In this document: positions 1 to 64,000 of the stretch, piece by piece
Layout of the letters: the number at the start of each line of letters is the position of its first letter
How positions within the stretch are numbered: position 1 is the first letter of the stretch
Assembly: GCA_964344485.1 (NCBI GenBank)
Contig: CAYFNF010000003.1
Location: 148,467-212,466 of the forward strand
From: an uncultured Gammaproteobacteria bacterium
GTDB taxonomy: Bacteria > Patescibacteriota > Patescibacteriia > UBA9570 > XYC2-FULL-38-9
DNA length: 64,000 bases
Reading direction: 5' to 3'
Notes under the pieces: model-generated
Database searches by the model: none
Told to the model about the DNA's origin: nothing
What the model saw: the letters and a program-made list of their open reading frames with translations, nothing else
Translations under genes and position numbers: made by a program

Positions 1-161
1 GCCCAGGAATGTATTCTCGGCAAGCGAAAAATTAACATCCTCTAATACTGGGTGCCCAGTGCTATAGGAGAACTGCACGTCTTGTATGGATACAATTTCT
101 TTAGATGTCATGGTAAATAGTATAGCACGTCTGGAAGAGTTGTGGCTCAGCGTGCAGGAGG

Positions 162-791
162 TTACTTCTTTTTTGCGGGTATGTTGTAGGTATAAACTTT
201 GTTGCGTAGTTTCTCTAGCTTCATCATCTGTTTTGGCGTGAGTTTCTCAAAGTATCGTCGGAATGGACGAATGGCATTACTGTGAGTGACCACCAACACA
301 TTCACTTGCTCTCGCCGCATATATTTTTCAAGATCCTTAATAAATGAATATACCCGCTTTTCAACTTGTTTCATGCTCTCTCCGCCTGGAGGTGGCACAT
401 CATAGGAACGGTGATAGATCGGAAATATCTCTGGATGCTCTCGCGCATACTTATCCTTATTCTTCTTAGTGAGCTTCCCATAATCTCGCTCGATAATCCG
501 TGGATCAACCAATACAGGTGTGTCTGGATGATGCTTAAGGATGAGCTTGCACGTATGCTTGGTTCTGACGAGTGGGGAGTGAAACGCCACATCGATTTTT
601 TTTGCTTGCAATTTCTTAGCCAATGCTTTTGCTTGTTTCACACCATTGGGTGTCAGGCGTAAATTAGACCAACCAGAAAAAAAGCGACGCTTATTATGAA
701 ACGACTCTGTATGCGTTACTACATATAGTTTGTGGTTCTTGTTGTTTGCGCGCATAGTTGTTCTTTTTTTACTCATACTAATATAAGGCAA
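162..791 (-). CDS. histidine phosphatase superfamily protein (phosphoglycerate mutase-like)
   Basis: N-terminal VVTHTES..RRF.GW.N..LT..G...A motif resembles RHG catalytic-His motif of branch-1 histidine phosphatases/GpmA; C-terminal VVTHSNAIR matches second conserved His region. Start uncertain (internal MRANN possible). Confidence 0.55.
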   Translation of the reverse strand: MPYISMSKKRTTMRANNKNHKLYVVTHTESFHNKRRFFSGWSNLRLTPNGVKQAKALAKKLQAKKIDVAFHSPLVRTKHTCKLILKHHPDTPVLVDPRIIERDYGKLTKKNKDKYAREHPEIFPIYHRSYDVPPPGGESMKQVEKRVYSFIKDLEKYMRREQVNVLVVTHSNAIRPFRRYFEKLTPKQMMKLEKLRNKVYTYNIPAKKK

Positions 792-1248
792 ACGGGCCTG
801 CTAATCGGATGTCGCCCGAGCTAATTCCATCAACAATGTAGTATTGGTCATTGCAGATAACTGCATAGCGGAACACCCATACCCCGTCTTCAACAGATCC
901 TTGGTAGAATCGAAAGAACTCCCGTTGCTCTGCTTCAATTTCTGGTTCCTGGCACTCGAATGAAGGGTTCATACCAATGAGGTTCTGCGTCAATACAATA
1001 CCATCTTCATAGTAACCGGTCATATCAACACCAACAAATCGATCTTCAGGTATCTGTTCACGCTGCGACGTATAGGAAAAAAAGCTATGCACAGAACTCT
1101 TCCACCAAAGGACACTGCTAGTTAGTACCACCGCGAGAAAAAACACAAGAATCAACACCGCCCACAGTTTTGGGTGGCTACTCTGATCTGGGTCAGTAGG
1201 TATTTCGCTGTTAACGTGAGGCTGGTGGTTCATAATTAATCGATCCAA
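778..1248 (-). CDS. hypothetical membrane-anchored protein (single N-terminal TM helix)
   Basis: ORF with hydrophobic segment LWAVLILVFFLAVVLTSSVLWW; no recognisable catalytic motif. Confidence 0.35.
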   Translation of the reverse strand: MDRLIMNHQPHVNSEIPTDPDQSSHPKLWAVLILVFFLAVVLTSSVLWWKSSVHSFFSYTSQREQIPEDRFVGVDMTGYYEDGIVLTQNLIGMNPSFECQEPEIEAEQREFFRFYQGSVEDGVWVFRYAVICNDQYYIVDGISSGDIRLAGPFALY

Positions 1249-1484
1249 TATTTAAGGTCTCCGAGCTCATCGTCTTCTTCATCGTCATCGTCAGTGAGAA
1301 TCTCTTGCACTCGACCGACCTGCCCGCTTTCTAGACGAACTTTGATACCGCGCGGATGCACTGCTTTACTAGTGAGAATATCCTTCACAATCCCGTGCGT
1401 TCTCTTGCCTGTTCGCTGGTCTTTTTTTAGTACGATCTCCACTTCATCACCAGCAGAGATATCTTGTCGTTGTGTGCCGTCCAT
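1236..1484 (-). CDS. YwbE/DUF2196-family small protein
   Basis: 82 aa; GDEVEIVLKKDQRTGKRTHGIVKDILT...HPRGIKVRLESGQVGRVQ closely matches Bacillus YwbE-type sequences; acidic C-terminal tail. Confidence 0.6.
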   Translation of the reverse strand: MDGTQRQDISAGDEVEIVLKKDQRTGKRTHGIVKDILTSKAVHPRGIKVRLESGQVGRVQEILTDDDDEEDDELGDLKYWID

Positions 1485-1575
1485 ATCCTGATCATACTGG
1501 ATTTAAGTGAAAATGCAAACGGTTTTGCTGTTATTATCGCTCGCTCACAGTCGCGGTTTGTGATACAATTCTTTC

Positions 1576-2040
1576 ATGAACCAATATATGAACATTGCGG
1601 TTAAAGAGGCGTTTCAAGGTATTCGTGCTGGACACGGAGGGCCGTTTGGAGCAGTAATTGTCTGTAATGGAGAAGTGATAGCACAGGACCATAACCGCGT
1701 GTTAGAAAGCAACGATCCATCAGCGCACGCAGAGATGTTAGTCATTCGACAAGCTGCGCAGAAACTAAATCGCTATGACCTCTCAGACTGTGAGCTCTAC
1801 GCTTCGTGCGAACCGTGCCCGATGTGTTTTGCAGTTATACACTGGGCGAAAATCACACAATGTTACTACGGCTGCACACGAGAAGACGCTGCACGCTCAC
1901 AGTTTGATGACAAGTACTTATACGATGTGATAAAAGGCACTACTACAGAACTGCGCGTGACCATGGAGCAGATGGACCATGACGCCTGCATCAAGCCGTT
2001 CCAAGAGTGGGACCAGATGGAAGATCGGGAGCAGTATTAA
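1576..2040 (+). CDS. guaD: guanine deaminase (CMP/dCMP deaminase zinc-binding fold)
   Basis: HAEM..(x)..CEPCPMC zinc motifs; overall very similar in length and sequence to B. subtilis GuaD (GGPFGAVIV.., NDP.AHAE.., LY.SCEPCPMC, FQ.W). Confidence 0.75.
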   Translation: MNQYMNIAVKEAFQGIRAGHGGPFGAVIVCNGEVIAQDHNRVLESNDPSAHAEMLVIRQAAQKLNRYDLSDCELYASCEPCPMCFAVIHWAKITQCYYGCTREDAARSQFDDKYLYDVIKGTTTELRVTMEQMDHDACIKPFQEWDQMEDREQY

Positions 2041-2132
2041 GTGAAGAACACTTTTAGAAAATGGTCGTAGCGAGACTTGAAAGGGAACGTATAGCGCAAA
2101 GGCACTTTTTATATATTATTACGAATGACCGC

Positions 2133-2651
2133 TTAACACTCCACGAGCTTGCTGTAAGTGGATCCAGTATGCGTAATATGTGATTCGTATAAGGCAATTT
2201 TTTGTGCAGTCATCTCCCATTCCACGTCCTGATGAAATGCAGAGTAATCGTATCCAGGTTGCAGCGGTTTTGTACAGCGCCCTAATGTGATGTGCGGTTT
2301 TAAGCTGCGGTGACTAGGTTTATCGAGTGCTTCTTCTACTAGCTCTTTCATTGCATAGATCTCTGGTGTTGCTGTGCCCGTTGCCCAGAGCAACCGAGGG
2401 TTACGGGGTGTTGGACCGAATTCAACAGCAGTAAAACGCAACGCGCAGGGCTGTACGGCTCCACGAATCTGCTCCATCATACTCACTACTTCTAACTCTT
2501 CGCGCTCCTCCCACGGTGGAATCAGCGTAATATGAAGATCACTGCTTCGTAACCAGCGCACTGGTAGGCTGGAAACATTTTTTTCCCACTCAACAATTTG
2601 TTGTTCTAAGTCTGATGATATCGGAATCCCGACAAATAATCGTTTTTGCAT
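2133..2651 (-). CDS. thpR: RNA 2',3'-cyclic phosphodiesterase / 2'-5' RNA ligase family (2H phosphoesterase, ThpR/LigT)
   Basis: Two H-x-T-L motifs (LHITL, PHITL) about 85 aa apart, typical 2H fold; about 170 aa. Confidence 0.7.
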   Translation of the reverse strand: MQKRLFVGIPISSDLEQQIVEWEKNVSSLPVRWLRSSDLHITLIPPWEEREELEVVSMMEQIRGAVQPCALRFTAVEFGPTPRNPRLLWATGTATPEIYAMKELVEEALDKPSHRSLKPHITLGRCTKPLQPGYDYSAFHQDVEWEMTAQKIALYESHITHTGSTYSKLVEC

Positions 2652-2663
2652 GACTGTATATTA

Positions 2664-3467
2664 TTACACAGCGATGTCTCGTTTCTGGAATACCCACGCT
2701 CCTATTATCGTACACACGACGGCTGCGATAGAAAAAACTACGAGAGAAGTGAAGTTAAATTCATTCTGTGTCATCGCAGCAGCATGATCGTAATAGTAGA
2801 AGAACGAGATGTACTGTAAGTTTTCTGCTTTTTCAATAAGCGCCGCAGCGATATTGGCAACGTACATGAGAAACAGAATCGCCCCACAAAACATATACGC
2901 TCGACTGCGTTCTGAAGAGATCGCAGAGAACATACTTGCCATACTAAACACCGCCCAACCGAGTAACATGGAAAGCGCTGCGATCTTTACATGGGGCCCA
3001 ATATGATACTCCACACCATGAAACTGAACAAAGAGAATCACTGAAAACACCGATGCATTGACGAACACTGCTATGGCTACTAGCCCCGCGATGTAGCGTC
3101 CGAAATATAATCGTAGTCGCGATATAGGTTTTGCTAGGATATGCTCAATGGTCCCTTTCTCTACTTCACGCGCAAGTGTTGCTCCAGCAAATGAAACCAC
3201 GAAGAAGATCACCATCAGCGGCATAATGATGCTGTAATTCTCAACATCCAGGAAATTCTCCAGCGTTTCAAAACTGATGTCCTCAATGTCAAACATCTTC
3301 ATCATCGCTTCTGGGTAGTTCTCGACCATCTTTTGAAACTCCTCAGCTTGATCTAGAAACGAAGGATAGATCGCAACAAACATCCAGGTAAACAACATGC
3401 CAGCAAAACAGTAGGCCAGGATGGATGTCTTTTTATCTATGAGGGTTCTGATGATTATTTGAAACAT
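2664..3467 (-). CDS. ABC-2 type transporter permease
   Basis: About 6 predicted TM helices, immediately downstream (1-nt gap) of ABC ATPase gene; typical ABC-2 exporter pairing. Confidence 0.6.
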   Translation of the reverse strand: MFQIIIRTLIDKKTSILAYCFAGMLFTWMFVAIYPSFLDQAEEFQKMVENYPEAMMKMFDIEDISFETLENFLDVENYSIIMPLMVIFFVVSFAGATLAREVEKGTIEHILAKPISRLRLYFGRYIAGLVAIAVFVNASVFSVILFVQFHGVEYHIGPHVKIAALSMLLGWAVFSMASMFSAISSERSRAYMFCGAILFLMYVANIAAALIEKAENLQYISFFYYYDHAAAMTQNEFNFTSLVVFSIAAVVCTIIGAWVFQKRDIAV

Positions 3468-3468
3468 A

Positions 3469-4338
3469 CTAGGAATAGAATTCTAAGAATATATCTTCAA
3501 GATTTGCGTGAGTAATTTCCACATCATCGAATTGATAGTTGCATAGTTTGTCTAGGAGCGGATTGATGTCGCCTTTTACTGTCATCTCTAAACCATTAGT
3601 GATCTGTTGAACAGATGAAATGCCGTCACCCTGAAAGTCGCTTTGTGGTAGCTCTTGTTTTGAAAACAAACGCACCGTGTACATGAGCTTCTCTTTAATG
3701 GACGAAACACTTTCCACCGCCACCATCTTGCCTTGCTTTATTATTCCAATGCGGTCGCAGACACGTTCGACCTCCCGTAAGTTATGCGACGACATAAAGA
3801 TGGTCGCGCCGCGTGCACGTGCTTCTTCCAATAAGTCGTATACTTCGTTTTGCAGTATTGGATCCAGGGCGTTTGTGGGTTCGTCAAATATCAAGACATC
3901 GGGTTCGTTCATCATGGCTAAAATAATGCCGAGCTTCTGCCTGTTACCAGACGAGAGTTTCTTTGCTTTCAGGGACGTATCGAAGTCTAAACGTTTCACT
4001 AGCTGATCTGCGACATTGGTTTTGCCGTTCAGTTTACTGAAGAAATCTATATGTGTTTTACCCGTCCATTTATCGTAGAGCCGTACTGTACCCGAGAGGT
4101 AACCGACCTGATGCTTTAATGCAACAGATTCTTTTTGAGCGTTTTTATCAAGGATAGATATCTCTCCTTTAGTTGGACGGATATAATCCATCATACAGCG
4201 AATGGTAGTGGTCTTCCCTGCTCCGTTCGGACCAAGGAATCCGAAGATCTCTCCTTTTTCTACTTGAAAAGAGATACCGTCGACAGCTTTAATTTTGCCG
4301 AAGTGCTTATGAAGATCTGATAGTGATATAACGCTCAT
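3469..4338 (-). CDS. ABC transporter ATP-binding protein
   Basis: Walker A GPNGAGKTT, ABC signature LSSGNRQKL, Walker B LIFDEPTNALD, H-loop. Confidence 0.85.
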   Translation of the reverse strand: MSVISLSDLHKHFGKIKAVDGISFQVEKGEIFGFLGPNGAGKTTTIRCMMDYIRPTKGEISILDKNAQKESVALKHQVGYLSGTVRLYDKWTGKTHIDFFSKLNGKTNVADQLVKRLDFDTSLKAKKLSSGNRQKLGIILAMMNEPDVLIFDEPTNALDPILQNEVYDLLEEARARGATIFMSSHNLREVERVCDRIGIIKQGKMVAVESVSSIKEKLMYTVRLFSKQELPQSDFQGDGISSVQQITNGLEMTVKGDINPLLDKLCNYQFDDVEITHANLEDIFLEFYS

Positions 4339-4389
4339 ACTGTGGGTACTATAACAAAAAAATGAATTAAAAAAAAGGGCGATCTGGAA

Positions 4390-4914
4390 CTACACGGTGT
4401 CGCGGAAGGTCTCTTGCGGCTGATCGATCCACGGGCACTCACCGCTGGCGTCTGTTGCCACGAACTGCGCGTGGACGTCCGGTTCGACCGTTGAGGTCTG
4501 CTTGTGCCACAGGACAGCGAGCGTGATCTCGTCGCGTGGGATACTCTCCCAGTCAGCAAGCCACTGCAGGGTGCGTTCCGTGGTCAGACCCGAGTCCGTC
4601 AGGTCATCGACCAGAATCACTCCAGCGCGCCGAAGCGGTTTGGCTGAAGTGAGGTCGCGGCTGAGCATGACCTCGCGCTGCTTCTGGTCCCCGTCCGGGT
4701 AGCTGGAGACCGAGAGCACGGCCAGCGGAAGACCGAGCGTACGAGCGATCAGCTCACCGGGCAGCATGCCGCCCTTGGCGATGCAGATCACCTGCTGGAA
4801 CTCGATTCCGCTCTCGCGAAGCTTCCGGATCAGGGTCCGGACCAGCTCGAAGTATGCGTCCCAGGTCACGTGTATTCGCGGGTGTTCGTCTGACATGATG
4901 GTTCCGTCCTCCAA
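4390..4914 (-). CDS. gpt: xanthine-guanine phosphoribosyltransferase-like (type I PRTase)
   Basis: Collinear similarity to E. coli Gpt: VTWD, I..GG(M/L)LPG.L.AR.LG, SSY....Q.E, PRPP-binding VILVDDLTDSGLT, C-terminal WIDQP. CDS is about 60% GC, far above flanks. Confidence 0.7.
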   Translation of the reverse strand: MEDGTIMSDEHPRIHVTWDAYFELVRTLIRKLRESGIEFQQVICIAKGGMLPGELIARTLGLPLAVLSVSSYPDGDQKQREVMLSRDLTSAKPLRRAGVILVDDLTDSGLTTERTLQWLADWESIPRDEITLAVLWHKQTSTVEPDVHAQFVATDASGECPWIDQPQETFRDTV

Positions 4915-4975
4915 TTAGTTTTGCCCGTTTCTATTGTACAACAAAAACAGTTTTTTTAGTATGTAGGGCTATAAA

Positions 4976-5893
4976 TTAATTTACCGTATAATCTGCGAAC
5001 TCGGGCTCTCGGATGAATTCAACATGAGCCAGGTTGCCGACTCCTGTTTCCTGGTCCTGACGAATCATGCGCTCTAGATGTGGAATAATGCTCTCTGGAT
5101 AAAAACGAATCGCGCTTAAACTATTTCTCAGCACATCGGATAAACGCACAGTTGCGTTTCCGGTCTCTTGAAAAGAAGGATCAATATGCTGGATTAATTG
5201 TTCGAGTAAACCGCGGAGGTGAGCCTCTGCTCGTCGCATGTTTTCCACTTCATCGTCTCGTAATTGTATTTTTCCACTATGTATCAATTCCATAATATGA
5301 CTGGAAAGAACACCGAATAGATGTGGATTCTCCATTTCAAGTTTATAGTAGCGATGAGATCCACCTTGTTCATCAGTAACCAAGAACTGTATTTCATCCA
5401 TAGGGTACTCTCTGACTCCTGCTTTGCTCATCAAGTTTGGCATTGCGAGAACACGATCCTGGTCCCCAATGCTTGCAGTGAGCTCTTTGACTAGTCGATC
5501 AATCTCAGGAGCAGAACGATCCAATACAGTTGTGCGGTCCCCAGAATACTCCGTGCCAGGTTGTTCTCGTTGAATGACAAGCTTTCGATCAAGCACCGCG
5601 TTGTTCACCGTACGCCCAACAAAGTAATCTACTTGTGTTCTATCCAACGTACGTAGTAAGCTCGTGCGGTTATAACGCTTTCCTAGTGTTGGTGTTCGTA
5701 GCTGATCATACGTACCTTGCGAGAACTCCCGTTGCGGTTCACGTGTGAGTAAATGCTGTAGGTATCGCTCGGAACGTTCGACTGTTTGTCCTTCTTTTAG
5801 TTTCTCTTCTCTCAACCGCGCAACAAAACCTGGATCATCGCGTAAGCGCGGATCTTGCCATCCTCCCCTTTGATATAACGGCCTACCTGGCAT
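4976..5893 (-). CDS. hypothetical protein (305 aa, no recognised domain)
   Basis: Long intact ORF with native-like composition; no motif identified by eye. Confidence 0.4.
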   Translation of the reverse strand: MPGRPLYQRGGWQDPRLRDDPGFVARLREEKLKEGQTVERSERYLQHLLTREPQREFSQGTYDQLRTPTLGKRYNRTSLLRTLDRTQVDYFVGRTVNNAVLDRKLVIQREQPGTEYSGDRTTVLDRSAPEIDRLVKELTASIGDQDRVLAMPNLMSKAGVREYPMDEIQFLVTDEQGGSHRYYKLEMENPHLFGVLSSHIMELIHSGKIQLRDDEVENMRRAEAHLRGLLEQLIQHIDPSFQETGNATVRLSDVLRNSLSAIRFYPESIIPHLERMIRQDQETGVGNLAHVEFIREPEFADYTVN

Positions 5894-5951
5894 TGTTGTA
5901 TTATACTACTATCTGTCTCTATTCTGGGTCTGAATTACTGCTTTGTCAATA

Positions 5952-5980
5952 TTGACAGCTTTTACTACGTGATATATAGT
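5952..5980 (+). promoter_or_regulatory. sigma-70-like promoter (TTGACA, 17-bp spacer, TATAGT)
   Basis: Perfect -35 hexamer and 5/6 -10 hexamer with 17-bp spacing in an AT-rich intergenic region; followed about 100 nt later by an intrinsic terminator. Confidence 0.45.
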
Positions 5981-6068
5981 ACTCGCAACATGAAGAACCA
6001 CGTATACAACGCTACAGTAACAACTACCCACCTTATGTGAGGCGTTGTTTAGTTTGTATCAATACCCT

Positions 6069-6093
6069 AGCGCCTCACTCGAGGCGCTTTTTG
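6069..6093 (+). terminator. rho-independent terminator (8-bp GC-rich stem AGCGCCTC/GAGGCGCT + TTTTT)
   Basis: Perfect inverted repeat with 4-nt loop followed by T-run; no upstream + strand CDS, so terminates a short transcript from the 5952 promoter. Confidence 0.5.
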
Positions 6094-6263
6094 ATTATTT
6101 ATTCATTATGAACTTTCTCTTTTTTCAATCAACTACTACACCGTTATTGCTCTTCTTCCTCACTGGAACAGTGCCGTAATTAGTGTTGTGTAGTTGAAAG
6201 GAAGAAGAGCGCGGTCCGAATGGGCCGTGTTTTTGTTCTTTTGAATGTAAAGGAGGAATTCCA

Positions 6264-7232
6264 ATGTATGGAATTGAAGCAGAGTATCTGATGACGAGTC
6301 ATCGCATCCAAGATGTGCTCAAGCTGCAGCTCCCGGGCGTGACCGCCGAGTTCTTCGACTTCATGGTCGAGATCATCACGGATCCGCACGCGCGTGCACG
6401 TCAGGCTGTGGACCAGCTGGAGCGTCGGGTGCAAAGAATGCGTCGACGAGGTGTGGAGCTCGAGCAGTGGGCGTCCTTCCCGGACCGAGTTCAGCCGATT
6501 ACGTTCACGGACGTGGTCGCAGACAGCCCGTACTACCGCTGGGTCTATGACCAAGCGTGTAGATTCACGGGTCATGAGCCGCTGGACCTGCACCATGTGG
6601 GCATGCACCTGAACTACTCGTGCTCGGACATGAGCGAAAACGAGCTGGTGCACGCGGTGAACTGGTGTCGGTGCATGAACTTCTTGTTCATCCTGTTCTC
6701 AGCAAACTCACCGTTCCAGAATGGGCAGTCCTGCGGGCTACTGTCACGACGGTCATATCAGTACCCCAACCGATACGACGTCCCGCTGTGGGAAAGCGCC
6801 GTCGCGTTCAAGCGCTGGATCCAGGAGCAAGAAGCGTTGTATCGCATCTACCCTGGAAAAGGTCGCTGCTGGATGACGGTCTGCCCGCGCTTAGAGGATA
6901 ATGATTTCCGCAAACCGATTCAACGGATCGAACTGCGATCGTTAGACTCAGGCACCAATGTCCGCTTCGGTGTTGTGCACGGGTGCTGCAAGCTACTCGA
7001 GCGCATTGTCTTGCGCGCACGCCAAGGAGCGCCCCTGCCAGCGCAACTGAACGAACTGCAGCACAACGATCGAGAGGTCTCGCGGCTCGGAGCAAGCGCA
7101 TGGGTACGCTTGAATGGGCAAGAGTTCTGCGTGCAGCAGCTCGCTGAACAATGGGCAGCGGGTATCGACACGCTGGAGCAGATATTAACGCACGGATGCG
7201 CAGCACAATCGTCCTTGCGCTACTGCGTTTAA
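6264..7232 (+). CDS. GCS2-family carboxylate-amine ligase (glutamate-cysteine ligase family 2 / YbdK-like amidoligase), tentative
   Basis: N-terminal GIEAEY (GxExE[FY] hallmark of GCS2/YbdK), about 320 aa, internal His-rich HHVGMH; strong AAGGAGG RBS 8 nt upstream; CDS about 60% GC. Confidence 0.45.
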   Translation: MYGIEAEYLMTSHRIQDVLKLQLPGVTAEFFDFMVEIITDPHARARQAVDQLERRVQRMRRRGVELEQWASFPDRVQPITFTDVVADSPYYRWVYDQACRFTGHEPLDLHHVGMHLNYSCSDMSENELVHAVNWCRCMNFLFILFSANSPFQNGQSCGLLSRRSYQYPNRYDVPLWESAVAFKRWIQEQEALYRIYPGKGRCWMTVCPRLEDNDFRKPIQRIELRSLDSGTNVRFGVVHGCCKLLERIVLRARQGAPLPAQLNELQHNDREVSRLGASAWVRLNGQEFCVQQLAEQWAAGIDTLEQILTHGCAAQSSLRYCV

Positions 7233-7327
7233 CTCTCTGCAACACAAAGAGAACATGGTCTAGTATGAGCCACACATCATACTTTTTTTCTTTCTTCTAA
7301 ACTGCGCCTACGAATAATAAAACGGTA

Positions 7328-8551
7328 TTATTTCATTCTGAACTTCTTCCATGGGCTCCACTTGCTCCACCCAGCATCATTGCCGCATCGCACTCTGAAA
7401 CGATAGTACTGTTTACTCTTCACGAATTTCTTTGACTTTTTCAGAAATTTTGAATTAGTAGTAAGTCCTTTAAACTTTTTCACAGATGTAAATTTCCCGT
7501 TTGCTTTCTTTTTTTGTAACACTGCTTGATAGGTATCGGCATTTGCTTTCGCTTTCCACCACAACTTTGCTGACTTCTTCTTTTTCTTTTTCACTTTCAG
7601 ATGCTTCTTTTTCTTGATCTTGCTTGGTGCAGTGAGTTCATTAATTGTAAAATTTGCTAATGCATAATCTTCTGCTGAATCTGCTGCGCCATCAGTGGTC
7701 ATAGCAACACTATGCGCTCCGGCAATCCCAGCAACAGCATCACTGATCAATAAATCATACGCATCTTCATTACTTTTAGCTACGTCGGTAAGGACCTCAC
7801 AACTGAGTACAGAATTCTGACTGAGGTCATACGTTAAAATCTCATCTAAAGTGCCTTTAGAATTGTCTATAGTTGCATCAGTTAGATCCCACCCTGATTC
7901 ACTAGGCGATTTATTCTCTGCAACAAACACAATGCTTAGCTCTTCTCCGCTAGATAATCCACGGCTAAGCGTAAAATAGAGTTCTAGATCCAGTGTAGAG
8001 CCGGCGGTTGCCTCAGTTGGAGAAACTGATAACGAACCTACGGCATTTCCAAGGCCTTGGATGGACACAGTATCATCAGTCATGGTTGCATTCGCACTTT
8101 CACTCAGAGGCTGCGTTGTAACTCCAAAGCGAATTGACGTTGCCTCATCAGGATTCACCGCATCTGCTAGGGTGACGGTATACTTGTCTGCGGGGAGTTT
8201 TGCGGATAACGTTAATACAGTGCCCCTGCCATCAAGCACTGGTGAAAAAATAAAATTGGAGTTGCCAATAGATCCCTCTGATGAAGGAACCACATTTTGT
8301 AAATTTACATACTCCGGACCGTCGTCTTCTGTAGAGAAAATTGAGATAGTTGAACCGCTGGGTAGATCTACGTTAGTAGTGACGGCGATAGTATACGTCT
8401 CGGTTTCCCCAGCAATAGAAGCTGTTGGTGCAGCGGATACTTCTGATATATTTGCATCTTCCGTTCCTTGCATGCTAAATGCTTGCGCAGATGATGGCGC
8501 GTACACCAGGACTGCTGCGATAGCGAGTGTAAGCAAGATTGTTTTTTTCAT
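7328..8551 (-). CDS. secreted protein with Sec signal peptide, Ser/Thr-rich beta-rich body and Lys-rich C-terminal tail with FN3-like end
   Basis: MKKTILLTLAIAAVLVYAPSSAQA signal; C-terminal KKKKHLKVKKKKKK...YYRFRVRCGNDAGWSKWSP. Confidence 0.5.
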   Translation of the reverse strand: MKKTILLTLAIAAVLVYAPSSAQAFSMQGTEDANISEVSAAPTASIAGETETYTIAVTTNVDLPSGSTISIFSTEDDGPEYVNLQNVVPSSEGSIGNSNFIFSPVLDGRGTVLTLSAKLPADKYTVTLADAVNPDEATSIRFGVTTQPLSESANATMTDDTVSIQGLGNAVGSLSVSPTEATAGSTLDLELYFTLSRGLSSGEELSIVFVAENKSPSESGWDLTDATIDNSKGTLDEILTYDLSQNSVLSCEVLTDVAKSNEDAYDLLISDAVAGIAGAHSVAMTTDGAADSAEDYALANFTINELTAPSKIKKKKHLKVKKKKKKSAKLWWKAKANADTYQAVLQKKKANGKFTSVKKFKGLTTNSKFLKKSKKFVKSKQYYRFRVRCGNDAGWSKWSPWKKFRMK

Positions 8552-8612
8552 ATGTATTCTTTATTGATTAAGTGTATAGTATAACAGAAAGCAATGCTTA
8601 AAAAAAGCTGCG

Positions 8613-9020
8613 CTATTTCATATTATACGATGCCTGGAGCCAGGATAATAATTCTTTATTAATGTCTTTCTTGCTTTTCAAATCAAGACAGATTTTATAG
8701 CTCTTTGCGGACAAAGGAACTACAGCTTTTATTCTTTGCTTGGCGATCTTCTGACTATAAATAAACCGGATCTCTAATCGGTCTTTTTTTGGTAGCGCTG
8801 CGAGAAAATCGAATGTGCCGAATAGGTGTACGCAACAAGGAATGGAAATAATCTTGCACTTTCCAATTTTACTGTTTATCTCCTTTACCAAATAATTAAA
8901 AAGCTCTTGGGCCACTGTTTTGTTCTTGAAATGCTCTTTGACATCTAGTCTTTGGCAGGTGTGTGGTTGTTTCGCTCTACGAAAAATACGTTCGCATTTA
9001 GGGCAGGTCCACATAAACAA
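8613..9020 (-). CDS. hypothetical protein with N-terminal zinc-ribbon-like motif (CPKC...HTC)
   Basis: 135 aa, WTCPKCERIF..QPHTC; basic. Confidence 0.35.
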   Translation of the reverse strand: MFMWTCPKCERIFRRAKQPHTCQRLDVKEHFKNKTVAQELFNYLVKEINSKIGKCKIISIPCCVHLFGTFDFLAALPKKDRLEIRFIYSQKIAKQRIKAVVPLSAKSYKICLDLKSKKDINKELLSWLQASYNMK

Positions 9021-9070
9021 TTGCTCGTTTTACGGATTATTATTCTCAGTATATCATTTTTGTGCCATAT

Positions 9071-9096
9071 AAAAAACAGGGCGAGTCCCTGCTTTT
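9071..9096 (-). terminator. intrinsic terminator downstream of tRNA-Asn (CAGGG-CGAGU-CCCUG + U6 on minus strand)
   Basis: Perfect 5-bp GC stem, 5-nt loop, A6/T6 runs on either side (bidirectional-looking). Confidence 0.5.
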
Positions 9097-9101
9097 ATCT
9101 G

Positions 9102-9173
9102 CTCCGGGGGTGAGATTCGAACTCACGACCAATCGGTTAACAGCCGACTGCTCTACCACTGAGCTACCCCGGA
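9102..9173 (-). tRNA. tRNA-Asn (anticodon GTT)
   Basis: Reverse complement folds as canonical cloverleaf: acceptor TCCGGGG/CCCCGGA, D-arm GCTCAGTGGTAGAGC, anticodon loop CTGTTAA, T-loop TTCGAAT; CCA not encoded. Confidence 0.85.
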
Positions 9174-9240
9174 ATAATTCCTTTCTAAAAGAACACGGAC
9201 ATGAGTATATCGTACTCTTTTTTAAACGTCAATAGACTCT

Positions 9241-9915
9241 CTATTCGTCTTCGGATGCTGCTACTTCTTCTTTATACTCATCCAAAGTAATGCATGTTTG
9301 GTTTGCCCGGTCCCAACACTTACCTTCTCCACATGCGCAGTCATCAGTAGACCCTTGCCCACAGGTTAACCCTTCACCGCTGGCAATAGCTTCTTCTCGC
9401 GCTACCTGTGTTGCACAAGTGCCGGTGCATGTGGTGGGGTACTCAATCCAATCCCCGCCTTCAGCATTACATGCAGCAGCTTCTTCCTTGTCATGCTCTT
9501 TTGGGATTACGGTAAAATCCACAGGCGCTTCCTCTTCAACTGGTTCATCCGGCGTCTCAATTGCCATCTTGTACTCTTCCATTGTCATACAAGCTTCATG
9601 AATATCGTTCCAGCATAGGTTGTTACCGCAATCACAAGATACCCTCTCGGAAAACCCACATATAGGGTCATTTGTTTCGTTGAACACCGCTTCTCTGCAC
9701 GTATCAGTACAGCCAGAAAACAGTTCCCACGAACCTCCTGAATCTACACATCCTTCTATTTGGTCCCTGGTGGCGGTACCGCCTTTTTCTGCTTGCTTTA
9801 TCGCGTACGAAGTTGAGTTGTAATAGATGAAAAGACCGATAAAAACCAATGCTGATATTGCAAAAACAGTTATGACAGTAGCTATCAATATCACATCCAA
9901 TGGAGGGCGCTTCAT
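9241..9915 (-). CDS. membrane-anchored cysteine-rich protein with internally duplicated about 60-aa Cys module
   Basis: N-terminal TM helix; two copies of GG.W..(x)C..TC......C......C.CG...CWD.....C.T..EYK. Confidence 0.5.
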   Translation of the reverse strand: MKRPPLDVILIATVITVFAISALVFIGLFIYYNSTSYAIKQAEKGGTATRDQIEGCVDSGGSWELFSGCTDTCREAVFNETNDPICGFSERVSCDCGNNLCWNDIHEACMTMEEYKMAIETPDEPVEEEAPVDFTVIPKEHDKEEAAACNAEGGDWIEYPTTCTGTCATQVAREEAIASGEGLTCGQGSTDDCACGEGKCWDRANQTCITLDEYKEEVAASEDE

Positions 9916-9925
9916 ACCGTTCTTT

Positions 9926-11320
<1,395 letters not shown>

Positions 11321-11323
11321 ACG

Positions 11324-13114
11324 TTATCCTAACTTTCGTAAAGATTCCGTGAGTACACGAAATTCTTCTGAAAGCTGCTCGATCGTAGCATTATCATTAC
11401 TTTGTTCAGCTGTTGCAAGATCCTGTTCGATCTTCTTCAGCTGTCGTTGTATGCGAAATCGCTCTAAGCTTTCTAATAGAGTGAGCAGTTCTTGTTGTAT
11501 TTCTCTTGTTTCACGCTCACTATAGAGCTCTTCTCCGATGAGTTGAAGTTGCTGCCATTTGGATGACAATTGTGATGATTCAAACTCAACTGCATCTGGA
11601 GAAAAAGTACCTGCTTGATTATAATGGGATTCTATTTTTTTGTAAAGGTCTTGGAGTTCAGGGTCATGAATCGTATCTGACCGGACTTTCTCAGCAATCG
11701 CTGTAAATTCATCAGGTTTTACAGTAATTAGGGCAAGTAATCGCTCGACAGTCATATATTCCCGGTTGGGTTTTACTGTTTTTTGTGGTGTTTCTGTTGC
11801 ATCGCCCTTTGAGCCTCGCGCTTGGCTTTTTTGTTGTTTCTTGTTCATACTGCCTATCTTCTCTTGTAGTACGTCTGGGGTTACATCCAGAACCTCAGCG
11901 AGTTTTTTTACATAATGTGTTTGCTCAATTCTATCAGGGAACAGCGCAAGCATGGGCAGAAGCTCTTGTGCTGCCTTTTTCTTGTGATGCACATTGGTGA
12001 GATCAAGTGGCTCTAGAACAGAATCAAATGCATACTCCATGAACGGTTTTGCGTTTACAGCTCGATCGCGGAACTCTTGCGGGTCTTTCTTGATTAGATC
12101 GTCTGGATCTTGGCCTGGCGGAAGAATAAGGACTTTGATATTCATTCCTTGCTGGATCGCGAGCTGCATTCCTCGCCATGCAGCAGAGAGTCCTGCGGTG
12201 TCAGCGTCGAACGCTAAAATCACATTCGCAGAGTAGCGCTTGAGTAAACGGACCTGCTCTTCAGTGAGCGCGGTCCCGGATGCAGAGACCACGTTGCGGA
12301 ATTTCGCTTGATACGCAGTGATCACATCGGTGTAGCCTTCTACAATAACGGTCGCGTCCATCTTCTGAATATACTTCTTTGCCAAATGCAATCCATACAG
12401 TACTGCGCTCTTGTTATAAACCGGGGTCTGCGGAGAATTAATATACTTTGCTTCTTTCTCTTCTGGATTTAACGTGCGTCCGCCGAATCCAATGATGTTT
12501 CCATGTGCATTGTGAATAGGAAATAGTAACCGGCCACGAAATCGGTCGTAATACCCGCCGGTTTTCTCTGACGGCACAATCAGTCCGCTGCGTTCAATCT
12601 CCTTCTCTTTATAACCGTTCTTTTTTAAGTGATTCATCAACGCGTCCCATGAGTCCAAGCTGTAGCCGATCTGAAACAACTCAACCGTCTCTTTTTGAAT
12701 TCCCCGGTCAGTAATATACCTTCGAGCGTTCTCTGCTTCTTGTGCGTTTTGTAGCTGTGCTTGAAAGAAAGAATTTGCTTCTTTGAGGCAGTCCAGGAGA
12801 CGTGTCTTTTCATTATGTTCTCTTGGATTTGTTGGTCGTAACTCCACATTTGCTTTCTGTGCAAGAATACGCAATGCTTCTGCGAATTCTATAGATTCAA
12901 TCTCTTGGACGAACGTAAAGAGGTCGCCACCCTTGCCACATCCAAAACAGTGGAACATCTGCTTGGGTTCAGAGACCATAAAACTCGGTGTTTTCTCATT
13001 ATGGAATGGGCACCGTGCTTTGTGATTTGCGCCTGCTTTTTTTAGTGAAACGTACTCTTGGACTACGTCCACTATGTTCAAGCGTTCTTTGATCTCCTCG
13101 ACTGGTGTAGGCAT
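11324..13114 (-). CDS. dnaG: DNA primase DnaG
   Basis: CHC2 zinc finger CPFHNEKTPSFMV..FHCFGCG, RNA polymerase domain, TOPRIM VIVEGYTDV; dnaG-rpoD synteny. Confidence 0.9.
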   Translation of the reverse strand: MPTPVEEIKERLNIVDVVQEYVSLKKAGANHKARCPFHNEKTPSFMVSEPKQMFHCFGCGKGGDLFTFVQEIESIEFAEALRILAQKANVELRPTNPREHNEKTRLLDCLKEANSFFQAQLQNAQEAENARRYITDRGIQKETVELFQIGYSLDSWDALMNHLKKNGYKEKEIERSGLIVPSEKTGGYYDRFRGRLLFPIHNAHGNIIGFGGRTLNPEEKEAKYINSPQTPVYNKSAVLYGLHLAKKYIQKMDATVIVEGYTDVITAYQAKFRNVVSASGTALTEEQVRLLKRYSANVILAFDADTAGLSAAWRGMQLAIQQGMNIKVLILPPGQDPDDLIKKDPQEFRDRAVNAKPFMEYAFDSVLEPLDLTNVHHKKKAAQELLPMLALFPDRIEQTHYVKKLAEVLDVTPDVLQEKIGSMNKKQQKSQARGSKGDATETPQKTVKPNREYMTVERLLALITVKPDEFTAIAEKVRSDTIHDPELQDLYKKIESHYNQAGTFSPDAVEFESSQLSSKWQQLQLIGEELYSERETREIQQELLTLLESLERFRIQRQLKKIEQDLATAEQSNDNATIEQLSEEFRVLTESLRKLG

Positions 13115-13196
13115 ATCAGTACATAGACACTACCAGAAAAACCGCTGTATTGACAAGCGGCTTTATGAGGACAGATTGGGGATTTCCGGAAATATA

Positions 13197-13892
13197 TTAT
13201 GCAATTTTTGTGCCAAGTACCTTCTTTATTAGCACCGCACCATACATGATTGCGGTCATGATGGCCAATAGAATTGCGGCGATACTCAGAGCAAAAGCAA
13301 CAAATGAATTAATACCAGCGAGCTGAGGGATAAACACTGATGCAAGAATATATAGCACAAGAATTACTGCAACATTCTTAATGTCTTGTTTGGACGGAGC
13401 GAACGTTGCTAGGACGTTAATGAGACAAAACAGATAGACCCAGAACTTCCATGTGGCTAGCGCTGCCCACTGAAAGAACAGTGCTGGATGAATCATGCTT
13501 TTTACCAGTGTATACGTTGCGCTCCAGTCGCTATTCATTGCCACACGCATGAGCTCTTTGAAATCCATCCATGTTAGAGAGAAATACCAAAATGAAAGCA
13601 CTATCAAAAGTACGGTACCGACAAACAGCGGTGCTAAAGAGATGATGAATGCTCCAAGCAACGGAATGGGTGACTTTCCATGACGCACATGACCTTCTTG
13701 CCACCCGACTTTAAACTCAGATACAGGTGCGCGCATGAGCTTACATCCAATATAATGTGATGCTTCATGCACAAATACGCCCGGCCATAGCAGCCAACGA
13801 AAGATCTTGAGCCGCAACAACTGCAAATTGAAGAAGTAGCTCACTACCTCTATTCCGATGAACAAACTGACGACGATAATAAGAGGAATCAT
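13197..13892 (-). CDS. polytopic membrane protein with HExxH motif (M50-like/putative zincin membrane metalloprotease)
   Basis: HEASH adjacent to TM helix, multiple TM segments; family assignment tentative. Confidence 0.4.
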   Translation of the reverse strand: MIPLIIVVSLFIGIEVVSYFFNLQLLRLKIFRWLLWPGVFVHEASHYIGCKLMRAPVSEFKVGWQEGHVRHGKSPIPLLGAFIISLAPLFVGTVLLIVLSFWYFSLTWMDFKELMRVAMNSDWSATYTLVKSMIHPALFFQWAALATWKFWVYLFCLINVLATFAPSKQDIKNVAVILVLYILASVFIPQLAGINSFVAFALSIAAILLAIMTAIMYGAVLIKKVLGTKIA

Positions 13893-13896
13893 ATGT

Positions 13897-14469
13897 TTAG
13901 AATCCTAATTCATCAGCGATTTCTTGCATGGCAGCAATCGCGAGTGTGAAGAACTCGCTGCGCTCTAGTCCTGTTTTCTCTATATCGTTTATTAAATCTC
14001 GATTCACCTTAGCTGCAAAAGACTTATCTTTGAATTTCTTCGTAATGGACTTCGCTTTTACTCCTTCCAACTTCTTATCTGGACGCATTAAGGTGTACGC
14101 AACGATAAGACCAGTCAAGTTCTCAGCTGCTGATAGGCAATAATCAAGCTTGGATTCGCGCGCTACTTTAGTGTATTCCTCATTATGAGAGAGAATCGCT
14201 TGCTTCATCTCATCCGGAATCGCAAGTCCAGCGTCAGTCAATATTTGAATAGTCGTCGGCCCGTGCGCATCAGCATTGTTCTCGCCAGTTTGTTCAAAAT
14301 CTAGATCATGCAGCAAGCCAGTCACACCCCAGAACTCTTCATCCTCTTCAAAGTGCTTTGCGAGCGCGCGCATAATGACCTCGGTCTCACGTGAATGCTT
14401 GAGCATGAAATCTTCTTTCAAGTGCTCTGTAAGAAGGTCCTGTGCTTGTTCGATCGTTGGATAATTCAT
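13897..14469 (-). CDS. HD-domain phosphohydrolase
   Basis: H...HD motif (KHSRETE...LLHDLDF); start moved to MNYPT (14469) because the longer ORF overlaps the adjacent tRNA-Ser gene. Confidence 0.6.
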   Translation of the reverse strand: MNYPTIEQAQDLLTEHLKEDFMLKHSRETEVIMRALAKHFEEDEEFWGVTGLLHDLDFEQTGENNADAHGPTTIQILTDAGLAIPDEMKQAILSHNEEYTKVARESKLDYCLSAAENLTGLIVAYTLMRPDKKLEGVKAKSITKKFKDKSFAAKVNRDLINDIEKTGLERSEFFTLAIAAMQEIADELGF

Positions 14470-14488
14470 AGTTATTTTGCTAATGATG

Positions 14489-14573
14489 CGGTGGGAATGG
14501 GATTTGAACCCATGGTACATTTCTGCACACACGCACTCCAAGCGTGCGCCTTAAACCACTCGGCCATCCCACC
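14489..14573 (-). tRNA. tRNA-Ser (anticodon GGA), type II with long variable arm
   Basis: Reverse complement: acceptor GGTGGGA/TCCCACC, D-arm GCCGAGTGGTTTAAGGC, anticodon stem CACGC/GCGTG loop TTGGAGT, long variable arm, T-loop TTCAAAT. Confidence 0.8.
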
Positions 14574-14670
14574 ATATATTGTTTCAGTCCGCGTGCCAGG
14601 TCAGCCGACCAGAGCAAAGGACGCCTCTGTACAATAAAAGGCTTTGATTGTCCAGTCAAGCGCTGAGAAG

Positions 14671-17600
14671 CTATTCACTAGCCTGTTCCGCGCTTGGAAG
14701 CACAAATTCCATAATCGCGGCTCTCCTATATGTGTTGTAATCACTCAGCTTTCCACCGAATGAATCACTATATTGATATTCGTTCTGTGTACGTGCAATA
14801 TACATATCTCGCTCCTCTCCTTTGTTCTCTTCAGTATCTCCGCGAACAGTTGCACCGCGACGCGCCGCTTCTTCATAGAATGCTTGTAACGCCTGTTCGC
14901 ACCATACATGTGGAGTGATGGACACACTCGCTCCACAACTCTCTGCTTTATTAAATGCGAGCTGAGCAAATGCTTGATAGACACGCGGATGATCGATGGT
15001 TTTGTATGCAGGTTCAAGGAATAGTGTCGGATGCTCACCTTCTGTATTAGTTTCTCGAATCTGAGTAATACGCTCTACACATCGCAGTAGTATCTCGCCT
15101 TCTTCACCGCGTACATTAATTCCTTTTTTATTTGCATCCACAACATACGACAATAAGCATTCGTTGTATGCACCGCGCTTCCAGCTCTGGCACGTTTCAG
15201 ATGGTTCGGTTCCTAGTCTAATCATGCGTAATTCATCATCAAACTCCTCAGCTGTGACCGTTCCAACTTCGCTGACCGTGAATGGACGGTATAGCTGGTT
15301 CACGTCCGACGCGACTTGATGAAGACTCGCTGCTTCGCACTGCTGTTGCAAGCGCATGGCCATTCGCAGGACTGCACCACGTTCCAGAGGAGTGGCAGTA
15401 AGCTGCTCTCTGACTGCAGCGAGTTGGCGGGCGATCGCTGTAACTGCATCATCATCCGTGCGATCTGCGGTGAACTCTGCAAAATGTGCATCTGCATCAT
15501 CGAGCAGCCCGAGTGCAGCGGAACGTTGCTGCTCTAATAAGTCCTGCTCTTCATCTGAACGCTCTACTTGCACAGCGTCTTCGGTCTCAATCCAATGTTC
15601 ACGCTGATCACCTAGGAAACCAATCTGATCTTCTGCGCACTCATGCGTATATTTCCAAGAGGCAAAATCTCCCACTACATGATGTTCAATCACGCTACGC
15701 AACGCCTCGACTGGATCATCAACTTTCTTTGCTTCAAATGAGAGCAATAGGGTAGTACTCATATCTAGGAAGCCTGAACGATCATGCGCATCAATATTAT
15801 CTGCAATCGCATGACCGATCTCTGCGCTCACTCCGAGACGATCAGTAAGTACCGTAGCAACTCGGTCTCTGTAGTGTTCAGTTGGGCCAACCAATCCAGT
15901 TAATTCTTGCTCTTCTTTTATCAGTGCTCGTCGTCTGGTGCGAATTGCTTTACGTGTAGGTGGATCCAATCTCGGTAGAATCAATTCGATATTAGCAAGC
16001 GCTGCGCGAATTGCCTCTAAACGTTCAGTTGGATCATAGTCATACTCCATGCATCCAAACCGTTCTAGCATTTCAAACGAACGAAACATCTCTCGAACAC
16101 GTCGTGGATCATCACGTGTATCACGGTAACGCTGCATCATATCCTGAAGAACAGCAGCTCCTTGTTCACCTTGTGCTCGCATACGCAGGAATCCTTGCAA
16201 CAGAATACCCCTACTTTGATGAGATCTCCGTACTTTCTTGTGCGCCAAGAGCCGGCGAAAATTATCCATTGCATCCCCTTCTTCCTGTCCAATTGCTTCT
16301 TGCCCTATTTGTTCCATAAACTCAGGGTTAGCAGCGAGCGCAGCAGTTAAACCATGTATAGTCCACCACGGCGTCATGTCTCTGGCTTCTAGTACTCTAC
16401 GCTCTACTTCTTCGCGCTGTCGAAGTAGTATTCCGACAGAAGTACCATCCGGTAACAGCCCGGCCACAAATGCACTGCGCTCAGGCATGTCCATAAAGCT
16501 AAACATCTCTGGTACTTCAGTGTCAGAGAACAGATCTGCGAGTTGAGCGCGCGCTACAAAGAACTCGCCTTTTGACAGCAAACGAGTCCGTCCATATACA
16601 TCACTTGTTTCTTGATAGAGTACAGAATCTTCATCTACCATCTGTGCGATTAATGCACGTTCAATGCCAGGCATCGCTTCTAAATGCGCGCGTCCTTCCT
16701 CTGACTGAGCCAATCGTCTAATAATAGAAAATATCAGCACCGTGGTATGACCGGATCCAGCATAGAAGATATGCTCTAATAGCGGCTCGATAGCTTTAGG
16801 ATTTCCTAGTTTTCCTAGGTCCATCGCTGCATCTGTACCGTGGCCAGATTCGCGTCCACCTGGACGAATCATATCCCGCATCAGAGTTTCAATGAGAAAC
16901 TCTTCGAACTCTTCGAACTCTTCATCAGTCGCAATAGCTGCGACTTCAGGGTCGTCACGTAATAGACGTATGCGCTGTGTTCCACGTAGAATTTTTATCA
17001 GCTCATCATTGTTCCCGACATGTTGAATTGCGTCATCACGCAACGATCTACGTTGATGTTTAATAGCTGCGGTAGGGCGATCGTACGGTACAACTTCACG
17101 GTTAAAGTCACGATGCGCTCGCCAGTCAGCAAACAAACGCAAGAGATTCCTGGTTTGTTGGTTTGGATTCTCCCAGTTCGATCGGTCGATATCGCTGGGT
17201 GCCCACTCTACAGCCCTTCTCAGCTCTCTGTCTCTATCGTGCAGCATCATAAATCGATCACCAGGGCGGCGCGGAAATTCATCAGTAAGTGCACGGCCAG
17301 CTCTATCCTCCCATCCATTAAAGGTCTGCACTCGCTCACCACCGATGCGCAGATCATCTGGGTGCCTGCTATTACCATCATTCGTCAGTAGCGCGACGAC
17401 CGCTTGTTCCCACTGTCTGATCTGCGGTTCAAGGCCAGGATGCCTCTCTAATAGCTCATCCACAATTGGTTGAATATGCATTTCTCGTAACCGAGCATTA
17501 ATACGATCATGCAGCTCTGTACTCCCCGCAAGGGCATAGAGCTGCTCCTGTTGCTCGACGATCTCGGCTGTACGCTGCTGTGCTTCAGCATACAACCGAT

Positions 17601-18210
17601 CATCAATCACTTCTCTTGCACTCTCTCGTGCTGAACCCAAACTACGACGTCCTTGTCGCGATGAAACACCCTGGTCTGTTTGCAGATCTGCAACTGCTTC
17701 ACGAATGAGCTCCACAATGCGTTCATGTGCTTGCAATTGCGCTACTGCACGTTTGTGTGCTCTACTACATGTTCTGACCAACCAATGTGCTCCTGATAAC
17801 TGACGGGTACGAGCCTGCATCGCTCCGCTTATAACTGCAAGATTGCTTTCAAACGTACGTTCAAACGGCAATTCCACCACAGTAACGTCATACATGCTTA
17901 AGGTGTCAAGTGCTATCTCCTCCCATTCTGTTAAGAATTGAGCGTACTCCTGCTCTATTGCCTGCAATTCCTGTTCGAGCGCTTCTAGGCTTGCTTCAAG
18001 GTGCGCGTTCATTTCATCGTAACTCTCGCCTTGGAATACTTCACGTGCAGCAAGTAGTTCTTCTACACGCTGAGCCACTCCTTCTATGCGTTGCTGCACC
18101 CCTTGAAATCGTTCAAGCATAGCTCTGCCACGTTCAACAAACTGCTCATGATGTTCATGGTACTGAGCCTCTATTGGTGTTTGGTGATTTTCGCGAATAG
18201 GTGCATTCAT
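14671..18210 (-). CDS. giant hypothetical protein (1179 aa): N-terminal coiled-coil, central HEAT/PBS-lyase-like repeat, acidic DEEFEEFEEF patch
   Basis: Uninterrupted ORF 4 nt downstream of the 1849-aa gene; LGKLGNPKAIEPLLE HEAT-like repeat; no catalytic motif recognised. Confidence 0.65.
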   Translation of the reverse strand: MNAPIRENHQTPIEAQYHEHHEQFVERGRAMLERFQGVQQRIEGVAQRVEELLAAREVFQGESYDEMNAHLEASLEALEQELQAIEQEYAQFLTEWEEIALDTLSMYDVTVVELPFERTFESNLAVISGAMQARTRQLSGAHWLVRTCSRAHKRAVAQLQAHERIVELIREAVADLQTDQGVSSRQGRRSLGSARESAREVIDDRLYAEAQQRTAEIVEQQEQLYALAGSTELHDRINARLREMHIQPIVDELLERHPGLEPQIRQWEQAVVALLTNDGNSRHPDDLRIGGERVQTFNGWEDRAGRALTDEFPRRPGDRFMMLHDRDRELRRAVEWAPSDIDRSNWENPNQQTRNLLRLFADWRAHRDFNREVVPYDRPTAAIKHQRRSLRDDAIQHVGNNDELIKILRGTQRIRLLRDDPEVAAIATDEEFEEFEEFLIETLMRDMIRPGGRESGHGTDAAMDLGKLGNPKAIEPLLEHIFYAGSGHTTVLIFSIIRRLAQSEEGRAHLEAMPGIERALIAQMVDEDSVLYQETSDVYGRTRLLSKGEFFVARAQLADLFSDTEVPEMFSFMDMPERSAFVAGLLPDGTSVGILLRQREEVERRVLEARDMTPWWTIHGLTAALAANPEFMEQIGQEAIGQEEGDAMDNFRRLLAHKKVRRSHQSRGILLQGFLRMRAQGEQGAAVLQDMMQRYRDTRDDPRRVREMFRSFEMLERFGCMEYDYDPTERLEAIRAALANIELILPRLDPPTRKAIRTRRRALIKEEQELTGLVGPTEHYRDRVATVLTDRLGVSAEIGHAIADNIDAHDRSGFLDMSTTLLLSFEAKKVDDPVEALRSVIEHHVVGDFASWKYTHECAEDQIGFLGDQREHWIETEDAVQVERSDEEQDLLEQQRSAALGLLDDADAHFAEFTADRTDDDAVTAIARQLAAVREQLTATPLERGAVLRMAMRLQQQCEAASLHQVASDVNQLYRPFTVSEVGTVTAEEFDDELRMIRLGTEPSETCQSWKRGAYNECLLSYVVDANKKGINVRGEEGEILLRCVERITQIRETNTEGEHPTLFLEPAYKTIDHPRVYQAFAQLAFNKAESCGASVSITPHVWCEQALQAFYEEAARRGATVRGDTEENKGEERDMYIARTQNEYQYSDSFGGKLSDYNTYRRAAIMEFVLPSAEQASE

Positions 18211-18214
18211 ATAT

Positions 18215-21200
18215 TTATGTTGTTATCCTACCATATCCCATTACTGTTGGAAGTAGTCTCATTGGGCTAATATCTCGATATCGTGTCTTGCCTGGTTCCC
18301 CGGTTGGCTCTTCCATGCGAGCAAGATACGCCCCGGTTGCTAGAGACTTCATAAATTTCTCGAACCCTTCATGGATTGCGCGTCCTCCTTCAGAGATAAT
18401 CATCAATACCTCTTTATACTTCTCACCGGTTTCCAAGGTGCCTGACACCACCGCAGCAACACGTTCTAACTGTTCTGCTTCAACATCAGGCACAAACGTG
18501 CGAATTCCCTCTTGCACTAACGCCGGGTTCTGGAATTGTGCGAGCATGCCTAAGAATATCTTCTTAATGCTATCAATCTCTGTTTGCGCGATCTCGCCCG
18601 CGCTTCCAAGGTCCAGCTCTCCGAGTTCACCATCTGGCGTGACCACCCAATTTCCTGGGTGCGGATCTGCTTGAAATCGTCCTTTCACGAATATTTGATA
18701 CATGAGCGCGTCAAACGCTTGTACGTGGATATCTTCTAATCGACCGACGAGACCTTCATACGCAGTCATTTCATCTGGCTGCAAGTCGTATTTCGCTTGA
18801 AAATCTGCCAAGGTGCGTCGCCCCATTGCTACGTCAGTTAATTCTCGTAACGACAACCCTCGAATCTCCTCTTCTAATATATGTTCTTCACTGTGATCTA
18901 GGATCTCTGCAATGCGCACCGGGAACAGACGCGCCATAGCTGCTTGTGGGTAGTCTTCCATAGCCGCAGCCACTGCTTCATGATTCCGTACTTCTTCTTG
19001 GAAGTTTGCCTCATCACGTAACCAACGACCGATACGATCTTCCAAACCATCAGGTACAGTAAAATCTGCTTCGCGAAGATTTCCCATAATCCTATTCAGT
19101 ACCCGAAGGTCTTCCCCGAGATGCTTTGCAATAGATGGTCTTCGCACTTTTGCAATCACACGCTGTCCGTCTTCTCTAGTCGCACGATAGACTTGTTTAA
19201 TTGACGCAGCAGAGATTCGTCTGTCCATAGAAACCAGCCGATGTGGATGGCCTTCTTCAAACTGTCCCACTGCTCCCATCATGTGCATGCTGGCAGTACG
19301 GTGGAACGTTTTTGCGTTCTGTTGGAGCTTGCGCAATTCCTCGGCGATGTCATCAGGGAGCAACGGGGTACCGTCCGCGTTCTTTTCTTCAGCTAAGACT
19401 TGGCCTGCTTTAATACCGACTGGCCCGACCGCTTCTAGTAATCCACGCAGGCGTTCTCCAATTGTAGAGTCTCCTTGTCCGCGTAGTACTTCCATCATCT
19501 CGATGTAGACTTTTGCACGTCGGAATGGACCGTACTCTTGTAATGCAGTTGTAAAGATCACTCGTACTGCTTCTCTTCCTCTCTCTCCCAGTGCTTCTGC
19601 TGCTTCAGGTGGAAAGACTCGCTCAAACGATCGATCAATAAATTCTTGGAATATCGCTTCGTCTTCTTCTTCGCGCGGGTCCATGACACCGTTCTCTCCA
19701 AAGAGCAAACGGATATAGGTCTCTTCGCGTTCCTGTGGAGTGGCTGCAAAGAGTAGGTCTGGCATGTCTTCCACTGAGCACTCATTATGTCCACCGAATG
19801 CACGTAATATGCGCGGAGGTTGATCAGTCTCTCCGATAGTCCATAATACAAATTCTTTTCTGTCTTCACGGTTTAAATATGCTAAAACCGAATTGATTTT
19901 CTCTACTGTAGATTGTTGTGATAGTTCTGCGTCCTCGGTGGTGCGTCGTTGTACATCAAAAAGACGGCGTGTGATTTCCCGTGCTTGTGGAGGAGTGCGG
20001 ACTACGCCAGTATCTCCAAGTTGCAATAGCGCTTCACCCCGTACATGTGATGCGTGTGGGTAGAGCTCACTGATACGATCCAATTCGCTCGCAAAGGTCT
20101 CTTCCCCTGTTGCAAGGTGTTCTCGGAATAATGAATTCGCTCTTCGTGACCAAAGCTGCTGATGCGCTTGATCTGCAAACAGTGGAATGGTTCGTTGATA
20201 AAACGTATATAGTTCATGTGCAACATCTGGCTGAATCTCGTTCCCTTCTGGTGCAACAACTTCGTGTCCGTTCGTAGTAAGGCCACGCTCTTGTAGTAAT
20301 GCTGTTTCTATGGCGCCTAATAATTCATCACGATAATTCGTCACCTCTGGAATGAGTTCTTGAACGCGGTCCACTCTTCCAACTGCGGGGATCGAGGGAT
20401 CCGCTGGTAATTGAGTGTAGTCTATATAGAACTCTAGTGCATTGTACCGCTCTGAGTATTTGCGGTCCCCTCGGAATATCGTAGTAAAGCTCGGCGCAGA
20501 AGGATCATACGCTGCAGCATCAGATTCGATATTACGGGGGATCAACTCACTAGTGCTTTTTGAATAATGCGACTCTCGATCTATCGGGTGATAACGTTGA
20601 ACGAATCCACTCTCCACCACCTCATCTGGAAGCGCTCCTGGATGATACACTCGAAAGATGTCGCGAAGCTGCGTATCACGTGTGGAAACTGGAACAAACT
20701 GCGTTATAGCTGCAACACTCTCATCTTCTGATCGCTCATCTGGTTCCACATGCCATCTGCCCCATTGCCATATAATGCCGTGCGCTTCTAGTGCTCGTTG
20801 CATAATTGAATATGTAACCCCGCGATCAATACGATCCACGCCCCATTCTCCACTTCTATCTTCGGCTTGTTTGCATTTCCCTTCTATCTCTACGCAATAC
20901 CGTGCGAGCTCTTCTAGCTCTGGCTGAGTGAGTGCATCAAATGCTGCTTGTAAATCTGCAGCGTGTGGTGAAACGCTGGTATCAAAATTAATCGCGCCGT
21001 CTCGCAGCACTCTCTTCAGCGGCGCAACGATGGAATCGCCTGGATTAAGCACCATATACAACCGAACATACTCAATAGACAGCGAAATGCTATAGATAGC
21101 AGCTGCTTTATCGCGCTCTGTATAATCCTCAACTTCACGTCTGTCGATACAGTCGCTATCCCACTTCGGTACCACATCAAGTGCTGCCTCTAAAAAGTCT

Positions 21201-23764
21201 AACTGCTCTTGCTCTGACATACGTGCTCGTCGCTCTGCATCATTCCATGCTCCTCGAATGTGCGTCCATATTACTGAGGGATCTTCTCCTTCTAGAAAGC
21301 GGAGCATCTCTGCAGGTGGAACAGAATCAGAACATGATGATATAATCGCATCCAGAAACTCTTGTCGAGCTCGTTTAGATTCATACGTCACTGCAGGGTA
21401 TAGATGAAGTATCGGTGCGGCTCGCTCAACTAAGTCATCGTATGATGCTATCCCGACTTCATGCAACAATCCAACTAACTCAGCTTGATGCAGAGAAGCA
21501 ACTTCAGCATGGGAAACCTGTAAAATACTATGCATCTGTTCTAGGCGTTCTTGAGGGGTGAGTGTTTGAAACCCTTCTCTCTCAGCTCGTGCTTGGATCG
21601 CACGAGTTACCACGTGCTCCCATAATACATAGATAGCATCAGCACCGCGGAGAGGTGCGTCAAATCCTGTTTCTTCTAAAAATAATTCGTTCGCTGAGGG
21701 TCTCGCTTCTATAGCTGGTTGTGGAAAGTGGCGTAACCACTGTTCACACTCCTGTTGTGAAAGTGTTGCAACAAAACCTTCAAGTTCCGCGGGTTGATAT
21801 CCTCTTGCAGATAACTTCATGGCGAGTTCAGCAACCAACTGTCCAAGTGTAGCGGCGTGCTCTGCTGAAAGTAATGCGCGACCCTCTGCGCTAGTAGTAT
21901 ACCGCTGTGCAAACCGCTGAGCGAGTTCCGGAAGTATACGATCAACAGTAGGAGAAGGAATGGTCCGTGGTTCTAAGGCTGGCATGGATTCTCCTGTGGC
22001 AATTGCTTGTCCTAACGCGGCAAGCGCTTCATTGTCATCACTATCAAACGCGTTTCGCGCTTCCATCATGAGAACTTGCCTGATGACTGCTACTCTTCCC
22101 TCTGGAGTTGAGACATCATCTGCTCTACGTAACTCTTCAGGTAGATAATGCTCTCTTGTGAGGTCGACTGTTAAGACACCTTGAGTGAGTTTGTCCAGCT
22201 GCATCTTCCAATTGCGTGCTTGGTCATGAAAAAATGGGGTACTGCTTTCACTGCAGAGAGTCATAAGCTCTTCAGGCTCTGCTGCACGCACTTGCTCTTT
22301 TACTGCATCATTATATTCATATCCGTCTTCTTTCGGCCCGTCGATATCTGCGTTAGAAATAAGCGTGTCTAGCGTGTCAGCGGACACACCATCAACTACT
22401 GCTTCTAGCTGTGCACGAAGATGCTGTACTTTACGTTGTAGTTCAATACGTGCTGCAAGCTTTGCTGCTTTTTCATGATCGTCCGGGTCTTCATCAGCAG
22501 CTGCTTGCGCTTGTGGAATTTGCTCACTGAGAAACCGTAGTGTTTCATCATATGCTTTGATTACTTCCGCGCGTTGCCGCTGCAGTCGCGTGTGCAGCGA
22601 TCGTTCAAATTTCTCTTCGTCATACGGCCCTTCCTCTACTTGTGCCCCAAAATCAAATTCTCTATCCATATATCGAGAGAGTTTATCCGGTGCTACCGAA
22701 GCCCTTGCCAAATACTCTGCTCTTCCTTCAGAGTAATGGTAACCGTAATATGCGGCATGTAGTGCATTGAGCACTTCTGCAAAATTGTGAAGCACAATCC
22801 TCTGTGCATAGTGTTTTCGCATTCGCTCCTGCTCTGCTGCGTGATGAAATAACGCGTGACGATCTAATACAAAAGCAGCAACACCAACTTCAACCGCATC
22901 ATGAAAACTCTCAGCTTGAGCGATCATGTCTTCAATATGGTCTAAACCCTCAGCACGGTACAATCGCGTGCCAGGTCGGCCGGGTGGTTCATCGATAAAT
23001 GCACGTTGCACTTCTGCTGGAACAACGGTCGGCTCTTTTTCAATATTCGGTAGCCAGGTGTCTGGGCTCTCCACTAACTCCACGAGCTCTCTATATCTAT
23101 CAGCGGATCGAGGGTGGGATGTTCCAATAGGCAGATCATTCGATAGGCTTAATAGAAACTGGATAGCTGCTAATCCCTCACGTGGATTATATCCAGCTTG
23201 TGCAAGTGCGATCAGTCCACCACGGTCAGCGTCGTATTCCGCATTCAAGCGGCGCTGCTTCTCATCGTGATCTGGATAGTCTTCATGAACGACGCCTTCT
23301 TCAGTATGCTGATCAATATGTGTACTTTCATGCGCTGCCACCATAGCGATCATGTCTTCGGTCATTGGTCGACCGTGTCGTTCGCACCAGCGCCCAAGTT
23401 CTCGCAGCAATCCCATGTATGTGTAGACGTGCGCGTGCCCGCTTACGACAAACGCATTAATTCCGGGTGAATCAATTGCAACCACATCAGTGGCGGGAAT
23501 CGATAACTGCCGCTCAATTCTTGCTTGAATGCGTGCCAGCATCTCTTTTCGCGGATCATCATCATCTAGAATTCCAAAACGCTGCTCCAATTGATAGAGC
23601 ATTCGTCGTAAATACGCTTCTGTTTGGTCTTGCCTACTTTGTGCTTCTGCAAGCCCAATTATTTCTACTCTTGGCGGTTCATCATGATCAACTTCAGGAA
23701 CTTCAGCAATTGAACGTGCTGGTCGTGGTAGTCTGGATTCTGATGCTGCAGCGTGTGAGTTCAT
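18215..23764 (-). CDS. giant multidomain protein (1849 aa): N-terminal M48-family zinc metalloprotease domain + C-terminal ABC1/UbiB-type atypical kinase-like domain
   Basis: M48 signatures INAFVVSGHAHVY, HESTH(x)..., EYDADRGGLIALAQAGYNP. ABC1 signatures VGPVGIKAGQVLAEEKNADGTPLLPDDIAEELRKLQQNAKTF, ISAASIKQVYRATREDGQRVIAKVRRPSI, FQADPHPGNWVV. Confidence 0.75.
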   Translation of the reverse strand: MNSHAAASESRLPRPARSIAEVPEVDHDEPPRVEIIGLAEAQSRQDQTEAYLRRMLYQLEQRFGILDDDDPRKEMLARIQARIERQLSIPATDVVAIDSPGINAFVVSGHAHVYTYMGLLRELGRWCERHGRPMTEDMIAMVAAHESTHIDQHTEEGVVHEDYPDHDEKQRRLNAEYDADRGGLIALAQAGYNPREGLAAIQFLLSLSNDLPIGTSHPRSADRYRELVELVESPDTWLPNIEKEPTVVPAEVQRAFIDEPPGRPGTRLYRAEGLDHIEDMIAQAESFHDAVEVGVAAFVLDRHALFHHAAEQERMRKHYAQRIVLHNFAEVLNALHAAYYGYHYSEGRAEYLARASVAPDKLSRYMDREFDFGAQVEEGPYDEEKFERSLHTRLQRQRAEVIKAYDETLRFLSEQIPQAQAAADEDPDDHEKAAKLAARIELQRKVQHLRAQLEAVVDGVSADTLDTLISNADIDGPKEDGYEYNDAVKEQVRAAEPEELMTLCSESSTPFFHDQARNWKMQLDKLTQGVLTVDLTREHYLPEELRRADDVSTPEGRVAVIRQVLMMEARNAFDSDDNEALAALGQAIATGESMPALEPRTIPSPTVDRILPELAQRFAQRYTTSAEGRALLSAEHAATLGQLVAELAMKLSARGYQPAELEGFVATLSQQECEQWLRHFPQPAIEARPSANELFLEETGFDAPLRGADAIYVLWEHVVTRAIQARAEREGFQTLTPQERLEQMHSILQVSHAEVASLHQAELVGLLHEVGIASYDDLVERAAPILHLYPAVTYESKRARQEFLDAIISSCSDSVPPAEMLRFLEGEDPSVIWTHIRGAWNDAERRARMSEQEQLDFLEAALDVVPKWDSDCIDRREVEDYTERDKAAAIYSISLSIEYVRLYMVLNPGDSIVAPLKRVLRDGAINFDTSVSPHAADLQAAFDALTQPELEELARYCVEIEGKCKQAEDRSGEWGVDRIDRGVTYSIMQRALEAHGIIWQWGRWHVEPDERSEDESVAAITQFVPVSTRDTQLRDIFRVYHPGALPDEVVESGFVQRYHPIDRESHYSKSTSELIPRNIESDAAAYDPSAPSFTTIFRGDRKYSERYNALEFYIDYTQLPADPSIPAVGRVDRVQELIPEVTNYRDELLGAIETALLQERGLTTNGHEVVAPEGNEIQPDVAHELYTFYQRTIPLFADQAHQQLWSRRANSLFREHLATGEETFASELDRISELYPHASHVRGEALLQLGDTGVVRTPPQAREITRRLFDVQRRTTEDAELSQQSTVEKINSVLAYLNREDRKEFVLWTIGETDQPPRILRAFGGHNECSVEDMPDLLFAATPQEREETYIRLLFGENGVMDPREEEDEAIFQEFIDRSFERVFPPEAAEALGERGREAVRVIFTTALQEYGPFRRAKVYIEMMEVLRGQGDSTIGERLRGLLEAVGPVGIKAGQVLAEEKNADGTPLLPDDIAEELRKLQQNAKTFHRTASMHMMGAVGQFEEGHPHRLVSMDRRISAASIKQVYRATREDGQRVIAKVRRPSIAKHLGEDLRVLNRIMGNLREADFTVPDGLEDRIGRWLRDEANFQEEVRNHEAVAAAMEDYPQAAMARLFPVRIAEILDHSEEHILEEEIRGLSLRELTDVAMGRRTLADFQAKYDLQPDEMTAYEGLVGRLEDIHVQAFDALMYQIFVKGRFQADPHPGNWVVTPDGELGELDLGSAGEIAQTEIDSIKKIFLGMLAQFQNPALVQEGIRTFVPDVEAEQLERVAAVVSGTLETGEKYKEVLMIISEGGRAIHEGFEKFMKSLATGAYLARMEEPTGEPGKTRYRDISPMRLLPTVMGYGRITT

Positions 23765-23832
23765 GTATGATTATAACAAATAAAAATATCACAAAATAGT
23801 GAAAAAGTCAATGGAATCCTCCAATACAATCA

Positions 23833-26800
23833 TTATGCAGCAGCAGCTGGCGGCTCGGGTTGCTGACGATGTCGATGATGGCTGAACCATGCTATACCAA
23901 CTAAGAATATAATGACGATTCCAATGTTAATCATCACCAGCATGGTGGTGCTTGAGAGGCGATTCTTCTCTTCAATCACAAACCGCGTGATCTCGACCTG
24001 GTCAGATTTCACACCGTTTACTTCGGTTTGAGCAAAAACGACGTGATCTCCTTCACCGAGCAACTCTGCTGGAACCGTAATACTCCATTTACCGTTGGTG
24101 TCTACTTGCGCGACTTTTACTAATGGGTCTGAATAGATCGTCAGAATTGCCACAGCAGACATCTCTCTATACTGCTCAGCAATCTCTCCGGAGATAGTAA
24201 TCTCGTTCTTCTGTTCTTCGACTGTGCCGCCGAATAATCGTCTTGTTGCATCAATAATATCCCACTGCTGAACTTGCGTATAGGTGACGGTCCCATCATC
24301 TGATACCGTCGGTTCGATTGTAGTGCTATCTTGCTGGAACTCTATATCCGCAGTGTCTTGCAGCTGTCCAGTCTCGGTGGTCTGCAATTCTTCTCTTTGC
24401 TGCTTGGTCAGCGGCACGACTTCATCTGTATATGTATACGGATTCTCTGGCGGTTGTTTGACTCCATCCTCAGCATATTGTGTTTTTATTAGCTCTTCAA
24501 ATTTCTTTACGTTCACTACAACCACATCTGGAAGGCCGGTGTCGGTTGAACCCCCTTGGATTGGGTTGGTGCCGTACTTCACTTCATCACTATCTGATAC
24601 GCCGTCGTCATCAGAATCCGTGTCTGTTGGGTCAGAACCCAAATCCACTTCGTCGGAATCGCTTACCCCATCTTGATCTGAGTCCGCGTCTTCTGGATCA
24701 GTACCTAGCTCTTTCTCTTGTTCATCAGTCAGGCCGTCTCCGTCACTATCGGTCTCAGCTGGCTCGGTGTCAGTTCCTTGGTCAGGGCCTGGGTCTGTGC
24801 CCTGGCTCGGATCGCCGGTGTCAGTGTCTGGAGTATCAGTAGAAGGAGTTTCTTGAGGGGTGGCAGGGGCTACGGGTACGCTCACAGGAGCACTTACTGG
24901 TGCTGACACAGTAAAGGTGATTTCATTCGAAGTAGTCTCTGGATAGCCAGCTTGTTCAGAAGTGACAGCGTATGCAGTATGCGTGCCTGTAGATAGTGCA
25001 GATGGACGACATGCAACAGAGCTGGTCTCTCCACCACCAGTTGCAGTAGTATCGCAAATTCTCTGCCCATCAACATAGATTTGGGTATAAGCACCAGTAC
25101 GTGCTAATAGAGTAATCCATGGTCGGTTATATGATGTCTGCGCGTCCACCACAACTTGTTGCATCACTGCTGCAGGGTATGGGGTTGCGCGTACAATAGT
25201 CTGTGGAGTAAATACCTTTATCACAGTATCTTTTTTCGTATTCACGACCTTTACCTTGATCGCATTCGCTCCAATTGATAGTGCGGTGGTTGGTGTGCCC
25301 TGATATGAAATCACTGGACCAGTGTCGCTGGTAATAGCAGCAGTTCCGCTCAACGTACCGTTTACGAACAGTTGTACTGCAACATCATCCACTGAGATAT
25401 TTCCGATATAGACGTTACCGAAAAAGACCGGGTTCTTACTAAACGTCACATTCGAAGTCAATTTACTTCGCTCCTCTTTTGGATAGATATGAAATCGATC
25501 TGACACTACAGAAGATCCGACCGTATACCGGACACTGGATGTCTTTCCCACATTCCCTTTCTTATCTTCGATATTTGCCTCAGACGTATGTTTGTCGTAA
25601 TTCTTCTGGATCTGCGAATCTACCTCCCATTCTCCTTGCGCGTCTGTGGTGTCAGAACCGTCTAACTCACCTTCGGTATATACAGAAACTTCAGACTCTG
25701 TTTCAGCAGTTCCACTAAATGAAACGTATTGGTTGTAAACAATGTCATTTTGTTCTGGCTCTTCGATTACTGCTGCAGGCGGGCCGATTGAGAAACTCGC
25801 GGTCTTCTCCCACTCTGTGGAGCTGGATCTACTAGCGGTCTTCACTTTTGTGTACAGCTCCCAGAGTCCGCGCTTCAGTGTAAACTCTGTTTCTGCTGTG
25901 CCGTTACTGCCGACCTGTTCTTCATTGATCTTCTCTGCGCCGTTCTTTACGCGCACAAATTTAAACACCACCCACTGGCCAGTGGTTCCGGTTGCTGATA
26001 GCTCTACCTTCAGACGACCGGTATCCTCCTGTGCACTCAGTCGATGTACGCTCGAAGGATCACTTCGCAACTGCTCTCCATTTACTGTTAGTGCGGTGGG
26101 TAACAGTGATGACGCTGATCCTTCCTGTGTAGTGAATGAGTCTACTGAAGAGTTCGATGTATTACTACTCGCATCCGCGCTCACTACCTGATAGTAATAT
26201 GTAGTGCTGCTTAAAAGCCCTGATACAGTCACTGAATGGCTCTTTGTTAATCCACTAGTTGTTTGTGACTGCGGAATTTGCTCAGTCTTTCCATATCGTA
26301 CTTGTGATGTTGCTTTTTCATTCGTGGTCCAAGTAATAACCGCGGATGTAGAACGGCGAGTGACTTGAATATCTGAAATAGTGGGCGCCGAAAGGTCTCC
26401 AGTATCTGTGGTTGGGATTACTGACCCTGAAGTAAACTGAGATGTATTGTTTGATGAGTCTGTTAGCGTTGCAGTGACTTTATAGTTAGAAGCATATGAT
26501 TCTAGAGTGCTCTTGGGAACATCAACGCTCCATGTTAAACTCGTGACCGCTGCTTCTGTTATATAGACCTCGCCTTCATTATTCCGGTCTACAAAGACCT
26601 CCACTGTTCCGTCACTAGATGCAGTACCCGAGACAGTGTATGTATCTCCTTGCAAAGAAATTGCACTGATCACTGGGGTAGCAAGCCCCTCATTTGCTCC
26701 ATCAATTAGATTAATTCCACTTGAGGAGTTGTTATAGATAGAATTCTGTGTTACTAAATTGTATTTAGTTCCACTTTGAGAGATGTTCAATCCATCTGCA

Positions 26801-29202
26801 TAGGCGTTAGTAACTATGTTGCCCGGTCCAATGGTGTTGCTCTGACTAGTATTGGAGAGTGTTACTGCGTTCCACTGACACGGAAGCGGATCACCGTTTG
26901 TATCGATGCCGATCCTGTTTGATGAGAGAGTATTGTTTGAAGAGTCAGCAAATACCACACAGCGGTCTATATTGCCGATCACATTATCACTAATGGTGTT
27001 CCCAGTGCTGTTCGCTCGAATGATAATTCCATATACGTCATCCTGAGTAACAGGTTTCGTGATACCAATCCTATTACTGGAAATCACATTATTAATTCCA
27101 CCTTGCATTAGAATGTTCATGACATTGCCCGCAATAGTGTTGCTACCATTGATAGTGTTAGAACTGCCAGTGAGTTCAAGGCCGACAGCATTCTGCATCA
27201 CCGTTTGTTTACTCACTGCGAGGCCAATAGTATTCCCAGTGGCGGTGTTACTGTCTCCTTCAATCCATAACCCCACGCCGCTATGGTTAGAGATGAAATT
27301 CGTAGATATAGAATTACTATCGCTTTCAGTATCAATCACAAGACCGTTTGTGGTGTTTCCGATATTCGTATCACTTGCAGATACACCGATGTAGTTATCT
27401 GAGAGTGTGTTTGAATCAGAGGAATAGATAGCAATGCCCGATTCATTAAAACCAATGACATTAGATTGCGATGTTCCAATTCTACTATTTGATACTCCAG
27501 TAAATAGAATTCCGGTTCCAGTGTTCCCTCGATCGACTAGTGAAGCGTTGGTTCCAATATAATTACCCTCTATCGCTAGCTGAGAGATGTTTCCTGCGCT
27601 GCTATTTGCCTCAATACCATTTGATAGATTTCCAGAGATAGTATTCTTCGAAATCGATACCGCATTCGCGCTAATGGCAATAGAGATGCCATCCTCACCA
27701 TTCGAAACCGCTGCTCCACTTGAATCCAATCCAATAGTATTCTCAGTTATTGTGACATCGCTATCGTTTTCCAAGTAAATCCCATTTGCATCATTTCCTG
27801 AAATCACGTTATTCGGACCAATCGTTGTGTCTGCCCCACCAAAGATTCCGTCAGTATTTGGAATGGCTGTTCCAGAACTGTTTAATCCAATATAGTTCCC
27901 GGTGATTGTTCCAGTGCTCTGGTTCACTACTACCCCTGACTGGGTATTACCTGCAATAGTGTTGTTCGAAAGTGTATTCGCTCCTTGAAATGTTACACCG
28001 TTATTATTTTCAACTGCGCTCGTGCCGTTACTATCTACTCCGATATTATTCTTATTCACCGTGTTCCCAGATGTAGTTGCTTCTAAGAAGATACCTGACT
28101 TTGTATTGCCTGAAATTGTATTGCCAACGATCGTGTTATTGTTTCCGGTTACTCGAATACCTGAATCCCCATTAGTGGATTTTGTGGAACCGTCTGCAGT
28201 TATACCTATATAGTTCAAACCGATAGTACTGCTACTGCCTCGCAATTCAATTCCGTTGCTCGTATTTCCAGAGATGATATTGCGGAACGCTTGGTTGCTG
28301 CTATCTCCAATAGTGATGCCAGATACCGTCGCTGCTATATTAACTCCGTTTATCCCATTAGCGGTGATAGTGTTAGAACGCAATACATTAGTATTTGAAT
28401 TCTCGATAAAATTCACTCCCTGCTCAGAATTATTCGATATCGAGTTACCGGTTACCGTGGTGCTGGTTGCAGTGCCCCCAAAATAGATTCCGTTACGATT
28501 GCCTTTGATTGTGTTGCCTGAAATGGCATTATTACTCGATGCGACCTGAATGCCTTCACCCCCTGCAAAGCCTTCTATCGTGAAATTTGATATCTGACAA
28601 TTATCCGCTCGGATAGCTAGCCCATCATTATCTTGAGCTGCTGACAGCGCGCTCCCTTCAATGCCAACTCTGTTATCCCCATCGATTATAAGTTCATCAG
28701 TAATCGCGGGTAGCACACTTGAGGTTACTGCTATCTTTCCGTTTAATGAACTATTGAAACTGATCACGTCAGCACCAAGACTCGCGTTTGCATCGAGTAT
28801 AGCTTGCCGCAAAGATCCCGCACCGCTGTCATTCAAGTTTGACACAGTGAAATTAGCAGCATACGCGACTTTGATCTGATTCACCGGTAGCACTACAGAT
28901 GAAATTGCATACAAGAGAATAACCACTGCAACAAAGAACGCGGTGACTAACCCGCTGCGTAGTCGTATCTTTTTTCTGCGACTGTGATGCTCATGATACG
29001 AAAAACCCCAGATCCCTTTATGGTCTTGGTCATATAATGTACAGAATGTGTGCTGAGGTGGATAGAAAATGATATAGAAATATTCGTACAGCACGTATGC
29101 TATATATAGTGGAACGAGCGCAATGCCTAAAAGGACACGAATAATGAACGGTCGGGGTTTGGCTTGTACGTAGCACTCAATATGATTGATGGTTTTTTTC
29201 AT
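23833..29202 (-). CDS. giant cell-surface protein (1789 aa): N-terminal TM/signal, GSLRQAI (CSLREA-like) motif, many parallel beta-helix repeats, FN3-like domain, TSP3-like Ca-binding D-x-D-x-D-G repeats, C-terminal TM anchor
   Basis: Repetitive N.I.GN...GI units typical of right-handed beta-helix; DSDGDGLTDEQE/DSDQDGVSDSDE/DSDDDGVSDSDE repeats; C-terminal hydrophobic LVMINIGIVIIFLVGIAWF + HHRHRQQ. Confidence 0.8.
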   Translation of the reverse strand: MKKTINHIECYVQAKPRPFIIRVLLGIALVPLYIAYVLYEYFYIIFYPPQHTFCTLYDQDHKGIWGFSYHEHHSRRKKIRLRSGLVTAFFVAVVILLYAISSVVLPVNQIKVAYAANFTVSNLNDSGAGSLRQAILDANASLGADVISFNSSLNGKIAVTSSVLPAITDELIIDGDNRVGIEGSALSAAQDNDGLAIRADNCQISNFTIEGFAGGEGIQVASSNNAISGNTIKGNRNGIYFGGTATSTTVTGNSISNNSEQGVNFIENSNTNVLRSNTITANGINGVNIAATVSGITIGDSSNQAFRNIISGNTSNGIELRGSSSTIGLNYIGITADGSTKSTNGDSGIRVTGNNNTIVGNTISGNTKSGIFLEATTSGNTVNKNNIGVDSNGTSAVENNNGVTFQGANTLSNNTIAGNTQSGVVVNQSTGTITGNYIGLNSSGTAIPNTDGIFGGADTTIGPNNVISGNDANGIYLENDSDVTITENTIGLDSSGAAVSNGEDGISIAISANAVSISKNTISGNLSNGIEANSSAGNISQLAIEGNYIGTNASLVDRGNTGTGILFTGVSNSRIGTSQSNVIGFNESGIAIYSSDSNTLSDNYIGVSASDTNIGNTTNGLVIDTESDSNSISTNFISNHSGVGLWIEGDSNTATGNTIGLAVSKQTVMQNAVGLELTGSSNTINGSNTIAGNVMNILMQGGINNVISSNRIGITKPVTQDDVYGIIIRANSTGNTISDNVIGNIDRCVVFADSSNNTLSSNRIGIDTNGDPLPCQWNAVTLSNTSQSNTIGPGNIVTNAYADGLNISQSGTKYNLVTQNSIYNNSSSGINLIDGANEGLATPVISAISLQGDTYTVSGTASSDGTVEVFVDRNNEGEVYITEAAVTSLTWSVDVPKSTLESYASNYKVTATLTDSSNNTSQFTSGSVIPTTDTGDLSAPTISDIQVTRRSTSAVITWTTNEKATSQVRYGKTEQIPQSQTTSGLTKSHSVTVSGLLSSTTYYYQVVSADASSNTSNSSVDSFTTQEGSASSLLPTALTVNGEQLRSDPSSVHRLSAQEDTGRLKVELSATGTTGQWVVFKFVRVKNGAEKINEEQVGSNGTAETEFTLKRGLWELYTKVKTASRSSSTEWEKTASFSIGPPAAVIEEPEQNDIVYNQYVSFSGTAETESEVSVYTEGELDGSDTTDAQGEWEVDSQIQKNYDKHTSEANIEDKKGNVGKTSSVRYTVGSSVVSDRFHIYPKEERSKLTSNVTFSKNPVFFGNVYIGNISVDDVAVQLFVNGTLSGTAAITSDTGPVISYQGTPTTALSIGANAIKVKVVNTKKDTVIKVFTPQTIVRATPYPAAVMQQVVVDAQTSYNRPWITLLARTGAYTQIYVDGQRICDTTATGGGETSSVACRPSALSTGTHTAYAVTSEQAGYPETTSNEITFTVSAPVSAPVSVPVAPATPQETPSTDTPDTDTGDPSQGTDPGPDQGTDTEPAETDSDGDGLTDEQEKELGTDPEDADSDQDGVSDSDEVDLGSDPTDTDSDDDGVSDSDEVKYGTNPIQGGSTDTGLPDVVVVNVKKFEELIKTQYAEDGVKQPPENPYTYTDEVVPLTKQQREELQTTETGQLQDTADIEFQQDSTTIEPTVSDDGTVTYTQVQQWDIIDATRRLFGGTVEEQKNEITISGEIAEQYREMSAVAILTIYSDPLVKVAQVDTNGKWSITVPAELLGEGDHVVFAQTEVNGVKSDQVEITRFVIEEKNRLSSTTMLVMINIGIVIIFLVGIAWFSHHRHRQQPEPPAAAA

Positions 29203-29465
29203 ATCTCAGGATAACAAAAAGGCCTTCTCCTCAATAAAAAGCCTTTATTTTTCTATTCAATGAATGCATATACTATTGTCTGGTTTTGTTTTTGTTTTTG
29301 AACTGACTACATATAGAATTTTAACATTTTTAAGATTGTTTGTCAAACAATAAAATCCGGGAAAAAGCGGGTTTTGCTGTCCGCAGGATACAAAAAAAGC
29401 CAGGGACCCACGATCGGGTGTGGCGTTAGCTCAGGAACGGGTGACGCGGTGCTGCGTCGGTCCGG

Positions 29466-29759
29466 CTACGCGCTGGGCGCGTCGCTGGCCAGGGCCAGCA
29501 GGCCGTCCGGCATGACCGCGGCGAGCGTACCGAGGTGGCCGACGCCGTTGGCGCCGCTCGAGCCGTTCCCGGGCTCGTTGGACTGCGCGTCCTGGTCGGC
29601 GGTACCGCCGTCGCTGCTGCCGTCGTCGTCCGGGCTCTTCCTCTGGCTGCTGCCGGGCAGGCCGTCCGCCTCGCCACGTCGGGCGAGCTGGGCCGTGAGG
29701 TTCTGTGAGCCACCGACTCCGCGGTGCAGGGGGCAGGCGTTCCGTCGTCTCTGCGTCAT
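29466..29759 (-). CDS. small Gly/Ser/Asp-rich protein (97 aa) in about 70% GC island
   Basis: GAGGAG RBS 6 nt upstream of ATG; third-codon-position GC about 95% in this frame over a 60-nt sample, versus Arg/Pro/Ala-rich nonsense in overlapping frames. Confidence 0.45.
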   Translation of the reverse strand: MTQRRRNACPLHRGVGGSQNLTAQLARRGEADGLPGSSQRKSPDDDGSSDGGTADQDAQSNEPGNGSSGANGVGHLGTLAAVMPDGLLALASDAPSA

Positions 29760-29880
29760 CTCTTCTCCTCGTCAGTTCGACGTTCGCGCAGGCGTTGGGC
29801 AGGAGCCCAACTAAAAGCATCGAGTTGCCTCGAGCTTAACGCAAGAACTCTACACGAAAGTCTAATATTTGTCAAGAGTA

Positions 29881-29909
29881 GACTAGAAAACAGGGTTATT
29901 CGCCCTGTT
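29881..29909 (-). terminator. intrinsic terminator of ppsA (AACAGGG-N7-CCCUGUU + U-run on minus strand)
   Basis: 7-bp perfect stem just downstream of ppsA stop, followed by TTTTCT on the coding strand. Confidence 0.55.
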
Positions 29910-29929
29910 GCTAGTTTTTCTCCTTGTTT

Positions 29930-32374
29930 TTAGCTCTTATTCTTCAACTCTTTTTCATGCTGCGCAATCATCACCGAAGTCTTTACAACTGTGTCAGGAT
30001 TCAATGAAATAGAATCAATTCCTTTGTCGACTAAGAACTCTGCGATCTCTGGAAAGTCTGATGGTGCTTGTCCACAGATCCCGATCTTCTTCCCTTCTTC
30101 ATGAGCATAGCGAATCACTCGTTCAAGGATAATCGTAACCGCAAGATTCCGTTCGTCATACAGATGAGCAACTAATCCAGAGTCACGGTCCAACCCAAGC
30201 AGCAGTTGTGTCAGATCATTGGTCCCGATAGAGTATCCATCAAATATCTTTAAGAACTCTTTTGCGAGAATCACATTCGCTGGTATCTCACACATCATGT
30301 AGATCTCTAATCCATTCTCTCCTTGTTTCAGTCCGTTCTCTGCCATGATCTGTACTACCTTCTTCCCTTCCTCTGGTGTACGACAGAACGGGATCATAGC
30401 CTTCATATTCGTGAGCCCCATCTCATTGCGTACTCGTTTAAACGCCTCGCACTCTAACGCAAACGCTTCTTTATACTTCTCGGAGTAGTACCGTGACGCA
30501 CCACGCCATCCGATCATGGGGTTTTCCTCATGTGGCTCAAATTGCTTTCCTCCAATTAAGTTCGCGTACTCATTGGACTTGAAATCAGACATGCGCACGA
30601 TCACATCATGCGGATAAAACGCTGCACAGATCTTTCCCACTCCTTCTGCGAGCTTCTCAACAAAGTATTCGGTCTTGTCTTTATACCCAGCGGTTAATTC
30701 CTCTATCTGTTCCTTTACTTCACTGTCTTCAAGCTCATTAAAACGCAGCAATGCTAATGGATGTATCTTGATATAGTCCAAAATGATCAGTTCTTCACGT
30801 GCGAGTCCTACTCCCTGATTCGGAATTTGCGCAAAGTCGAATACGCGCGACGGGTCCGCTACAATCATCATCATCTGTGTTTCGGGCAGTTCCATACCAG
30901 AGATGTCAGTTTCATCTATACGAAACGGTAATTCGCCTTCATAGATAAACCCTCTCTCACCTTCTGCACACGAGACCGTCACGGTATCACCAGAATGCAA
31001 CGTGGTCGTAGCTTCTCCGGTGCCGACAATAGCCGGAATGCCGAGCTCACGAGAGACAATAGCAGCATGGGATGTTCTGCCTCCGGAGTTAGTTACAATC
31101 CCAGAGGCGATCTTCATAATCGGCTCCCAATCAGGGTCTGTTATTTCAGTCACAAGTATCTGTCCTTTTTGAAATCGGTGGATCTCAGACGCGTTTTTAA
31201 TGACATTTACTTCACCAGTACCGATCTTTGCGCCAACTGCGACTCCTTCCAACAACACCTTGCCCTTCTCTTCTAATACATACTCTCTGATCACATTCTT
31301 GTCTGTTTGTGACTGCACGGTCTCTGGACGCGCTTGCACAATGTATAACTCTCCGGTCCCACCATCTTTGGCCCATTCAATATCCATGGCTTTTTCATAG
31401 TGCTCCTCAATCTGCATGGCCCAGTGTGCGAGTGTAAGAATCTCCTCATTTGTCAGAACGAACTGTTGTTGCTCTTCTTCTGGAACCTGCACTTCTTTGA
31501 CCGCGCCTCCTAATGAGACCTCTGCTTCAGCTGCATAGACCATCTTATACTGCTTGGACCCAAGTTTTTTCTCAATAATCGGAGAGTTGGTAAATGCGAT
31601 CTTGCCCTGCTTCTCTACAGCGCCCTGCTTGAGCGCGGGCTTGAATACAATGAACTCATCTGGGTCAACCTTTCCTTGAACCACCATCTCGCCTAGCCCC
31701 CACGTAGCGTTGATCACCACCGCGTTCTCAAATCCAGACTCGGGGTCAATAGAGAACATCACTCCAGAGCATGCAGTGTCTGATCGCACCATCTTCTGGA
31801 TACCAACCGAAAGTGCAATCGTAAAGTGATCAAAGTTCTTGTCTTCACGGTATGAGATCGCGCGGTTAGTAAACAGTGACGCAATACAGCGCCTAGTGGC
31901 TTCTAGTACTTCGTGTGCTCCTTGTACATGTAAAAAAGTCTCTTGCTGTCCAGCGAATGACGCGTCCGGCAAGTCCTCAGCAGTTGCAGAGGACCGAACC
32001 GCGACATCCACATACTCTTCTCCATCTTTTTTGCTCAGTTCAGCATACGCTTGCTCCACTGCCTGCTCTAACTCATTCGGAAAATCTGCCTTCAAAATCG
32101 TCTCGCGTACTTTATGCCCTCGTTCCGTCAGGTTCTTCATGTCTGTAGTGTCTAAATCCGAAAGAATCTCCTTAATAGTATCTCGAATACCGGCTTGATC
32201 AATAAAGAAATTATACGCGTGCGCGGTCAGAGCAAATCCATTTGGAACTCGAATCCCTTTTTCAGCCAAGTTTTGATACATTTCGCCGAGCGAAGCGTTC
32301 TTACCGCCGACATACGGCACGTCCTCGATGCTTAAGTCGTTGAACCAAAGTATATATTCTTGGTCTTTGCTCAT
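29930..32374 (-). CDS. ppsA: phosphoenolpyruvate synthase (pyruvate, water dikinase)
   Basis: Collinear with E. coli PpsA: VGGKNASLGEM, RSSATAEDLPDASFAGQ, catalytic His region TNSGGRTSHAAIVSRELGIPA, PEP-utilising C-terminal domain; start chosen at MSKDQEY by homology. Confidence 0.85.
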   Translation of the reverse strand: MSKDQEYILWFNDLSIEDVPYVGGKNASLGEMYQNLAEKGIRVPNGFALTAHAYNFFIDQAGIRDTIKEILSDLDTTDMKNLTERGHKVRETILKADFPNELEQAVEQAYAELSKKDGEEYVDVAVRSSATAEDLPDASFAGQQETFLHVQGAHEVLEATRRCIASLFTNRAISYREDKNFDHFTIALSVGIQKMVRSDTACSGVMFSIDPESGFENAVVINATWGLGEMVVQGKVDPDEFIVFKPALKQGAVEKQGKIAFTNSPIIEKKLGSKQYKMVYAAEAEVSLGGAVKEVQVPEEEQQQFVLTNEEILTLAHWAMQIEEHYEKAMDIEWAKDGGTGELYIVQARPETVQSQTDKNVIREYVLEEKGKVLLEGVAVGAKIGTGEVNVIKNASEIHRFQKGQILVTEITDPDWEPIMKIASGIVTNSGGRTSHAAIVSRELGIPAIVGTGEATTTLHSGDTVTVSCAEGERGFIYEGELPFRIDETDISGMELPETQMMMIVADPSRVFDFAQIPNQGVGLAREELIILDYIKIHPLALLRFNELEDSEVKEQIEELTAGYKDKTEYFVEKLAEGVGKICAAFYPHDVIVRMSDFKSNEYANLIGGKQFEPHEENPMIGWRGASRYYSEKYKEAFALECEAFKRVRNEMGLTNMKAMIPFCRTPEEGKKVVQIMAENGLKQGENGLEIYMMCEIPANVILAKEFLKIFDGYSIGTNDLTQLLLGLDRDSGLVAHLYDERNLAVTIILERVIRYAHEEGKKIGICGQAPSDFPEIAEFLVDKGIDSISLNPDTVVKTSVMIAQHEKELKNKS

Positions 32375-32447
32375 AGGGGTGTGTTTATATGAAAAATGTG
32401 GCGGTTGCCACATACTAGAGTATCATATTTCGAACGATCTATAAACT

Positions 32448-33866
32448 TTAAATTTCGACTGCTTCTGCCAGTGCCAGGTCCCGTTTAATGAATCCGCTGA
32501 CAGTAACAATATAATCGCCTTTTTTTGCCATCTTTGCTTTCACGATCTCTCGGCGGGCTTTTTGGATAAAGTCTTTTCGGTCTTTAGGTCTGTTGATTTT
32601 GATTCCTTTACACCCCCAGATAAGTGCGAGCTGTCGAAGCACTTGATCGTCATCCGTGAACACCACAATCTCTGCTTTTTGCGGCCGCAGTTGTGAAATC
32701 ATGGTAGCGGTATGTCCGGTTCTACTGAGAATAGCGATTGCTTTTGCGCCGATAGCTTCAGCTAGATGCACAGTAGAGTGCGCGACTCCAATGGCTTTCG
32801 TTTTCTTGCGTCTGTCAAAGATATCATCAGAAAGATCATCAAATGCAGACTGTTCGATCTTGCGTGCAATACTGGACATGGTGCGTACTGCTTGTACCGG
32901 GAACTTCCCAGTCGCGGATTCTGCGGAGAGCATGATGGCATCGGTATGGTCGATAATTGCGTTTGCCACATCAGCTGCTTCAGCACGGGTCGGTCGAGGG
33001 TTTCTGGTCATAGACTCTAGCATCTGCGTTGCTACAATTACTGGCTTTCCTTCGGTAAGTGCTTTTGCCACCATCTTTTTCTGCAGTAGTGGAATCTCTG
33101 CTGGACCGAGCTCTACACCTAAGTCACCGCGCGCTACCATAATACCGTCCACTGCTTTTAATATCTTATCATAGTTCTTCACTGCTTCCGCGCGTTCGAT
33201 TTTTGCAATGATCTTAATTGGCCGTGACTTTGGAATGAGCTTTCGCAGCTGCTTAATGTCTTTGTCGTCTTTGACAAAAGAGAGTGCAACGTAGTCCACT
33301 CCTTGCTTAATGCCAAACTTGAGATCTTTCTTGTCTTTTGCAGTAATCACATCTGCCTCAATAGTAACACCTGGAGCGTTCACTCCCTTATGGGAGTACA
33401 CAGTCTCGCCTTGTACCACGCGGCAGAAGATCTTTTTATCCGTAATCTTCTGAATCTTCAAATCAATAATACCGTCTTGGATATAGATGTGTCCGCCTGG
33501 CTTTACAAACTGATAGAGCTCTTCGTATTGGATTGGTATTGGAATACGACCTAGCTCCTCGTGCTGCTCAAACTCTTGTTGAGAGAGAAGGATAACGTAG
33601 TCTCCATTGCGGATTTCAATACCTTCGGGCGGTACATCTCCAGTGCGAATACGTGGCCCTTGCAGGTCTTGAAGTAGTGCAATCGGTTCTTTCTCTTCTT
33701 TTGCTGCAGTACGTATGGTTTTTATTAGTTTGGCGTGGTCTTCATAGCTCCCATGAGAGAAATTCAAGCGCGCGACGTTCATTCCAGCCGAGATCATTTT
33801 GCGCAACTGTGTTTTCGAATCAGAGGATGGACCGATGGTACAGACAATTTTTGTATTCTTCTTCAT
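32448..33866 (-). CDS. pyk: pyruvate kinase
   Basis: KIVCTIGP, MVARGDLG, typical barrel + C-terminal regulatory domain; 472 aa. Confidence 0.9.
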   Translation of the reverse strand: MKKNTKIVCTIGPSSDSKTQLRKMISAGMNVARLNFSHGSYEDHAKLIKTIRTAAKEEKEPIALLQDLQGPRIRTGDVPPEGIEIRNGDYVILLSQQEFEQHEELGRIPIPIQYEELYQFVKPGGHIYIQDGIIDLKIQKITDKKIFCRVVQGETVYSHKGVNAPGVTIEADVITAKDKKDLKFGIKQGVDYVALSFVKDDKDIKQLRKLIPKSRPIKIIAKIERAEAVKNYDKILKAVDGIMVARGDLGVELGPAEIPLLQKKMVAKALTEGKPVIVATQMLESMTRNPRPTRAEAADVANAIIDHTDAIMLSAESATGKFPVQAVRTMSSIARKIEQSAFDDLSDDIFDRRKKTKAIGVAHSTVHLAEAIGAKAIAILSRTGHTATMISQLRPQKAEIVVFTDDDQVLRQLALIWGCKGIKINRPKDRKDFIQKARREIVKAKMAKKGDYIVTVSGFIKRDLALAEAVEI

Positions 33867-33878
33867 GTACGTATTATA

Positions 33879-34313
33879 TCATATTGAACAATAAAAAAAA
33901 GCTGCTGTTGCAGGTACTGACCAGGCTGCGGCTACGCGGGTGAGTGCGAGTCTGTCACGTCGCAGAACTCGTTCCGGTACCTCCAGGGCAGTGAGCTGCC
34001 CCGCGGTGTAGCGCTGCCAGATGATGAGCTGATCCAGGTGCGTTCCCGGGATGCTGCTGAGCGCAGCGTTGGTGCGGCGCACAGCCGTGAGCACGGTCAT
34101 GGGAGGTGCACCGTTGGCAGATGCCTCGGTTCCGCTGGCCACGTAGATGCGGCCCTCTCCACGTACCTCGTCCAGCTCCTCGCTGGTGAAGCCCCCGCCC
34201 AGTGAATCGGGCTTGAAGACCTGGAGGCTCCCGATCTCCACCACCAGCCTGAGCGCGGTCTCGCTGGCGTACAGCACGTGCGTCGGCGTTCCAGAAGTTG
34301 TGTTGCAGTTCAT
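33879..34313 (-). CDS. hypothetical protein (about 144 aa) in GC-rich island
   Basis: High-GC CDS with GGAG RBS upstream of MNCNTTSG start; no motif recognised; boundaries tentative. Confidence 0.35.
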   Translation of the reverse strand: MNCNTTSGTPTHVLYASETALRLVVEIGSLQVFKPDSLGGGFTSEELDEVRGEGRIYVASGTEASANGAPPMTVLTAVRRTNAALSSIPGTHLDQLIIWQRYTAGQLTALEVPERVLRRDRLALTRVAAAWSVPATAAFFYCSI

Positions 34314-34523
34314 ACGTTCGCTCCAGCACTGTCCTTTCAATGCAGCTATGGGTGTTCCCACCAACAGGGTATACCATAGCAGGAATAAATATGCAAACCA
34401 CTCTCATACGTCACACTATATAAGACATGATATGAAAACTGCTTGACTGTAACACCAAAACTACCTATTATCAGGGACGGAATAGTCTTTGTCGCCGTAT
34501 GAACCTGTTGGAATGGAGGTGTT

Positions 34524-34856
34524 TTGAGCGCCGCAGCCCACGACCGAGACTTCCCGCGTACGCGAGGTGAACCCGTCGAGACCGATGACGATGTCCGTGT
34601 CGCACTGCAACGACTCGAAGCCATCCCCGCACTGGAAGGTGCAGTGGCAACGATCGTGGCCTGGTGCTTCGTGGCCTTCGCGGTCAAGGAAGGATGGTGG
34701 CACGCCATCCTGATCTTCACCCTCGTGGGATGCGTGATCGCGTCTCTGGCGTGTATCGTCCACCGGGCCGACCTGAACCGGAAGTACATCCGGTCGTTCC
34801 TGTTCTTCTTCCTGGTCTGGCCACTGGTGATGACGGTCAAGGTCAAGAGCTTCTGA
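34524..34856 (+). CDS. small two-TM membrane protein (110 aa), GC-rich, TTG start
   Basis: GGAGG 4 nt upstream of TTG; upstream TTGACT-17-TATTAT promoter at about 34443-34471; two hydrophobic helices. Confidence 0.4.
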   Translation: MSAAAHDRDFPRTRGEPVETDDDVRVALQRLEAIPALEGAVATIVAWCFVAFAVKEGWWHAILIFTLVGCVIASLACIVHRADLNRKYIRSFLFFFLVWPLVMTVKVKSF

Positions 34857-34989
34857 TCACGGTACGCGGTTTTTTTATACTATTGCATTTTTTCGCGTTA
34901 ATCGCGTTTATTTCTATAAACAGCACTTGATTTTTTCATTTCTCTCTGTATACTAGGGGCGCACCTTTTTACTGCGAGGGGAGATAGGA

Positions 34990-35340
34990 GTGCACCCAGA
35001 GGAGCGGGAAGCCGCTCAGGCCCAATTCAGCATCGAATCATCGCGACAGCATGCCATCATGGCGATCGCGGTGCTGGGAAGCATCGCCTTTCACGGCGTC
35101 TTCCTGCCGGTTGTCTGGATCTTCTTCGGAATGTTCATTGCAGTTGGAGCAGACATCGCCCTGTGCATTCTGGCCGCCCTGGTGTGCCAGAACTGCGTCA
35201 AGGTCGTCCGCATACCTCGTCATGCGGGCATACTGCTCACGCTGTCGTACTTCCCGGAGTTCCTGGTCTGGGCTGCAATGTGGCCGATGATGGTCACTGC
35301 TGCGAAGATCCACTTCAGTCGAATGTCACCTCCCCCTTGA
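34990..35340 (+). CDS. small polytopic membrane protein (116 aa), GC-rich, GTG start
   Basis: Purine-rich RBS, upstream TTGATT-16-TATACT promoter at about 34927-34954; 3 hydrophobic segments. Confidence 0.4.
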   Translation: MHPEEREAAQAQFSIESSRQHAIMAIAVLGSIAFHGVFLPVVWIFFGMFIAVGADIALCILAALVCQNCVKVVRIPRHAGILLTLSYFPEFLVWAAMWPMMVTAAKIHFSRMSPPP

Positions 35341-35421
35341 GGCGACACGCAGCAACTTTTTCTACAACAACGCCCGGTATAACACCGGGCTTTTATAGTT
35401 GTGTTTTACTGCTATTCAGCG

Positions 35422-35985
35422 TTACGCTGTCGCACGTTCTACATACTCTCCAGTCTCTGTATTTATACGTACTTTATCGCCTTTATTAATGAAGAGCGGA
35501 ACGGAGAGTTCGTAGTCTGTCTCTACTTTTACCTTTTTTGTGACGTTTGATGCTGAGTCTCCTTTAATGCCTGGAGGTGATTGCACCACTTCCAGAACTA
35601 CTTTTGGAGGAAGAGAGATGCTCACTGGCTTCTCTTCATAGTACATCACGTCTACATCTTCGCCTTCTTTCACGAAGTTCACGTTGTCGCCTACTGCATC
35701 GTTATCAAGAGTGAACTGTTCATACGTTTCATTATCCATGAACGTTAAGCCGTCCTCGTCCTTGTATTGATAGTTAGCTTTCTTGTTCTGTAGATGCGCT
35801 GGTTCAATAGAGTCACTCTGCTGGAATGTATTGTCCAATACTTGTCCGGAGATCAGATTCTTCATCTTTACACGCAACACTGCAGCGCTTCGTGCTTGCT
35901 TTGAGTGCTCAGCTTTGACTACTTGGTACGGTGCTCCCTCATACGAAATAACCTTCCCTACTTTAATGTCGGATATTGATAGCAT
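35422..35985 (-). CDS. efp: elongation factor P
   Basis: 187 aa, KVG.VI...G.PY.VV...H.K..(R/K)..A....K.KNL..G; conserved length. Confidence 0.9.
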   Translation of the reverse strand: MLSISDIKVGKVISYEGAPYQVVKAEHSKQARSAAVLRVKMKNLISGQVLDNTFQQSDSIEPAHLQNKKANYQYKDEDGLTFMDNETYEQFTLDNDAVGDNVNFVKEGEDVDVMYYEEKPVSISLPPKVVLEVVQSPPGIKGDSASNVTKKVKVETDYELSVPLFINKGDKVRINTETGEYVERATA

Positions 35986-35995
35986 ATCTCTTGAA

Positions 35996-36235
35996 TTACT
36001 TCTGTTCGTTTGTATACGGAATCAGTGCCATGTATCGTGCTCGCTTTACTGATTTTGCGAGTTGACGTTGGTGCTTAGCACATGCTCCCATTCTCTTTCT
36101 TGGAAGGATCTTCTGATAGTTCGATGTGAACTTCTGAAGAACATTGATATTCTTGTAGTCGATCTCTGGAATGTTATTTACGCAGAAAAAGCAGAAGCGT
36201 TCTTGTTTTTGGTCTCGTTTTTTATGTGGTCTCAT
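35996..36235 (-). CDS. rpsR: 30S ribosomal protein S18
   Basis: CFFC...IDYKN...L.KF.S...KILPRKR.G.CAKHQR.LA..VKRAR..ALIPY. Confidence 0.9.
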   Translation of the reverse strand: MRPHKKRDQKQERFCFFCVNNIPEIDYKNINVLQKFTSNYQKILPRKRMGACAKHQRQLAKSVKRARYMALIPYTNEQK

Positions 36236-36247
36236 AGTCTGTCTTGA

Positions 36248-36700
36248 TTAAAAAGGAATATCTTCTACTGAGATGGTCTCTTCATCGCTTGCTGGTTCTG
36301 GTGGTGGGGGTGTCTGTCCGTCATCCTGCTCTTTTGCTGGTGCATCTGAAGCAGCTGCTGGAGCAGCATCTCCCTTGCTTCCTAGCATGATCATATTATC
36401 AGCCACAATCTCAGTACGGTATCGCTTAGTGCCAGATTGGTCGTCCCATGATCTGGTCTGCAGATGTCCTTCAAGATAAATTTGACGCCCCTTCTTTAGG
36501 TACTGCGCGCAGATCTCAGCAAGTCGTCTCCAGGCAACGATATTATGAAACTCAGTTTTTGATTGCATCTCTCCGCTCTTGTCTTTCCATTGTCGGTTGG
36601 TGGCAAGTGAGAATGTGGTGACTGTTTGACCAGAAGGAATGGTTCGTGATTCTGGATCTCGGGTGAGTCTCCCGATGATCATTACTTTGTTTAAATCCAT
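36248..36700 (-). CDS. ssb: single-stranded DNA-binding protein
   Basis: OB-fold N-terminus ([15 protein letters not shown]...G..V..FSLA), C-terminal acidic tail ending DIPF; start at MDLNK avoids overlap with rpsF. Confidence 0.85.
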
Positions 36701-36710
36701 ACGTGTGTAA

Positions 36711-37376
36711 TTAAATGTCAAAGTCGTTACTTAGTAGTTTGTCGATCTCATCATCCAGATCCTCAATAGATCGAGTCTCTTTTGGTTTCTCCTCTGTTGC
36801 TGTGTCTTTCACTGGCACAGCTTTCTTTACCTTCTTCTCTGGTGCGCTCTTGGTGGTAGTGGTTGCAGTTGCAACGGTCTTTGCGGCCGGCTTCTTTGTT
36901 GCTGCTTTCTTCTCCTCTTCTTCCGCACGTTGTTCTTCTTGCGCTTTCATATATCGCTCTTGTTTACGTGCATCGATCTTCTTTTGAATGCGCTCTTCCT
37001 CTGCGAGTTCTTCAGCTGTCTTCTCCCGCTTCTTGATAATGAGAAAGCGAGTCACCTTCTTATGAATACGAAGCTTCTCTTGCAATAGAGCAAGTTGTGA
37101 CTTCAAGAGATTAAACTCTGCCACGAAGTAGACACCACTACGTGAACCTTCTACCGTGTATGCGAGTGTACGGCTTCCAAGTGATTCGTCGAGTGTGATC
37201 TCTCCGTTAAAAGAAGTAATTGCGGATTTCACTTCTTCAAATACTGGCTCAGCTTGATCAGCGGTGAGCCCGCCCCCAACTAGCACCAATATTTCGTAGT
37301 GCTCCTTGAGCTCTTCTTTTTTCGGGAAGTCAAAAACCTCCCCCTGTTGCTCTTGCGCAACGTCTTGGTCTTGCAT
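36711..37376 (-). CDS. rpsF: 30S ribosomal protein S6 with Lys/Glu-rich C-terminal extension
   Basis: YEILVLV......A....E.V...I...G.I......G.R.LAY.V......G.Y; rpsF-ssb-rpsR synteny. Confidence 0.85.
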
Positions 37377-37560
37377 ATGTTGTTGAATTTACGATACTGT
37401 TTCGCTCACCATCATCCATGGTTGATACCAGTGGGCGATGAGCATGGGCCGCTTATACCAAATCTTCTATTCGGCACGACAAGCGGGAAACAATATGCTA
37501 TTGATTAAGCCTCAGGAGATTACCATGTGAGGGGCGATGTGTCAAGAAATGACAGGCAGT

Positions 37561-37583
37561 GAAAAAAACGCTAATATTAGCGC
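37561..37583 (-). terminator. intrinsic terminator (palindrome CGCTAATATTAGCG + U7) after large surface-protein gene
   Basis: Perfect 14-nt palindrome followed by seven T on the minus strand, about 20 nt below the stop codon. Confidence 0.5.
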
Positions 37584-37601
37584 TTTAATTAAGTTTTTTC
37601 G

Positions 37602-40544
37602 TTACCAATCACACGTGGACAACGTTGCGGTTGCCTGTAAATTACCCGACGAATCAATATAGATACAGTGTAATTGACTGTCTTGCCCGTATATATACAA
37701 CCCTCTGCTCACATGAGTAGCATCATGCCCGAATCCTGATCCAGTTGCTCGTCTCGTCAACTCTCCGCCAATATGCATGGTCCACATATACGTAGCATCA
37801 AATACTATGCCCCCTGGAATCTGGCCAGGAATCATACCAATGCCTTTAGCGGTTTCTTTCGAAATATCAAATATTGCCGTACCGTACCCTCCGGCTCCGC
37901 CACCACCTGCAAAAATAATCCAGATGTTAGCTCCATCAAACGCGACATCTACTGGCTTAGTTAGTCCTGTTGATGCGAGACTAAAGGTTCGGAAGTTGTT
38001 GGTCTTAGTATGCAGTTGAATTAATTCATTATTTGCTGCACTAGCAATCCAGAGATACTGTCCGTCATACGCCATCCGTTCTAACGACCCAGCTTCAAAC
38101 CCTGATATGACTGTATCCACTGCCATGGTGTCAATATTAATCTTAATCACCTGACCATTCGGTTTATCAATAGCCCAAATAAAACCATTAGCAAAGATCA
38201 TATCGATAATACGACCAAACCCACCTGCGACCACTTGAAAATTACTACCACCCCAATTCACATACCCAATCTGGCCCGCAACATTCCCTGCCCATATGCG
38301 AGCGTATTGATCATGTGTGGAACTCACTGGCTGCCCAAGTCCAGAAATAGTCGTCGTTGTTGCCGTATCATCTCGTAGTTGCACTTTTTTAATCTGATTG
38401 CTTGAACACAATATATAGATAGTTTCATCACGCAGCACCATGGTACGACAAGTGATCTCAGTAAAGTCATAATCCAATACTTTTCTCTTATCCACTGCGT
38501 TGTATCGATAGAGCCAGTCACCGGTAAGCACCCATACATCAGATCCATCAAACAACATGTCATCTACATTATTAGAAGTTCCTAGGCTCGTATTTCCTGC
38601 ATCCACATATGCATTCTGGTAGATACCGTCCCCGGAGTTTTCATTTGGATAGAACTGCCCGCCGATGAACTCTGCCTCACCTATAACCATGCCGGTATTT
38701 GCATGTAGTGCTAAGCCGAATTCATCCACTTTAATAATGACTCCTGATCCTTTATTCGACATATCCACCTGTATACCAGTTGCTGTCTCACCGCCTGCTT
38801 CGACACGTATACCGTATTTATCCGTTGTTGATGTTGTTGTATGAGTGTTTTGCGCGAGAAGTGCTGTAGAATTAGACCCATCAGACGTAAACCACCCACC
38901 GTATCCAGCAGTAGCAAACGTGGATGTGCCTACGACTCCGGCCCCTCCGCTTCCTGTCGAGGATCCAAATACCGCGTGTTCATTCACACTGATAGCATGA
39001 ACTGCTGTGTTATCAGTGGAATAGCCGAACACACCATGCTCGGTGTCACCGGTACCGATTACTGCTGATCCGTCAGCCACAATTGCCGTGACTGTTGCTG
39101 GGTCGATGTTATGAACGGTTGAAACTATACCGTAGCCTGGGCTTGAAGTGCTCACTGCTGTATTCTTCACTGTCAACACAATATCATTCTGCAACTGATC
39201 TTCCATATAGACCTTTGCAGTAAAATTTCCTGAGTAGGTTGGCCCACCAAGATACGCACAATTCGATGTCTGGTTACACATCACACCTCCATAATACGTC
39301 GTAGCATCCGCGGAGTTTGCGTATAACCCGTAATTTAACTCACTATGTGCAACAACTCCCATGTCTGAATTACCAGCACCATATACTCCTGCCCCACCTG
39401 CGGTGGATTCAGCATACCCAACCACACCGTAGGTTGAATCACTTAGTCCGAGCACTCCTTCACTTCCAGAGGTCGGGAACGACGCAGCTGGTACAGGTAC
39501 TGAACCCGAAACTGACCCTGAATCTGAACGTAATCCAATACCTCCAGCGGTATTACTGACCAGCACTGAAGCGTCTGGACTAGTTACGGCACTAGAAAAA
39601 GTTCCTGCAGGTCCTGTTCCTGTACTTGATGCTACTCCAGTTGCACCGGTTGTTCCTTTGACATTTACTCCTGTATGCGCTCCATCAACAAACACCTCTA
39701 ATGCATCAGCGACAGTAATAGGCGCAGCGCCGTCACCAATAGCCGCGGGGCCTTGAATAAATGCTGCATGGCTGGGATTTCCTAAGTCTGTATAATGGCC
39801 AGATGTCGTATTTTCTGCGTGCACTGCTACACCAGTATCAGAAGTAGTATACACTCCATCCGCGCCGCTCGTACCAACCGCGTATATACCTTTATAAGAG
39901 CCGTCGACATACACGGATAGACCGTCTGCAGTAGTAATCGGTGTGCTCCCTGAACCTATAGCTCCAGGGCCGCTTAAGTACGCAGCATGCGCAGGTGTAC
40001 TGAGATCGATAGAATATGATGATGTGGTGTTATTTGCAAAGATTGCTGGCGCTGAACCAGAAGCAGTAATTACCGACATGCCTGGACCGGCTCCGTCTTG
40101 TTGAATCTGAACTCCATTCACCCATGAATTCGTCACCACAGCAATGGCATTAGTTCCAGAGTCTTGGTGGTCGATATTTAACGACTCTCCTGAGGTGGTT
40201 ATAATTGCTATCTCCCCGTTGCCTGTACCAATAGATGGATCAATAAATAGATCTACTGCGGTTGCAGCTTGCTGTACAGCCAAGGTATTTTCCAACACCG
40301 TAGTTCCAACCACTGTTAATGAATCACCGAGTGTGAGTGGGCCTGCTTTGGTTTGCGCTGCAGTAGAGAGGTTAATTGGTGCTGAAACATTGCAAGATGC
40401 GTGTGTTGGCCCGTCTACATCAGGGTCACATGTAGGCTGATTCCAGGCTGCACGCGCATAAGGCGCAACAAGAAACATACAGAGAGAAATAACAAAAAAA
40501 CCAGTGAAATACTGCGAAAATCGTGTTATAAACTCTGTTTTCAT
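37602..40544 (-). CDS. large secreted/surface protein (about 980 aa): signal peptide, Gly/Thr/Ala-rich beta-rich N-terminal half, C-terminal probable beta-propeller
   Basis: Signal-like MKTEFITRFSQYFTGFFVISLCMFLVAPYARA; start chosen at 40544 because a TTGACG-18-TATAAT promoter for the divergent gene lies at 40547-40576. Confidence 0.55.
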   Translation of the reverse strand: MKTEFITRFSQYFTGFFVISLCMFLVAPYARAAWNQPTCDPDVDGPTHASCNVSAPINLSTAAQTKAGPLTLGDSLTVVGTTVLENTLAVQQAATAVDLFIDPSIGTGNGEIAIITTSGESLNIDHQDSGTNAIAVVTNSWVNGVQIQQDGAGPGMSVITASGSAPAIFANNTTSSYSIDLSTPAHAAYLSGPGAIGSGSTPITTADGLSVYVDGSYKGIYAVGTSGADGVYTTSDTGVAVHAENTTSGHYTDLGNPSHAAFIQGPAAIGDGAAPITVADALEVFVDGAHTGVNVKGTTGATGVASSTGTGPAGTFSSAVTSPDASVLVSNTAGGIGLRSDSGSVSGSVPVPAASFPTSGSEGVLGLSDSTYGVVGYAESTAGGAGVYGAGNSDMGVVAHSELNYGLYANSADATTYYGGVMCNQTSNCAYLGGPTYSGNFTAKVYMEDQLQNDIVLTVKNTAVSTSSPGYGIVSTVHNIDPATVTAIVADGSAVIGTGDTEHGVFGYSTDNTAVHAISVNEHAVFGSSTGSGGAGVVGTSTFATAGYGGWFTSDGSNSTALLAQNTHTTTSTTDKYGIRVEAGGETATGIQVDMSNKGSGVIIKVDEFGLALHANTGMVIGEAEFIGGQFYPNENSGDGIYQNAYVDAGNTSLGTSNNVDDMLFDGSDVWVLTGDWLYRYNAVDKRKVLDYDFTEITCRTMVLRDETIYILCSSNQIKKVQLRDDTATTTTISGLGQPVSSTHDQYARIWAGNVAGQIGYVNWGGSNFQVVAGGFGRIIDMIFANGFIWAIDKPNGQVIKINIDTMAVDTVISGFEAGSLERMAYDGQYLWIASAANNELIQLHTKTNNFRTFSLASTGLTKPVDVAFDGANIWIIFAGGGGAGGYGTAIFDISKETAKGIGMIPGQIPGGIVFDATYMWTMHIGGELTRRATGSGFGHDATHVSRGLYIYGQDSQLHCIYIDSSGNLQATATLSTCDW

Positions 40545-40546
40545 TT

Positions 40547-40576
40547 CGTTGACGGTTAGGCCATTTTTAGTATATA
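40547..40576 (+). promoter_or_regulatory. sigma-70-like promoter for 40605 gene (TTGACG, 18 bp, TATAAT)
   Basis: Consensus-like hexamers 28 nt upstream of ATG in divergent intergenic region. Confidence 0.4.
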
Positions 40577-40604
40577 ATATCAACACATTCATCGCAATAG
40601 CACT

Positions 40605-41096
40605 ATGGCATCATCTCGTTCATTCAGTCACTCATTTACCTCTGTTCTTCTATTTATCCTGGCAGCAGGCTGTGTTGTAATCATTGCTGCATTTACCTAT
40701 TTTTTACTAAGCAATACTAACAACCACACCGCATCTGAACAGAACACTGCTGCACCAAATAGCAATATAGCAGCTTCTGTAGAAGTTGAGTCCGTTCCGC
40801 AGCAGCAACAGGTCCGTGGGACGGTTTCAGAGGTCCAGGACAGTGAATTCTCTATTACTGTTGATGCGGAGTCTTCTAAAACTCGCACAGTGAATATTCT
40901 ATACTCTGATAATACGGTGGTCACTGAATACGACACCACTACACCGCCAGTACCAGGTTCTCAACCAGAAGAACCGTATACTGAAACAGACGTCACCTCA
41001 ATTACCGCAGGTTCCATTGTTGTGGTGCAAAGCGCAGAAGTCATAGCAGCAGACGCAACTACGGTTCAAGCCCAAGATATAATAATTTTAAAATAA
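40605..41096 (+). CDS. hypothetical membrane-anchored Thr/Ser-rich protein
   Basis: N-terminal TM helix LLFILAAGCVVIIAAFTYFLL; low complexity. Confidence 0.4.
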   Translation: MASSRSFSHSFTSVLLFILAAGCVVIIAAFTYFLLSNTNNHTASEQNTAAPNSNIAASVEVESVPQQQQVRGTVSEVQDSEFSITVDAESSKTRTVNILYSDNTVVTEYDTTTPPVPGSQPEEPYTETDVTSITAGSIVVVQSAEVIAADATTVQAQDIIILK

Positions 41097-41113
41097 TTAA
41101 TTAACACTATTGT

Positions 41114-41677
41114 ATGATTATTTTCGGAATTATCGCCGCTGTAGTGGTAGTCATCGGCCTCTGGCTGATTCTCACATACAACGGCTTAATCCGATCACGC
41201 AATCAAGTTGATGAAGCGTGGTCAGATATTGACGTTCAATTAAAACGTCGGTATGACCTTATCCCAAACTTAATCGAAACCTGTAAGGGATATGCAAAAC
41301 ATGAGAACGAAACGTTCCAACAGGTAACAGAAGCTCGAGCTAATGCAATTAAAGCTGAACAAGCTGGCGACACCAAGAAACTCGGGGAAGCAGAGAACAT
41401 GCTGACCGGCGCATTGAAGAGCCTGTTTGCTGTTGCTGAGAACTACCCAGAATTGAAAGCAAATGAAAACTTTCTTCAATTGCAGGATGAACTCTCAGAC
41501 ACCGAGAACAAGATCCAGGCATCACGTCGTTTCTACAACGGAAATGTTCGAGACTTCAACACCAAGGTTCAAGTGTTCCCAACCAACTTAATTGCCGGAA
41601 TGCTCGGATTCAAGGACTATGAATTCTTCGAGATTGGAGAAGAGGAAGAACGAGAAAATCCACAAGTAAAATTCTAG
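41114..41677 (+). CDS. lemA: LemA family protein
   Basis: N-terminal TM then YN.LIRSRNQVDEAWSDIDVQLKRRYDLIPNLIETCKGYAKHE, hallmark of LemA family. Confidence 0.8.
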   Translation: MIIFGIIAAVVVVIGLWLILTYNGLIRSRNQVDEAWSDIDVQLKRRYDLIPNLIETCKGYAKHENETFQQVTEARANAIKAEQAGDTKKLGEAENMLTGALKSLFAVAENYPELKANENFLQLQDELSDTENKIQASRRFYNGNVRDFNTKVQVFPTNLIAGMLGFKDYEFFEIGEEEERENPQVKF

Positions 41678-41726
41678 CAGCCTTTTGCGCGCAACAACGC
41701 GTGTTTGAGCTACCCTTCATACCTCT

Positions 41727-42662
41727 ATGACGGTCTATCAACAGATTTCTAAAAATAAGAGGCGCACTATTGTATTGATGATGATCTTTATTGCGTTCAT
41801 TCTTGGTTTAGGGTATGTGCTTGCTGAGTACTACGCCGGTGTTGGTTATATTGGTTTAGTGTACGCTGCAATCCTCTCGTTAGTCATGACAACGGTAAGT
41901 TACTTCGGTGGAGACAAAGCTGCGTTGCTAACATCAGGCGCAAAGGAGATCGCAAAAGATGATAACCCATACGTCTGGCGCATGGTAGAGAACCTCTGCA
42001 TCACTTCAGGCTTGCCTATGCCACGAGTTTATATCATCAATGATCCAGTGATGAATGCATTTGCTACAGGCCGAAAACCAGAGAAGTCTTCTATTGCACT
42101 AACAACCGGGCTAATTGAAAACCTCGAGAATGAAGAGCTAGAAGGAGTCATCGCACACGAACTCTCTCATATACAGAACTACGACACTCGATTAATGATG
42201 GTAGTGGTAGTGTTGGTTGGAGTGTTAGCGTTAATGGCAGACTGGATGTGGCGGTTCCATTTCTTCAGTGGTAACCGACGAGGTGGAGGACGTCGCGGTG
42301 GCGGTGGATTCCAGATTGAACTGATCTTTGCGATTGTCGGTGTGGCATTAATCATCCTCTCCCCAGTCATTGCCGAGCTGATTAAACTCGCGATATCGAG
42401 AAAGCGTGAGTACTTAGCAGATGCGTCTGCAGTGTTGATGACTCGATACTCTGAAGGATTAGCAGGGGCATTAGAAAAGATCGCTAAGCAAGACGGAAAA
42501 ATGCTGCGCGCGAACCATGCAACCGCACATCTGTATATCGCTAATCCATTTGGAGCAAAAGCAAAGAAATGGCTCACTCGTCTCTGGTCCACGCATCCGC
42601 CAATAGAAGATCGTATCGCAAAATTGCGAGATATGGGCGGATCTCCGCAAATTGAGGTATAA
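41727..42662 (+). CDS. htpX: zinc metalloprotease HtpX (M48 family)
   Basis: HELSHIQNYDT HExxH, 4 TM helices, C-terminal E...ADA.A; Gly/Arg-rich insertion NRRGGGRRGGGG; lemA-htpX pairing. Confidence 0.85.
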   Translation: MTVYQQISKNKRRTIVLMMIFIAFILGLGYVLAEYYAGVGYIGLVYAAILSLVMTTVSYFGGDKAALLTSGAKEIAKDDNPYVWRMVENLCITSGLPMPRVYIINDPVMNAFATGRKPEKSSIALTTGLIENLENEELEGVIAHELSHIQNYDTRLMMVVVVLVGVLALMADWMWRFHFFSGNRRGGGRRGGGGFQIELIFAIVGVALIILSPVIAELIKLAISRKREYLADASAVLMTRYSEGLAGALEKIAKQDGKMLRANHATAHLYIANPFGAKAKKWLTRLWSTHPPIEDRIAKLRDMGGSPQIEV

Positions 42663-42692
42663 TAGAAATACAAATATATAACCCATATATCT

Positions 42693-43487
42693 ATGGCAAA
42701 AACAAATGTTCATCAACAGGTCATTGCAATAAGCAAAAGCTATCACGATAGCATAGAAATCTACACAAAACACTTCTTAAAACTCATGGGAGTAGTGCTG
42801 ATTCCTAACCTATTAACGTATTTTCTGATTATTTCATTGAAGGCTTCTGTGGTCTCCTCTATTGCAAAACTTGGAGCGCTCGAGTTCTTTTCGTTCACAA
42901 ATATTAACTTTATTGTTTCGCTACTATTAATTCTCACCATTGTTATTGTGCAAGCACTGGGTGTAATTGCTTTAACGTATATGGTGGTACATCGAGAACG
43001 AGTCGCGGTGTTGACCGCGTTTGAACACTCCCTAGAGTTCTTCTGGAGATTTATCGGTCTGGCAATAGTCCTCATGGTTATCACTGGAATTGGTTTACTG
43101 CTGGGGTTCCTATTAGTAATCCTTATTGGCAGTCCGCTAGCAAGCTATTCACTCACTGCACTGGAATATACCTTTGACTGGCTGATGTTGATACCAGTAA
43201 TAATCAGCGCAATCATTACCACCTTCTTTGTCTTTGCTAGTTATAGCATTGTTGATAAGAATCAGAGCATTACTAAAGGTCTGCAACACAGCTTTACATT
43301 AGTGCGAGGACACTTTATCCCTGTTGCCATTCGCGTACTGCTGATCTATATCATCACCTCACTACTGTTCTTCGGAATTCAGTTTATTCCTCATATCGGA
43401 AACATTGTTTCTGTTATCCTGGTTGCTCCGTTCTCAGTGGTCTACCTCTACATTCTCTATAACGACTTAGTAAAATTTAAATCCTAA
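42693..43487 (+). CDS. polytopic membrane protein, unknown function
   Basis: About 6 hydrophobic helices; no motif recognised. Confidence 0.4.
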   Translation: MAKTNVHQQVIAISKSYHDSIEIYTKHFLKLMGVVLIPNLLTYFLIISLKASVVSSIAKLGALEFFSFTNINFIVSLLLILTIVIVQALGVIALTYMVVHRERVAVLTAFEHSLEFFWRFIGLAIVLMVITGIGLLLGFLLVILIGSPLASYSLTALEYTFDWLMLIPVIISAIITTFFVFASYSIVDKNQSITKGLQHSFTLVRGHFIPVAIRVLLIYIITSLLFFGIQFIPHIGNIVSVILVAPFSVVYLYILYNDLVKFKS

Positions 43488-43496
43488 CCTGTTTCT

Positions 43497-46076
43497 TTGT
43501 TCATGCAACTTGACCTACTCGACAAATTCACTTCTCATCTTCGCGGCGCACTTTCTCGGTCCATTGACCTTGCATGGCAATTACAACAAGAATCCATACC
43601 TCCGCTGTTTTTACTTATCTCAATAGCAGAACAACAAGGGAGTATTGGTTCTGACCTGCTCAAACGATATAACATATCCATGAAGACACTAGCAGAGTAT
43701 CTCTCTGAGCACGGTGAACAGTTCGCGCCGACTGTTTTACAGGAGCTCACAAAGTCAAAAAAACCATTTGTATTCCTGTGGCCAGAGTTTTCTTCTAAGA
43801 CAAAGGATTTAATTGAGCACGCAGCACTGACAGCGTACGATTATGAACATCAACATATTGGAACAGAGCATCTGCTGTTTGCGGTGTTGGACCAACAGGA
43901 TGAGGATGTTCAGCAGGTTCTTGCTCAGTCCAAAACCTCCTCGCAGAAGATCATTGGGGATTTAAAGAAAATACTGGAACAGAACACAGCAGCTGCACAA
44001 GTAGAAGCCGCGTTCACTAAAGCAGATAAAGCAGACCCAGACGACCAAATTGGTGTTGCTACTGCAGAGCTTTCCGCAGAAGAGGTGTCTGAGACTCCAG
44101 CGCTTGATTACTTTGGTATTGATCTTACTAGTACTGCGCAACAGGAGCAGCTTGATCCAGTGATTGGACGTGAAGATGAGATTGAGCGTGTTATACATAT
44201 CCTCTCTCGGCGCACTAAGAATAATCCAGTGTTAATCGGTGAACCAGGTGTTGGGAAAACAGCTATTGCAGAAGGCTTAGCCAAGCATATTGTAGACGGG
44301 AAAGTACCGGACATTCTACTTCACAAACGAATCATCTGCTTGGATTTAAGCTTGGTCCTCGCAGGCACTATGTATCGCGGTGAATTCGAATCGCGGTTAA
44401 AACAAGTAATTGAAGAGCTCAAAAGCCACCCTGATATTATTCTGTTTATTGATGAAATACACATGATTGTTGGAGCCGGAGGAGTGCAAGGTGGAAATAT
44501 GGATGCAGCAAATATCTTAAAGCCAGCGTTAGCAAAAGGGCTGATCCGTTGTATTGGAGCGACCACATCAGATGAATACCGCAAGCATATTGAAAACGAC
44601 CCTGCGCTTGAACGCAGGTTCCAACCTGTAGTGGTAGAAGAACCAACCATGGAGCAAACAGTAGATATCCTAAAAGGACTACGCAGCTACTATGAAACCT
44701 ATCACCACATTCGCATTCCAGATGCAGTGATTGAATCTGCAGTACAGTGGTCTACACGATATCAGCCGGATAAACACCAGCCGGATAAAACTATTGATTT
44801 AATTGATGAAGCTGGAGCAAAAGTGCACTCCAAACGCTCGGTTCCTGAATCTATGCGTGAACTGGACCGCTGCACACGCTTACTCTCCTCTCTGCGAAAA
44901 AAGAAAGAACTCGCTGCACAAGCAGAACGATTCTCTCTTGCGGTTGATATAAAGAAGCAAGAAGGAGTAATCGTGAAAAAGATGAAAGAGCTGCAAAAAC
45001 AGGTCCGTGCGTTAAAGATCCCTGCTACAGCGCTAACTGCAGATGATATTGCACAAGTACTCTCCTCAGCTACGAGCATCCCAGTTGACCACATTCGTGC
45101 GACCGGCAAGGAACGGTACGCAACGTTGGAGACAGAGATGAAGAAGTGCATCTTTGGGCAGGATGAAGCTATTGAGAAGGTCTGCTCGGTGATTAAGCGT
45201 TCGTACGCTGGACTTGCTTCTCCAAATCGTCCGTTAGGCAGCTTCATGCTGCTTGGGCCATCAGGCGTCGGAAAGACTGAATTAGCAAAAGTACTCGCAG
45301 AGAAGAATTTTGGACACCGAGATAACGTGATCCGCGTGGATATGTCTGAATTCTCTGAGAGTTTTACTGTGTCAAAGTTGATTGGTGCTCCAGCGGGATA
45401 TGTAGGGTATAACGACGGTGTGAAAATCTCCGACCATATTCGCCGCCGCCCGTACTCTGTAGTACTCTTTGATGAAATTGAGAAAGCACACCCGGATATA
45501 TTTAATATCTTGTTACAAGTTCTGGATGAAGGACGACTTACGGACTCTTCTGGACGTGAGCTTAACTTCCGCAATGCAATTGTGATCTTTACTTCGAATA
45601 TTGGAATCGATCTACTGAACCGACAAGCTGCAATTGGGTTTTCTACCGAAGAAGAGCAACCGGAAGAGTACCTCTCTCAAGAAGAGATTGAAGCGACGAT
45701 CACCCAAGAGCTGCAGCAACAGTATCCGCAGGAGTTCTTGAATCGCATCGATCATATTATGGTCTTCAGCTCCTTAACGCAAAAGAGCATGGAGAAAATT
45801 GTACAAGCACAATTCAAAGAGATTCAAGTGCGGTGCAAAGAAAAAGGTATATCGCTTCGACTTCTTCCGACTGCTAAACGCCACCTTGCAACTCAGAGCT
45901 ATGATCCGCAACAAGGAGCACGGTTGGTACGAAAAACACTCTCAGACTTGATCGAAGACCCATTAGCTGATAAGCTATTAACCAAGAAGTTCCGACCTGG
46001 AAATACTGTAGCAGTCAAGTTGAAAAAAGATGCGATTGTACTAGAACAGCAGAAGGACACCAAGAAAAAGAAGTAG
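43497..46076 (+). CDS. clpC: Clp/Hsp100 AAA+ chaperone ATPase, ClpC-like (two AAA modules, short middle domain)
   Basis: Clp_N repeats, Walker [16 protein letters not shown] and [18 protein letters not shown], Walker [10 protein letters not shown] / [11 protein letters not shown], sensor motifs. Confidence 0.85.
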
Positions 46077-46120
46077 TGCGGTCAGAACAGCAATAGAGCT
46101 CTTTCCTAAAGAATCATCAC

Positions 46121-46145
46121 CACCCATAACGGGTGGTTTTATTTA
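46121..46145 (+). terminator. intrinsic terminator after clpC (CCACCC-AUAA-CGGGUGG + UUUUAUUU)
   Basis: 6-7 bp GC stem followed by T-rich run; overlaps the start region of comF, so may act as attenuator. Confidence 0.45.
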
Positions 46146-46822
46146 TGAACATCTTCAAACAACTCTCAAGTAGTATTCTCGACGCACTCTTTCCTCGCCG
46201 CTGCGTTGGGTGTGGTTGTTATGATACGTGGGCATGTGCTTCTTGCGTTCAGGAGCACCGTAATGTGGAATGCTTAGATCTACTCACAGCAGACGCTCAG
46301 AGTGCTGCAACATCTATTATCACTATTGGTCTATATAGTAATCCGTTCTGGAGAGAGTTAGTGCAGTTGTTAAAGTTTCATAACGTTCGATCACTCAGTG
46401 AAGCGTTGACACAAGAGCTAGCAGCGACGCTATGGCACTATATGCAACAACAAACACACCCACAGCAACCGACTGTGCTCGTGCCGATTCCGTTACATAA
46501 GAGACGTCTGCGAGAACGTGGATTCAATCAAGCGACGGTGGTTGCGGAGCGACTCTCTGATCATACGGACTGGCCAGTTCTCGAGCAGTTGCTGTTGAGA
46601 ACTCACTACACTCCATCTCAGACCACTCTCTCTCACGAGGAGCGCGAACAAAACATTGCACACGCATTTTCGTACACCTCCGCTGAACTATCGCTGCACG
46701 GTGTTCATGTCATTTTGGTAGATGATGTTGTGACTACCGGCTCCACCGCGTTGGAAGCAGCACAAACACTGCAGGAGCTTGAACCTGCTTCTGTACATAT
46801 CGTTGCTATTGCTCGAGGGTAA
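46145..46822 (+). CDS. comF: ComF/GntX family phosphoribosyltransferase-domain protein
   Basis: N-terminal C-x2-C...C-x2-C zinc finger, C-terminal PRTase motif VILVDDVVTTGST; ATG start in frame preferred over upstream GTG. Confidence 0.75.
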   Translation: MNIFKQLSSSILDALFPRRCVGCGCYDTWACASCVQEHRNVECLDLLTADAQSAATSIITIGLYSNPFWRELVQLLKFHNVRSLSEALTQELAATLWHYMQQQTHPQQPTVLVPIPLHKRRLRERGFNQATVVAERLSDHTDWPVLEQLLLRTHYTPSQTTLSHEEREQNIAHAFSYTSAELSLHGVHVILVDDVVTTGSTALEAAQTLQELEPASVHIVAIARG

Positions 46823-46825
46823 GTG

Positions 46826-46899
46826 TGTCCCCGGCACGATTTGAACGTGCGACCTCCGGTACCGCAAACCGACGCTCTATCCAACTGAGCTACGGGGAC
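46826..46899 (-). tRNA. tRNA-Arg (anticodon read as GCG by hand fold)
   Basis: Reverse complement: acceptor GTCCCCG/CGGGGAC, D-arm GCTCAGTTGGATAGAGC, anticodon stem TCGGT/ACCGG loop TTGCGGT, T-loop TTCAAAT; anticodon assignment needs tRNAscan confirmation. Confidence 0.65.
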
Positions 46900-46980
46900 A
46901 GATTGTGTACAGCAATGAACATGCTGCAGTAACAAATGGTAAATAAAAAAAGCGTATTCGTCAATAGCTTTGTGCGTGGA

Positions 46981-47523
46981 TTATAACTTGAACATGCGGA
47001 TTGCAGTATCTCCGGCTGACTCCTCTTCTCTCTCAAGATCTTCATCGAGAAAATCCAGAAGCATCTTTCGTAAGGTGACTGGATTCTTGTCTCGCAGTGG
47101 AATCGAAAATTCTCCGCGTAGAATAGTATTTTTTGGTTTTATATAGAGCTGCTTAATTAACGGTGGTTCATAAATAACAGCAAATGACTCGATCTCACGA
47201 TAGATATAGAATCTATCACCAATCTGTACGCCGGTTTCATATATCACAAACGGTAGAATTGCAGGGTCGGAACGATGGTGTGTAAAAACAATCAACGCAA
47301 TGAGTAGAATGATTAGTGCAAACAAGAAATTACCATCTGCAATTGCATAGATCAGCAGACCACCTCCGATGAGGATGGCAAAGAAATACCAAATCGGTCC
47401 ACGTTCGTGTTTTTCATACTCTGGGAACTCCCATTGTTCTAGGACGCTTCCACGTTCAATGGGGTTTACCCCCATGCGAATGGACCGCTCTCGGTCTTCA
47501 TCTGTAAGGATTCTTTCTGGCAT
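46981..47523 (-). CDS. hypothetical membrane protein (2 TM)
   Basis: 180 aa with central hydrophobic hairpin; no motif. Confidence 0.4.
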   Translation of the reverse strand: MPERILTDEDRERSIRMGVNPIERGSVLEQWEFPEYEKHERGPIWYFFAILIGGGLLIYAIADGNFLFALIILLIALIVFTHHRSDPAILPFVIYETGVQIGDRFYIYREIESFAVIYEPPLIKQLYIKPKNTILRGEFSIPLRDKNPVTLRKMLLDFLDEDLEREEESAGDTAIRMFKL

Positions 47524-47594
47524 ACATACGTATTATAGCATTTTTTTTATCGAATGAAAAGGGGATATTTCAACTGTTTTTTACTAGATTTTTA

Positions 47595-47622
47595 TTGACT
47601 TTTTTAAAAAAATCGTTATAGT
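47595..47622 (+). promoter_or_regulatory. sigma-70-like promoter for tRNA cluster (TTGACT, 16 bp, TATAGT)
   Basis: Located about 30 nt upstream of first tRNA-like element. Confidence 0.4.
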
Positions 47623-47654
47623 TAGTAGCGCACGTTTCAGTTTGAGTGATATAT

Positions 47655-47784
47655 GGAGAGGTAGCTGAGTGGGTTCGAGCGGGCAATAAGTGAATGCATT
47701 TCTGCATTCACGGCCGCGAGAACGGGCGAACGATGCTGCAAAGCAGCCGTGAGTCCCGGATGAAAGCGATGAAATACCTCTCTT
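47655..47784 (+). ncRNA. unclassified about 130-nt tRNA-like element (type-II tRNA acceptor + D-arm, no canonical anticodon/T arms)
   Basis: Begins GGAGAGGTAGCTGAGTGGGTTCGAGC (near-identical to 5' end of adjacent tRNA-Ser genes) and ends CCTCTCT, but interior has a perfect 9-bp hairpin GTGAATGCA-TTTC-TGCATTCAC and a GCTGC-AAA-GCAGC hairpin instead of anticodon and T arms. Confidence 0.3.
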
Positions 47785-47811
47785 GGCTTCATTTCAATAT
47801 AGTTCTAACTT

Positions 47812-47903
47812 GGAGAGGTGGCTGAGTGGTTGAAAGCGACGGATTGCTAATCCGTTATATCGGTATTTAGCCGGTATCGAGGGTTCAAATCCCTCCCTCT
47901 CCG
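47812..47903 (+). tRNA. tRNA-Ser (anticodon GCT)
   Basis: Acceptor GGAGAGG/CCTCTCC, anticodon stem ACGGA/TCCGT loop TTGCTAA, long variable arm, T-loop TTCAAAT. Confidence 0.85.
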
Positions 47904-47927
47904 CAGGACCGATTTTTTTGTACGTCT

Positions 47928-48014
47928 GGAGAGATGACAGAGCGGTCGAATGTGACGGTCTTGAAAACCGTTGGGCCTTCACGGGTCCCGTGGGTTCGAA
48001 TCCCACTCTCTCCG
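47928..48014 (+). tRNA. tRNA-Ser (anticodon TGA)
   Basis: Acceptor GGAGAGA/TCTCTCC, anticodon stem ACGGT/ACCGT loop CTTGAAA, long variable arm, T-loop TTCGAAT. Confidence 0.85.
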
Positions 48015-48015
48015 C

Positions 48016-48399
48016 ATGACCATACCTTTTCTTATTTCTAACATAACAATTGTCCTCCTCTTTGTCGGACACTTGTACTATGGAGATAAAGAAATAAAAC
48101 GAATTGAACCAAGGGATTCATCTGTTAATCAAGGTCTTTGGACATTGGCACGAGTTGCATGGCACTGGGTATCTTGGGACTTATTGTTCATTGCGATACT
48201 CATGGCCTTAGTAAATTTTACAGGTGTTTTTTCAGGGAATGAAGCTATTGTACAAAAAATTATCGCGGTTTACATCATTGGAGTTTCCGTCTCTTGGACA
48301 ATCACCACTTGTATATCTCGGCCATGCGAGAAAAAATTCGTTATGTTTATTCCTGCTGCGCTGATTATTCTGAGTATAGGCATACTGGCTTTTTTCTAA
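48016..48399 (+). CDS. hypothetical membrane protein (127 aa, 4 TM)
   Basis: Start moved to MTIPF (48016) immediately after tRNA-Ser; hydrophobic throughout. Confidence 0.4.
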   Translation: MTIPFLISNITIVLLFVGHLYYGDKEIKRIEPRDSSVNQGLWTLARVAWHWVSWDLLFIAILMALVNFTGVFSGNEAIVQKIIAVYIIGVSVSWTITTCISRPCEKKFVMFIPAALIILSIGILAFF

Positions 48400-48417
48400 A
48401 AATTTGCGAGAGCTACT

Positions 48418-49128
48418 ATGGAACAACACCTCCACATTCCAACAGATGACGGGCATCAGATATATGGAGTATTGAACGGTGGCAGCGAGGAAAAGCTCAT
48501 CATCTTTGTGCATGGTCTTACAGGAAACATGAATGAGCATCAGTTCTATAATGCTGCTCGATTCTTTCCTGAGCACGGTTTTTCGACGTTTCGTTTTAAT
48601 CTCTACTCTGGAAAAGGAGATGCACGCACTCTTACTGACTGTTCACTCGATACTCATGTGCAGGACCTCAATGCAGTTATTGCTTACTTCACTGACAGTT
48701 ACCAATATCTTTATCTTGTGGGCCATAGTTTCGGTGGGCCAGCTATTCTTTATACGGATACGAAATCAGTCACATCAATTGTGCTATGGGATCCGTCATA
48801 TGATCCACTGGCATATCTCGGGGATGAAATCCAGTATAACGAACAGTTAGGACAATATATCCTCTCTTGGGAAAATGAATATATCATCTCCTCTGAGATG
48901 TATGACAGCTGGAAACAGTGCGGAGAAAAACTATTAGCACTCTTTTCTACACCCACTAAGATCATCTGTGCTGGACAGGATGTGTTATACAAAGACTGGA
49001 AAAACAATAGTGCTCATCTCCCTCCAGAAACAGAGCTCGCTCTGATTAAAGACGCAGGCCACTGTTTTGATGAGGAGGGAGCTGAAGAACAACTCTTTCA
49101 AGAAACCCTTAATTGGTTCACCTTATAA
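48418..49128 (+). CDS. alpha/beta-hydrolase fold esterase/lipase
   Basis: Nucleophile elbow GHSFGG, HGLTGN oxyanion region, C-terminal DAGHCF His. Confidence 0.65.
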   Translation: MEQHLHIPTDDGHQIYGVLNGGSEEKLIIFVHGLTGNMNEHQFYNAARFFPEHGFSTFRFNLYSGKGDARTLTDCSLDTHVQDLNAVIAYFTDSYQYLYLVGHSFGGPAILYTDTKSVTSIVLWDPSYDPLAYLGDEIQYNEQLGQYILSWENEYIISSEMYDSWKQCGEKLLALFSTPTKIICAGQDVLYKDWKNNSAHLPPETELALIKDAGHCFDEEGAEEQLFQETLNWFTL

Positions 49129-49523
49129 CACATATGAAACAAGCACTCGCAGTATTACTCGCAGGAGCATGGATAACACTCTCGGAATTCATTCGTAACG
49201 AATTCTTGCTAAAAAGCTACTGGACGGACCACTATAATACACTGAGCCTAACCTTTGAAACGCTTCCACTCAATGGTGTATTGTGGTTCATATGGAGCCT
49301 GATCTTTGCGTTTATAGTCATGAAGCTGTTGCAAAACAACTCTTTAAAAGAAACTCTCATTATTTCCTGGCTCGCTGCGTTTGTGATGATGTGGATCACG
49401 ATCTACAACCTTCAAGTGCTCCCTCTCCCGCTACTGTTATTTGCAGTTCCATGGAGTATACTGGAAGTACTGATCGCAATAATAATAGTTCAAACCATAT
49501 GCGAAAAACTCAAAAGGAATTAG
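49113..49523 (+). CDS. hypothetical membrane protein (136 aa)
   Basis: 4 hydrophobic helices; overlaps neighbours by a few codons. Confidence 0.4.
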   Translation: MVHLITHMKQALAVLLAGAWITLSEFIRNEFLLKSYWTDHYNTLSLTFETLPLNGVLWFIWSLIFAFIVMKLLQNNSLKETLIISWLAAFVMMWITIYNLQVLPLPLLLFAVPWSILEVLIAIIIVQTICEKLKRN

Positions 49524-49882
49524 TATCCATCTATAAACGCTTGAAAAAGATACTGAAGCAATACGAAGATCCACTCAAACCTAAAATGGATCTGGATAGC
49601 AAATACGACCTCTGGTCTTTTAAAGAAGTAGAGATTGCAGGTAGAACAAGAGATGAAGTCTACTTTGCAGGCATCATCATTCAAAGCTCTTACGTTGGGT
49701 TCTACTTCATGCCAGTGTATACTGACAAAACACTGAAAGAAGTGTTCAAACCGGAATTATTAGGGTTGTTAAAGGGGAAATCGTGTTTTCATATCAAATC
49801 CCTGGACGCGAAGTTAGAGAAGGAAATTGAGCAAGCAGTAAAAAAGGGCTATCAGCTCTATAAAAAAAGAGGCTGGGTATAA
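49499..49882 (+). CDS. DUF1801/YdhG-like small protein (tentative)
   Basis: Start chosen at MRKTQKEL; motif YFAGIIIQSSYVGFYFMPVY resembles DUF1801 core. Confidence 0.35.
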   Translation: MRKTQKELVSIYKRLKKILKQYEDPLKPKMDLDSKYDLWSFKEVEIAGRTRDEVYFAGIIIQSSYVGFYFMPVYTDKTLKEVFKPELLGLLKGKSCFHIKSLDAKLEKEIEQAVKKGYQLYKKRGWV

Positions 49883-49914
49883 CACCAGCTATATAATTCT
49901 ATAGACATACAACT

Positions 49915-50097
49915 ATGGGTAAAAAAATACATGACAGCGGACCGTCAGGAGCAATCTATGGCCTTGGTTTAATCGGAGCATTGGTCTACTACATTGCACA
50001 TGCTTCTGGTTTCTGGGTCGGAGTACTCGGAGTGCTGAAAGCGCTGGTCTGGCCAGCATTTGTGGTCTATGACCTGATGAAGTTTCTGAACATGTAA
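49915..50097 (+). CDS. small membrane protein (60 aa, 2 TM)
   Basis: Followed directly by a bidirectional terminator. Confidence 0.35.
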   Translation: MGKKIHDSGPSGAIYGLGLIGALVYYIAHASGFWVGVLGVLKALVWPAFVVYDLMKFLNM

Positions 50098-50104
50098 ACA
50101 AATA

Positions 50105-50140
50105 AAAAAACTTGCAGCGCTTTCGCTCAAGTTTTTTATT
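50105..50140. terminator. bidirectional intrinsic terminator (AACTTG-N13-CAAGTT flanked by A7 and T6)
   Basis: Lies between convergent genes 49915..50097 (+) and 50143..51105 (-). Confidence 0.45.
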
Positions 50141-50142
50141 CT

Positions 50143-51105
50143 CTATTCAGCTAACCATGCGAGCTGGTTATAGTACCCTGGATGCACTTGCTCCATGCAT
50201 GATCCTTCGGTCCGAAGAAAGTGCCGGAGCGCTTCTTTATCGTCTTCTGTTCTGGGAGTATATTCAAAGTGCTGAAAGTGATCTACTTGTCCATTAAAGA
50301 TAAAACTGCGAGCATGACGAAGTAGCTGAAGCGTTTCATCAGATGCTTTCCCATATACTGAAAGTTGTTGCATATACGCTTCAGCGAAATGCTTTGGGAT
50401 CTCTCTTTTTGCTGGGCCTTCACTCCATCGGGGGTTTACTGAACCGATATTCCGCTGCGGTATGGTTTCTGTGCCAAATGAATCATATGGACCAAGATCT
50501 CTATGAGTAATCGGCACAGTGACCCTTGCGTCTCCAACGTGAGAATACGCTAAAGCATGCCCGCGCATTGGCCACATGACGCCAGAATCAACTCCCATTT
50601 GTTGTGTTACGTACGCATAAAACGCTGCTCCAGTATCACACTCTAGAATTGAATACATACCATCTTGGCCGGTAGCGCCTGTTACTGCATCAAATCCATC
50701 TGGGTGTAAGTACTCTATTGTTGCATTTGGTGTTGGACCTCGATCAATATGCTGGTAACCAAAACGCAAGAATCCAGAGCTACGAAATGCTTCGTAGTTC
50801 ATCTTTGCAACCATGTAGGAACGAAAATTCTCTTCAGTCGGTTCTACCTCGTGGTCCTTGCAGAAATTCATAAACTGCTCTTGTTGAATCGGTAACTTCA
50901 TTAACTTCAGCACCTCTTCACGAGCGGCTGCAGTAAAATCACGAATTTCAATGGTCTCGACTGCGTGTTGCTCAGCTGTGCGCATTAATTCTCCAGCAGT
51001 TGCTTTGGGCGCAATTGCAGCAGCGCCAAGAAGCGACCCTGCAAGCTGTAAAAACTTTCTTCTATCCGGACCACTACGGCCGGGTCCTGAATCTCGTCTT
51101 TTCAT
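50143..51105 (-). CDS. Tat-signal secreted protein of unknown function
   Basis: N-terminal RRKFLQLAGSLLGAAAIAP twin-arginine motif; 320 aa. Confidence 0.5.
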   Translation of the reverse strand: MKRRDSGPGRSGPDRRKFLQLAGSLLGAAAIAPKATAGELMRTAEQHAVETIEIRDFTAAAREEVLKLMKLPIQQEQFMNFCKDHEVEPTEENFRSYMVAKMNYEAFRSSGFLRFGYQHIDRGPTPNATIEYLHPDGFDAVTGATGQDGMYSILECDTGAAFYAYVTQQMGVDSGVMWPMRGHALAYSHVGDARVTVPITHRDLGPYDSFGTETIPQRNIGSVNPRWSEGPAKREIPKHFAEAYMQQLSVYGKASDETLQLLRHARSFIFNGQVDHFQHFEYTPRTEDDKEALRHFLRTEGSCMEQVHPGYYNQLAWLAE

Positions 51106-51209
51106 ATAGTGATTTTAACATATTTGGCAAAAAAAATCAAGTCCTACACATAAATCCCCTTTTTTTTGATATAATAGAATCAGTATAAAAAACAATTAAA
51201 TAAAACACT

Positions 51210-52427
51210 ATGGTTGATCGAATCACCAAGGTCACGCGCACTGGGTACGGATCGCGTGTGGGCCAGTCTATTGGCGGCGTTCTTATTGGACTGCTGCTAT
51301 TTGTCGCGTCGTTCGTTGTGCTCTACTGGAACGAAGGCCGGCAAGACATGTCTCTGATTGCAGCAACTGCAACTGAGATTGAAGCAGAGACAGCAAACCA
51401 AGACGCTTCATTGGATGGAACGCTCGTTTCTCTCACCGGAACACTTTCCACCGATGAAACACTTGGCGATGACTTTCTTGTTGCTGGCGACTATATCGCT
51501 GTCAAACGAACTGTCGAGATGTATGCATGGGAAGAGTCCACGTCCAGCGAAACGCACACAGAGACTGGTGGTTCTGAGACAACCGAAACTACATACGAGT
51601 ACGACACAGTATGGACAGAGACACCTGCTGACTCAGATGACTTTGAGTACTCAGGGAGTTACTATAATCCAACTAAGGAGATTGAAAGCGTCACAAAAAC
51701 TGTTACTGACGCAAAAGTAGGTGTATATGCTGTAGATGCAGACGATGCAGAACTGCCAGGTTTTGATGAGGTATCACTTTCAGAAGACAACACGTATATC
51801 CTAGATACAGCTGCTGACCTCTATTGGGAAGATCCGCTATACGACACCTATTATGAATACGGGGATCAAGCACTATCTAGTTCATACATCTACATTGGAT
51901 ACGGCACATTAGATAACCCAACGGTCGGAGACTATCGTATCAGCTACTCCGTGCTACCAGCTGGTGAAGATGTGACGGCATTCGGAGAACTAGATGGAAC
52001 AAAAGTAGCAAGCTACACAGATGAAGACGGTAACACCTTATATCGCTTGTTTGACGGCTCTCGTGAAGAAGCAATTGCAACACTACACACCGAACATGTG
52101 ACTTCTACATGGATCTTACGTGTAGTTGGATTCTTCATGATGTGGATTGGACTCGCAGCTGTGTTTGGGCCAGTAAGCACGGTACTCTCCTTTATTCCAT
52201 TCCTTGGCAAGCTCAGCAAGAGTTTAATCGGGGTAGTAGCATTTGTCGTAGCGCTTGTACTGTCAGTGCTTACCATTGTTATCTCCATGATCCTACACAG
52301 CGTTGTCGCACTGATTATTATCGGTATTCTCGTACTTGCTGGAGTCGTGCTCATTGTTATGGGATATAAGAAAAAGAAAGGTGAAACTCCACCTGCATCC
52401 CCTCCATCTCCGGAGCCTACTCAATAA
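51210..52427 (+). CDS. membrane protein, TMEM43/DUF1625-like (tentative)
   Basis: N-terminal TM with WNEGR motif, large acidic ectodomain, three C-terminal TM helices, Pro-rich tail. Confidence 0.45.
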   Translation: MVDRITKVTRTGYGSRVGQSIGGVLIGLLLFVASFVVLYWNEGRQDMSLIAATATEIEAETANQDASLDGTLVSLTGTLSTDETLGDDFLVAGDYIAVKRTVEMYAWEESTSSETHTETGGSETTETTYEYDTVWTETPADSDDFEYSGSYYNPTKEIESVTKTVTDAKVGVYAVDADDAELPGFDEVSLSEDNTYILDTAADLYWEDPLYDTYYEYGDQALSSSYIYIGYGTLDNPTVGDYRISYSVLPAGEDVTAFGELDGTKVASYTDEDGNTLYRLFDGSREEAIATLHTEHVTSTWILRVVGFFMMWIGLAAVFGPVSTVLSFIPFLGKLSKSLIGVVAFVVALVLSVLTIVISMILHSVVALIIIGILVLAGVVLIVMGYKKKKGETPPASPPSPEPTQ

Positions 52428-52436
52428 ATAGATTCA

Positions 52437-53138
52437 ATGAATTGTACAATTGATCAACAACTGTTTACGCAGTTCCCGTCTTTGAATATCGGCATTCTGG
52501 TTGTGCGTGGAATTGATAATGCTGGTACATCCGAGGAAGTGGCGCAGCTGTTGCGTGAACAAGAAACACGAATTAAAGCACAACATAACCTGGAAACACT
52601 ATCCGAACAGCCCCAGATTCATGCGTGGAGAGAGGCGTATCGATGGTTTGGTGCAAAGCCTAAGAAATATCGATGCTCTGTTGAAAATCTCTATCGCATG
52701 GTGCTAGAAGATGTAGAGCTGCGACACATCAACAAGCTGGTTGATATCTATAATGTCATGTCGCTCAAGCACATGGTACCGGTTGGGGGAGATGACTTGG
52801 ATAAGATTGACGGTGGCTTGACGTTAACCGTGGCAACAGGAGATGAACCGTTTACGCAATTAAACGCCGAAAAAACTACACACCCCAAAGAGGGCGAAGT
52901 GGTCTACAGGGACGACAAAGAAGTGCTCTGCCGCCGATGGAACTGGAGAGAGTGTGATAAATCCAAAATGACAGAACAGACCACGAACGCACTATTAGTT
53001 GTTGAAGCGCTCCCGCCAACAACCGAACAAGACCTTCAAACAGCAATACAAGACCTTCAATCTCTTGCCCAGCAGTACTGCGGTGGTACAAGTGAAATAC
53101 ATATATTAAATAGCGCAACTCCGAGCTGCGCTATTTAA
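52437..53138 (+). CDS. B3/B4 tRNA-binding domain protein (PheT-beta-like stand-alone)
   Basis: 233 aa; pattern IGILVVRGIDN....L.......H..W...Y..FG.KPKKYRCSVE.L resembles B3_4 domain proteins. Confidence 0.5.
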   Translation: MNCTIDQQLFTQFPSLNIGILVVRGIDNAGTSEEVAQLLREQETRIKAQHNLETLSEQPQIHAWREAYRWFGAKPKKYRCSVENLYRMVLEDVELRHINKLVDIYNVMSLKHMVPVGGDDLDKIDGGLTLTVATGDEPFTQLNAEKTTHPKEGEVVYRDDKEVLCRRWNWRECDKSKMTEQTTNALLVVEALPPTTEQDLQTAIQDLQSLAQQYCGGTSEIHILNSATPSCAI

Positions 53139-53161
53139 AGAGAACTTGATATCAGAACTAA

Positions 53162-54031
53162 CTACCGCATCTTCTTGTTCTTTTGCGCACGTAATGCGAG
53201 TATTTCGTCGTACACTTGTTTGCTATACCCTTCTAGATCGTCCTCAGTTCGATACTCAGTAATATGCGGGCTAATAAACGCCTTGTCTTTCTTTAAGTAG
53301 AATCGCTTCGCACCAATAGCGTCCAGTATCACCTGTGTTGGTTCAAGAGTAATCAGCTCCCTCCCCCATTTCATTTTATCTAAGTCATAGATTATTGAGA
53401 GTGCTATCACGATAATTGGCGGGAATGTTAATACAATTGTTTTATACAAGAAGTGCGAGGTGTCCAAGAAAAGCGTTGAAAGAAAAATCACAATTGAGAG
53501 CGCGATCAGGATGAGCCACTCAGTAAAGAATAAACGCTCGCGGTAGAGTGTGTTCATTTTAATAGTAGATTGCGTATAGGTATTATGGCTGATCATCATG
53601 TACTCAAAATACAGCTCGTCTTTCTTTTGATTAATATCTACTAACTCAAACGTTTTAGCTACATCGTTATAGTACGGCTCTTCGAACTGACCTTCATCCC
53701 AAAGAATAGACTCATCAGCAATTGCACTCATCTCCATACGCTTTTTAAACTCTTTCTCAAACTTCGGGTTCTTTAGATAGAAGTATTCTGCACGACGGAC
53801 TAAATTCATACCAGAAGCTGATCGGTCTCCTTGCAGTGAACGGATCTCTGTATAGCGAGTCCAGAGCTCTGAGATAAAAAATCCAACCAGTAATCCAAAT
53901 AGGATACTGGAGATGCTCAGGATTACCCCGATGATTTCAATATCTGCGCTTGGGAACCCAAAACCGAACTTAATAATCGCAATAACAATCATTGTTACAG
54001 CGATAAGTATAATGGTTCTCCAGTTCTTCAT
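53162..54031 (-). CDS. hypothetical polytopic membrane protein
   Basis: 289 aa, 4-5 TM helices. Confidence 0.4.
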   Translation of the reverse strand: MKNWRTIILIAVTMIVIAIIKFGFGFPSADIEIIGVILSISSILFGLLVGFFISELWTRYTEIRSLQGDRSASGMNLVRRAEYFYLKNPKFEKEFKKRMEMSAIADESILWDEGQFEEPYYNDVAKTFELVDINQKKDELYFEYMMISHNTYTQSTIKMNTLYRERLFFTEWLILIALSIVIFLSTLFLDTSHFLYKTIVLTFPPIIVIALSIIYDLDKMKWGRELITLEPTQVILDAIGAKRFYLKKDKAFISPHITEYRTEDDLEGYSKQVYDEILALRAQKNKKMR

Positions 54032-54035
54032 AGTG

Positions 54036-54725
54036 TTATTTGTAATGCTTATTGAGTAGTTTTAGAACTTTCTTTCCAACACGCTTACCAGAGTTCGACT
54101 TCGGATGCCCGTCATACGGATCAGAGACATATTTCCGCTTCATATACCAGTGTTTTGGTCCTGTAAGCTGATAGAATAACCGGAATGAGTCTAAATTATC
54201 ACCGTTGTAATCTGAGATGTAGCGTTTTTTCAACCACTTATCAAACTTCTTTGCGCGCTTGGCGTTTGCTTTGCTGGTCATCTGTCTTGGTAGTGGAGGT
54301 GTAGACCACGGGATAAATAGCACATCTGGATGCGCTTGAAATATATCGTACAGTTTTCGATACTCCTTTTTATACTCGTTCAACTGTGCCTTGGATGAAA
54401 TATCACTATTTGGATAACATGATTTAAACATCAAGACGTCTGGAGTACCAATAATATCCCAAGAATCTGGATCAGAGAGCTGATCATGCCAGTCATTATA
54501 ATCTGTCGCTCCATCCCACCACGGTGCGCGCAGGTCGTATCCGTTGTTTTCTAGCTTGGTTTTCATGCCTCCGTCACGATAGATCTCTCCAGTAGAGTGA
54601 TGGATAAAAAAGACCTCTACATCAGCGGCTTCGCCCGCAAACGGGAAACAAAAAAACGCGCAGGAGATGAGCGTTGTTGTTAATCCAATGCCAATAATTC
54701 TCATATTGTTTGCGTTACTTATCAC
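54036..54725 (-). CDS. secreted hypothetical protein (signal peptide), Lys-rich C-terminus
   Basis: 229 aa, hydrophobic N-terminus LISCAFFCFPFAGEA. Confidence 0.4.
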   Translation of the reverse strand: MISNANNMRIIGIGLTTTLISCAFFCFPFAGEAADVEVFFIHHSTGEIYRDGGMKTKLENNGYDLRAPWWDGATDYNDWHDQLSDPDSWDIIGTPDVLMFKSCYPNSDISSKAQLNEYKKEYRKLYDIFQAHPDVLFIPWSTPPLPRQMTSKANAKRAKKFDKWLKKRYISDYNGDNLDSFRLFYQLTGPKHWYMKRKYVSDPYDGHPKSNSGKRVGKKVLKLLNKHYK

Positions 54726-54937
54726 TTAGTATTATATACTTTTTCCATGCGCAGAACAATGTTTTACTTTTTTAGTACAGCATGTTACAGTGCTCGTATG
54801 ATATTCATCAATGCACAATATACCGCCTGTTCATGTTCTCTTGAGTACGCCTCGAGGGATTTGTGTTTGTGTTAACTAGAACTATCAAACTTCTCCTTGG
54901 GGCTCGGCCCCGTTTTTTAATTAATAAAACAACTACT

Positions 54938-55825
54938 ATGAATACTACACTACTACACACCGTTGGAAATACCCCGCTCATTCAGTTGCACCATATTGTA
55001 CCGAACCCGCGGGTGCGATTACTTGCGAAGCTTGAAGGGCAAAATCCCGGCGGATCAATAAAGGACCGCGTCGCACTGTTTATGGTCGAGCAAGCAGAGT
55101 CGCGGAGGGAGCTACTTACTGGAAAAACCATTATTGAAGCCACGAGTGGAAATATGGGCATTGCGCTAGCACTCGTTGGTGCTCAGAAGAGATATCCTGT
55201 CCACATCGTCATGTCTGAGGGTATGAGCCAAGAACGCAGGAAGATGTTACGTGCTCTGGATGCTAAATTAACATTAACACCCGCTCTTCAAGGGACACAA
55301 GGTGCGATCGAACATGTCCATCAGTTACTTGCTGATGCACCAGATCAATACTGGTTCGCCGACCAATTTAATAATCCGGATAATGCTCGCGCTCACCATG
55401 ATTGGACTGCTGGAGAATTACTCGAGCAGGAGCCTGATATCGATGTACTCATTGCAGGTCTGGGAACTACCGGAACCATGATGGGCATGGCTGAGCGGTT
55501 TAGAACTGACTCGCCACATACGCAGCTCATTGGTGTCGTACCTCCGCCTGGATACGCTGTTCAAGGCCTACAACATCCGGAGCAGGACTTCTCTGGTCGA
55601 CTGTTTGACCGAGAATTACTTGATCAGCAGCTTCAAATCTCCGCGAAAGATGCGTATGAAACCGCACGACTGATTGCCAGAAAAGAAGGGTTATTTGTAG
55701 GCATGAGCTCCGGTGCTGCAATTGCTGCAGCGCTAGAATACAGCAAAACATTGGATTCTGGCACGATTGTGGTTATAATACCTGATAGAGGGGAGAAATA
55801 CTTAAGTACTTCATTATATCAATAA
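54938..55825 (+). CDS. cysK: cysteine synthase (O-acetylserine sulfhydrylase), PLP-dependent
   Basis: NPGGSIKDRVA PLP-lysine motif, SGNMGIALA, about 295 aa from MNTTLLH start. Confidence 0.85.
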   Translation: MNTTLLHTVGNTPLIQLHHIVPNPRVRLLAKLEGQNPGGSIKDRVALFMVEQAESRRELLTGKTIIEATSGNMGIALALVGAQKRYPVHIVMSEGMSQERRKMLRALDAKLTLTPALQGTQGAIEHVHQLLADAPDQYWFADQFNNPDNARAHHDWTAGELLEQEPDIDVLIAGLGTTGTMMGMAERFRTDSPHTQLIGVVPPPGYAVQGLQHPEQDFSGRLFDRELLDQQLQISAKDAYETARLIARKEGLFVGMSSGAAIAAALEYSKTLDSGTIVVIIPDRGEKYLSTSLYQ

Positions 55826-56431
55826 ATGAGCTCTCAATACCAAGATTTATTGAGCGAACTGACGGACTCGCTGTCACCGGAAGAGGCGTTTGTTCGTGTC
55901 TGTACATATGTAAGAGATATTCCATATCAATTCATTGGCAGCCGAGATATCGATAGCATGTTACAAGCAGGTGCTGGAACGTGCAATGCAAAACACATGT
56001 TGCTGCACGAGCTACTGAAAGGGCTGGGATATGAAACAGAGTATGTGATAGATGAGTTCCAGCTGACAGATTTGCTCGCAGGCATAAGCTCTTCTGATCC
56101 TCAGGTAGCACAGCTACGGCAAATGGCTACAGAGATTGAACCGTATTACCATACGTACCTGAAAGTGAAAAAGAATGAGGCCTGGATCTCTTTAGACGTC
56201 TCATTTGATACACCATTAGCTGTATACGGATTTCCTGTCGACCTAGATTGGGATGGAACCAGAGACATGCAATTATTTCACACGCCGCTCAAAACGACTG
56301 CTGTAGAAGGATCGCCGGATGCATTCAAAAAACAATTAGTTCAAAGAGAATCTCCTGAGAACAAAAAAAAGAGAAAAGAGTTCTTTCGTGTATTGAACTC
56401 ATTATTAGAATCATTCAGATCGTCATTATGA
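55826..56431 (+). CDS. transglutaminase-like cysteine-protease-fold protein (tentative)
   Basis: GAGTCNAKHMLLHELLKGLG resembles Cys-containing core of transglutaminase-like superfamily. Confidence 0.4.
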   Translation: MSSQYQDLLSELTDSLSPEEAFVRVCTYVRDIPYQFIGSRDIDSMLQAGAGTCNAKHMLLHELLKGLGYETEYVIDEFQLTDLLAGISSSDPQVAQLRQMATEIEPYYHTYLKVKKNEAWISLDVSFDTPLAVYGFPVDLDWDGTRDMQLFHTPLKTTAVEGSPDAFKKQLVQRESPENKKKRKEFFRVLNSLLESFRSSL

Positions 56432-56970
56432 ACAAAAAAGAAAAAATCGCATTTATTAAGGTCAGTGCATTTCTGATTGCAGTGTTAGTTATAGTATTGG
56501 TTGCCAGCTATGGACTGTTTACTGGGGTGACATTAAAGATCTCAAAACCCGTTTTTTCAGAAGCCCAGAGAGTGCTTAACCCCTCAATAGAGGTTGTAGA
56601 CTCTGCTGACCCAGTCATTAAAGTTGATTCAACAACTGAAACTGATGCAGTAAGTGCGGATATCATTACGGACTTTACTGCGCCTGACAGAAGTACTACA
56701 GAACGGACGTTGCGGACATTTTGGTGGGCAGCTCAGCAAGGTGACACTAAAACAGCGCTCACGTGCGTCGATCAAGACAAAGTATCACAAGGGAGAGATG
56801 GTCGAGATATTCATGAACATATCGACATCATTAAAGATATACCATTTGAAGAGTTCACGGTTGTTACCAGAGAACAAGGGGCATCAGTGCGCCTTCTAAC
56901 GTACTTTATGGACTATGACATGGAACAACAAGAAGATGGTAGTTGGGTCATCGTCTCTATTCATCCGTAA
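56428..56970 (+). CDS. hypothetical membrane-anchored protein
   Basis: N-terminal TM FIKVSAFLIAVLVIVLVASYGLF; 4-nt overlap with upstream gene. Confidence 0.4.
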   Translation: MNKKEKIAFIKVSAFLIAVLVIVLVASYGLFTGVTLKISKPVFSEAQRVLNPSIEVVDSADPVIKVDSTTETDAVSADIITDFTAPDRSTTERTLRTFWWAAQQGDTKTALTCVDQDKVSQGRDGRDIHEHIDIIKDIPFEEFTVVTREQGASVRLLTYFMDYDMEQQEDGSWVIVSIHP

Positions 56971-57028
56971 ATCGTACTAATACGGTTCTCGCCTTTCCAG
57001 AACACGTGTAAACTTTTATAATACGTGT

Positions 57029-59071
57029 ATGTCTGCATCCACACCACTATCACAGTTACACGGAGTCGGGCCTTCAATAATGAAGCGTTTGAAAGTTCTT
57101 GGCATTACCACCACACATGATTTAATGTGGCACTTTCCACGTCAGTATGAGGACCGTTCACTCATGACTGATATTATTGACGTAGAACCGGATAGCAAAG
57201 TGACTATCCACGGCACGATTGAAAAAATACAGTCACGTCAGTCGTGGAAACGTCGTATCAACCTCACTGAAGCAACTGTTACTGATACTACAGGATCTAT
57301 AAAAGCGATCTGGTTTAACCAGCCGTACGTAGCAAACACACTAAAAAAGGGGGATACAGTACAGCTCTCTGGTCAAGTAAAGAAAACCAAGTACGGAACG
57401 TCTCTGCAGAGCCCGGTCTATGAGAAAGTATTTGAAGAAAAAGATACGACGCATACTGGGCGCATTGTTCCAAAGTACTCCCTGACAAAGGGTGTAACGC
57501 AAAAGCAACTTCGGTATTTTATGAAGCAGGCGCTGGAAATAGAACTCCCGGTTGAGGATTACGTCCCTGAAGAGATACTACAGGAGTACGAATTATTTCC
57601 TTTAGCTGATGCACTGCAACATATTCACTTCCCCACTTCTGAGCAGGACTTTCTTCAAGCAAAACAACGATGTGACTTCGACTCACTCTATATCATTCAG
57701 CTCTATGCGCAGCTCCTGCGTCAAGAGTTGCAATCTCAGCAAGCCTCCAGTATCGAGTTCCAGGAACGTGCGATAAAACACTTTGTTGACGAGCTCCCGT
57801 TTACGTTAACCAATGCACAAAAGAAAGCATCATGGGCCATTCTACAGGATGTAGAGAAACAGACCCCGATGAACCGGCTGCTTATTGGAGATGTTGGATC
57901 AGGAAAAACCATAGTGGCAGCGATCGCGATGTTGAATGCAGTTTTAAATGGCGCGCAAGCTGCGCTCATGGCGCCAACAGAGATTCTAGCAAAACAGCAC
58001 TATCAGACACTACAAGAAGTATTTGACACAAAGAACATCACGATTGAATTGCTCACTGGTTCTACAAAAAACGGACCAAAGCAACAACAGCTTGAAGGGT
58101 GTGCGTCTGATATCGTTGTCGGTACACACGCGTTAATTCAAGAGAGCGTCACGTTTAACAATTTAGGTCTAGCTATAGTGGATGAGCAACATCGGTTTGG
58201 GGTAGAACAACGAAAAGCGCTGAAATACCAGTCTGGGGATGAAAAAACTGCGCCGCATCTGCTGTCCATGACCGCCACCCCGATTCCACGAACATTAGCG
58301 CTAGCATTATACGGAGACTTAGACCTCTCTATTATTGATGAACTACCGACAGGTAGAAAGCCAGTCACTACGAATCTTGTTCCCCCAAACAAGCGAGAGG
58401 ATGCATATGGATTTATCCGGGAACACCTCGACCGCGGAGAGCAGTGTTTTGTGGTCTGCCCTCTGATTGATCCTTCGGATACGCTGGAAGTCAAAGCTGT
58501 CACCACAGAGTATGAACACTTGTGCAACGAAGTGTTTCCTGAGTACCAGTTAGAGATTCTACACGGAAAGATTCAGCCACAGGAGAAAGATGATATCATG
58601 CAACGCATGCGTAATAAGGAGATCGACATCTTGGTCTCCACATCTGTTATTGAAGTTGGAGTAGATATTCCGAATGCGACAATTATCGTAATTGAAGGTG
58701 CGGACAGATTTGGATTAGCACAACTACATCAATTCCGTGGTCGAGTCGGTCGTTCTGATACACAGTCATACTGCTTGCTCTTCTCCGAATCAGATAATGA
58801 ACAGACTATTAAACGGCTACAGGTACTGACGAACACCTATGATGGATTCAAGCTTGCAGAACAAGACTTACAGCTGCGTGGAGCTGGAGAGTTCTTTGGT
58901 AAAAATCAGACCGGGTTCTCCCCATTAGCAATGCTTGCGTACCAGCAGCCACAATTACTAAACAGTGCTCGCTCAGCAGCAAAACAAACACTAGCGAAGG
59001 ATTATATCTCTTCCACGCCATTGCTAAAAAAGAAAATCACTGAATTTACAAAAAGCATCCACTTAGAGTGA
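57029..59071 (+). CDS. recG: ATP-dependent DNA helicase RecG
   Basis: Wedge/OB N-terminus, helicase motif I GDVGSGKT, DEQHRFGV motif II, motif VI FRGRVGR. Confidence 0.9.
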   Translation: MSASTPLSQLHGVGPSIMKRLKVLGITTTHDLMWHFPRQYEDRSLMTDIIDVEPDSKVTIHGTIEKIQSRQSWKRRINLTEATVTDTTGSIKAIWFNQPYVANTLKKGDTVQLSGQVKKTKYGTSLQSPVYEKVFEEKDTTHTGRIVPKYSLTKGVTQKQLRYFMKQALEIELPVEDYVPEEILQEYELFPLADALQHIHFPTSEQDFLQAKQRCDFDSLYIIQLYAQLLRQELQSQQASSIEFQERAIKHFVDELPFTLTNAQKKASWAILQDVEKQTPMNRLLIGDVGSGKTIVAAIAMLNAVLNGAQAALMAPTEILAKQHYQTLQEVFDTKNITIELLTGSTKNGPKQQQLEGCASDIVVGTHALIQESVTFNNLGLAIVDEQHRFGVEQRKALKYQSGDEKTAPHLLSMTATPIPRTLALALYGDLDLSIIDELPTGRKPVTTNLVPPNKREDAYGFIREHLDRGEQCFVVCPLIDPSDTLEVKAVTTEYEHLCNEVFPEYQLEILHGKIQPQEKDDIMQRMRNKEIDILVSTSVIEVGVDIPNATIIVIEGADRFGLAQLHQFRGRVGRSDTQSYCLLFSESDNEQTIKRLQVLTNTYDGFKLAEQDLQLRGAGEFFGKNQTGFSPLAMLAYQQPQLLNSARSAAKQTLAKDYISSTPLLKKKITEFTKSIHLE

Positions 59072-59094
59072 ATGCTTTGAATAATACTATACCT

Positions 59095-60081
59095 TTAATA
59101 TGAACAGCCGTGCCCGGTCCATTCGTAGTGCATGTAGTCTTTTACACTGCTCCAATCTCCGCCCCACATAAACCCTTCATTCTTAAACGCATTGATTAAC
59201 CAATCTGGATAGTCACAAGCGTCTGTTCCAGTAGTAGCGTTGTAGTTTGCACACATATCTGAGGAGAATTTCTCAGTGGTGTAACACGACATGGTTTTTT
59301 TACAGTTTGGATTGTTGCTCCAATTCACATCAATAGCAAAGCCGAATGAGTGATTACTGTAACACGAGGGATTGTTTACGTTTTGACGCCAGGCCCATGT
59401 TCCCGTATGACCAAATTCAATATCATATTGAGATGACGGGTGACCGTAATTATATGCAGCTATGGTTGCAAATGCATTTTCAAACGCGAGCTGTGCATCT
59501 TTATGGACTGCAAGTGTTTTTGCATGGTCGTCCACTCCATCATCAACCGTAATGCGCACTAAGTAATTTGTGTCCACGTAATCCTTATCAAATAAATTCT
59601 CATACTTTCCTGCTAGGCAGGTCTGCATACCACTTGTACAGTTGCTAGGATCACCATCTGCCATAAATGACAGTTCTGGTACGTCAATATCTCCATAGAT
59701 AGTAAATGTTGGACTGATCATATTAATGATAGTCCACGAAAGAAGTGCGATAACCAAACCGATCAGTGCATTCGTAATACGATCCTTCCCTTCGGATACT
59801 TTCTCTTTATTTCCAGCTGCTAGCGCCCATTGCGCACCACCAAAGATTATCATCCCTACTGCAACAATCGCGATACCGCTCACCAAGAACTGGTACATTG
59901 CAGCAAGATAGTTTGGCAGATACGGTTCAGTAATATTCTGCAGTACTCCAAGGCCAACTTCTAGTTTGATCACCGCCGCTGAGACTACCATAGGAAACGC
60001 TCCACAAAAAGCCATCACAGTCGTCAGTATTCTCCGCGGAGTGAAGCGAATTGATGATGTGTGTATTGTTTTTCGAGACAT
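59095..60081 (-). CDS. membrane protein: VirB2/TrbC-like signal + two-helix hairpin module fused to C-terminal M15-family peptidoglycan peptidase domain
   Basis: Shared N-module motif IKLEV.LG...Y..FL...IAIVAVGMIIFGGAQWALAAGN.EKV.E.K.RITNAL.GLVIALLSWTI; C-terminal HSFGFAID (HxxGxAxD), FMWGGDWSS, DYMHYEW zinc-peptidase M15 signatures. Confidence 0.6.
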   Translation of the reverse strand: MSRKTIHTSSIRFTPRRILTTVMAFCGAFPMVVSAAVIKLEVGLGVLQNITEPYLPNYLAAMYQFLVSGIAIVAVGMIIFGGAQWALAAGNKEKVSEGKDRITNALIGLVIALLSWTIINMISPTFTIYGDIDVPELSFMADGDPSNCTSGMQTCLAGKYENLFDKDYVDTNYLVRITVDDGVDDHAKTLAVHKDAQLAFENAFATIAAYNYGHPSSQYDIEFGHTGTWAWRQNVNNPSCYSNHSFGFAIDVNWSNNPNCKKTMSCYTTEKFSSDMCANYNATTGTDACDYPDWLINAFKNEGFMWGGDWSSVKDYMHYEWTGHGCSY

Positions 60082-60162
60082 GTAAAATCTCTAATCAAAT
60101 AGTGTCAATACTATTGTACAAGAAAATAGCAAAAAGTCAATCTACAATCCTCCTACACTCCC

Positions 60163-60909
60163 TTATCCCTCTTGCTGAATTTTTTCGATCTCCTGCTCTA
60201 CTAACACGCGCATCTCTTCAATCGTCTTCTCTCCAGTAACAAAAGTATCATTAATGAAGTACGATGGGGCTGAGTCAATCTGCAATGTCTTTGCAATATA
60301 GTATCCTTGTACAACGAGTTGCTTTTTTGATGTACCTGAGACGCACTCAGAAAACGTTTCAGTGTCTAAACCAATATCTTCAGCAATGGAGACCCAAGGA
60401 TTCAGAATAAACTGGTCTTGATCAAAGAATAGGAGATCATGGTACGCCCAAAAAGAATCCTGGTCTTGTGCGCAGCGTGCTGCCATAGCAGCGGTCTCAG
60501 AATTTTCATGTAATCGTGGAATTGGAAAGTCCTTCCACACATGCAAAACATCATTCGGATACTCTTGAACAATCTGCTCTATAATCGGGGACATGCGTTT
60601 ACACGCTTCACATTCAAAATCACCAAATTCAACGATAGTTACTGTTGGGCTCGCTGCGCCGCGCTGCGGATCAGTTGTTAATGGTCTGGGTGTGCTATCA
60701 CTCCCGTCAATTCCAGAGGGTACTTGAGTAATCAGCGGGTCGTACGGCATGGCACTGCCGGAGACCACCTCTCCATTGGTCGCGGTCTCAGTCCCTTGAT
60801 CAATATCTGACGCAGCATGATTTGTTACTGTAGCGCTTGCAACAAATAAAATGGCGATACAAACAGCACCGAGAACAAATATAAGAACTGCGCGGTTTTT
60901 CTTTTCCAT
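60163..60909 (-). CDS. DsbA-like thiol:disulfide oxidoreductase (membrane-anchored thioredoxin fold)
   Basis: N-terminal TM, thioredoxin CEAC active site in FGDFECEACKRMSPI context. Confidence 0.65.
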   Translation of the reverse strand: MEKKNRAVLIFVLGAVCIAILFVASATVTNHAASDIDQGTETATNGEVVSGSAMPYDPLITQVPSGIDGSDSTPRPLTTDPQRGAASPTVTIVEFGDFECEACKRMSPIIEQIVQEYPNDVLHVWKDFPIPRLHENSETAAMAARCAQDQDSFWAYHDLLFFDQDQFILNPWVSIAEDIGLDTETFSECVSGTSKKQLVVQGYYIAKTLQIDSAPSYFINDTFVTGEKTIEEMRVLVEQEIEKIQQEG

Positions 60910-60912
60910 ATG

Positions 60913-62151
60913 TTACTCTAATTCAATCTTAATTAAGCTGCCAGTGGTGGAGTCTTTAAAATAGAGCGTCTCTTCATCGTCGGACACGACCATATAATCG
61001 ACCGAATATGACGCTGTTCCATTTTCATCCACTGGAGTTGCTAGCTTAGTTTTAATTCCGGTGCTCAAATTAATCTTATAGATATCGTCCGCAACATCAT
61101 TCAGTAGTCGCGGTTCTAAACCGTATGCATCTACATCTTCTGCTGGGATGCCACAGTACGCGGTACCGCCATCACTACTGATCGTACATTTATCAGCAAA
61201 CGTATTAACGTTCAACTCTTTTCTATTTTTACCGATATCATCGCCATCCGAGTCCACAATCCATAGCGACGGTTTATAACCTGTACTACTGGAGTAGACG
61301 CTATAGAGTGCTTGCTTTCCGTCGGGTGTGTATTGATATTGCAGGCCCTTACCTTCAACAATGGTTCCTTTAAAGTTCTCTCCTTTTAATCCGATAAAAC
61401 CAAGTTCTTGCCTATTAAAATCAATAAACTCTGCCCAAGTAGCAGCGACTTTCCCAGTCGGAGACCACTCGACATTCACGCGATGTGCATTATTTCCAAG
61501 TGACTCTAACGTCCGTGCTGATGAGCCGTCAGGGCTGGACACTGCAAGTACTCGACGTTCTGGATCGATATGCATGTACTTGAATGCAATCTGATTTGAT
61601 GTCGGAGAGAAATCAAACTCTTCGTACTCCTTCGGTAGAGTGACTTGTGTATTTGAGTCCAGATCATAGTAGACATTAGTACCATCGGGAAATTCTAAGA
61701 TAGTTTCATTTGTTGTGTCTGCCCATGTGACTGTATCTACTGAGCTAAATCGGGCATCACTCAATGCGGTAACCTCACCGTCTGCATTTACTTTATAGAA
61801 CTTTCCGTCTTCTGCGTCATAGTAGCGCAGCGTACCATCTTTTGCTACTGACGGATCCTGTGCGTCTGTATCCGGAGTAAGAATGTCGGTTGCGGTATTT
61901 CCGCCTAACGCAACAGCGTCCACACCTGGAACAGTGGTGGTGGTATTGATGTTTGGCTCTGCGTTGTTTACATTCTCAAGTAACTCATTCACATTCGGGA
62001 GGCCGATATTAGCGTTGTTCACATTTTCATTGGTAACATCAGGCGGCGGTTGTCTAAAAAACACAATATACAGTAAATATGCAAGAGCGATCACTGTGAC
62101 CACAAAAAGTATGATCAACAGCGTTCTTTTTAATTTAGGGTTTAGTGCCAT
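60913..62151 (-). CDS. membrane-anchored PD40/TolB-like beta-propeller protein
   Basis: N-terminal TM; repeated [SYW](S/T)PDG/T..(I/A)... blades (FSPTSNQIAF, WSPTGKVAAT, YTPDGKQALY, SSDGGTAY). Confidence 0.5.
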   Translation of the reverse strand: MALNPKLKRTLLIILFVVTVIALAYLLYIVFFRQPPPDVTNENVNNANIGLPNVNELLENVNNAEPNINTTTTVPGVDAVALGGNTATDILTPDTDAQDPSVAKDGTLRYYDAEDGKFYKVNADGEVTALSDARFSSVDTVTWADTTNETILEFPDGTNVYYDLDSNTQVTLPKEYEEFDFSPTSNQIAFKYMHIDPERRVLAVSSPDGSSARTLESLGNNAHRVNVEWSPTGKVAATWAEFIDFNRQELGFIGLKGENFKGTIVEGKGLQYQYTPDGKQALYSVYSSSTGYKPSLWIVDSDGDDIGKNRKELNVNTFADKCTISSDGGTAYCGIPAEDVDAYGLEPRLLNDVADDIYKINLSTGIKTKLATPVDENGTASYSVDYMVVSDDEETLYFKDSTTGSLIKIELE

Positions 62152-62171
62152 ATAAATACTATCTTAATAAT

Positions 62172-63317
62172 TTATACACATTTATGTTGCGAGCCGTCCC
62201 AGGTAGTACCAGGCGTACAGTCGTCACATTTATCGTCCGTACATCCTCTTCCAGGTCCTTGACACTGATAATCTGCAGTACATTCATCTCCTGGACTGCC
62301 GTCGAAACACTCATTCGCCCACTCAAATGAACAGTACATGAGCGGACTATCTCCTCCGTAACAATCTGTGTCCCCGTCGCACGAATCTCCTTCTGCTTTT
62401 GGAGTACAGGAACTGCTCACACACTTAAATCCAGAAATACAATCACTTGAGTTTACGCACGGAAGACTATCTGACCCATCACCAGTAATACAGAAATTCT
62501 CTACTGTATTACATATTCCTGACTTACAGACACTATCTGATGTACAATACGCACCTTCAGAACGATTATTCTGAGTCAAGCACTTCTTTGACGGGTCTCC
62601 TTCACAGACAAACCCGGTTTCACAGTCTGCTTCGCTCGCACAGAGCGTTCCAGAGGTAGCAGTCGTACAAACCCCAGGTGCAGACGGACTCCCGCCAGCA
62701 CACGTCATGGGTTCTATACAATTTTCATCGCGTTGACATGCTGCGCCTTCACCGTTCGTATTTGTTCCGGTTGGACGACAGACCGTTAACCCCTCACCTA
62801 CATTCACACACTCACAGCCTCCCACACAGTAACTCACGCTCGTACACGCTGATTCTGCTCCACCTGGACATTCGGTCCAGTCAGAGGTAGTACCGTCACC
62901 CGAAGCCGTAAATTCAATCCCTGTTGGACAGATATTACCGAAAATCACCATTCCATCACTAATAATGCTCATTATGGTATAAGACAGCAAAGCGAGCACC
63001 AGCCCGAGCAGTGCATTAGTAATACGTGACTTAGCTTCGTTTACTTTCTCTGAATTACCTGCAGCAAGTGCCCACTGTGCTCCACCGAACATAATCATAC
63101 CCACTGCAACAACAGCAATTGCTTGAATTAAAAACGTATACACTGCGGTAATGTACTCACCTAAGCTAATTACTTGTTCGAGAGTGCCAACTTGCACTTC
63201 TAACTTAATTGGACTGGTAATACAATCCTCTGCAAACGCAGGGAAAGCAGCGATAAACAGCCCAGTCATGACTGCGGCGAGTAATGGTATTCTTTTGTAG
63301 AGATAATGTTGTTTCAT
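62172..63317 (-). CDS. membrane protein: paralogous VirB2/TrbC-like N-module fused to large Cys-rich extracellular domain (about 40 Cys)
   Basis: N-module about 55% identical to that of 59095..60081 (VVAVGMIMFGGAQWALAAGNSEKVNEAKSRITNALLGLVLALLSYTI); C-terminal G.C/C..C repeats. Confidence 0.55.
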   Translation of the reverse strand: MKQHYLYKRIPLLAAVMTGLFIAAFPAFAEDCITSPIKLEVQVGTLEQVISLGEYITAVYTFLIQAIAVVAVGMIMFGGAQWALAAGNSEKVNEAKSRITNALLGLVLALLSYTIMSIISDGMVIFGNICPTGIEFTASGDGTTSDWTECPGGAESACTSVSYCVGGCECVNVGEGLTVCRPTGTNTNGEGAACQRDENCIEPMTCAGGSPSAPGVCTTATSGTLCASEADCETGFVCEGDPSKKCLTQNNRSEGAYCTSDSVCKSGICNTVENFCITGDGSDSLPCVNSSDCISGFKCVSSSCTPKAEGDSCDGDTDCYGGDSPLMYCSFEWANECFDGSPGDECTADYQCQGPGRGCTDDKCDDCTPGTTWDGSQHKCV

Positions 63318-63322
63318 ATGTT

Positions 63323-64000
63323 TTAAAAAATTGCACTAGCTATTTCATCAACTAAGGAGGTGACCCCTAGTTCTTGTAACGCAGACATGGCTTCTTGTAG
63401 ACGTCCCCAATTCCATGGGGTCATCAGAGCAACAGCTGCGCTAACAATGACTAGAGCGAAAATATATTGAGCAGCCATGGAGATGAATATCAGGAACTCT
63501 GTAAATAATAGTAGAACGAACAGAGCTTTTTGCGCCATGTCCGGCTCTTCAAACATCTTTGTAGATTTTAGGAACTGAGAGATAAAGCCCAGTACTGGGA
63601 TCTCTGGTAGTAGATAGTATCCGAAAAAATGTAGATGAATGTAAATTAGTGTTGATGGATCACAGCAACAGAGATCTTCGGGTAGAGCAATAAACATCTC
63701 CCATAACCACATGCGACTTCCTGGCTTTGCCATACTCGATGCATCTGCAGCAGCTCCAGCTGCATCTGCAGCGCCTCCAGCTGCATCTGCTGCACCGCCA
63801 GCGCCTTTTGCTCCTTGCTTGTCTTTTCCGAGTTGAGATGCTGCTCCAGCGCCTGCTGCAAGTCCAGCTCCAGCAACAGCGCCTGCTCCGGCTCCTACTG
63901 GTCCAGCAGCGGCTCCAGCGCCTGCTCCGGCTGCGGCAGCTCCACCAGCTCCAGCAGCGGCTCCTGCTCCAGCGCCTGCTCCGGCTGCGCCTGCACCCGC
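63323..64000 (-). CDS. membrane protein with Gly/Ala-rich low-complexity N-terminal region (partial, continues past window end)
   Basis: Reading frame stays open upstream of annotated MAKPG through GCNGCNGGN repeats to the window edge; C-terminal part has 3 TM helices. Confidence 0.4.
   Translation of the reverse strand, partial: AGAGAAGAGAGAGAAAGAGGAAAAGAGAGAAAGPVGAGAGAVAGAGLAAGAGAASQLGKDKQGAKGAGGAADAAGGAADAAGAAADASSMAKPGSRMWLWEMFIALPEDLCCCDPSTLIYIHLHFFGYYLLPEIPVLGFISQFLKSTKMFEEPDMAQKALFVLLLFTEFLIFISMAAQYIFALVIVSAAVALMTPWNWGRLQEAMSALQELGVTSLVDEIASAIF

Follow-up and report, generated by a model that had tools for sequence, protein, structure and literature searches.

A predicted M15 wall peptidase joined to a type IV secretion pilin-like membrane hairpin in a Patescibacterium

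Patescibacteria account for a large share of the uncultivated bacteria, and in one genetically tractable species a chromosomal type IV secretion system (T4SS) is essential for epibiotic growth. In monoderm bacteria, the VirB1-type hydrolases PrgK (pCF10), TraG (pIP501) and Orf14 (Tn916) are encoded within the T4SS cluster; they are membrane-anchored, their enzymatic domain lies on the outer side, and their presumed task is to make a local opening in the wall for the T4SS machine (PMC12857230). Quinonero-Coronel et al. found that the VirB1 homologues of Patescibacteria are mostly not associated with VirB4 and suggested that other hydrolases may fill the role; the wall-opening role is left unfilled in the published survey. 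ABY1 T4SS loci are known to carry recG, radA and comF (PMC12102498), and SEML1_0007 of S. epibionticum, which adjoins VirB4 and has a Hedgehog/DD-peptidase domain, was scored essential in Tn-seq (PMC10633639 Table S2).

Here we analyse a gene from a 64-kb stretch of DNA (the window) which encodes a predicted zinc-dependent, wall-peptide-cutting enzyme joined to a T4SS pilin-like membrane hairpin. The layout read from the sequence is that of a signal peptide, a VirB2-like T4SS_pilin hairpin and an M15/LAS domain with an intact active site (Table 1). The gene belongs to an ultra-small bacterium of the Patescibacteria, which is likely to be a member of the ABY1 class. Upstream, the intergenic gap holds one good match to the promoter consensus, the best of the region; since consensus sites upstream of the fusion gene are no more numerous than expected from shuffles, we consider this site weak and did not assign the gene a promoter of its own.

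Table 1. Features of the fusion gene and its neighbours (window positions; residues are those of the fusion protein)
Feature	Position	Strand	Basis or remark
Whole gene, pilin-module/M15 peptidase fusion	59095..60081	-	328 aa, ATG-to-stop, stop codon included; ORF list and Pfam
Predicted signal peptide, residues 1-35	59977..60081	-	n-region with 5 K/R, h-region, V-S-A before cleavage site
VirB2-like T4SS_pilin module, residues 36-126	59704..59976	-	PF18895, hydropathy, AlphaFold2; includes LEVxxG and ISP motifs
TM1 of pilin module, residues about 58-86	59824-59910	-	
Charged loop between TM1 and TM2, AAGNKEKVSEGKDR	59779-59823	-	
TM2 of pilin module, residues about 102-122	59716-59778	-	
Acidic linker, residues 127-144	59650..59703	-	low pLDDT; length varies among homologues
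M15/LAS zinc peptidase domain, predicted extracytoplasmic, residues 145-328	59098..59649	-	8 Cys invariant in closest homologues
Predicted zinc-binding motif H244-x6-D251, HSFGFAID, residues 244-251	59329..59352	-	aligns to H80, D87 of Ply500
FMWGGDW motif, residues 304-310	59152-59172	-	
DYMHYE motif, residues 315-320	59122-59139	-	
D315-x-x-H318 (DYMH), predicted catalytic base and third zinc ligand	59128..59139	-	aligns to D130, H133 of Ply500
Promoter-like TTGACT-16-TACAAT	60113..60140	-	in 81-bp gap upstream of fusion gene; 10/12, best consensus match of region
DsbA-like thiol-disulfide oxidoreductase, N-terminal TM helix	60163..60909	-	Thioredoxin_4 E=5.5e-22, DSBA E=3.3e-11
412-aa TM and beta-propeller-like protein	60913..62151	-	sub-threshold propeller matches only
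Paralogous pilin-module protein, 381 aa, 251-aa C-terminal part with 32 Cys	62172..63317	-	PF18895 E=3e-8
Ala/Gly-rich membrane protein, C-terminal part, runs off window	63323..64000	-	translation; homologue L004:6544-7923
recG, convergent with fusion gene	57029..59071	+	RecG_wedge, DEAD, Helicase_C domains

The C-terminal domain matches Peptidase_M15_4 (Pfam PF13539) over residues 238-321 with E=5.8e-17 and, at 62.5 bits against a cut-off of 25, far beyond chance. The three M15/LAS motifs on which a preliminary description of this DNA had based its assignment (HSFGFAID, FMWGGDW and DYMHYE) are all present, and the first and last of them display the M15 pattern of H-x(3-6)-D plus D/E-x-x-H, with an acidic base two residues before the third His; the domain also qualifies for the LAS/Hedgehog-DD-peptidase fold. 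That description had staked its assignment on the alignment of the zinc ligands as well, and these do align in a profile-to-PDB comparison with Ply500 (2vo9), where SNHSFGFAID pairs with SNHNYGVAVD and KDYMHFE with KDYPHFE. Transferring the roles of the Ply500 residues (H80, D87 and H133 as zinc ligands, D130 as base), we read the predicted active site as intact, with H244, D251 and H318 binding zinc and D315 acting as the base. H and D at positions 244 and 251 are kept in 90/90 fusion representatives and D315-x-x-H318 in 88/90, the other two having gaps there. In sequence comparisons, the solved structures closest to it are those of L-Ala-D-Glu endopeptidases, including the phage endolysins Ply500 and LysB4, and the domain is predicted to be a zinc-dependent peptidase acting on peptidoglycan stem-peptide bonds. 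Its AlphaFold2 model is moderately confident (pLDDT 76) and gave no significant Foldseek matches. Annotation pipelines label relatives of the fusion simply 'M15 family metallopeptidase'.

The two-helix, pilin-like membrane module that had been proposed for the N-terminal part is borne out by three lines of evidence. T4SS_pilin (PF18895) matches residues 70-122 (E=2.7e-9; 37.4 bits, cut-off 26.6), the hydropathy profile has the h-region of a signal peptide followed by a pair of hydrophobic helices (~58-86 and ~102-122) with a charged loop between them, and AlphaFold2 places helices at 55-86 and 92-122 with pLDDT >90. The NCBIfam Mbov_0395 pilin-like model scores 30.6, below its cut-off of 40, and some PF18895 members also match TrbC (PF04956). 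Across six full-length relatives of 39-45% identity, 20 residues of the module are invariant. The VirB2-like layout of signal peptide, two hydrophobic helices and short charged loop is found in full, and homologues of the fusion have N-termini equivalent to the predicted signal peptide, whose cleavage site was placed by eye from sequence and hydropathy, not by a predictor. What sets the protein apart from a small pilin (about 90-180 aa, ending soon after helix 2) is that ~200 residues follow the module; the best 120 stand-alone PF18895 relatives are 76-187 aa long, with a median tail of 13 residues. Charged residues are distributed unevenly, with 5 K/R in the n-region, 4 K/R in the loop, and 0 K/R and 5 D/E in the segment after TM2. 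From this topology we infer that Sec export and signal-peptide cleavage would leave the hairpin in the cytoplasmic membrane much like a VirB2 propilin, with the short basic loop facing the cytoplasm and both termini outward, which would therefore put the peptidase domain in the wall compartment.

Searching with the module HMM, we found no stand-alone pilin in the window or in L004 and L040, two of the related contigs that we compared (L numbers throughout); all VirB2-like genes that we saw in these T4SS loci are thus fusions. The module of the 381-aa Cys-rich paralogue encoded nearby and the module of the M15 fusion share 62% identity. Where proteins with different cargo come from the same genome, their modules share 62%, 75% and 57% identity, compared with a median of 45% for orthologues between genomes, as would be expected if the modules must fit one machine or co-polymerise.

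The fusion gene closes a conserved block, in which it is preceded by the genes for the beta-propeller-like protein and the DsbA-like oxidoreductase. The order bprop-DsbA-pilinM15-RadA is found in L003 (a 4.4-kb contig that ends within radA), L004, L039 and L040, where the DsbA-like gene occupies the same position as in the window, directly upstream of the fusion gene; L004, L039 and L040 also have recG after RadA, in the opposite orientation, and recG/radA flank the block in L001, L004, L035, L039 and L040. The best conserved gene of the block is that for the 412-aa protein (57% identity to L004:7971-9233), which is kept in L001, L003, L004, L035, L039 and L040; we assigned it to no family, its propeller matches being below threshold and a PDB relative lacking. 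In L004 and L040, p637-PrgI-p240-VirB4-p209-AGrich runs straight into the block. In L039 it is not contiguous with VirB4, and two relatives of the fusion lie elsewhere: P0002 (L001) is 8 kb away from the block, and P0006 (L036) sits among gatA/ndk-type genes outside a T4SS locus. The layout of L004 and L040, where the block comes directly after a VirB4/PrgI cluster and has radA/recG at its flank, is in agreement with the published ABY1-class T4SS locus. Besides recG, a landmark of that locus, the window encodes a PRTase that we read as ComF-like; it is housekeeping DNA (rpoD, dnaG, clpB, recG, pyk, ppdK, efp, rpsF and tRNAs).

Since the window ends at 64000, where the AG-rich gene runs off it and short of the expected VirB4 genes, the T4SS link in the source genome rests on the related contigs and on this AG-rich ORF, whose homologues come after VirB4-p209 in related contigs (the L040 gene at 6485-7948). 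Membership of a chromosomal VirB4/PrgI T4SS locus is seen directly in the synteny of the relatives, and by extension we infer it for the fusion gene of the source genome. An association of M15_4 domains with VirB4 extends beyond this block: metagenomes yielded 80 loci for an M15 relative, and 31 of these have VirB4 upstream in the same orientation at a distance of up to 10 kb; two further loci, from viral contigs, are without VirB4. Three other VirB4-adjacent arrangements of M15_4 came to light, namely Phage_lysozyme2+M15_4 proteins in Saccharimonadia-type loci (searches for relatives of the query brought up the M15_4 domains of L018, L050, L009 and L105), a 1042-aa protein that ends in an M15_4 domain and is encoded right behind VirB4, and, in gut contigs, Glucosaminidase+M15_4.

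The fusion is common. A word-indexed search (10 matches) and the module profile, which returned stand-alone pilins only, had suggested extreme rarity; an exhaustive HMMER search overturned this, yielding 107 representatives below 1e-30. Among 156 classified proteins (clusters at 50% identity), at least 90 combine the pilin module with M15. The cargo in the 65 other module-bearing proteins includes VanY (7), Peptidase_M15 (6), SLT (6), SLT_3 (4), SLT_2 (1), M23 (1) and C39_2 (1). VanX-type M15 and lysozyme-like domains are among the cargoes, and altogether the wall hydrolases joined to the VirB2-like module come from at least six Pfam families; VirB1 itself canonically has an SLT domain. The pilin-M15 fusion would be a widespread variant of the wall-opening enzymes carried by T4SS machines. 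We found neither M15 nor pilin-hydrolase fusions mentioned in the survey of Patescibacteria T4SSs, its supplements included, or in a 2025 T4SS review (PMC12857230), and we did not find the pilin-hydrolase fusion design described in the literature searched.

Taken together, we favour, with a probability of about 0.68, a T4SS-associated, membrane-tethered, extracytoplasmic peptidoglycan peptidase of a Patescibacterium that acts as an analogue of VirB1. The DsbA-like enzyme of the adjoining upstream gene may oxidise the eight conserved Cys of the peptidase domain, the pilin-like module would bring the peptidase to the T4SS assembly site, and cleavage of peptidoglycan stem-peptide bonds would make way through the wall for the machine or for its fibre. 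The role would be that of the VirB1/PrgK/TraG-type hydrolases in other T4SSs, performed with a different catalytic domain and anchor. A cluster-encoded, membrane-anchored wall hydrolase with its catalytic domain outside is what the L004/L040 synteny and the predicted topology describe, and the likeness to VirB1 is one of functional analogy only. That such an enzyme may be needed for T4SS function has indirect support in the essentiality of the LAS-domain gene SEML1_0007 in S. epibionticum. In the query, Pfam detects M15_4 and T4SS_pilin only, with no VirB1/SLT, CHAP, muramidase or LytM homology.

The module could instead be a true pilin subunit, placed in the T4SS fibre or at its tip, with the peptidase cutting the wall of the host bacterium, possibly after being freed by processing after TM2; Cys-rich, SLT, M23 and C39-like cargoes would then share the same fibre. 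We hold this to be unlikely. The module does score above the PF18895 threshold and keeps the conserved loop and helix residues of the family, with 20 positions invariant across proteins of 39-45% identity; stand-alone pilins are absent from the loci searched, within-genome modules are more alike than between-genome orthologues, and the cargo is diverse. Both subunit termini face outward in VirB2 and F-type pili, and the Patescibacteria T4SS with its pilin arrays is essential for epibiotic growth in a system without relaxase and coupling proteins. However, a helical fibre of the VirB2 type could hardly accommodate a domain of ~200 aa on every subunit; typical PF18895 members end a median of 13 residues after the module, and polymerisation, export beyond the membrane and a processing site are all without evidence. 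Nor is there a conserved adjacent immunity gene: we rejected this candidate because the small ORFs upstream in L001 and L036 share no relationship, and neither has a counterpart in the window. The pilin search, moreover, covered 64 kb of the source genome, and stand-alone pilins may be encoded elsewhere. It is equally doubtful that the module works as a pilin and that the lineage builds a T4SS fibre whose subunits, or else its tip or minor subunits, carry enzymes and binding domains (M15, VanY, SLT, M23, C39-like, Cys-rich) on outward C-termini. Were it so, the epibiont would connect to its host by means of a fibre that bores through the host's wall, and the genome-specific, homogenised module with its swappable cargo would amount to a cassette system comparable to polymorphic toxins.

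An improbable account is that of a housekeeping, wall-remodelling carboxy- or endopeptidase of the CwlK/LdcB/VanY kind on a co-opted two-helix anchor, with the T4SS neighbourhood being a coincidence. The nearest unfused relatives are indeed ordinary M15 family proteins of 200-230 aa, some labelled CwlK by their source, some fusion genes lie outside T4SS loci (L036, L001), and the pipeline label for the relatives is equally generic. Coincidence sits poorly with a block order that is kept in five contigs across proteins of 36-44% identity and is contiguous with VirB4 in two of them, and with M15_4 adjoining VirB4 in two other kinds of locus, the Saccharimonadia-type and the gut contigs. The anchor, furthermore, belongs to a T4SS-specific family with conserved non-hydrophobic residues, unlike a generic TM segment, and at least five other hydrolase classes are found on the same module.

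The preliminary description had likened the N-terminal fusion to T4SS-associated lytic enzymes or SAR-endolysins and expected it to bring wall-cutting activity to an assembly site; of the two comparisons, the analysis supports the former. A phage endolysin of the SAR type or a prophage remnant, kept inactive by its membrane segment until membrane depolarisation sets it free, would account for the closest solved sequences being the phage endolysins Ply500 and LysB4 and for weak PHROG endolysin matches (E about 6e-6), which are limited to the M15 motifs. Against this, the neighbours give no PHROG matches and the window is housekeeping DNA, in line with the earlier remark that prophage context is absent; an IMG/VR scan gave two partial M15 matches, with no fusion and no full-length relative; chromosomal synteny is kept across genomes; and the protein has a cleavable signal peptide and two strongly hydrophobic helices (KD19 up to 2.36), not the one weakly hydrophobic, Gly/Ala-rich N-terminal helix of SAR proteins. 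We regard the phage reading as effectively refuted by PHROG, IMG/VR and the housekeeping context, and its probability as very small. Smaller still is that of a VanY/VanX-type D-Ala-D-Ala peptidase for glycopeptide resistance, as no vanH/A/R/S-like genes were found among the window ORFs scanned, the nearest solved proteins are L-Ala-D-Glu peptidases and the T4SS synteny is contrary.

As a VirB1 analogue, the fusion would be a candidate for the wall-opening function in an ABY1-type T4SS locus, and M15 would join the catalogue of T4SS-associated hydrolase domains. The family offers concrete proteins for asking whether the Patescibacteria 'pilus' is a real fibre, whether it bears enzymes, and whether the target is the host's wall or the bacterium's own.

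How, then, does this protein compare with known systems? SAR endolysins likewise hold a wall hydrolase at the membrane by an N-terminal hydrophobic region; the query differs from them in lacking a phage context and in having a signal peptide with two stable TM helices of the pilin family. Ply500, LysB4 and CwlK (MEROPS M15C; 2vo9, 6akv), which are either soluble modules of phage endolysins or small enzymes that are secreted, are without the pilin module, the Cys-rich insertion (residues 253-292) or the T4SS context of the query. VirB1 homologues are anchored by a single N-terminal TM helix, unlike the signal peptide and VirB2-like hairpin seen here, and share no sequence homology with the query. 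While the catalytic domains of monoderm VirB1 homologues are of the SLT, muramidase, CHAP or LytM type (PMC12857230), that of the query is M15. SEML1_0007 of Ca. Southlakia epibionticum, found beside VirB4 in a Patescibacteria T4SS locus, has a LAS/M15 domain like the query; this protein and the Saccharimonadia-type Phage_lysozyme2+M15_4 proteins are 420-1110 aa long, with lysozyme-like or unknown regions and no PF18895 module, whereas the query has the module. Finally, the stand-alone Patescibacteria pilins (PF18895; arrays SEML1_0014-0019), in whose published survey the fusions go unmentioned, resemble the query module in signal peptide, two helices, AAGN...K.RI loop and, going by the related contigs, T4SS locus; these pilins are 76-187 aa long and the part behind the module has a median of 13 residues, where the query has an enzyme of 200 aa.

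In the ORF listing of the window the pilin-M15 gene is one 328-aa reading frame running from ATG to stop codon, and its product matches two Pfam families above their curated cut-offs: T4SS_pilin (PF18895; residues 70-122, E=2.7e-9) and Peptidase_M15_4 (residues 238-321, E=5.8e-17). The preliminary description had proposed an M15 hydrolase tethered to a pilin-like membrane hairpin, citing three C-terminal motifs; these are all present, as HSFGFAID (residues 244-251), FMWGGDW (304-310) and DYMHYE (315-320), and together with the two profile matches they make the observation real and rule out chance. Judged by profile, the protein is a member of both Peptidase_M15_4 and PF18895, while the sole NCBIfam match, to a 'pilin-like conjugal transfer protein' of a mycoplasma ICE, falls below threshold. 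In the NCBI annotation (P0001, 306 aa) translation begins at M23. Since the ATG 22 codons upstream, which adds window positions 60016-60081 (-), yields a proper basic n-region resembling that of the homologues, P0001 is probably truncated at its N-terminus. The relatives are named just 'M15 family metallopeptidase' or 'hypothetical protein' in the databases.

Hydropathy analysis reveals three hydrophobic stretches. The first is part of a predicted N-terminal signal peptide (residues 1-35) with five K/R in its n-region and V-S-A preceding the predicted cleavage site. The other two are the strongly hydrophobic helices of the pilin module (~58-86 and ~102-122), connected by a loop with four K/R, AAGNKEKVSEGKDR, and followed by an acidic linker. 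AlphaFold2 models the hairpin with pLDDT >90 and the remainder with moderate confidence (mean 76). Applying the positive-inside rule to this charge pattern, we infer a topology of the VirB2/TrbC propilin type, with a cytoplasmic loop and both termini facing outward, which would place the C-terminal domain outside the membrane.

PDB sequence and profile searches returned only the L-Ala-D-Glu endolysin domains of Ply500 (2vo9) and LysB4 (6akv). Alignment of the zinc ligands had been named beforehand as the test of the M15 assignment, and in a profile alignment the active-site residues do align with Ply500 (SNHSFGFAID/SNHNYGVAVD and KDYMHFE/KDYPHFE): H244, D251, D315 and H318 correspond to Ply500 H80, D87, D130 and H133, after subtraction of the 12-residue tag of the PDB chain. 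We take H80, D87 and H133, and hence H244, D251 and H318, to be zinc ligands, and D130, and hence D315, to be the catalytic base. H244 and D251 are kept in 90/90 fusion proteins of our exhaustive search and D315 and H318 in 88, the remaining two being gapped there; R232 is kept in 80 of the 90. The near-complete conservation of the four active-site residues argues that the enzyme is under selection for catalysis rather than being a binding domain that has lost its activity. Eight cysteines (148, 155, 240, 260, 266, 277, 289 and 326) are invariant among the six closest homologues.

The window is ordinary chromosomal DNA (rpoD, dnaG, clpB, recG, pyruvate kinase, PPDK, EF-P, S6, ABC transporter genes and five tRNAs), and no phage-family match was found among the scanned neighbours of the gene, in keeping with the earlier impression that prophage context is missing. 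The gene is the last in a co-directional minus-strand string and is convergent with recG. Because the dsbA-like gene is a neighbour of those for two Cys-rich exported proteins, its product suggests itself as the enzyme that makes their disulfides. The 251-aa Cys-rich part of the paralogue has no Pfam match and may be a cargo of this kind of module with an adhesin-like or structural role. For the beta-propeller-like protein, 57% identical to its Ca. Kerfeldbacteria (L004) counterpart and found in all related loci, we found neither a family assignment nor a solved relative.

Features of the window
Feature	Position	Strand	Remarks
Giant ORF, 1179 aa	14671-18210	-	no Pfam match
Giant ORF, 1849 aa	18215-23764	-	N-terminal Peptidase_M48 match; C-terminal ABC1 kinase-like domain
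Giant ORF, 1789 aa	23833-29202	-	beta-helix/NosD, purple acid phosphatase N, TSP3 repeats
Giant ORF, 996 aa	37602-40592	-	no Pfam match
PRTase-domain protein, read as ComF-like	46133-46822 (46825-48015 also listed)	+	~12 kb from the block; adjoins tRNA-Arg and two tRNA-Ser
TMEM43 family (PF07787)	51210-52427	+	strong match (E=3.9e-55) in a bacterial genome
Pilin-M15 gene	59095-60081	-	
DsbA-like oxidoreductase	60163-60909	-	between beta-propeller-like protein and pilin-M15 gene
TM plus beta-propeller-like protein, 412 aa	60913-62151	-	best conserved gene of the block
Paralogous pilin-module protein	62172-63317	-	251-aa C-terminal part with 32 Cys; module 62% identical to that of pilin-M15
Ala/Gly-rich (AG-rich) membrane protein, C-terminal part	63323-64000	-	runs off window end

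A word-indexed search recovered only six full-length homologues (39-44% identity), along with P0008 and P0009, which join the pilin module to Peptidase_M23 and to a C39-like peptidase, respectively. Among species-representative genomes and metagenomes, full-length relatives lie in L003 (Patescibacteria), L004, L039 and L040, and the fetched loci were classified using HMMs of both domains and the L004 proteins as queries. All four share the order beta-propeller protein-DsbA-pilin-M15-RadA (the 4.4-kb L003 contig breaks off inside radA), and in L004, L039 and L040 an oppositely oriented recG comes next. The block of L004 and L040 directly follows p637, PrgI (VirB3-like), p240, a VirB4-like ATPase (P-loop_TraG, TraC_F_IV), p209 and an AG-rich membrane protein, p637, p240 and p209 being proteins of this T4SS cluster. 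Not every relative conforms: in L039 VirB4 is not contiguous with the block, the gene for P0002 lies 8 kb from a block whose slot holds a different pilin and M15-like fusion, and that for P0006 is elsewhere in its genome. The ORF cut by the window end, whose product combines an extended Ala/Gly-rich stretch of low complexity with a hydrophobic C-terminal end, is homologous to the AG-rich proteins that follow VirB4-p209 (459 aa in L004, 487 aa in L040); most probably, then, such a T4SS locus reaches into the window with its distal end, its VirB4 part lying beyond, and the AG-rich protein looks like an unannotated part of the ABY1-type locus. T4SS loci of the ABY1 class commonly carry recG, radA and comF (PMC12102498), which the locus layout matches; recG and the PRTase read as ComF-like fit this association, and radA was not seen beside the block within the window.

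The M15 domain also accompanies VirB4 elsewhere. A VirB4 homologue lies at most 10 kb upstream, in the same orientation, in 31/80 metagenome loci recovered through M15 motifs, and in neither of the two loci from viral contigs. In Saccharimonadia-type loci (L018, L050), PrgI-p240-VirB4 is followed after ~3 kb by a Phage_lysozyme2 plus M15_4 protein; in L009 and L105 VirB4 is immediately followed by a 1042-aa protein carrying M15_4 at its C-terminus; and in human-gut metagenome contigs (L063-L092; e.g. L066:7471-10420) a VirB4-like ATPase directly precedes a Glucosaminidase plus Peptidase_M15_4 protein. If these gut contigs are not Patescibacteria, the association of M15_4 hydrolases with T4SSs would extend beyond that phylum. 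In Ca. Southlakia epibionticum, SEML1_0007, which adjoins VirB4 (SEML1_0008) and has a Hedgehog/DD-peptidase domain at residues 951-1105, is scored essential in Tn-seq (PMC10633639); according to a survey of Patescibacteria T4SSs, the peptidase and lysozyme homologues encoded downstream of virB4 in this species are essential, and canonical VirB1 homologues are mostly unlinked to VirB4 in Patescibacteria (PMC12102498). Going by gene order, M15 domains accompany T4SSs repeatedly.

An exhaustive HMMER search with the full-length profile gave 107 cluster representatives below 1e-30. The best 150 representatives (146 new) and ten proteins of the first search made up a classified set of 156 distinct proteins, 90 combining the module with an M15 domain and 65 with other content, in which Pfam recognises VanY (7), VanX-type Peptidase_M15 (6), SLT (6), SLT_3 (4), SLT_2 (1), M23 (1) and C39_2 (1). 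SLT is the canonical VirB1 domain. By these architectures the pilin module repeatedly serves to carry hydrolases. Its 120 best stand-alone relatives measure 76-187 aa with a median tail of 13 residues after the module, whereas the pilin-M15 protein is too large to be a small stand-alone pilin. Four database proteins (P0247, P0250, P0327 and P0332) contain two to six tandem T4SS_pilin modules each, with 4-12 predicted TM helices, which is unusual for a pilin family. Within one genome, modules attached to different cargoes share 62% (window, 59704-59976 versus 62920-63210), 75% (L001) and 57% (L035) identity, above the median of 45% for orthologous modules between genomes, and 20 module residues are invariant across proteins 39-45% identical. 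This pattern indicates that the module does more than anchor a protein nonspecifically; it seems tailored to a partner particular to each genome, and the within-genome likeness suggests either that cargoes are swapped like cassettes or that modules are homogenised to suit a single machine.

The best-supported reading, to which we assign a probability of roughly two in three, is that the pilin-M15 protein is a functional VirB1 analogue working with the T4SS. An extracytoplasmic zinc peptidase, stabilised by presumably DsbA-dependent disulfides and anchored by a VirB2-like membrane hairpin, would be brought by this hairpin to the T4SS, dock there and cut peptidoglycan stem peptides, opening a passage through the wall for the machine or fibre. 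Of this picture the domains, the intact active site and the gene order in related contigs are established; the topology, the dependence on DsbA, the docking and the bond cut are inferred. The main rival, in which the module is a true pilin and the enzyme, displayed on the fibre or its tip, attacks the host wall, is unlikely: a search with the module HMM detects no stand-alone pilin in the window or in L004 and L040, and the homogenisation of modules would fit, but the bulky cargo and a polymerisation that would have to be assumed count against it. A purely housekeeping peptidase is more improbable still, given the conserved block order and, in L004 and L040, the linkage to VirB4. The hydropathy of the three hydrophobic stretches and neighbours devoid of phage-family matches leave a phage SAR endolysin with very little credibility, and a Van-type resistance enzyme has the least of all.

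Pilin-hydrolase fusions, or M15 as a T4SS hydrolase domain, were not found described in the Patescibacteria T4SS survey with its supplements (PMC12102498), the main text of the Southlakia paper (PMC10633639) or a 2025 T4SS review (PMC12857230). Because it lacks SLT, CHAP, muramidase and LytM homology, the pilin-M15 protein falls outside the VirB1 family, yet the way of working proposed for the functional analogue is like that of PrgK and TraG, membrane-anchored VirB1 homologues of monoderm T4SSs (PMC12857230).

Follow-up and report, generated by a model that had tools for sequence, protein, structure and literature searches.

In the F plasmid, TraN is a surface contact or mating-pair-stabilisation protein, and TraF is a thioredoxin-fold subunit that has no CxxC motif. 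In F-like type IV secretion systems (T4SSs), the disulfide isomerase TrbB is encoded with the Cys-rich TraN (22 Cys), TraU and TraH, and TrbB has been proposed to fold TraN in F plasmids (PMC11315126). In monoderm bacteria, membrane-associated DsbA-like oxidases with known partner oxidases, BdbD/BdbC in Bacillus subtilis and MdbA/VKOR in Actinobacteria, act on exported pilin-type clients, namely type IV or competence pseudopilins and sortase pilins with one or few disulfides. An MdbA-like oxidoreductase family is enriched in CPR bacteria and has already been proposed to fold pilins (bioRxiv 10.1101/335083). Patescibacteria also possess chromosomal T4SSs. One study of these systems reports recG, radA and comF near the T4SS genes of class ABY1 and concludes that VirB1 is missing from most VirB2-bearing genomes (PMC12102498). 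Southlakia, a member of class Saccharimonadia, depends on its T4SS and the T4SS pilins for viability, and a DsbA family gene is scored ES in two of three essentiality columns of the Tn-seq table (PMC10633639). The main texts of these two papers make no mention of a thioredoxin or DsbA gene in a T4SS locus, and that of PMC12102498 mentions no propeller gene and no Cys-rich or hydrolase-fused pilins; thioredoxin and DsbA are likewise absent from the accessible part of two of its supplementary files.

The locus described here lies at the end of a 64-kb stretch of DNA (the window), where five co-directional genes, all on the minus strand, form its visible distal end. The first one (63323..64000) runs off the window end and is represented by its 3′ part. 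Its translation is a membrane protein in which an Ala/Gly-rich low-complexity region precedes a hydrophobic C-terminal region containing a CCC motif. The homologue in related loci is a gene of 404-419 aa that separates the VirB4 block from the gene of the Cys-rich pilin; a profile of this gene from locus L001 matches the copy in the window at E 2.3e-38, and the position is equivalent in L001 and L004. Then follow genes for a Cys-rich pilin fusion (62172..63317, 381 aa), a membrane-anchored β-propeller (60913..62151, 412 aa), a membrane-anchored DsbA/BdbD/ScsC-like thiol-disulfide oxidoreductase (60163..60909, 248 aa) and a pilin-M15 peptidase fusion (59095..60081, 328 aa). The intergenic gaps are 20 nt from the Cys-rich pilin to the propeller and 3 nt from the propeller to the DsbA-like gene. 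The last gene of the row is convergent with a helicase-like ORF of 680 aa on the plus strand (57029..59071), which marks the module boundary and is read as a putative recG; a convergent ORF of about 680 aa occupies this position in most related loci. The earlier note on this DNA had placed a Cys-rich protein next to a DsbA-like one. Both ORFs are real and co-localized, and their linkage is conserved, but they are not side by side because the propeller gene intervenes.

The nearest relatives of the locus are Kerfeldbacteria-type, which we take to belong to GTDB class ABY1. Relatives with the module belong to the Kerfeld-, Falkow-, Uhr- and Magasanikbacteria, and in these genomes VirB4, PrgI-like and TraC-like type IV secretion genes immediately precede the module. 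For example, the locus of a 39%-identical homologue (P0002) shows the matching order of four genes, which directly follow PrgI-like, TraC-like and VirB4-like genes. The interval as a whole thus forms the tail end of a chromosomal Patescibacteria T4SS-like locus rather than a free-standing folding pair, and the T4SS genes of this contig presumably lie past position 64000, where the window ends. Window-type loci share with the described Patescibacteria T4SSs a VirB4/PrgI(VirB3)-like/TraC-like block near PF18895 pilin genes and several divergent pilin genes per locus, and with those of class ABY1 a chromosomal place next to recG and radA (PMC12102498, PMC10633639).

The Cys-rich protein had been regarded as an ectodomain protein with about 40 Cys. 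The high Cys content stands, although the count is 34 in 381 aa (32 in aa 130-381, C32 just past the signal peptide, C130). Cys thus make up 8.9% of the protein; the share in 1014 ORFs neighbouring it in related loci is 0.8%, at which rate about 3 Cys would be expected. The protein is not a generic ectodomain protein, however, but a fusion to a VirB2-like T4SS pilin domain (PF18895, T4SS_pilin; E 3e-8, 34 bits vs. a cut-off of 26.6; aa 52-118, 62964..63164, minus strand). The NCBIfam model of the Mbov_0395 pilin-like conjugal transfer protein matches as well, below its own cut-off (E 1.2e-5). A signal peptide (about aa 1-29, AFA|ED) is followed by a hairpin of two long hydrophobic helices, predicted by AF2 at aa 52-84 and 89-119 (mean pLDDT 74.9) and joined by the basic loop SEKVNEAKSR, and then by a 250-aa Cys-rich exodomain (aa 130-381, 62175..62930, minus strand). 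In the exodomain, a module scan finds six or seven tandem 4-Cys modules of the form C-x5-C-x4-9-C-x4-10-C, each of which is predicted as a short β-hairpin (pLDDT 75-90 across aa 150-381). This architecture is common to all members of a 17-member family whose homologues share 33-45% identity, and 29 of the 34 Cys are invariant among them.

The Dickkopf N-terminal cysteine-rich domain belongs to the colipase-fold family. Like the modules predicted here, it consists of short disulfide-stapled β-hairpins with similar Cys spacing. The Cys-rich exodomain has no significant match in Pfam or PDB, and in the window's own protein there is no Pfam match within the Cys-rich region. A Dickkopf-like fold had been suggested earlier, and Dickkopf is the sole family recovered, by three independent weak searches: Dickkopf_N of Pfam in three of the 17 family members (best E 0.0053), Dkk4 (5o57) as the top Foldseek match of the exodomain (E 0.21) and 5o57 again when the family profile was compared with PDB sequences (E 0.64). 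None of these is significant, and the modules differ from Dickkopf in being bacterial, attached to a pilin domain and repeated six or seven times in tandem. The likeness is a resemblance, not membership.

It might be supposed that such Cys arrays bind metal as Zn or Fe-S type clusters and form no disulfides, the DsbA-like neighbour being unrelated or a reductase that prevents their oxidation. Many Patescibacteria live in anoxic groundwater with no obvious electron sink for disulfides, no VKOR or DsbB is found among the ORFs of the 64-kb window, and the closest PDB sequence relatives of the DsbA-like domain include ScsC-type copper-resistance proteins. This explanation is nevertheless very improbable. 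The domain is extracytoplasmic and resembles disulfide-rich hairpin domains, as the weak Dickkopf_N pointers indicate. Only one CxC and one CxxC occur among the 34 Cys; typical metal-knuckle spacing is absent, and there is no conserved His. Cys counts of the pilin extensions are mostly even (59/82).

The thioredoxin-fold protein with a CEAC motif noticed earlier is DsbA-like, with matches to Thioredoxin_4 (E 5.5e-22) and DSBA (E 3.3e-11) and the active site C100-E-A-C103 (codons 60601..60612, minus strand). Its sequence relatives in PDB are 3gyk, ScsC-type proteins and BdbD (3eu3, E 7e-11). A hydrophobic N-terminal segment (KD19 score 2.94), on which the proposed orientation depended, is present, and such an anchor precedes the thioredoxin domain in the window protein and in 56/56 homologues examined; an outward-facing enzyme is supported. 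The system differs from the F-like one in that the latter is diderm and periplasmic and uses TrbB/TraF of the DsbC/DsbG-like branch (TrbB is a DsbC-like isomerase), whereas the enzyme of the window is membrane-tethered, DsbA/BdbD/ScsC-like, and belongs to a cell without an outer membrane. Common to both is a thioredoxin-fold protein of the system's own, along with unusually Cys-rich extracytoplasmic components, although the Cys-rich client is fused to a pilin domain in the window. BdbD and MdbA are likewise membrane-associated, DsbA-like proteins of a monoderm envelope with exported pilin-type clients; in contrast, the clients here would be fusions to a VirB2-like T4SS pilin domain that carry about 16 disulfides, and a BdbC or VKOR partner is not found in the window.

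The CxxC is intact in the window protein and 51 of the 56 homologues examined. In an alignment of 17 sequences, which took in CxxC-bearing homologues only, the CxxC, a second Cys pair (C146/C189) and the cis-Pro P215 are invariant. The redox direction (oxidase vs. isomerase) is not readable from the sequence because homologues differ greatly in the CxxC dipeptide (EA, EN, PA, PY, WY, GP and others). In five loci (SAES, NAET, DSNM, NPDL and SGYS in place of the motif) both catalytic Cys are replaced and the gene is kept in place; these copies retain full length, cis-Pro, second Cys pair, membrane anchor and gene position, and apparently represent at least three independent losses. One of them, in L004, adjoins a 34-Cys pilin of the window pilin's own family, so that either the disulfides come from elsewhere or the DsbA-like protein has a role other than redox chemistry. 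The repeated loss in otherwise intact proteins would suit a protein that, like TraF of the F plasmid, mainly helps to assemble or chaperone the T4SS or the pilin module without catalysis, holding pilin fusions or the propeller instead of oxidising them, and the 3-nt distance between the propeller stop and the DsbA start suggests co-translation of a complex. Such a role as the main one is unlikely, since the great majority of homologues keep the CxxC, and CxxC together with P215 is the signature of a redox enzyme. One protein could well fill both roles.

The propeller is the best-conserved marker of the module: it has at least 156 homologues, and species-representative genomes contain 363 loci with it. 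It comprises a TM helix (aa 5-32), a disordered Asn-rich linker (aa 40-72) and the propeller with C322 and C333, both of which are invariant in 80/80 homologues. Its AF2 model (pLDDT 87.3) matches TolB, oligogalacturonate lyase and other propellers in Foldseek at E of about 1e-10. The pilin-M15 fusion has matches to Peptidase_M15_4 (VanY-like; E 5.8e-17) and to T4SS_pilin (E 2.7e-9, above the PF18895 gathering threshold), as well as to PHROG endolysins, and occupies the equivalent position in L001, L005, L006 and L008. It is the probable cell-wall (peptidoglycan) hydrolase of the system. Its exodomain carries 8 Cys, and it and the propeller are clients of the DsbA-like enzyme as likely as the Cys-rich pilin is. 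Across the loci, the pilin extensions contain 4.4% Cys against the 0.8% background, and the cytoplasmic or polytopic T4SS genes upstream encode 0-3 Cys.

Synteny was counted in 80 loci of species-representative genomes. In 50/78 loci, the DsbA gene occupies position +1 relative to the propeller, and in two more it is at +2; a pilin fusion follows DsbA in 39/47. In a DsbA-centred metagenome scan, the propeller-DsbA-pilin context was found in all three closest matches with flanks (39-47% identity). Since the co-localization recurs in dozens of species-level genomes, it is more than chance. The conserved synteny and the Cys-rich pilins, together with the outward DsbA and near-invariant Cys, thus support a functional link between the two proteins, but not the dedicated, private pair proposed in the earlier note, because the module of eight loci combines Cys-rich pilin fusions of up to 30 Cys with the absence of an adjacent DsbA, four (L029, L049, L050 and L052) have DsbA beside pilins with 0-1 Cys, and five have a DsbA-like gene that lacks the CxxC. 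Nor do the ORFs of the window include a VKOR or DsbB that could re-oxidise the enzyme.

The eight loci without a neighbouring DsbA also agree with a housekeeping enzyme of the MdbA or BdbD kind, a general oxidoreductase that acts outside the cytoplasm on every exported protein with Cys and perhaps sits in the T4SS locus since its most demanding clients are there. No second DsbA-like gene is found in the 64-kb window, and another Cys-rich exported protein of 224 aa is encoded far away (9241..9915, minus strand). Its N-terminal part includes a hydrophobic segment, and its 16 Cys form two 8-Cys repeats (spacings 13,4,13,8,2,5,8 and 14,4,18,8,2,5,8), which bears out the duplicated Cys module noticed before; it has no match in Pfam, NCBIfam or PHROG. 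In Southlakia, the DsbA gene (SEML1_0787) is likewise far from the T4SS genes SEML1_0006-0019 (PMC10633639). The MdbA-like family of CPR bacteria was also described as general (bioRxiv 10.1101/335083). However, the post-propeller position is kept across several candidate phyla, and CxxC-less copies retained there are hard to square with a pure housekeeping oxidase. Additional DsbA paralogues elsewhere on some contigs (L028, L039 and L056) and triple arrays (L109, L113 and L127) make a division of labour possible. A general enzyme with no dedication to pilins is rather doubtful.

The pilin domain is found in diverse company. All pilin-domain proteins in the 80 loci are at least 208 aa long with a large extension, and no plain VirB2-sized pilin was found there among ORFs called down to 70 aa, whereas the annotated pilins of Southlakia are small (about 138 aa). 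Extension domains include SLT (12), VanY/M15 (7, 6 and 4 matches to three overlapping families), GDSL lipase, lysozyme, M23 and papain-like domains. VirB1 is missing from most genomes with VirB2 according to PMC12102498; here, the pilin domain itself carries a fused cell-wall hydrolase. Such a payload-like repertoire may mean that the fusions are not pilus subunits, and that the hairpin is a membrane anchor or T4SS recognition handle for surface-tethered or T4SS-delivered effectors, the Cys-rich domain and the hydrolases. A helical filament of the VirB2 type would also have little room for a globular load of 250 aa on every subunit. This possibility deserves consideration but is not the one we favour: the pilin core is conserved (Y55, Y60, G79, G87, K96, G105 and a Pro at alignment position 121, each in at least 90% of 86 sequences), which argues for a specific interaction beyond anchoring, and the T4SS-locus pilins of Southlakia are essential (PMC10633639).

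Taken together, the original reading is partly supported, and we consider it reasonably probable that a secretion-locus DsbA-like oxidoreductase or isomerase folds disulfide-rich surface proteins, displayed pilin fusions among them. VirB2 and TraA have both termini outside. Sec would export the pilin fusions, and each would enter the membrane as a helical hairpin whose basic loop faces the cytoplasm. Both ends would then lie outside, which would make the Cys-rich or enzymatic extensions extracytoplasmic. Tethered to that side of the membrane, the DsbA-like enzyme would introduce or reshuffle the approximately 16 disulfides of the Cys-rich exodomain, and it probably acts on the Cys pairs in the propeller and the pilin-M15 fusion too. 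The disulfides would yield stable, protease-resistant surface structures, and the folded fusions, which span 300-900 aa, could be exposed at the cell surface or along a T4SS-associated filament. In that position, the fast-evolving Cys-rich domain may mediate contact with, or adhesion to, a host cell, and the M15 fusions, or elsewhere those with SLT, lysozyme or M23, would cut the cell wall.

In the window, the interval 59095-64000 is occupied by a row of co-directional minus-strand genes with gaps of 5, 20, 3 and 81 nt. The row starts with a partial gene (>64000-63323, minus strand), whose translation shows Ala/Gly-rich low complexity and then a hydrophobic region. It continues on the same strand with a Cys-rich pilin fusion of 381 aa (63317-62172; identified by ORF, Pfam and Cys count), a beta-propeller protein of 412 aa (62151-60913; ORF and AF2), a DsbA-like protein of 248 aa (60909-60163; ORF and Pfam), and a pilin-M15 fusion of 328 aa (60081-59095; ORF and Pfam). 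A 680-aa helicase-like ORF on the plus strand (57029-59071), read as recG, forms the convergent boundary. The partial gene matches the gene preceding the Cys-rich pilin in the related loci L001 and L004 (E 2.3e-38), where its homologues have 404-419 aa; the L001 copy carries an extreme Asp/Glu-rich tract, and the hydrophobic region of the window copy contains a CCC motif. Further T4SS, pilin or DsbA genes were not found elsewhere in the 64-kb window by profile scan, and a promoter and terminator scan gave nothing above shuffled expectation. A phage or mobile origin was considered and rejected, given even GC, housekeeping neighbours and the lack of PHROG matches save the endolysin similarity of the M15 domain. 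With high probability, the locus is a T4SS pilin-fusion module in which a DsbA-like gene is embedded. This is more structured than the earlier note supposed, which had placed a Cys-rich protein next to a DsbA-like oxidoreductase: the two are indeed co-localised, but they are not adjacent, because the propeller gene lies between them.

The 381-aa protein is a new variant of the VirB2-like pilin. Its richness in Cys had been correctly noticed, but the count of about 40 was too high; there are 34, one at position 32, one at position 130, and 32 between positions 150 and 380. PF18895 (T4SS_pilin) matches aa 52-118 with 34.0 bits against a gathering threshold of 26.6, and it is found in 17/17 members of the aligned family. 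The TrbC/VirB2 model PF04956 matches weakly (E 0.45 for the window protein, 0.0055 for the best member), and a weaker match also comes from the NCBIfam model of pilin-like conjugal transfer proteins found in mycoplasma ICEs. The N-terminus has the n, h and c regions of a signal peptide, ending in AFA|ED. In the AF2 model, calculated from the 17-sequence alignment, the signal-peptide helix and a small hairpin are followed by two long helices (52-84 and 89-119), which are joined by the basic loop SEKVNEAKSR. After a low-confidence linker, the segment of aa 150-381 is built of short beta-hairpins with pLDDT 75-90. While a mature VirB2-like subunit, the building block of a conjugative-type pilus, is small, roughly 70-130 aa, this protein has 381 aa with a C-terminal exodomain of 250 aa. 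Used by itself in a word-indexed protein search, the 99-aa pilin domain gave no matches, and the contig index has no entry identical to the whole protein.

The exodomain consists of six or seven tandem 4-Cys modules with the spacing C-x5-C-x(4-9)-C-x(4-10)-C and the consensus G..C..D.DC..G..C. Across 17 homologues at 33-45% identity, 29/34 Cys are invariant. An exhaustive HMMER search with the exodomain over 1.84 billion cluster representatives returned 27 proteins only, about 19 of which share the pilin-plus-Cys architecture; the family is small and diverging fast. No known fold could be assigned to the exodomain by Pfam, Foldseek or a profile search of PDB sequences. The earlier note had proposed a search for EGF-like, knottin or Dickkopf-like folds. 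The first two found no support, as Pfam, searched up to E 1, placed none of the 17 members in an EGF or knottin family, and the weak Pfam matches to EB, DSL and Toxin_29 are isolated, in one member each. For Dickkopf, three pointers to the N-terminal Cys-rich domain agree with each other, but all of them are weak and below significance: Pfam Dickkopf_N in 3/17 members (best E 0.0053), Dkk4 as the top Foldseek match (PDB 5o57, E 0.21), and 5o57 again in the search of the family profile against PDB sequences (E 0.64). There is hence no significant profile or structural match to Dickkopf_N (PF04706) or Dkk Cys-rich domain 1.

The two Cys outside the modules, C32 and C130, are both invariant in the family. 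A reading of the protein as a lipoprotein was rejected, since C32 stands outside any lipobox (AFAEDC). P-type pilins undergo head-to-tail cyclisation, and, as an analogue, a disulfide between C32 and C130 that would join both ends of the pilin hairpin was considered. It was set aside as speculation: Cys are present at both ends in 14/86 pilins only, and the model is not confident there.

In the propeller protein, a TM helix (aa 5-32) and a disordered Asn-rich linker precede a confidently predicted beta-propeller domain of repeated four-strand sheets (AF2 pLDDT 87.3). Foldseek relates it to propellers including TolB with probability 1.0 and E about 1e-10. Some homologues carry annotations for PF07676, PF26549 and PF26550, and the window protein has no Pfam match of its own; by its model it has the beta-propeller fold, and its place in a TolB-like or PD40 family is at most putative. 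C322 and C333 are invariant in 80/80 homologues. At the other side of the DsbA-like gene, the M15 fusion matches T4SS_pilin with 37.4 bits (E 2.7e-9) and PF13539 (Peptidase_M15_4/VanY) with 62.5 bits against a cut-off of 25 (E 5.8e-17), an assignment supported by the PHROG endolysin matches. Its sequence carries SNHSFGFAID and DYMHYE, which fit SxHxxGxAxD and DxMHxE, presumably the zinc-ligand motifs of the LAS metallopeptidase family, and its exodomain has 8 Cys.

The DsbA-like protein matches PF13462 (Thioredoxin_4) with 79.2 bits (E 5.5e-22, cut-off 23.2) and PF01323 (DSBA) with 43.8 bits (E 3.3e-11, cut-off 25.6), and its sequence relatives in PDB are 3gyk, ScsC-type proteins and BdbD. The active site C100-E-A-C103 and the cis-Pro P215 are invariant in a 17-sequence alignment of CxxC-bearing homologues, and a second pair, C146/C189, is conserved. 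At the N-terminus, KKNR leads into about 20 residues of hydrophobic sequence. The maximal 19-residue hydropathy is 2.94, and the same measure exceeds 1.6 in 56/56 homologues. Judged from sequence, the protein is thus predicted to be anchored by its N-terminus and to face outward, as the earlier note had expected. An identical protein was otherwise found in the contig index on contigs of 1.3-2.3 kb only. As a protein, the enzyme is ordinary for its family; what is informative is where its gene sits. The CxxC dipeptide varies so widely among homologues that oxidase, isomerase and reductase cannot be told apart from sequence, and an isomerase is as plausible as an oxidase because about 16 disulfides have to be placed. 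Among the ORFs of the 64-kb window, there was no Pfam match to VKOR/DsbB.

The gene order of the row is conserved in related loci. In the contig of the one close homologue found by word-indexed search (39% identity), the order Cys-pilin, propeller, DsbA and pilin-VanY is the same as in the window, and the block lies directly downstream of PrgI-like, TraC-like and VirB4-like (DUF87/P-loop_TraG) genes. The propeller is the best-conserved marker, with at least 156 homologues and 363 loci in species-representative genomes, and the named genomes are all Patescibacteria (Kerfeld-, Falkow-, Uhr-, Magasanik- and Komeilibacteria). ORFs were called in 80 fetched loci and labelled with profiles built on the window and L001 proteins. 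A recurrent upstream block of large membrane proteins, PrgI-like, TraC-like, VirB4 and an anchored protein of roughly 200 aa is followed by the pilin fusion in some loci, the propeller, DsbA, one or more further pilin fusions, an ORF of roughly 450 aa, and a convergent ORF of about 680 aa. The roughly 450-aa ORF is RadA-like by sequence motifs in L015, and the 680-aa ORF sits at the recG position of the window. DsbA directly follows the propeller in 50/78 loci and stands at +2 in 2 more, and a pilin-domain gene directly follows DsbA in 39/47 loci and stands one gene further in 2 more. In 18 loci, another gene is found at +1 of the propeller, mostly in the context of a ComF-like phosphoribosyltransferase, with a few failures of ORF calling in high-GC contigs. 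In loci of the ComF-like context (L021, L026, L030-L032, L035-L037, L041, L042, L061, L069), a propeller paralogue or orthologue has no DsbA or pilin within 10 kb, and the phosphoribosyltransferase that comes after it carries an N-terminal Cys-rich, zinc-ribbon-like segment. A recurrent small ORF (140-163 aa, 2 Cys) comes after the first pilin fusion in L007, L009, L011, L013 and L014, and in L007, L009 and L013 it is followed by the second pilin-fusion gene.

A DsbA-centred metagenome scan was seeded by a 5-sequence alignment, the 17-sequence alignment being too diverse. The three closest matches with usable flanks (39-47% identity) all have the order propeller-DsbA-pilin, and more distant matches are mixed and include non-Patescibacteria. 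The VirB4 and other T4SS genes accompany the pilin in L001, L004 and other loci with the identical downstream order, and the window ends inside the gene preceding the pilin. From this synteny and the match of the partial gene, the VirB4 block probably lies just beyond 64000. Compared with its nearest relatives, the window is most similar in the propeller (57-67% identity), less so in DsbA (37-51%) and the Cys-pilin (39-42%, to which the Cys residues themselves contribute about a quarter), and least in the M15-pilin (28-44%), so the proteins carrying payloads evolve fastest.

The Pfam scan of pilin-domain proteins covered 86 sequences (L001-L082 plus the window), and PF18895 is matched in 76/86. 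None is a plain subunit in size: the shortest pilin-domain protein in the 80 loci and the window has at least 208 aa, and all have large extensions. Where a fused domain can be identified, it is a cell-wall or envelope hydrolase: SLT in 12 members, VanY in 7, Peptidase_M15_4 in 6 and Peptidase_M15 in 4 (these three families overlap, so that the counts are not additive), GDSL lipase in 3, phage lysozyme, SLT_3 and Peptidase_M23 in 2 each, and Peptidase_C39_2 (C39-like), Peptidase_C70, Peptidase_C39, NlpC/P60 and CHAT in 1 each. The remaining extensions, including the Cys-rich domain of the window, match no known domain in Pfam. Many pilins of the Uhr- and Magasanik-type (e.g., L054, L071, L073, L082) have 8-18 Cys N-terminal of the pilin helices, in an insertion after the signal peptide that is likewise extracytoplasmic.

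Does the DsbA-like enzyme serve these extensions? Cys make up 4.4% of the pilin extensions against 0.8% of 1014 other ORFs, the count is even in 59/82 extensions, and conserved Cys occur in all three exported neighbours of DsbA, while the upstream T4SS genes have 0-3. We lean towards the view that the DsbA-like enzyme acts on the exodomains. The stronger claim of the earlier note, a private oxidative-folding pair, is borne out only in part: the conserved position and the Cys-rich neighbours favour a functional link, and several observations speak against exclusivity. Pilin fusions with as many as 30 Cys occur in eight loci whose module lacks DsbA, some DsbA copies lack the CxxC, and the window encodes no VKOR/DsbB by Pfam. 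In L029, L049, L050 and L052, DsbA stands beside pilins with 0-1 Cys. The ABY1 genomes CP181398.1 and OZ246416.1, complete or nearly so, have no linked DsbA.

The CxxC-less copies occur in five loci (L004, L011, L013, L014, L056), where both catalytic Cys are replaced (SAES, NAET, DSNM, NPDL, SGYS), in what looks like at least three independent losses. Membrane anchor, cis-Pro and second Cys pair are all retained in these proteins, and their genes still come directly after the propeller gene. L004 is closely related to the window, with a propeller 60% identical and, upstream, a pilin of the 34-Cys family found in the window; in L056, a second DsbA with CPAC is encoded 6 kb away. The variants recall TraF of the F plasmid, which we take to be a thioredoxin-fold T4SS protein without CxxC. 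They suggest an additional non-redox role of the DsbA-like protein in the module, and they are a natural experiment for separating redox from scaffolding roles. Unlinked to propeller or pilin genes, triple DsbA-like paralogues in tandem or near-tandem were seen in three low-GC metagenome contigs (L109, L113, L127).

The window has other genes for Cys-rich or large proteins. The 224-aa protein of 9241-9915 (minus strand) has two 8-Cys repeats, as the earlier note had rightly pointed out for a second, differing Cys module; it has an N-terminal hydrophobic segment, its repeats are near-identical in spacing, and its gene adjoins sigma-70 and primase genes. Pfam, NCBIfam and PHROG gave no match for this protein. 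Two giant ORFs on the minus strand encode 1849 aa (18215-23764), matching M48 peptidase at the N-terminus and carrying an ABC1 kinase-like domain at the C-terminus, and 1789 aa (23833-29202), with beta-helix/NosD, bacterial TSP3 repeats and a purple-acid-phosphatase N domain; the latter is probably a surface protein. Two further minus-strand ORFs, of 1179 aa (14671-18210) and 996 aa (37602-40592), have no Pfam and no significant NCBIfam match.

Patescibacteria constitute a large share of uncultured bacteria and are apparently attached to host cells. Their T4SS, VirB2-like pilins, pilin arrays and, in class ABY1, the recG/radA/comF neighbourhood have already been published, and most VirB2-bearing genomes were found to be without VirB1 (PMC12102498). 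The pilin-hydrolase fusions offer an explanation for this missing VirB1, at least in this clade. In Southlakia, the one genetically tractable member, the T4SS-like system and its pilins are essential for this lifestyle (PMC10633639). Its DsbA gene (SEML1_0787) has no linkage to the T4SS, and the pilins annotated there are small, whereas the window has a linked DsbA and large fusions, so that the linked arrangement looks lineage-specific. An MdbA-like oxidoreductase that is enriched in CPR and often has VKOR next to it was proposed as a folding enzyme for type IV pilins (10.1101/335083), and in F-like T4SS the isomerase TrbB is encoded with the Cys-rich TraN, TraU and TraH (PMC11315126). The likeness to TrbB and TraF of the F plasmid would be a functional analogy, as the detectable relatives of the window protein are of the DsbA, BdbD and ScsC type. 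In the literature searched, we did not find a DsbA-like gene that is conserved within the T4SS locus, the propeller, pilin domains to which Cys-rich arrays or hydrolases are fused, or the CxxC-less variants; the coverage was incomplete, so the absence of reports is no proof of novelty.

What the data show are the identities and architecture of the proteins, their outward orientation, the conserved Cys and the synteny; the following mechanism is proposed from them. The topology of VirB2 and TraA, with both termini outside, is established. The pilin fusions would be exported via Sec and, judged by this topology and by the positive-inside rule for the basic loop, inserted as a hairpin with both ends outside. 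The co-anchored DsbA-like enzyme could then form or shuffle their disulfides before display on the surface or in a filament, where the Cys-rich domain may make contact as a module of its own and the M15 fusion may cut the wall in a VirB1-like function. A wider reading, which we consider tentative and rather doubtful, is that the ABY1-type VirB2-like hairpin has become a universal carrier, with the T4SS displaying or delivering a polymorphic set of fused payloads at host contact, DsbA and the propeller acting as dedicated maturation and assembly factors, and the fast-evolving Cys-pilins being host-range determinants of these episymbionts. The payloads may be disulfide-knotted recognition domains and hydrolases (M15, SLT, lysozyme, M23, lipase and papain-like). 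If this were true, type IV secretion would here work by pilin-effector fusion, a mode undescribed for other T4SS.

Even if the link to DsbA proved trivial, a corrected annotation of five genes would still stand. For the large sub-group of 363 loci in species-representative genomes, the findings suggest that pilin genes encode fusions to disulfide-rich domains or hydrolases rather than plain filament subunits, and that the locus supplies its own oxidoreductase and a conserved propeller. The module offers candidate host-recognition parts, wall-cutting parts and a candidate reason for the missing VirB1, together with a defined enzyme-substrate pair, for whose expression and in vitro assay the organism need not be cultured.
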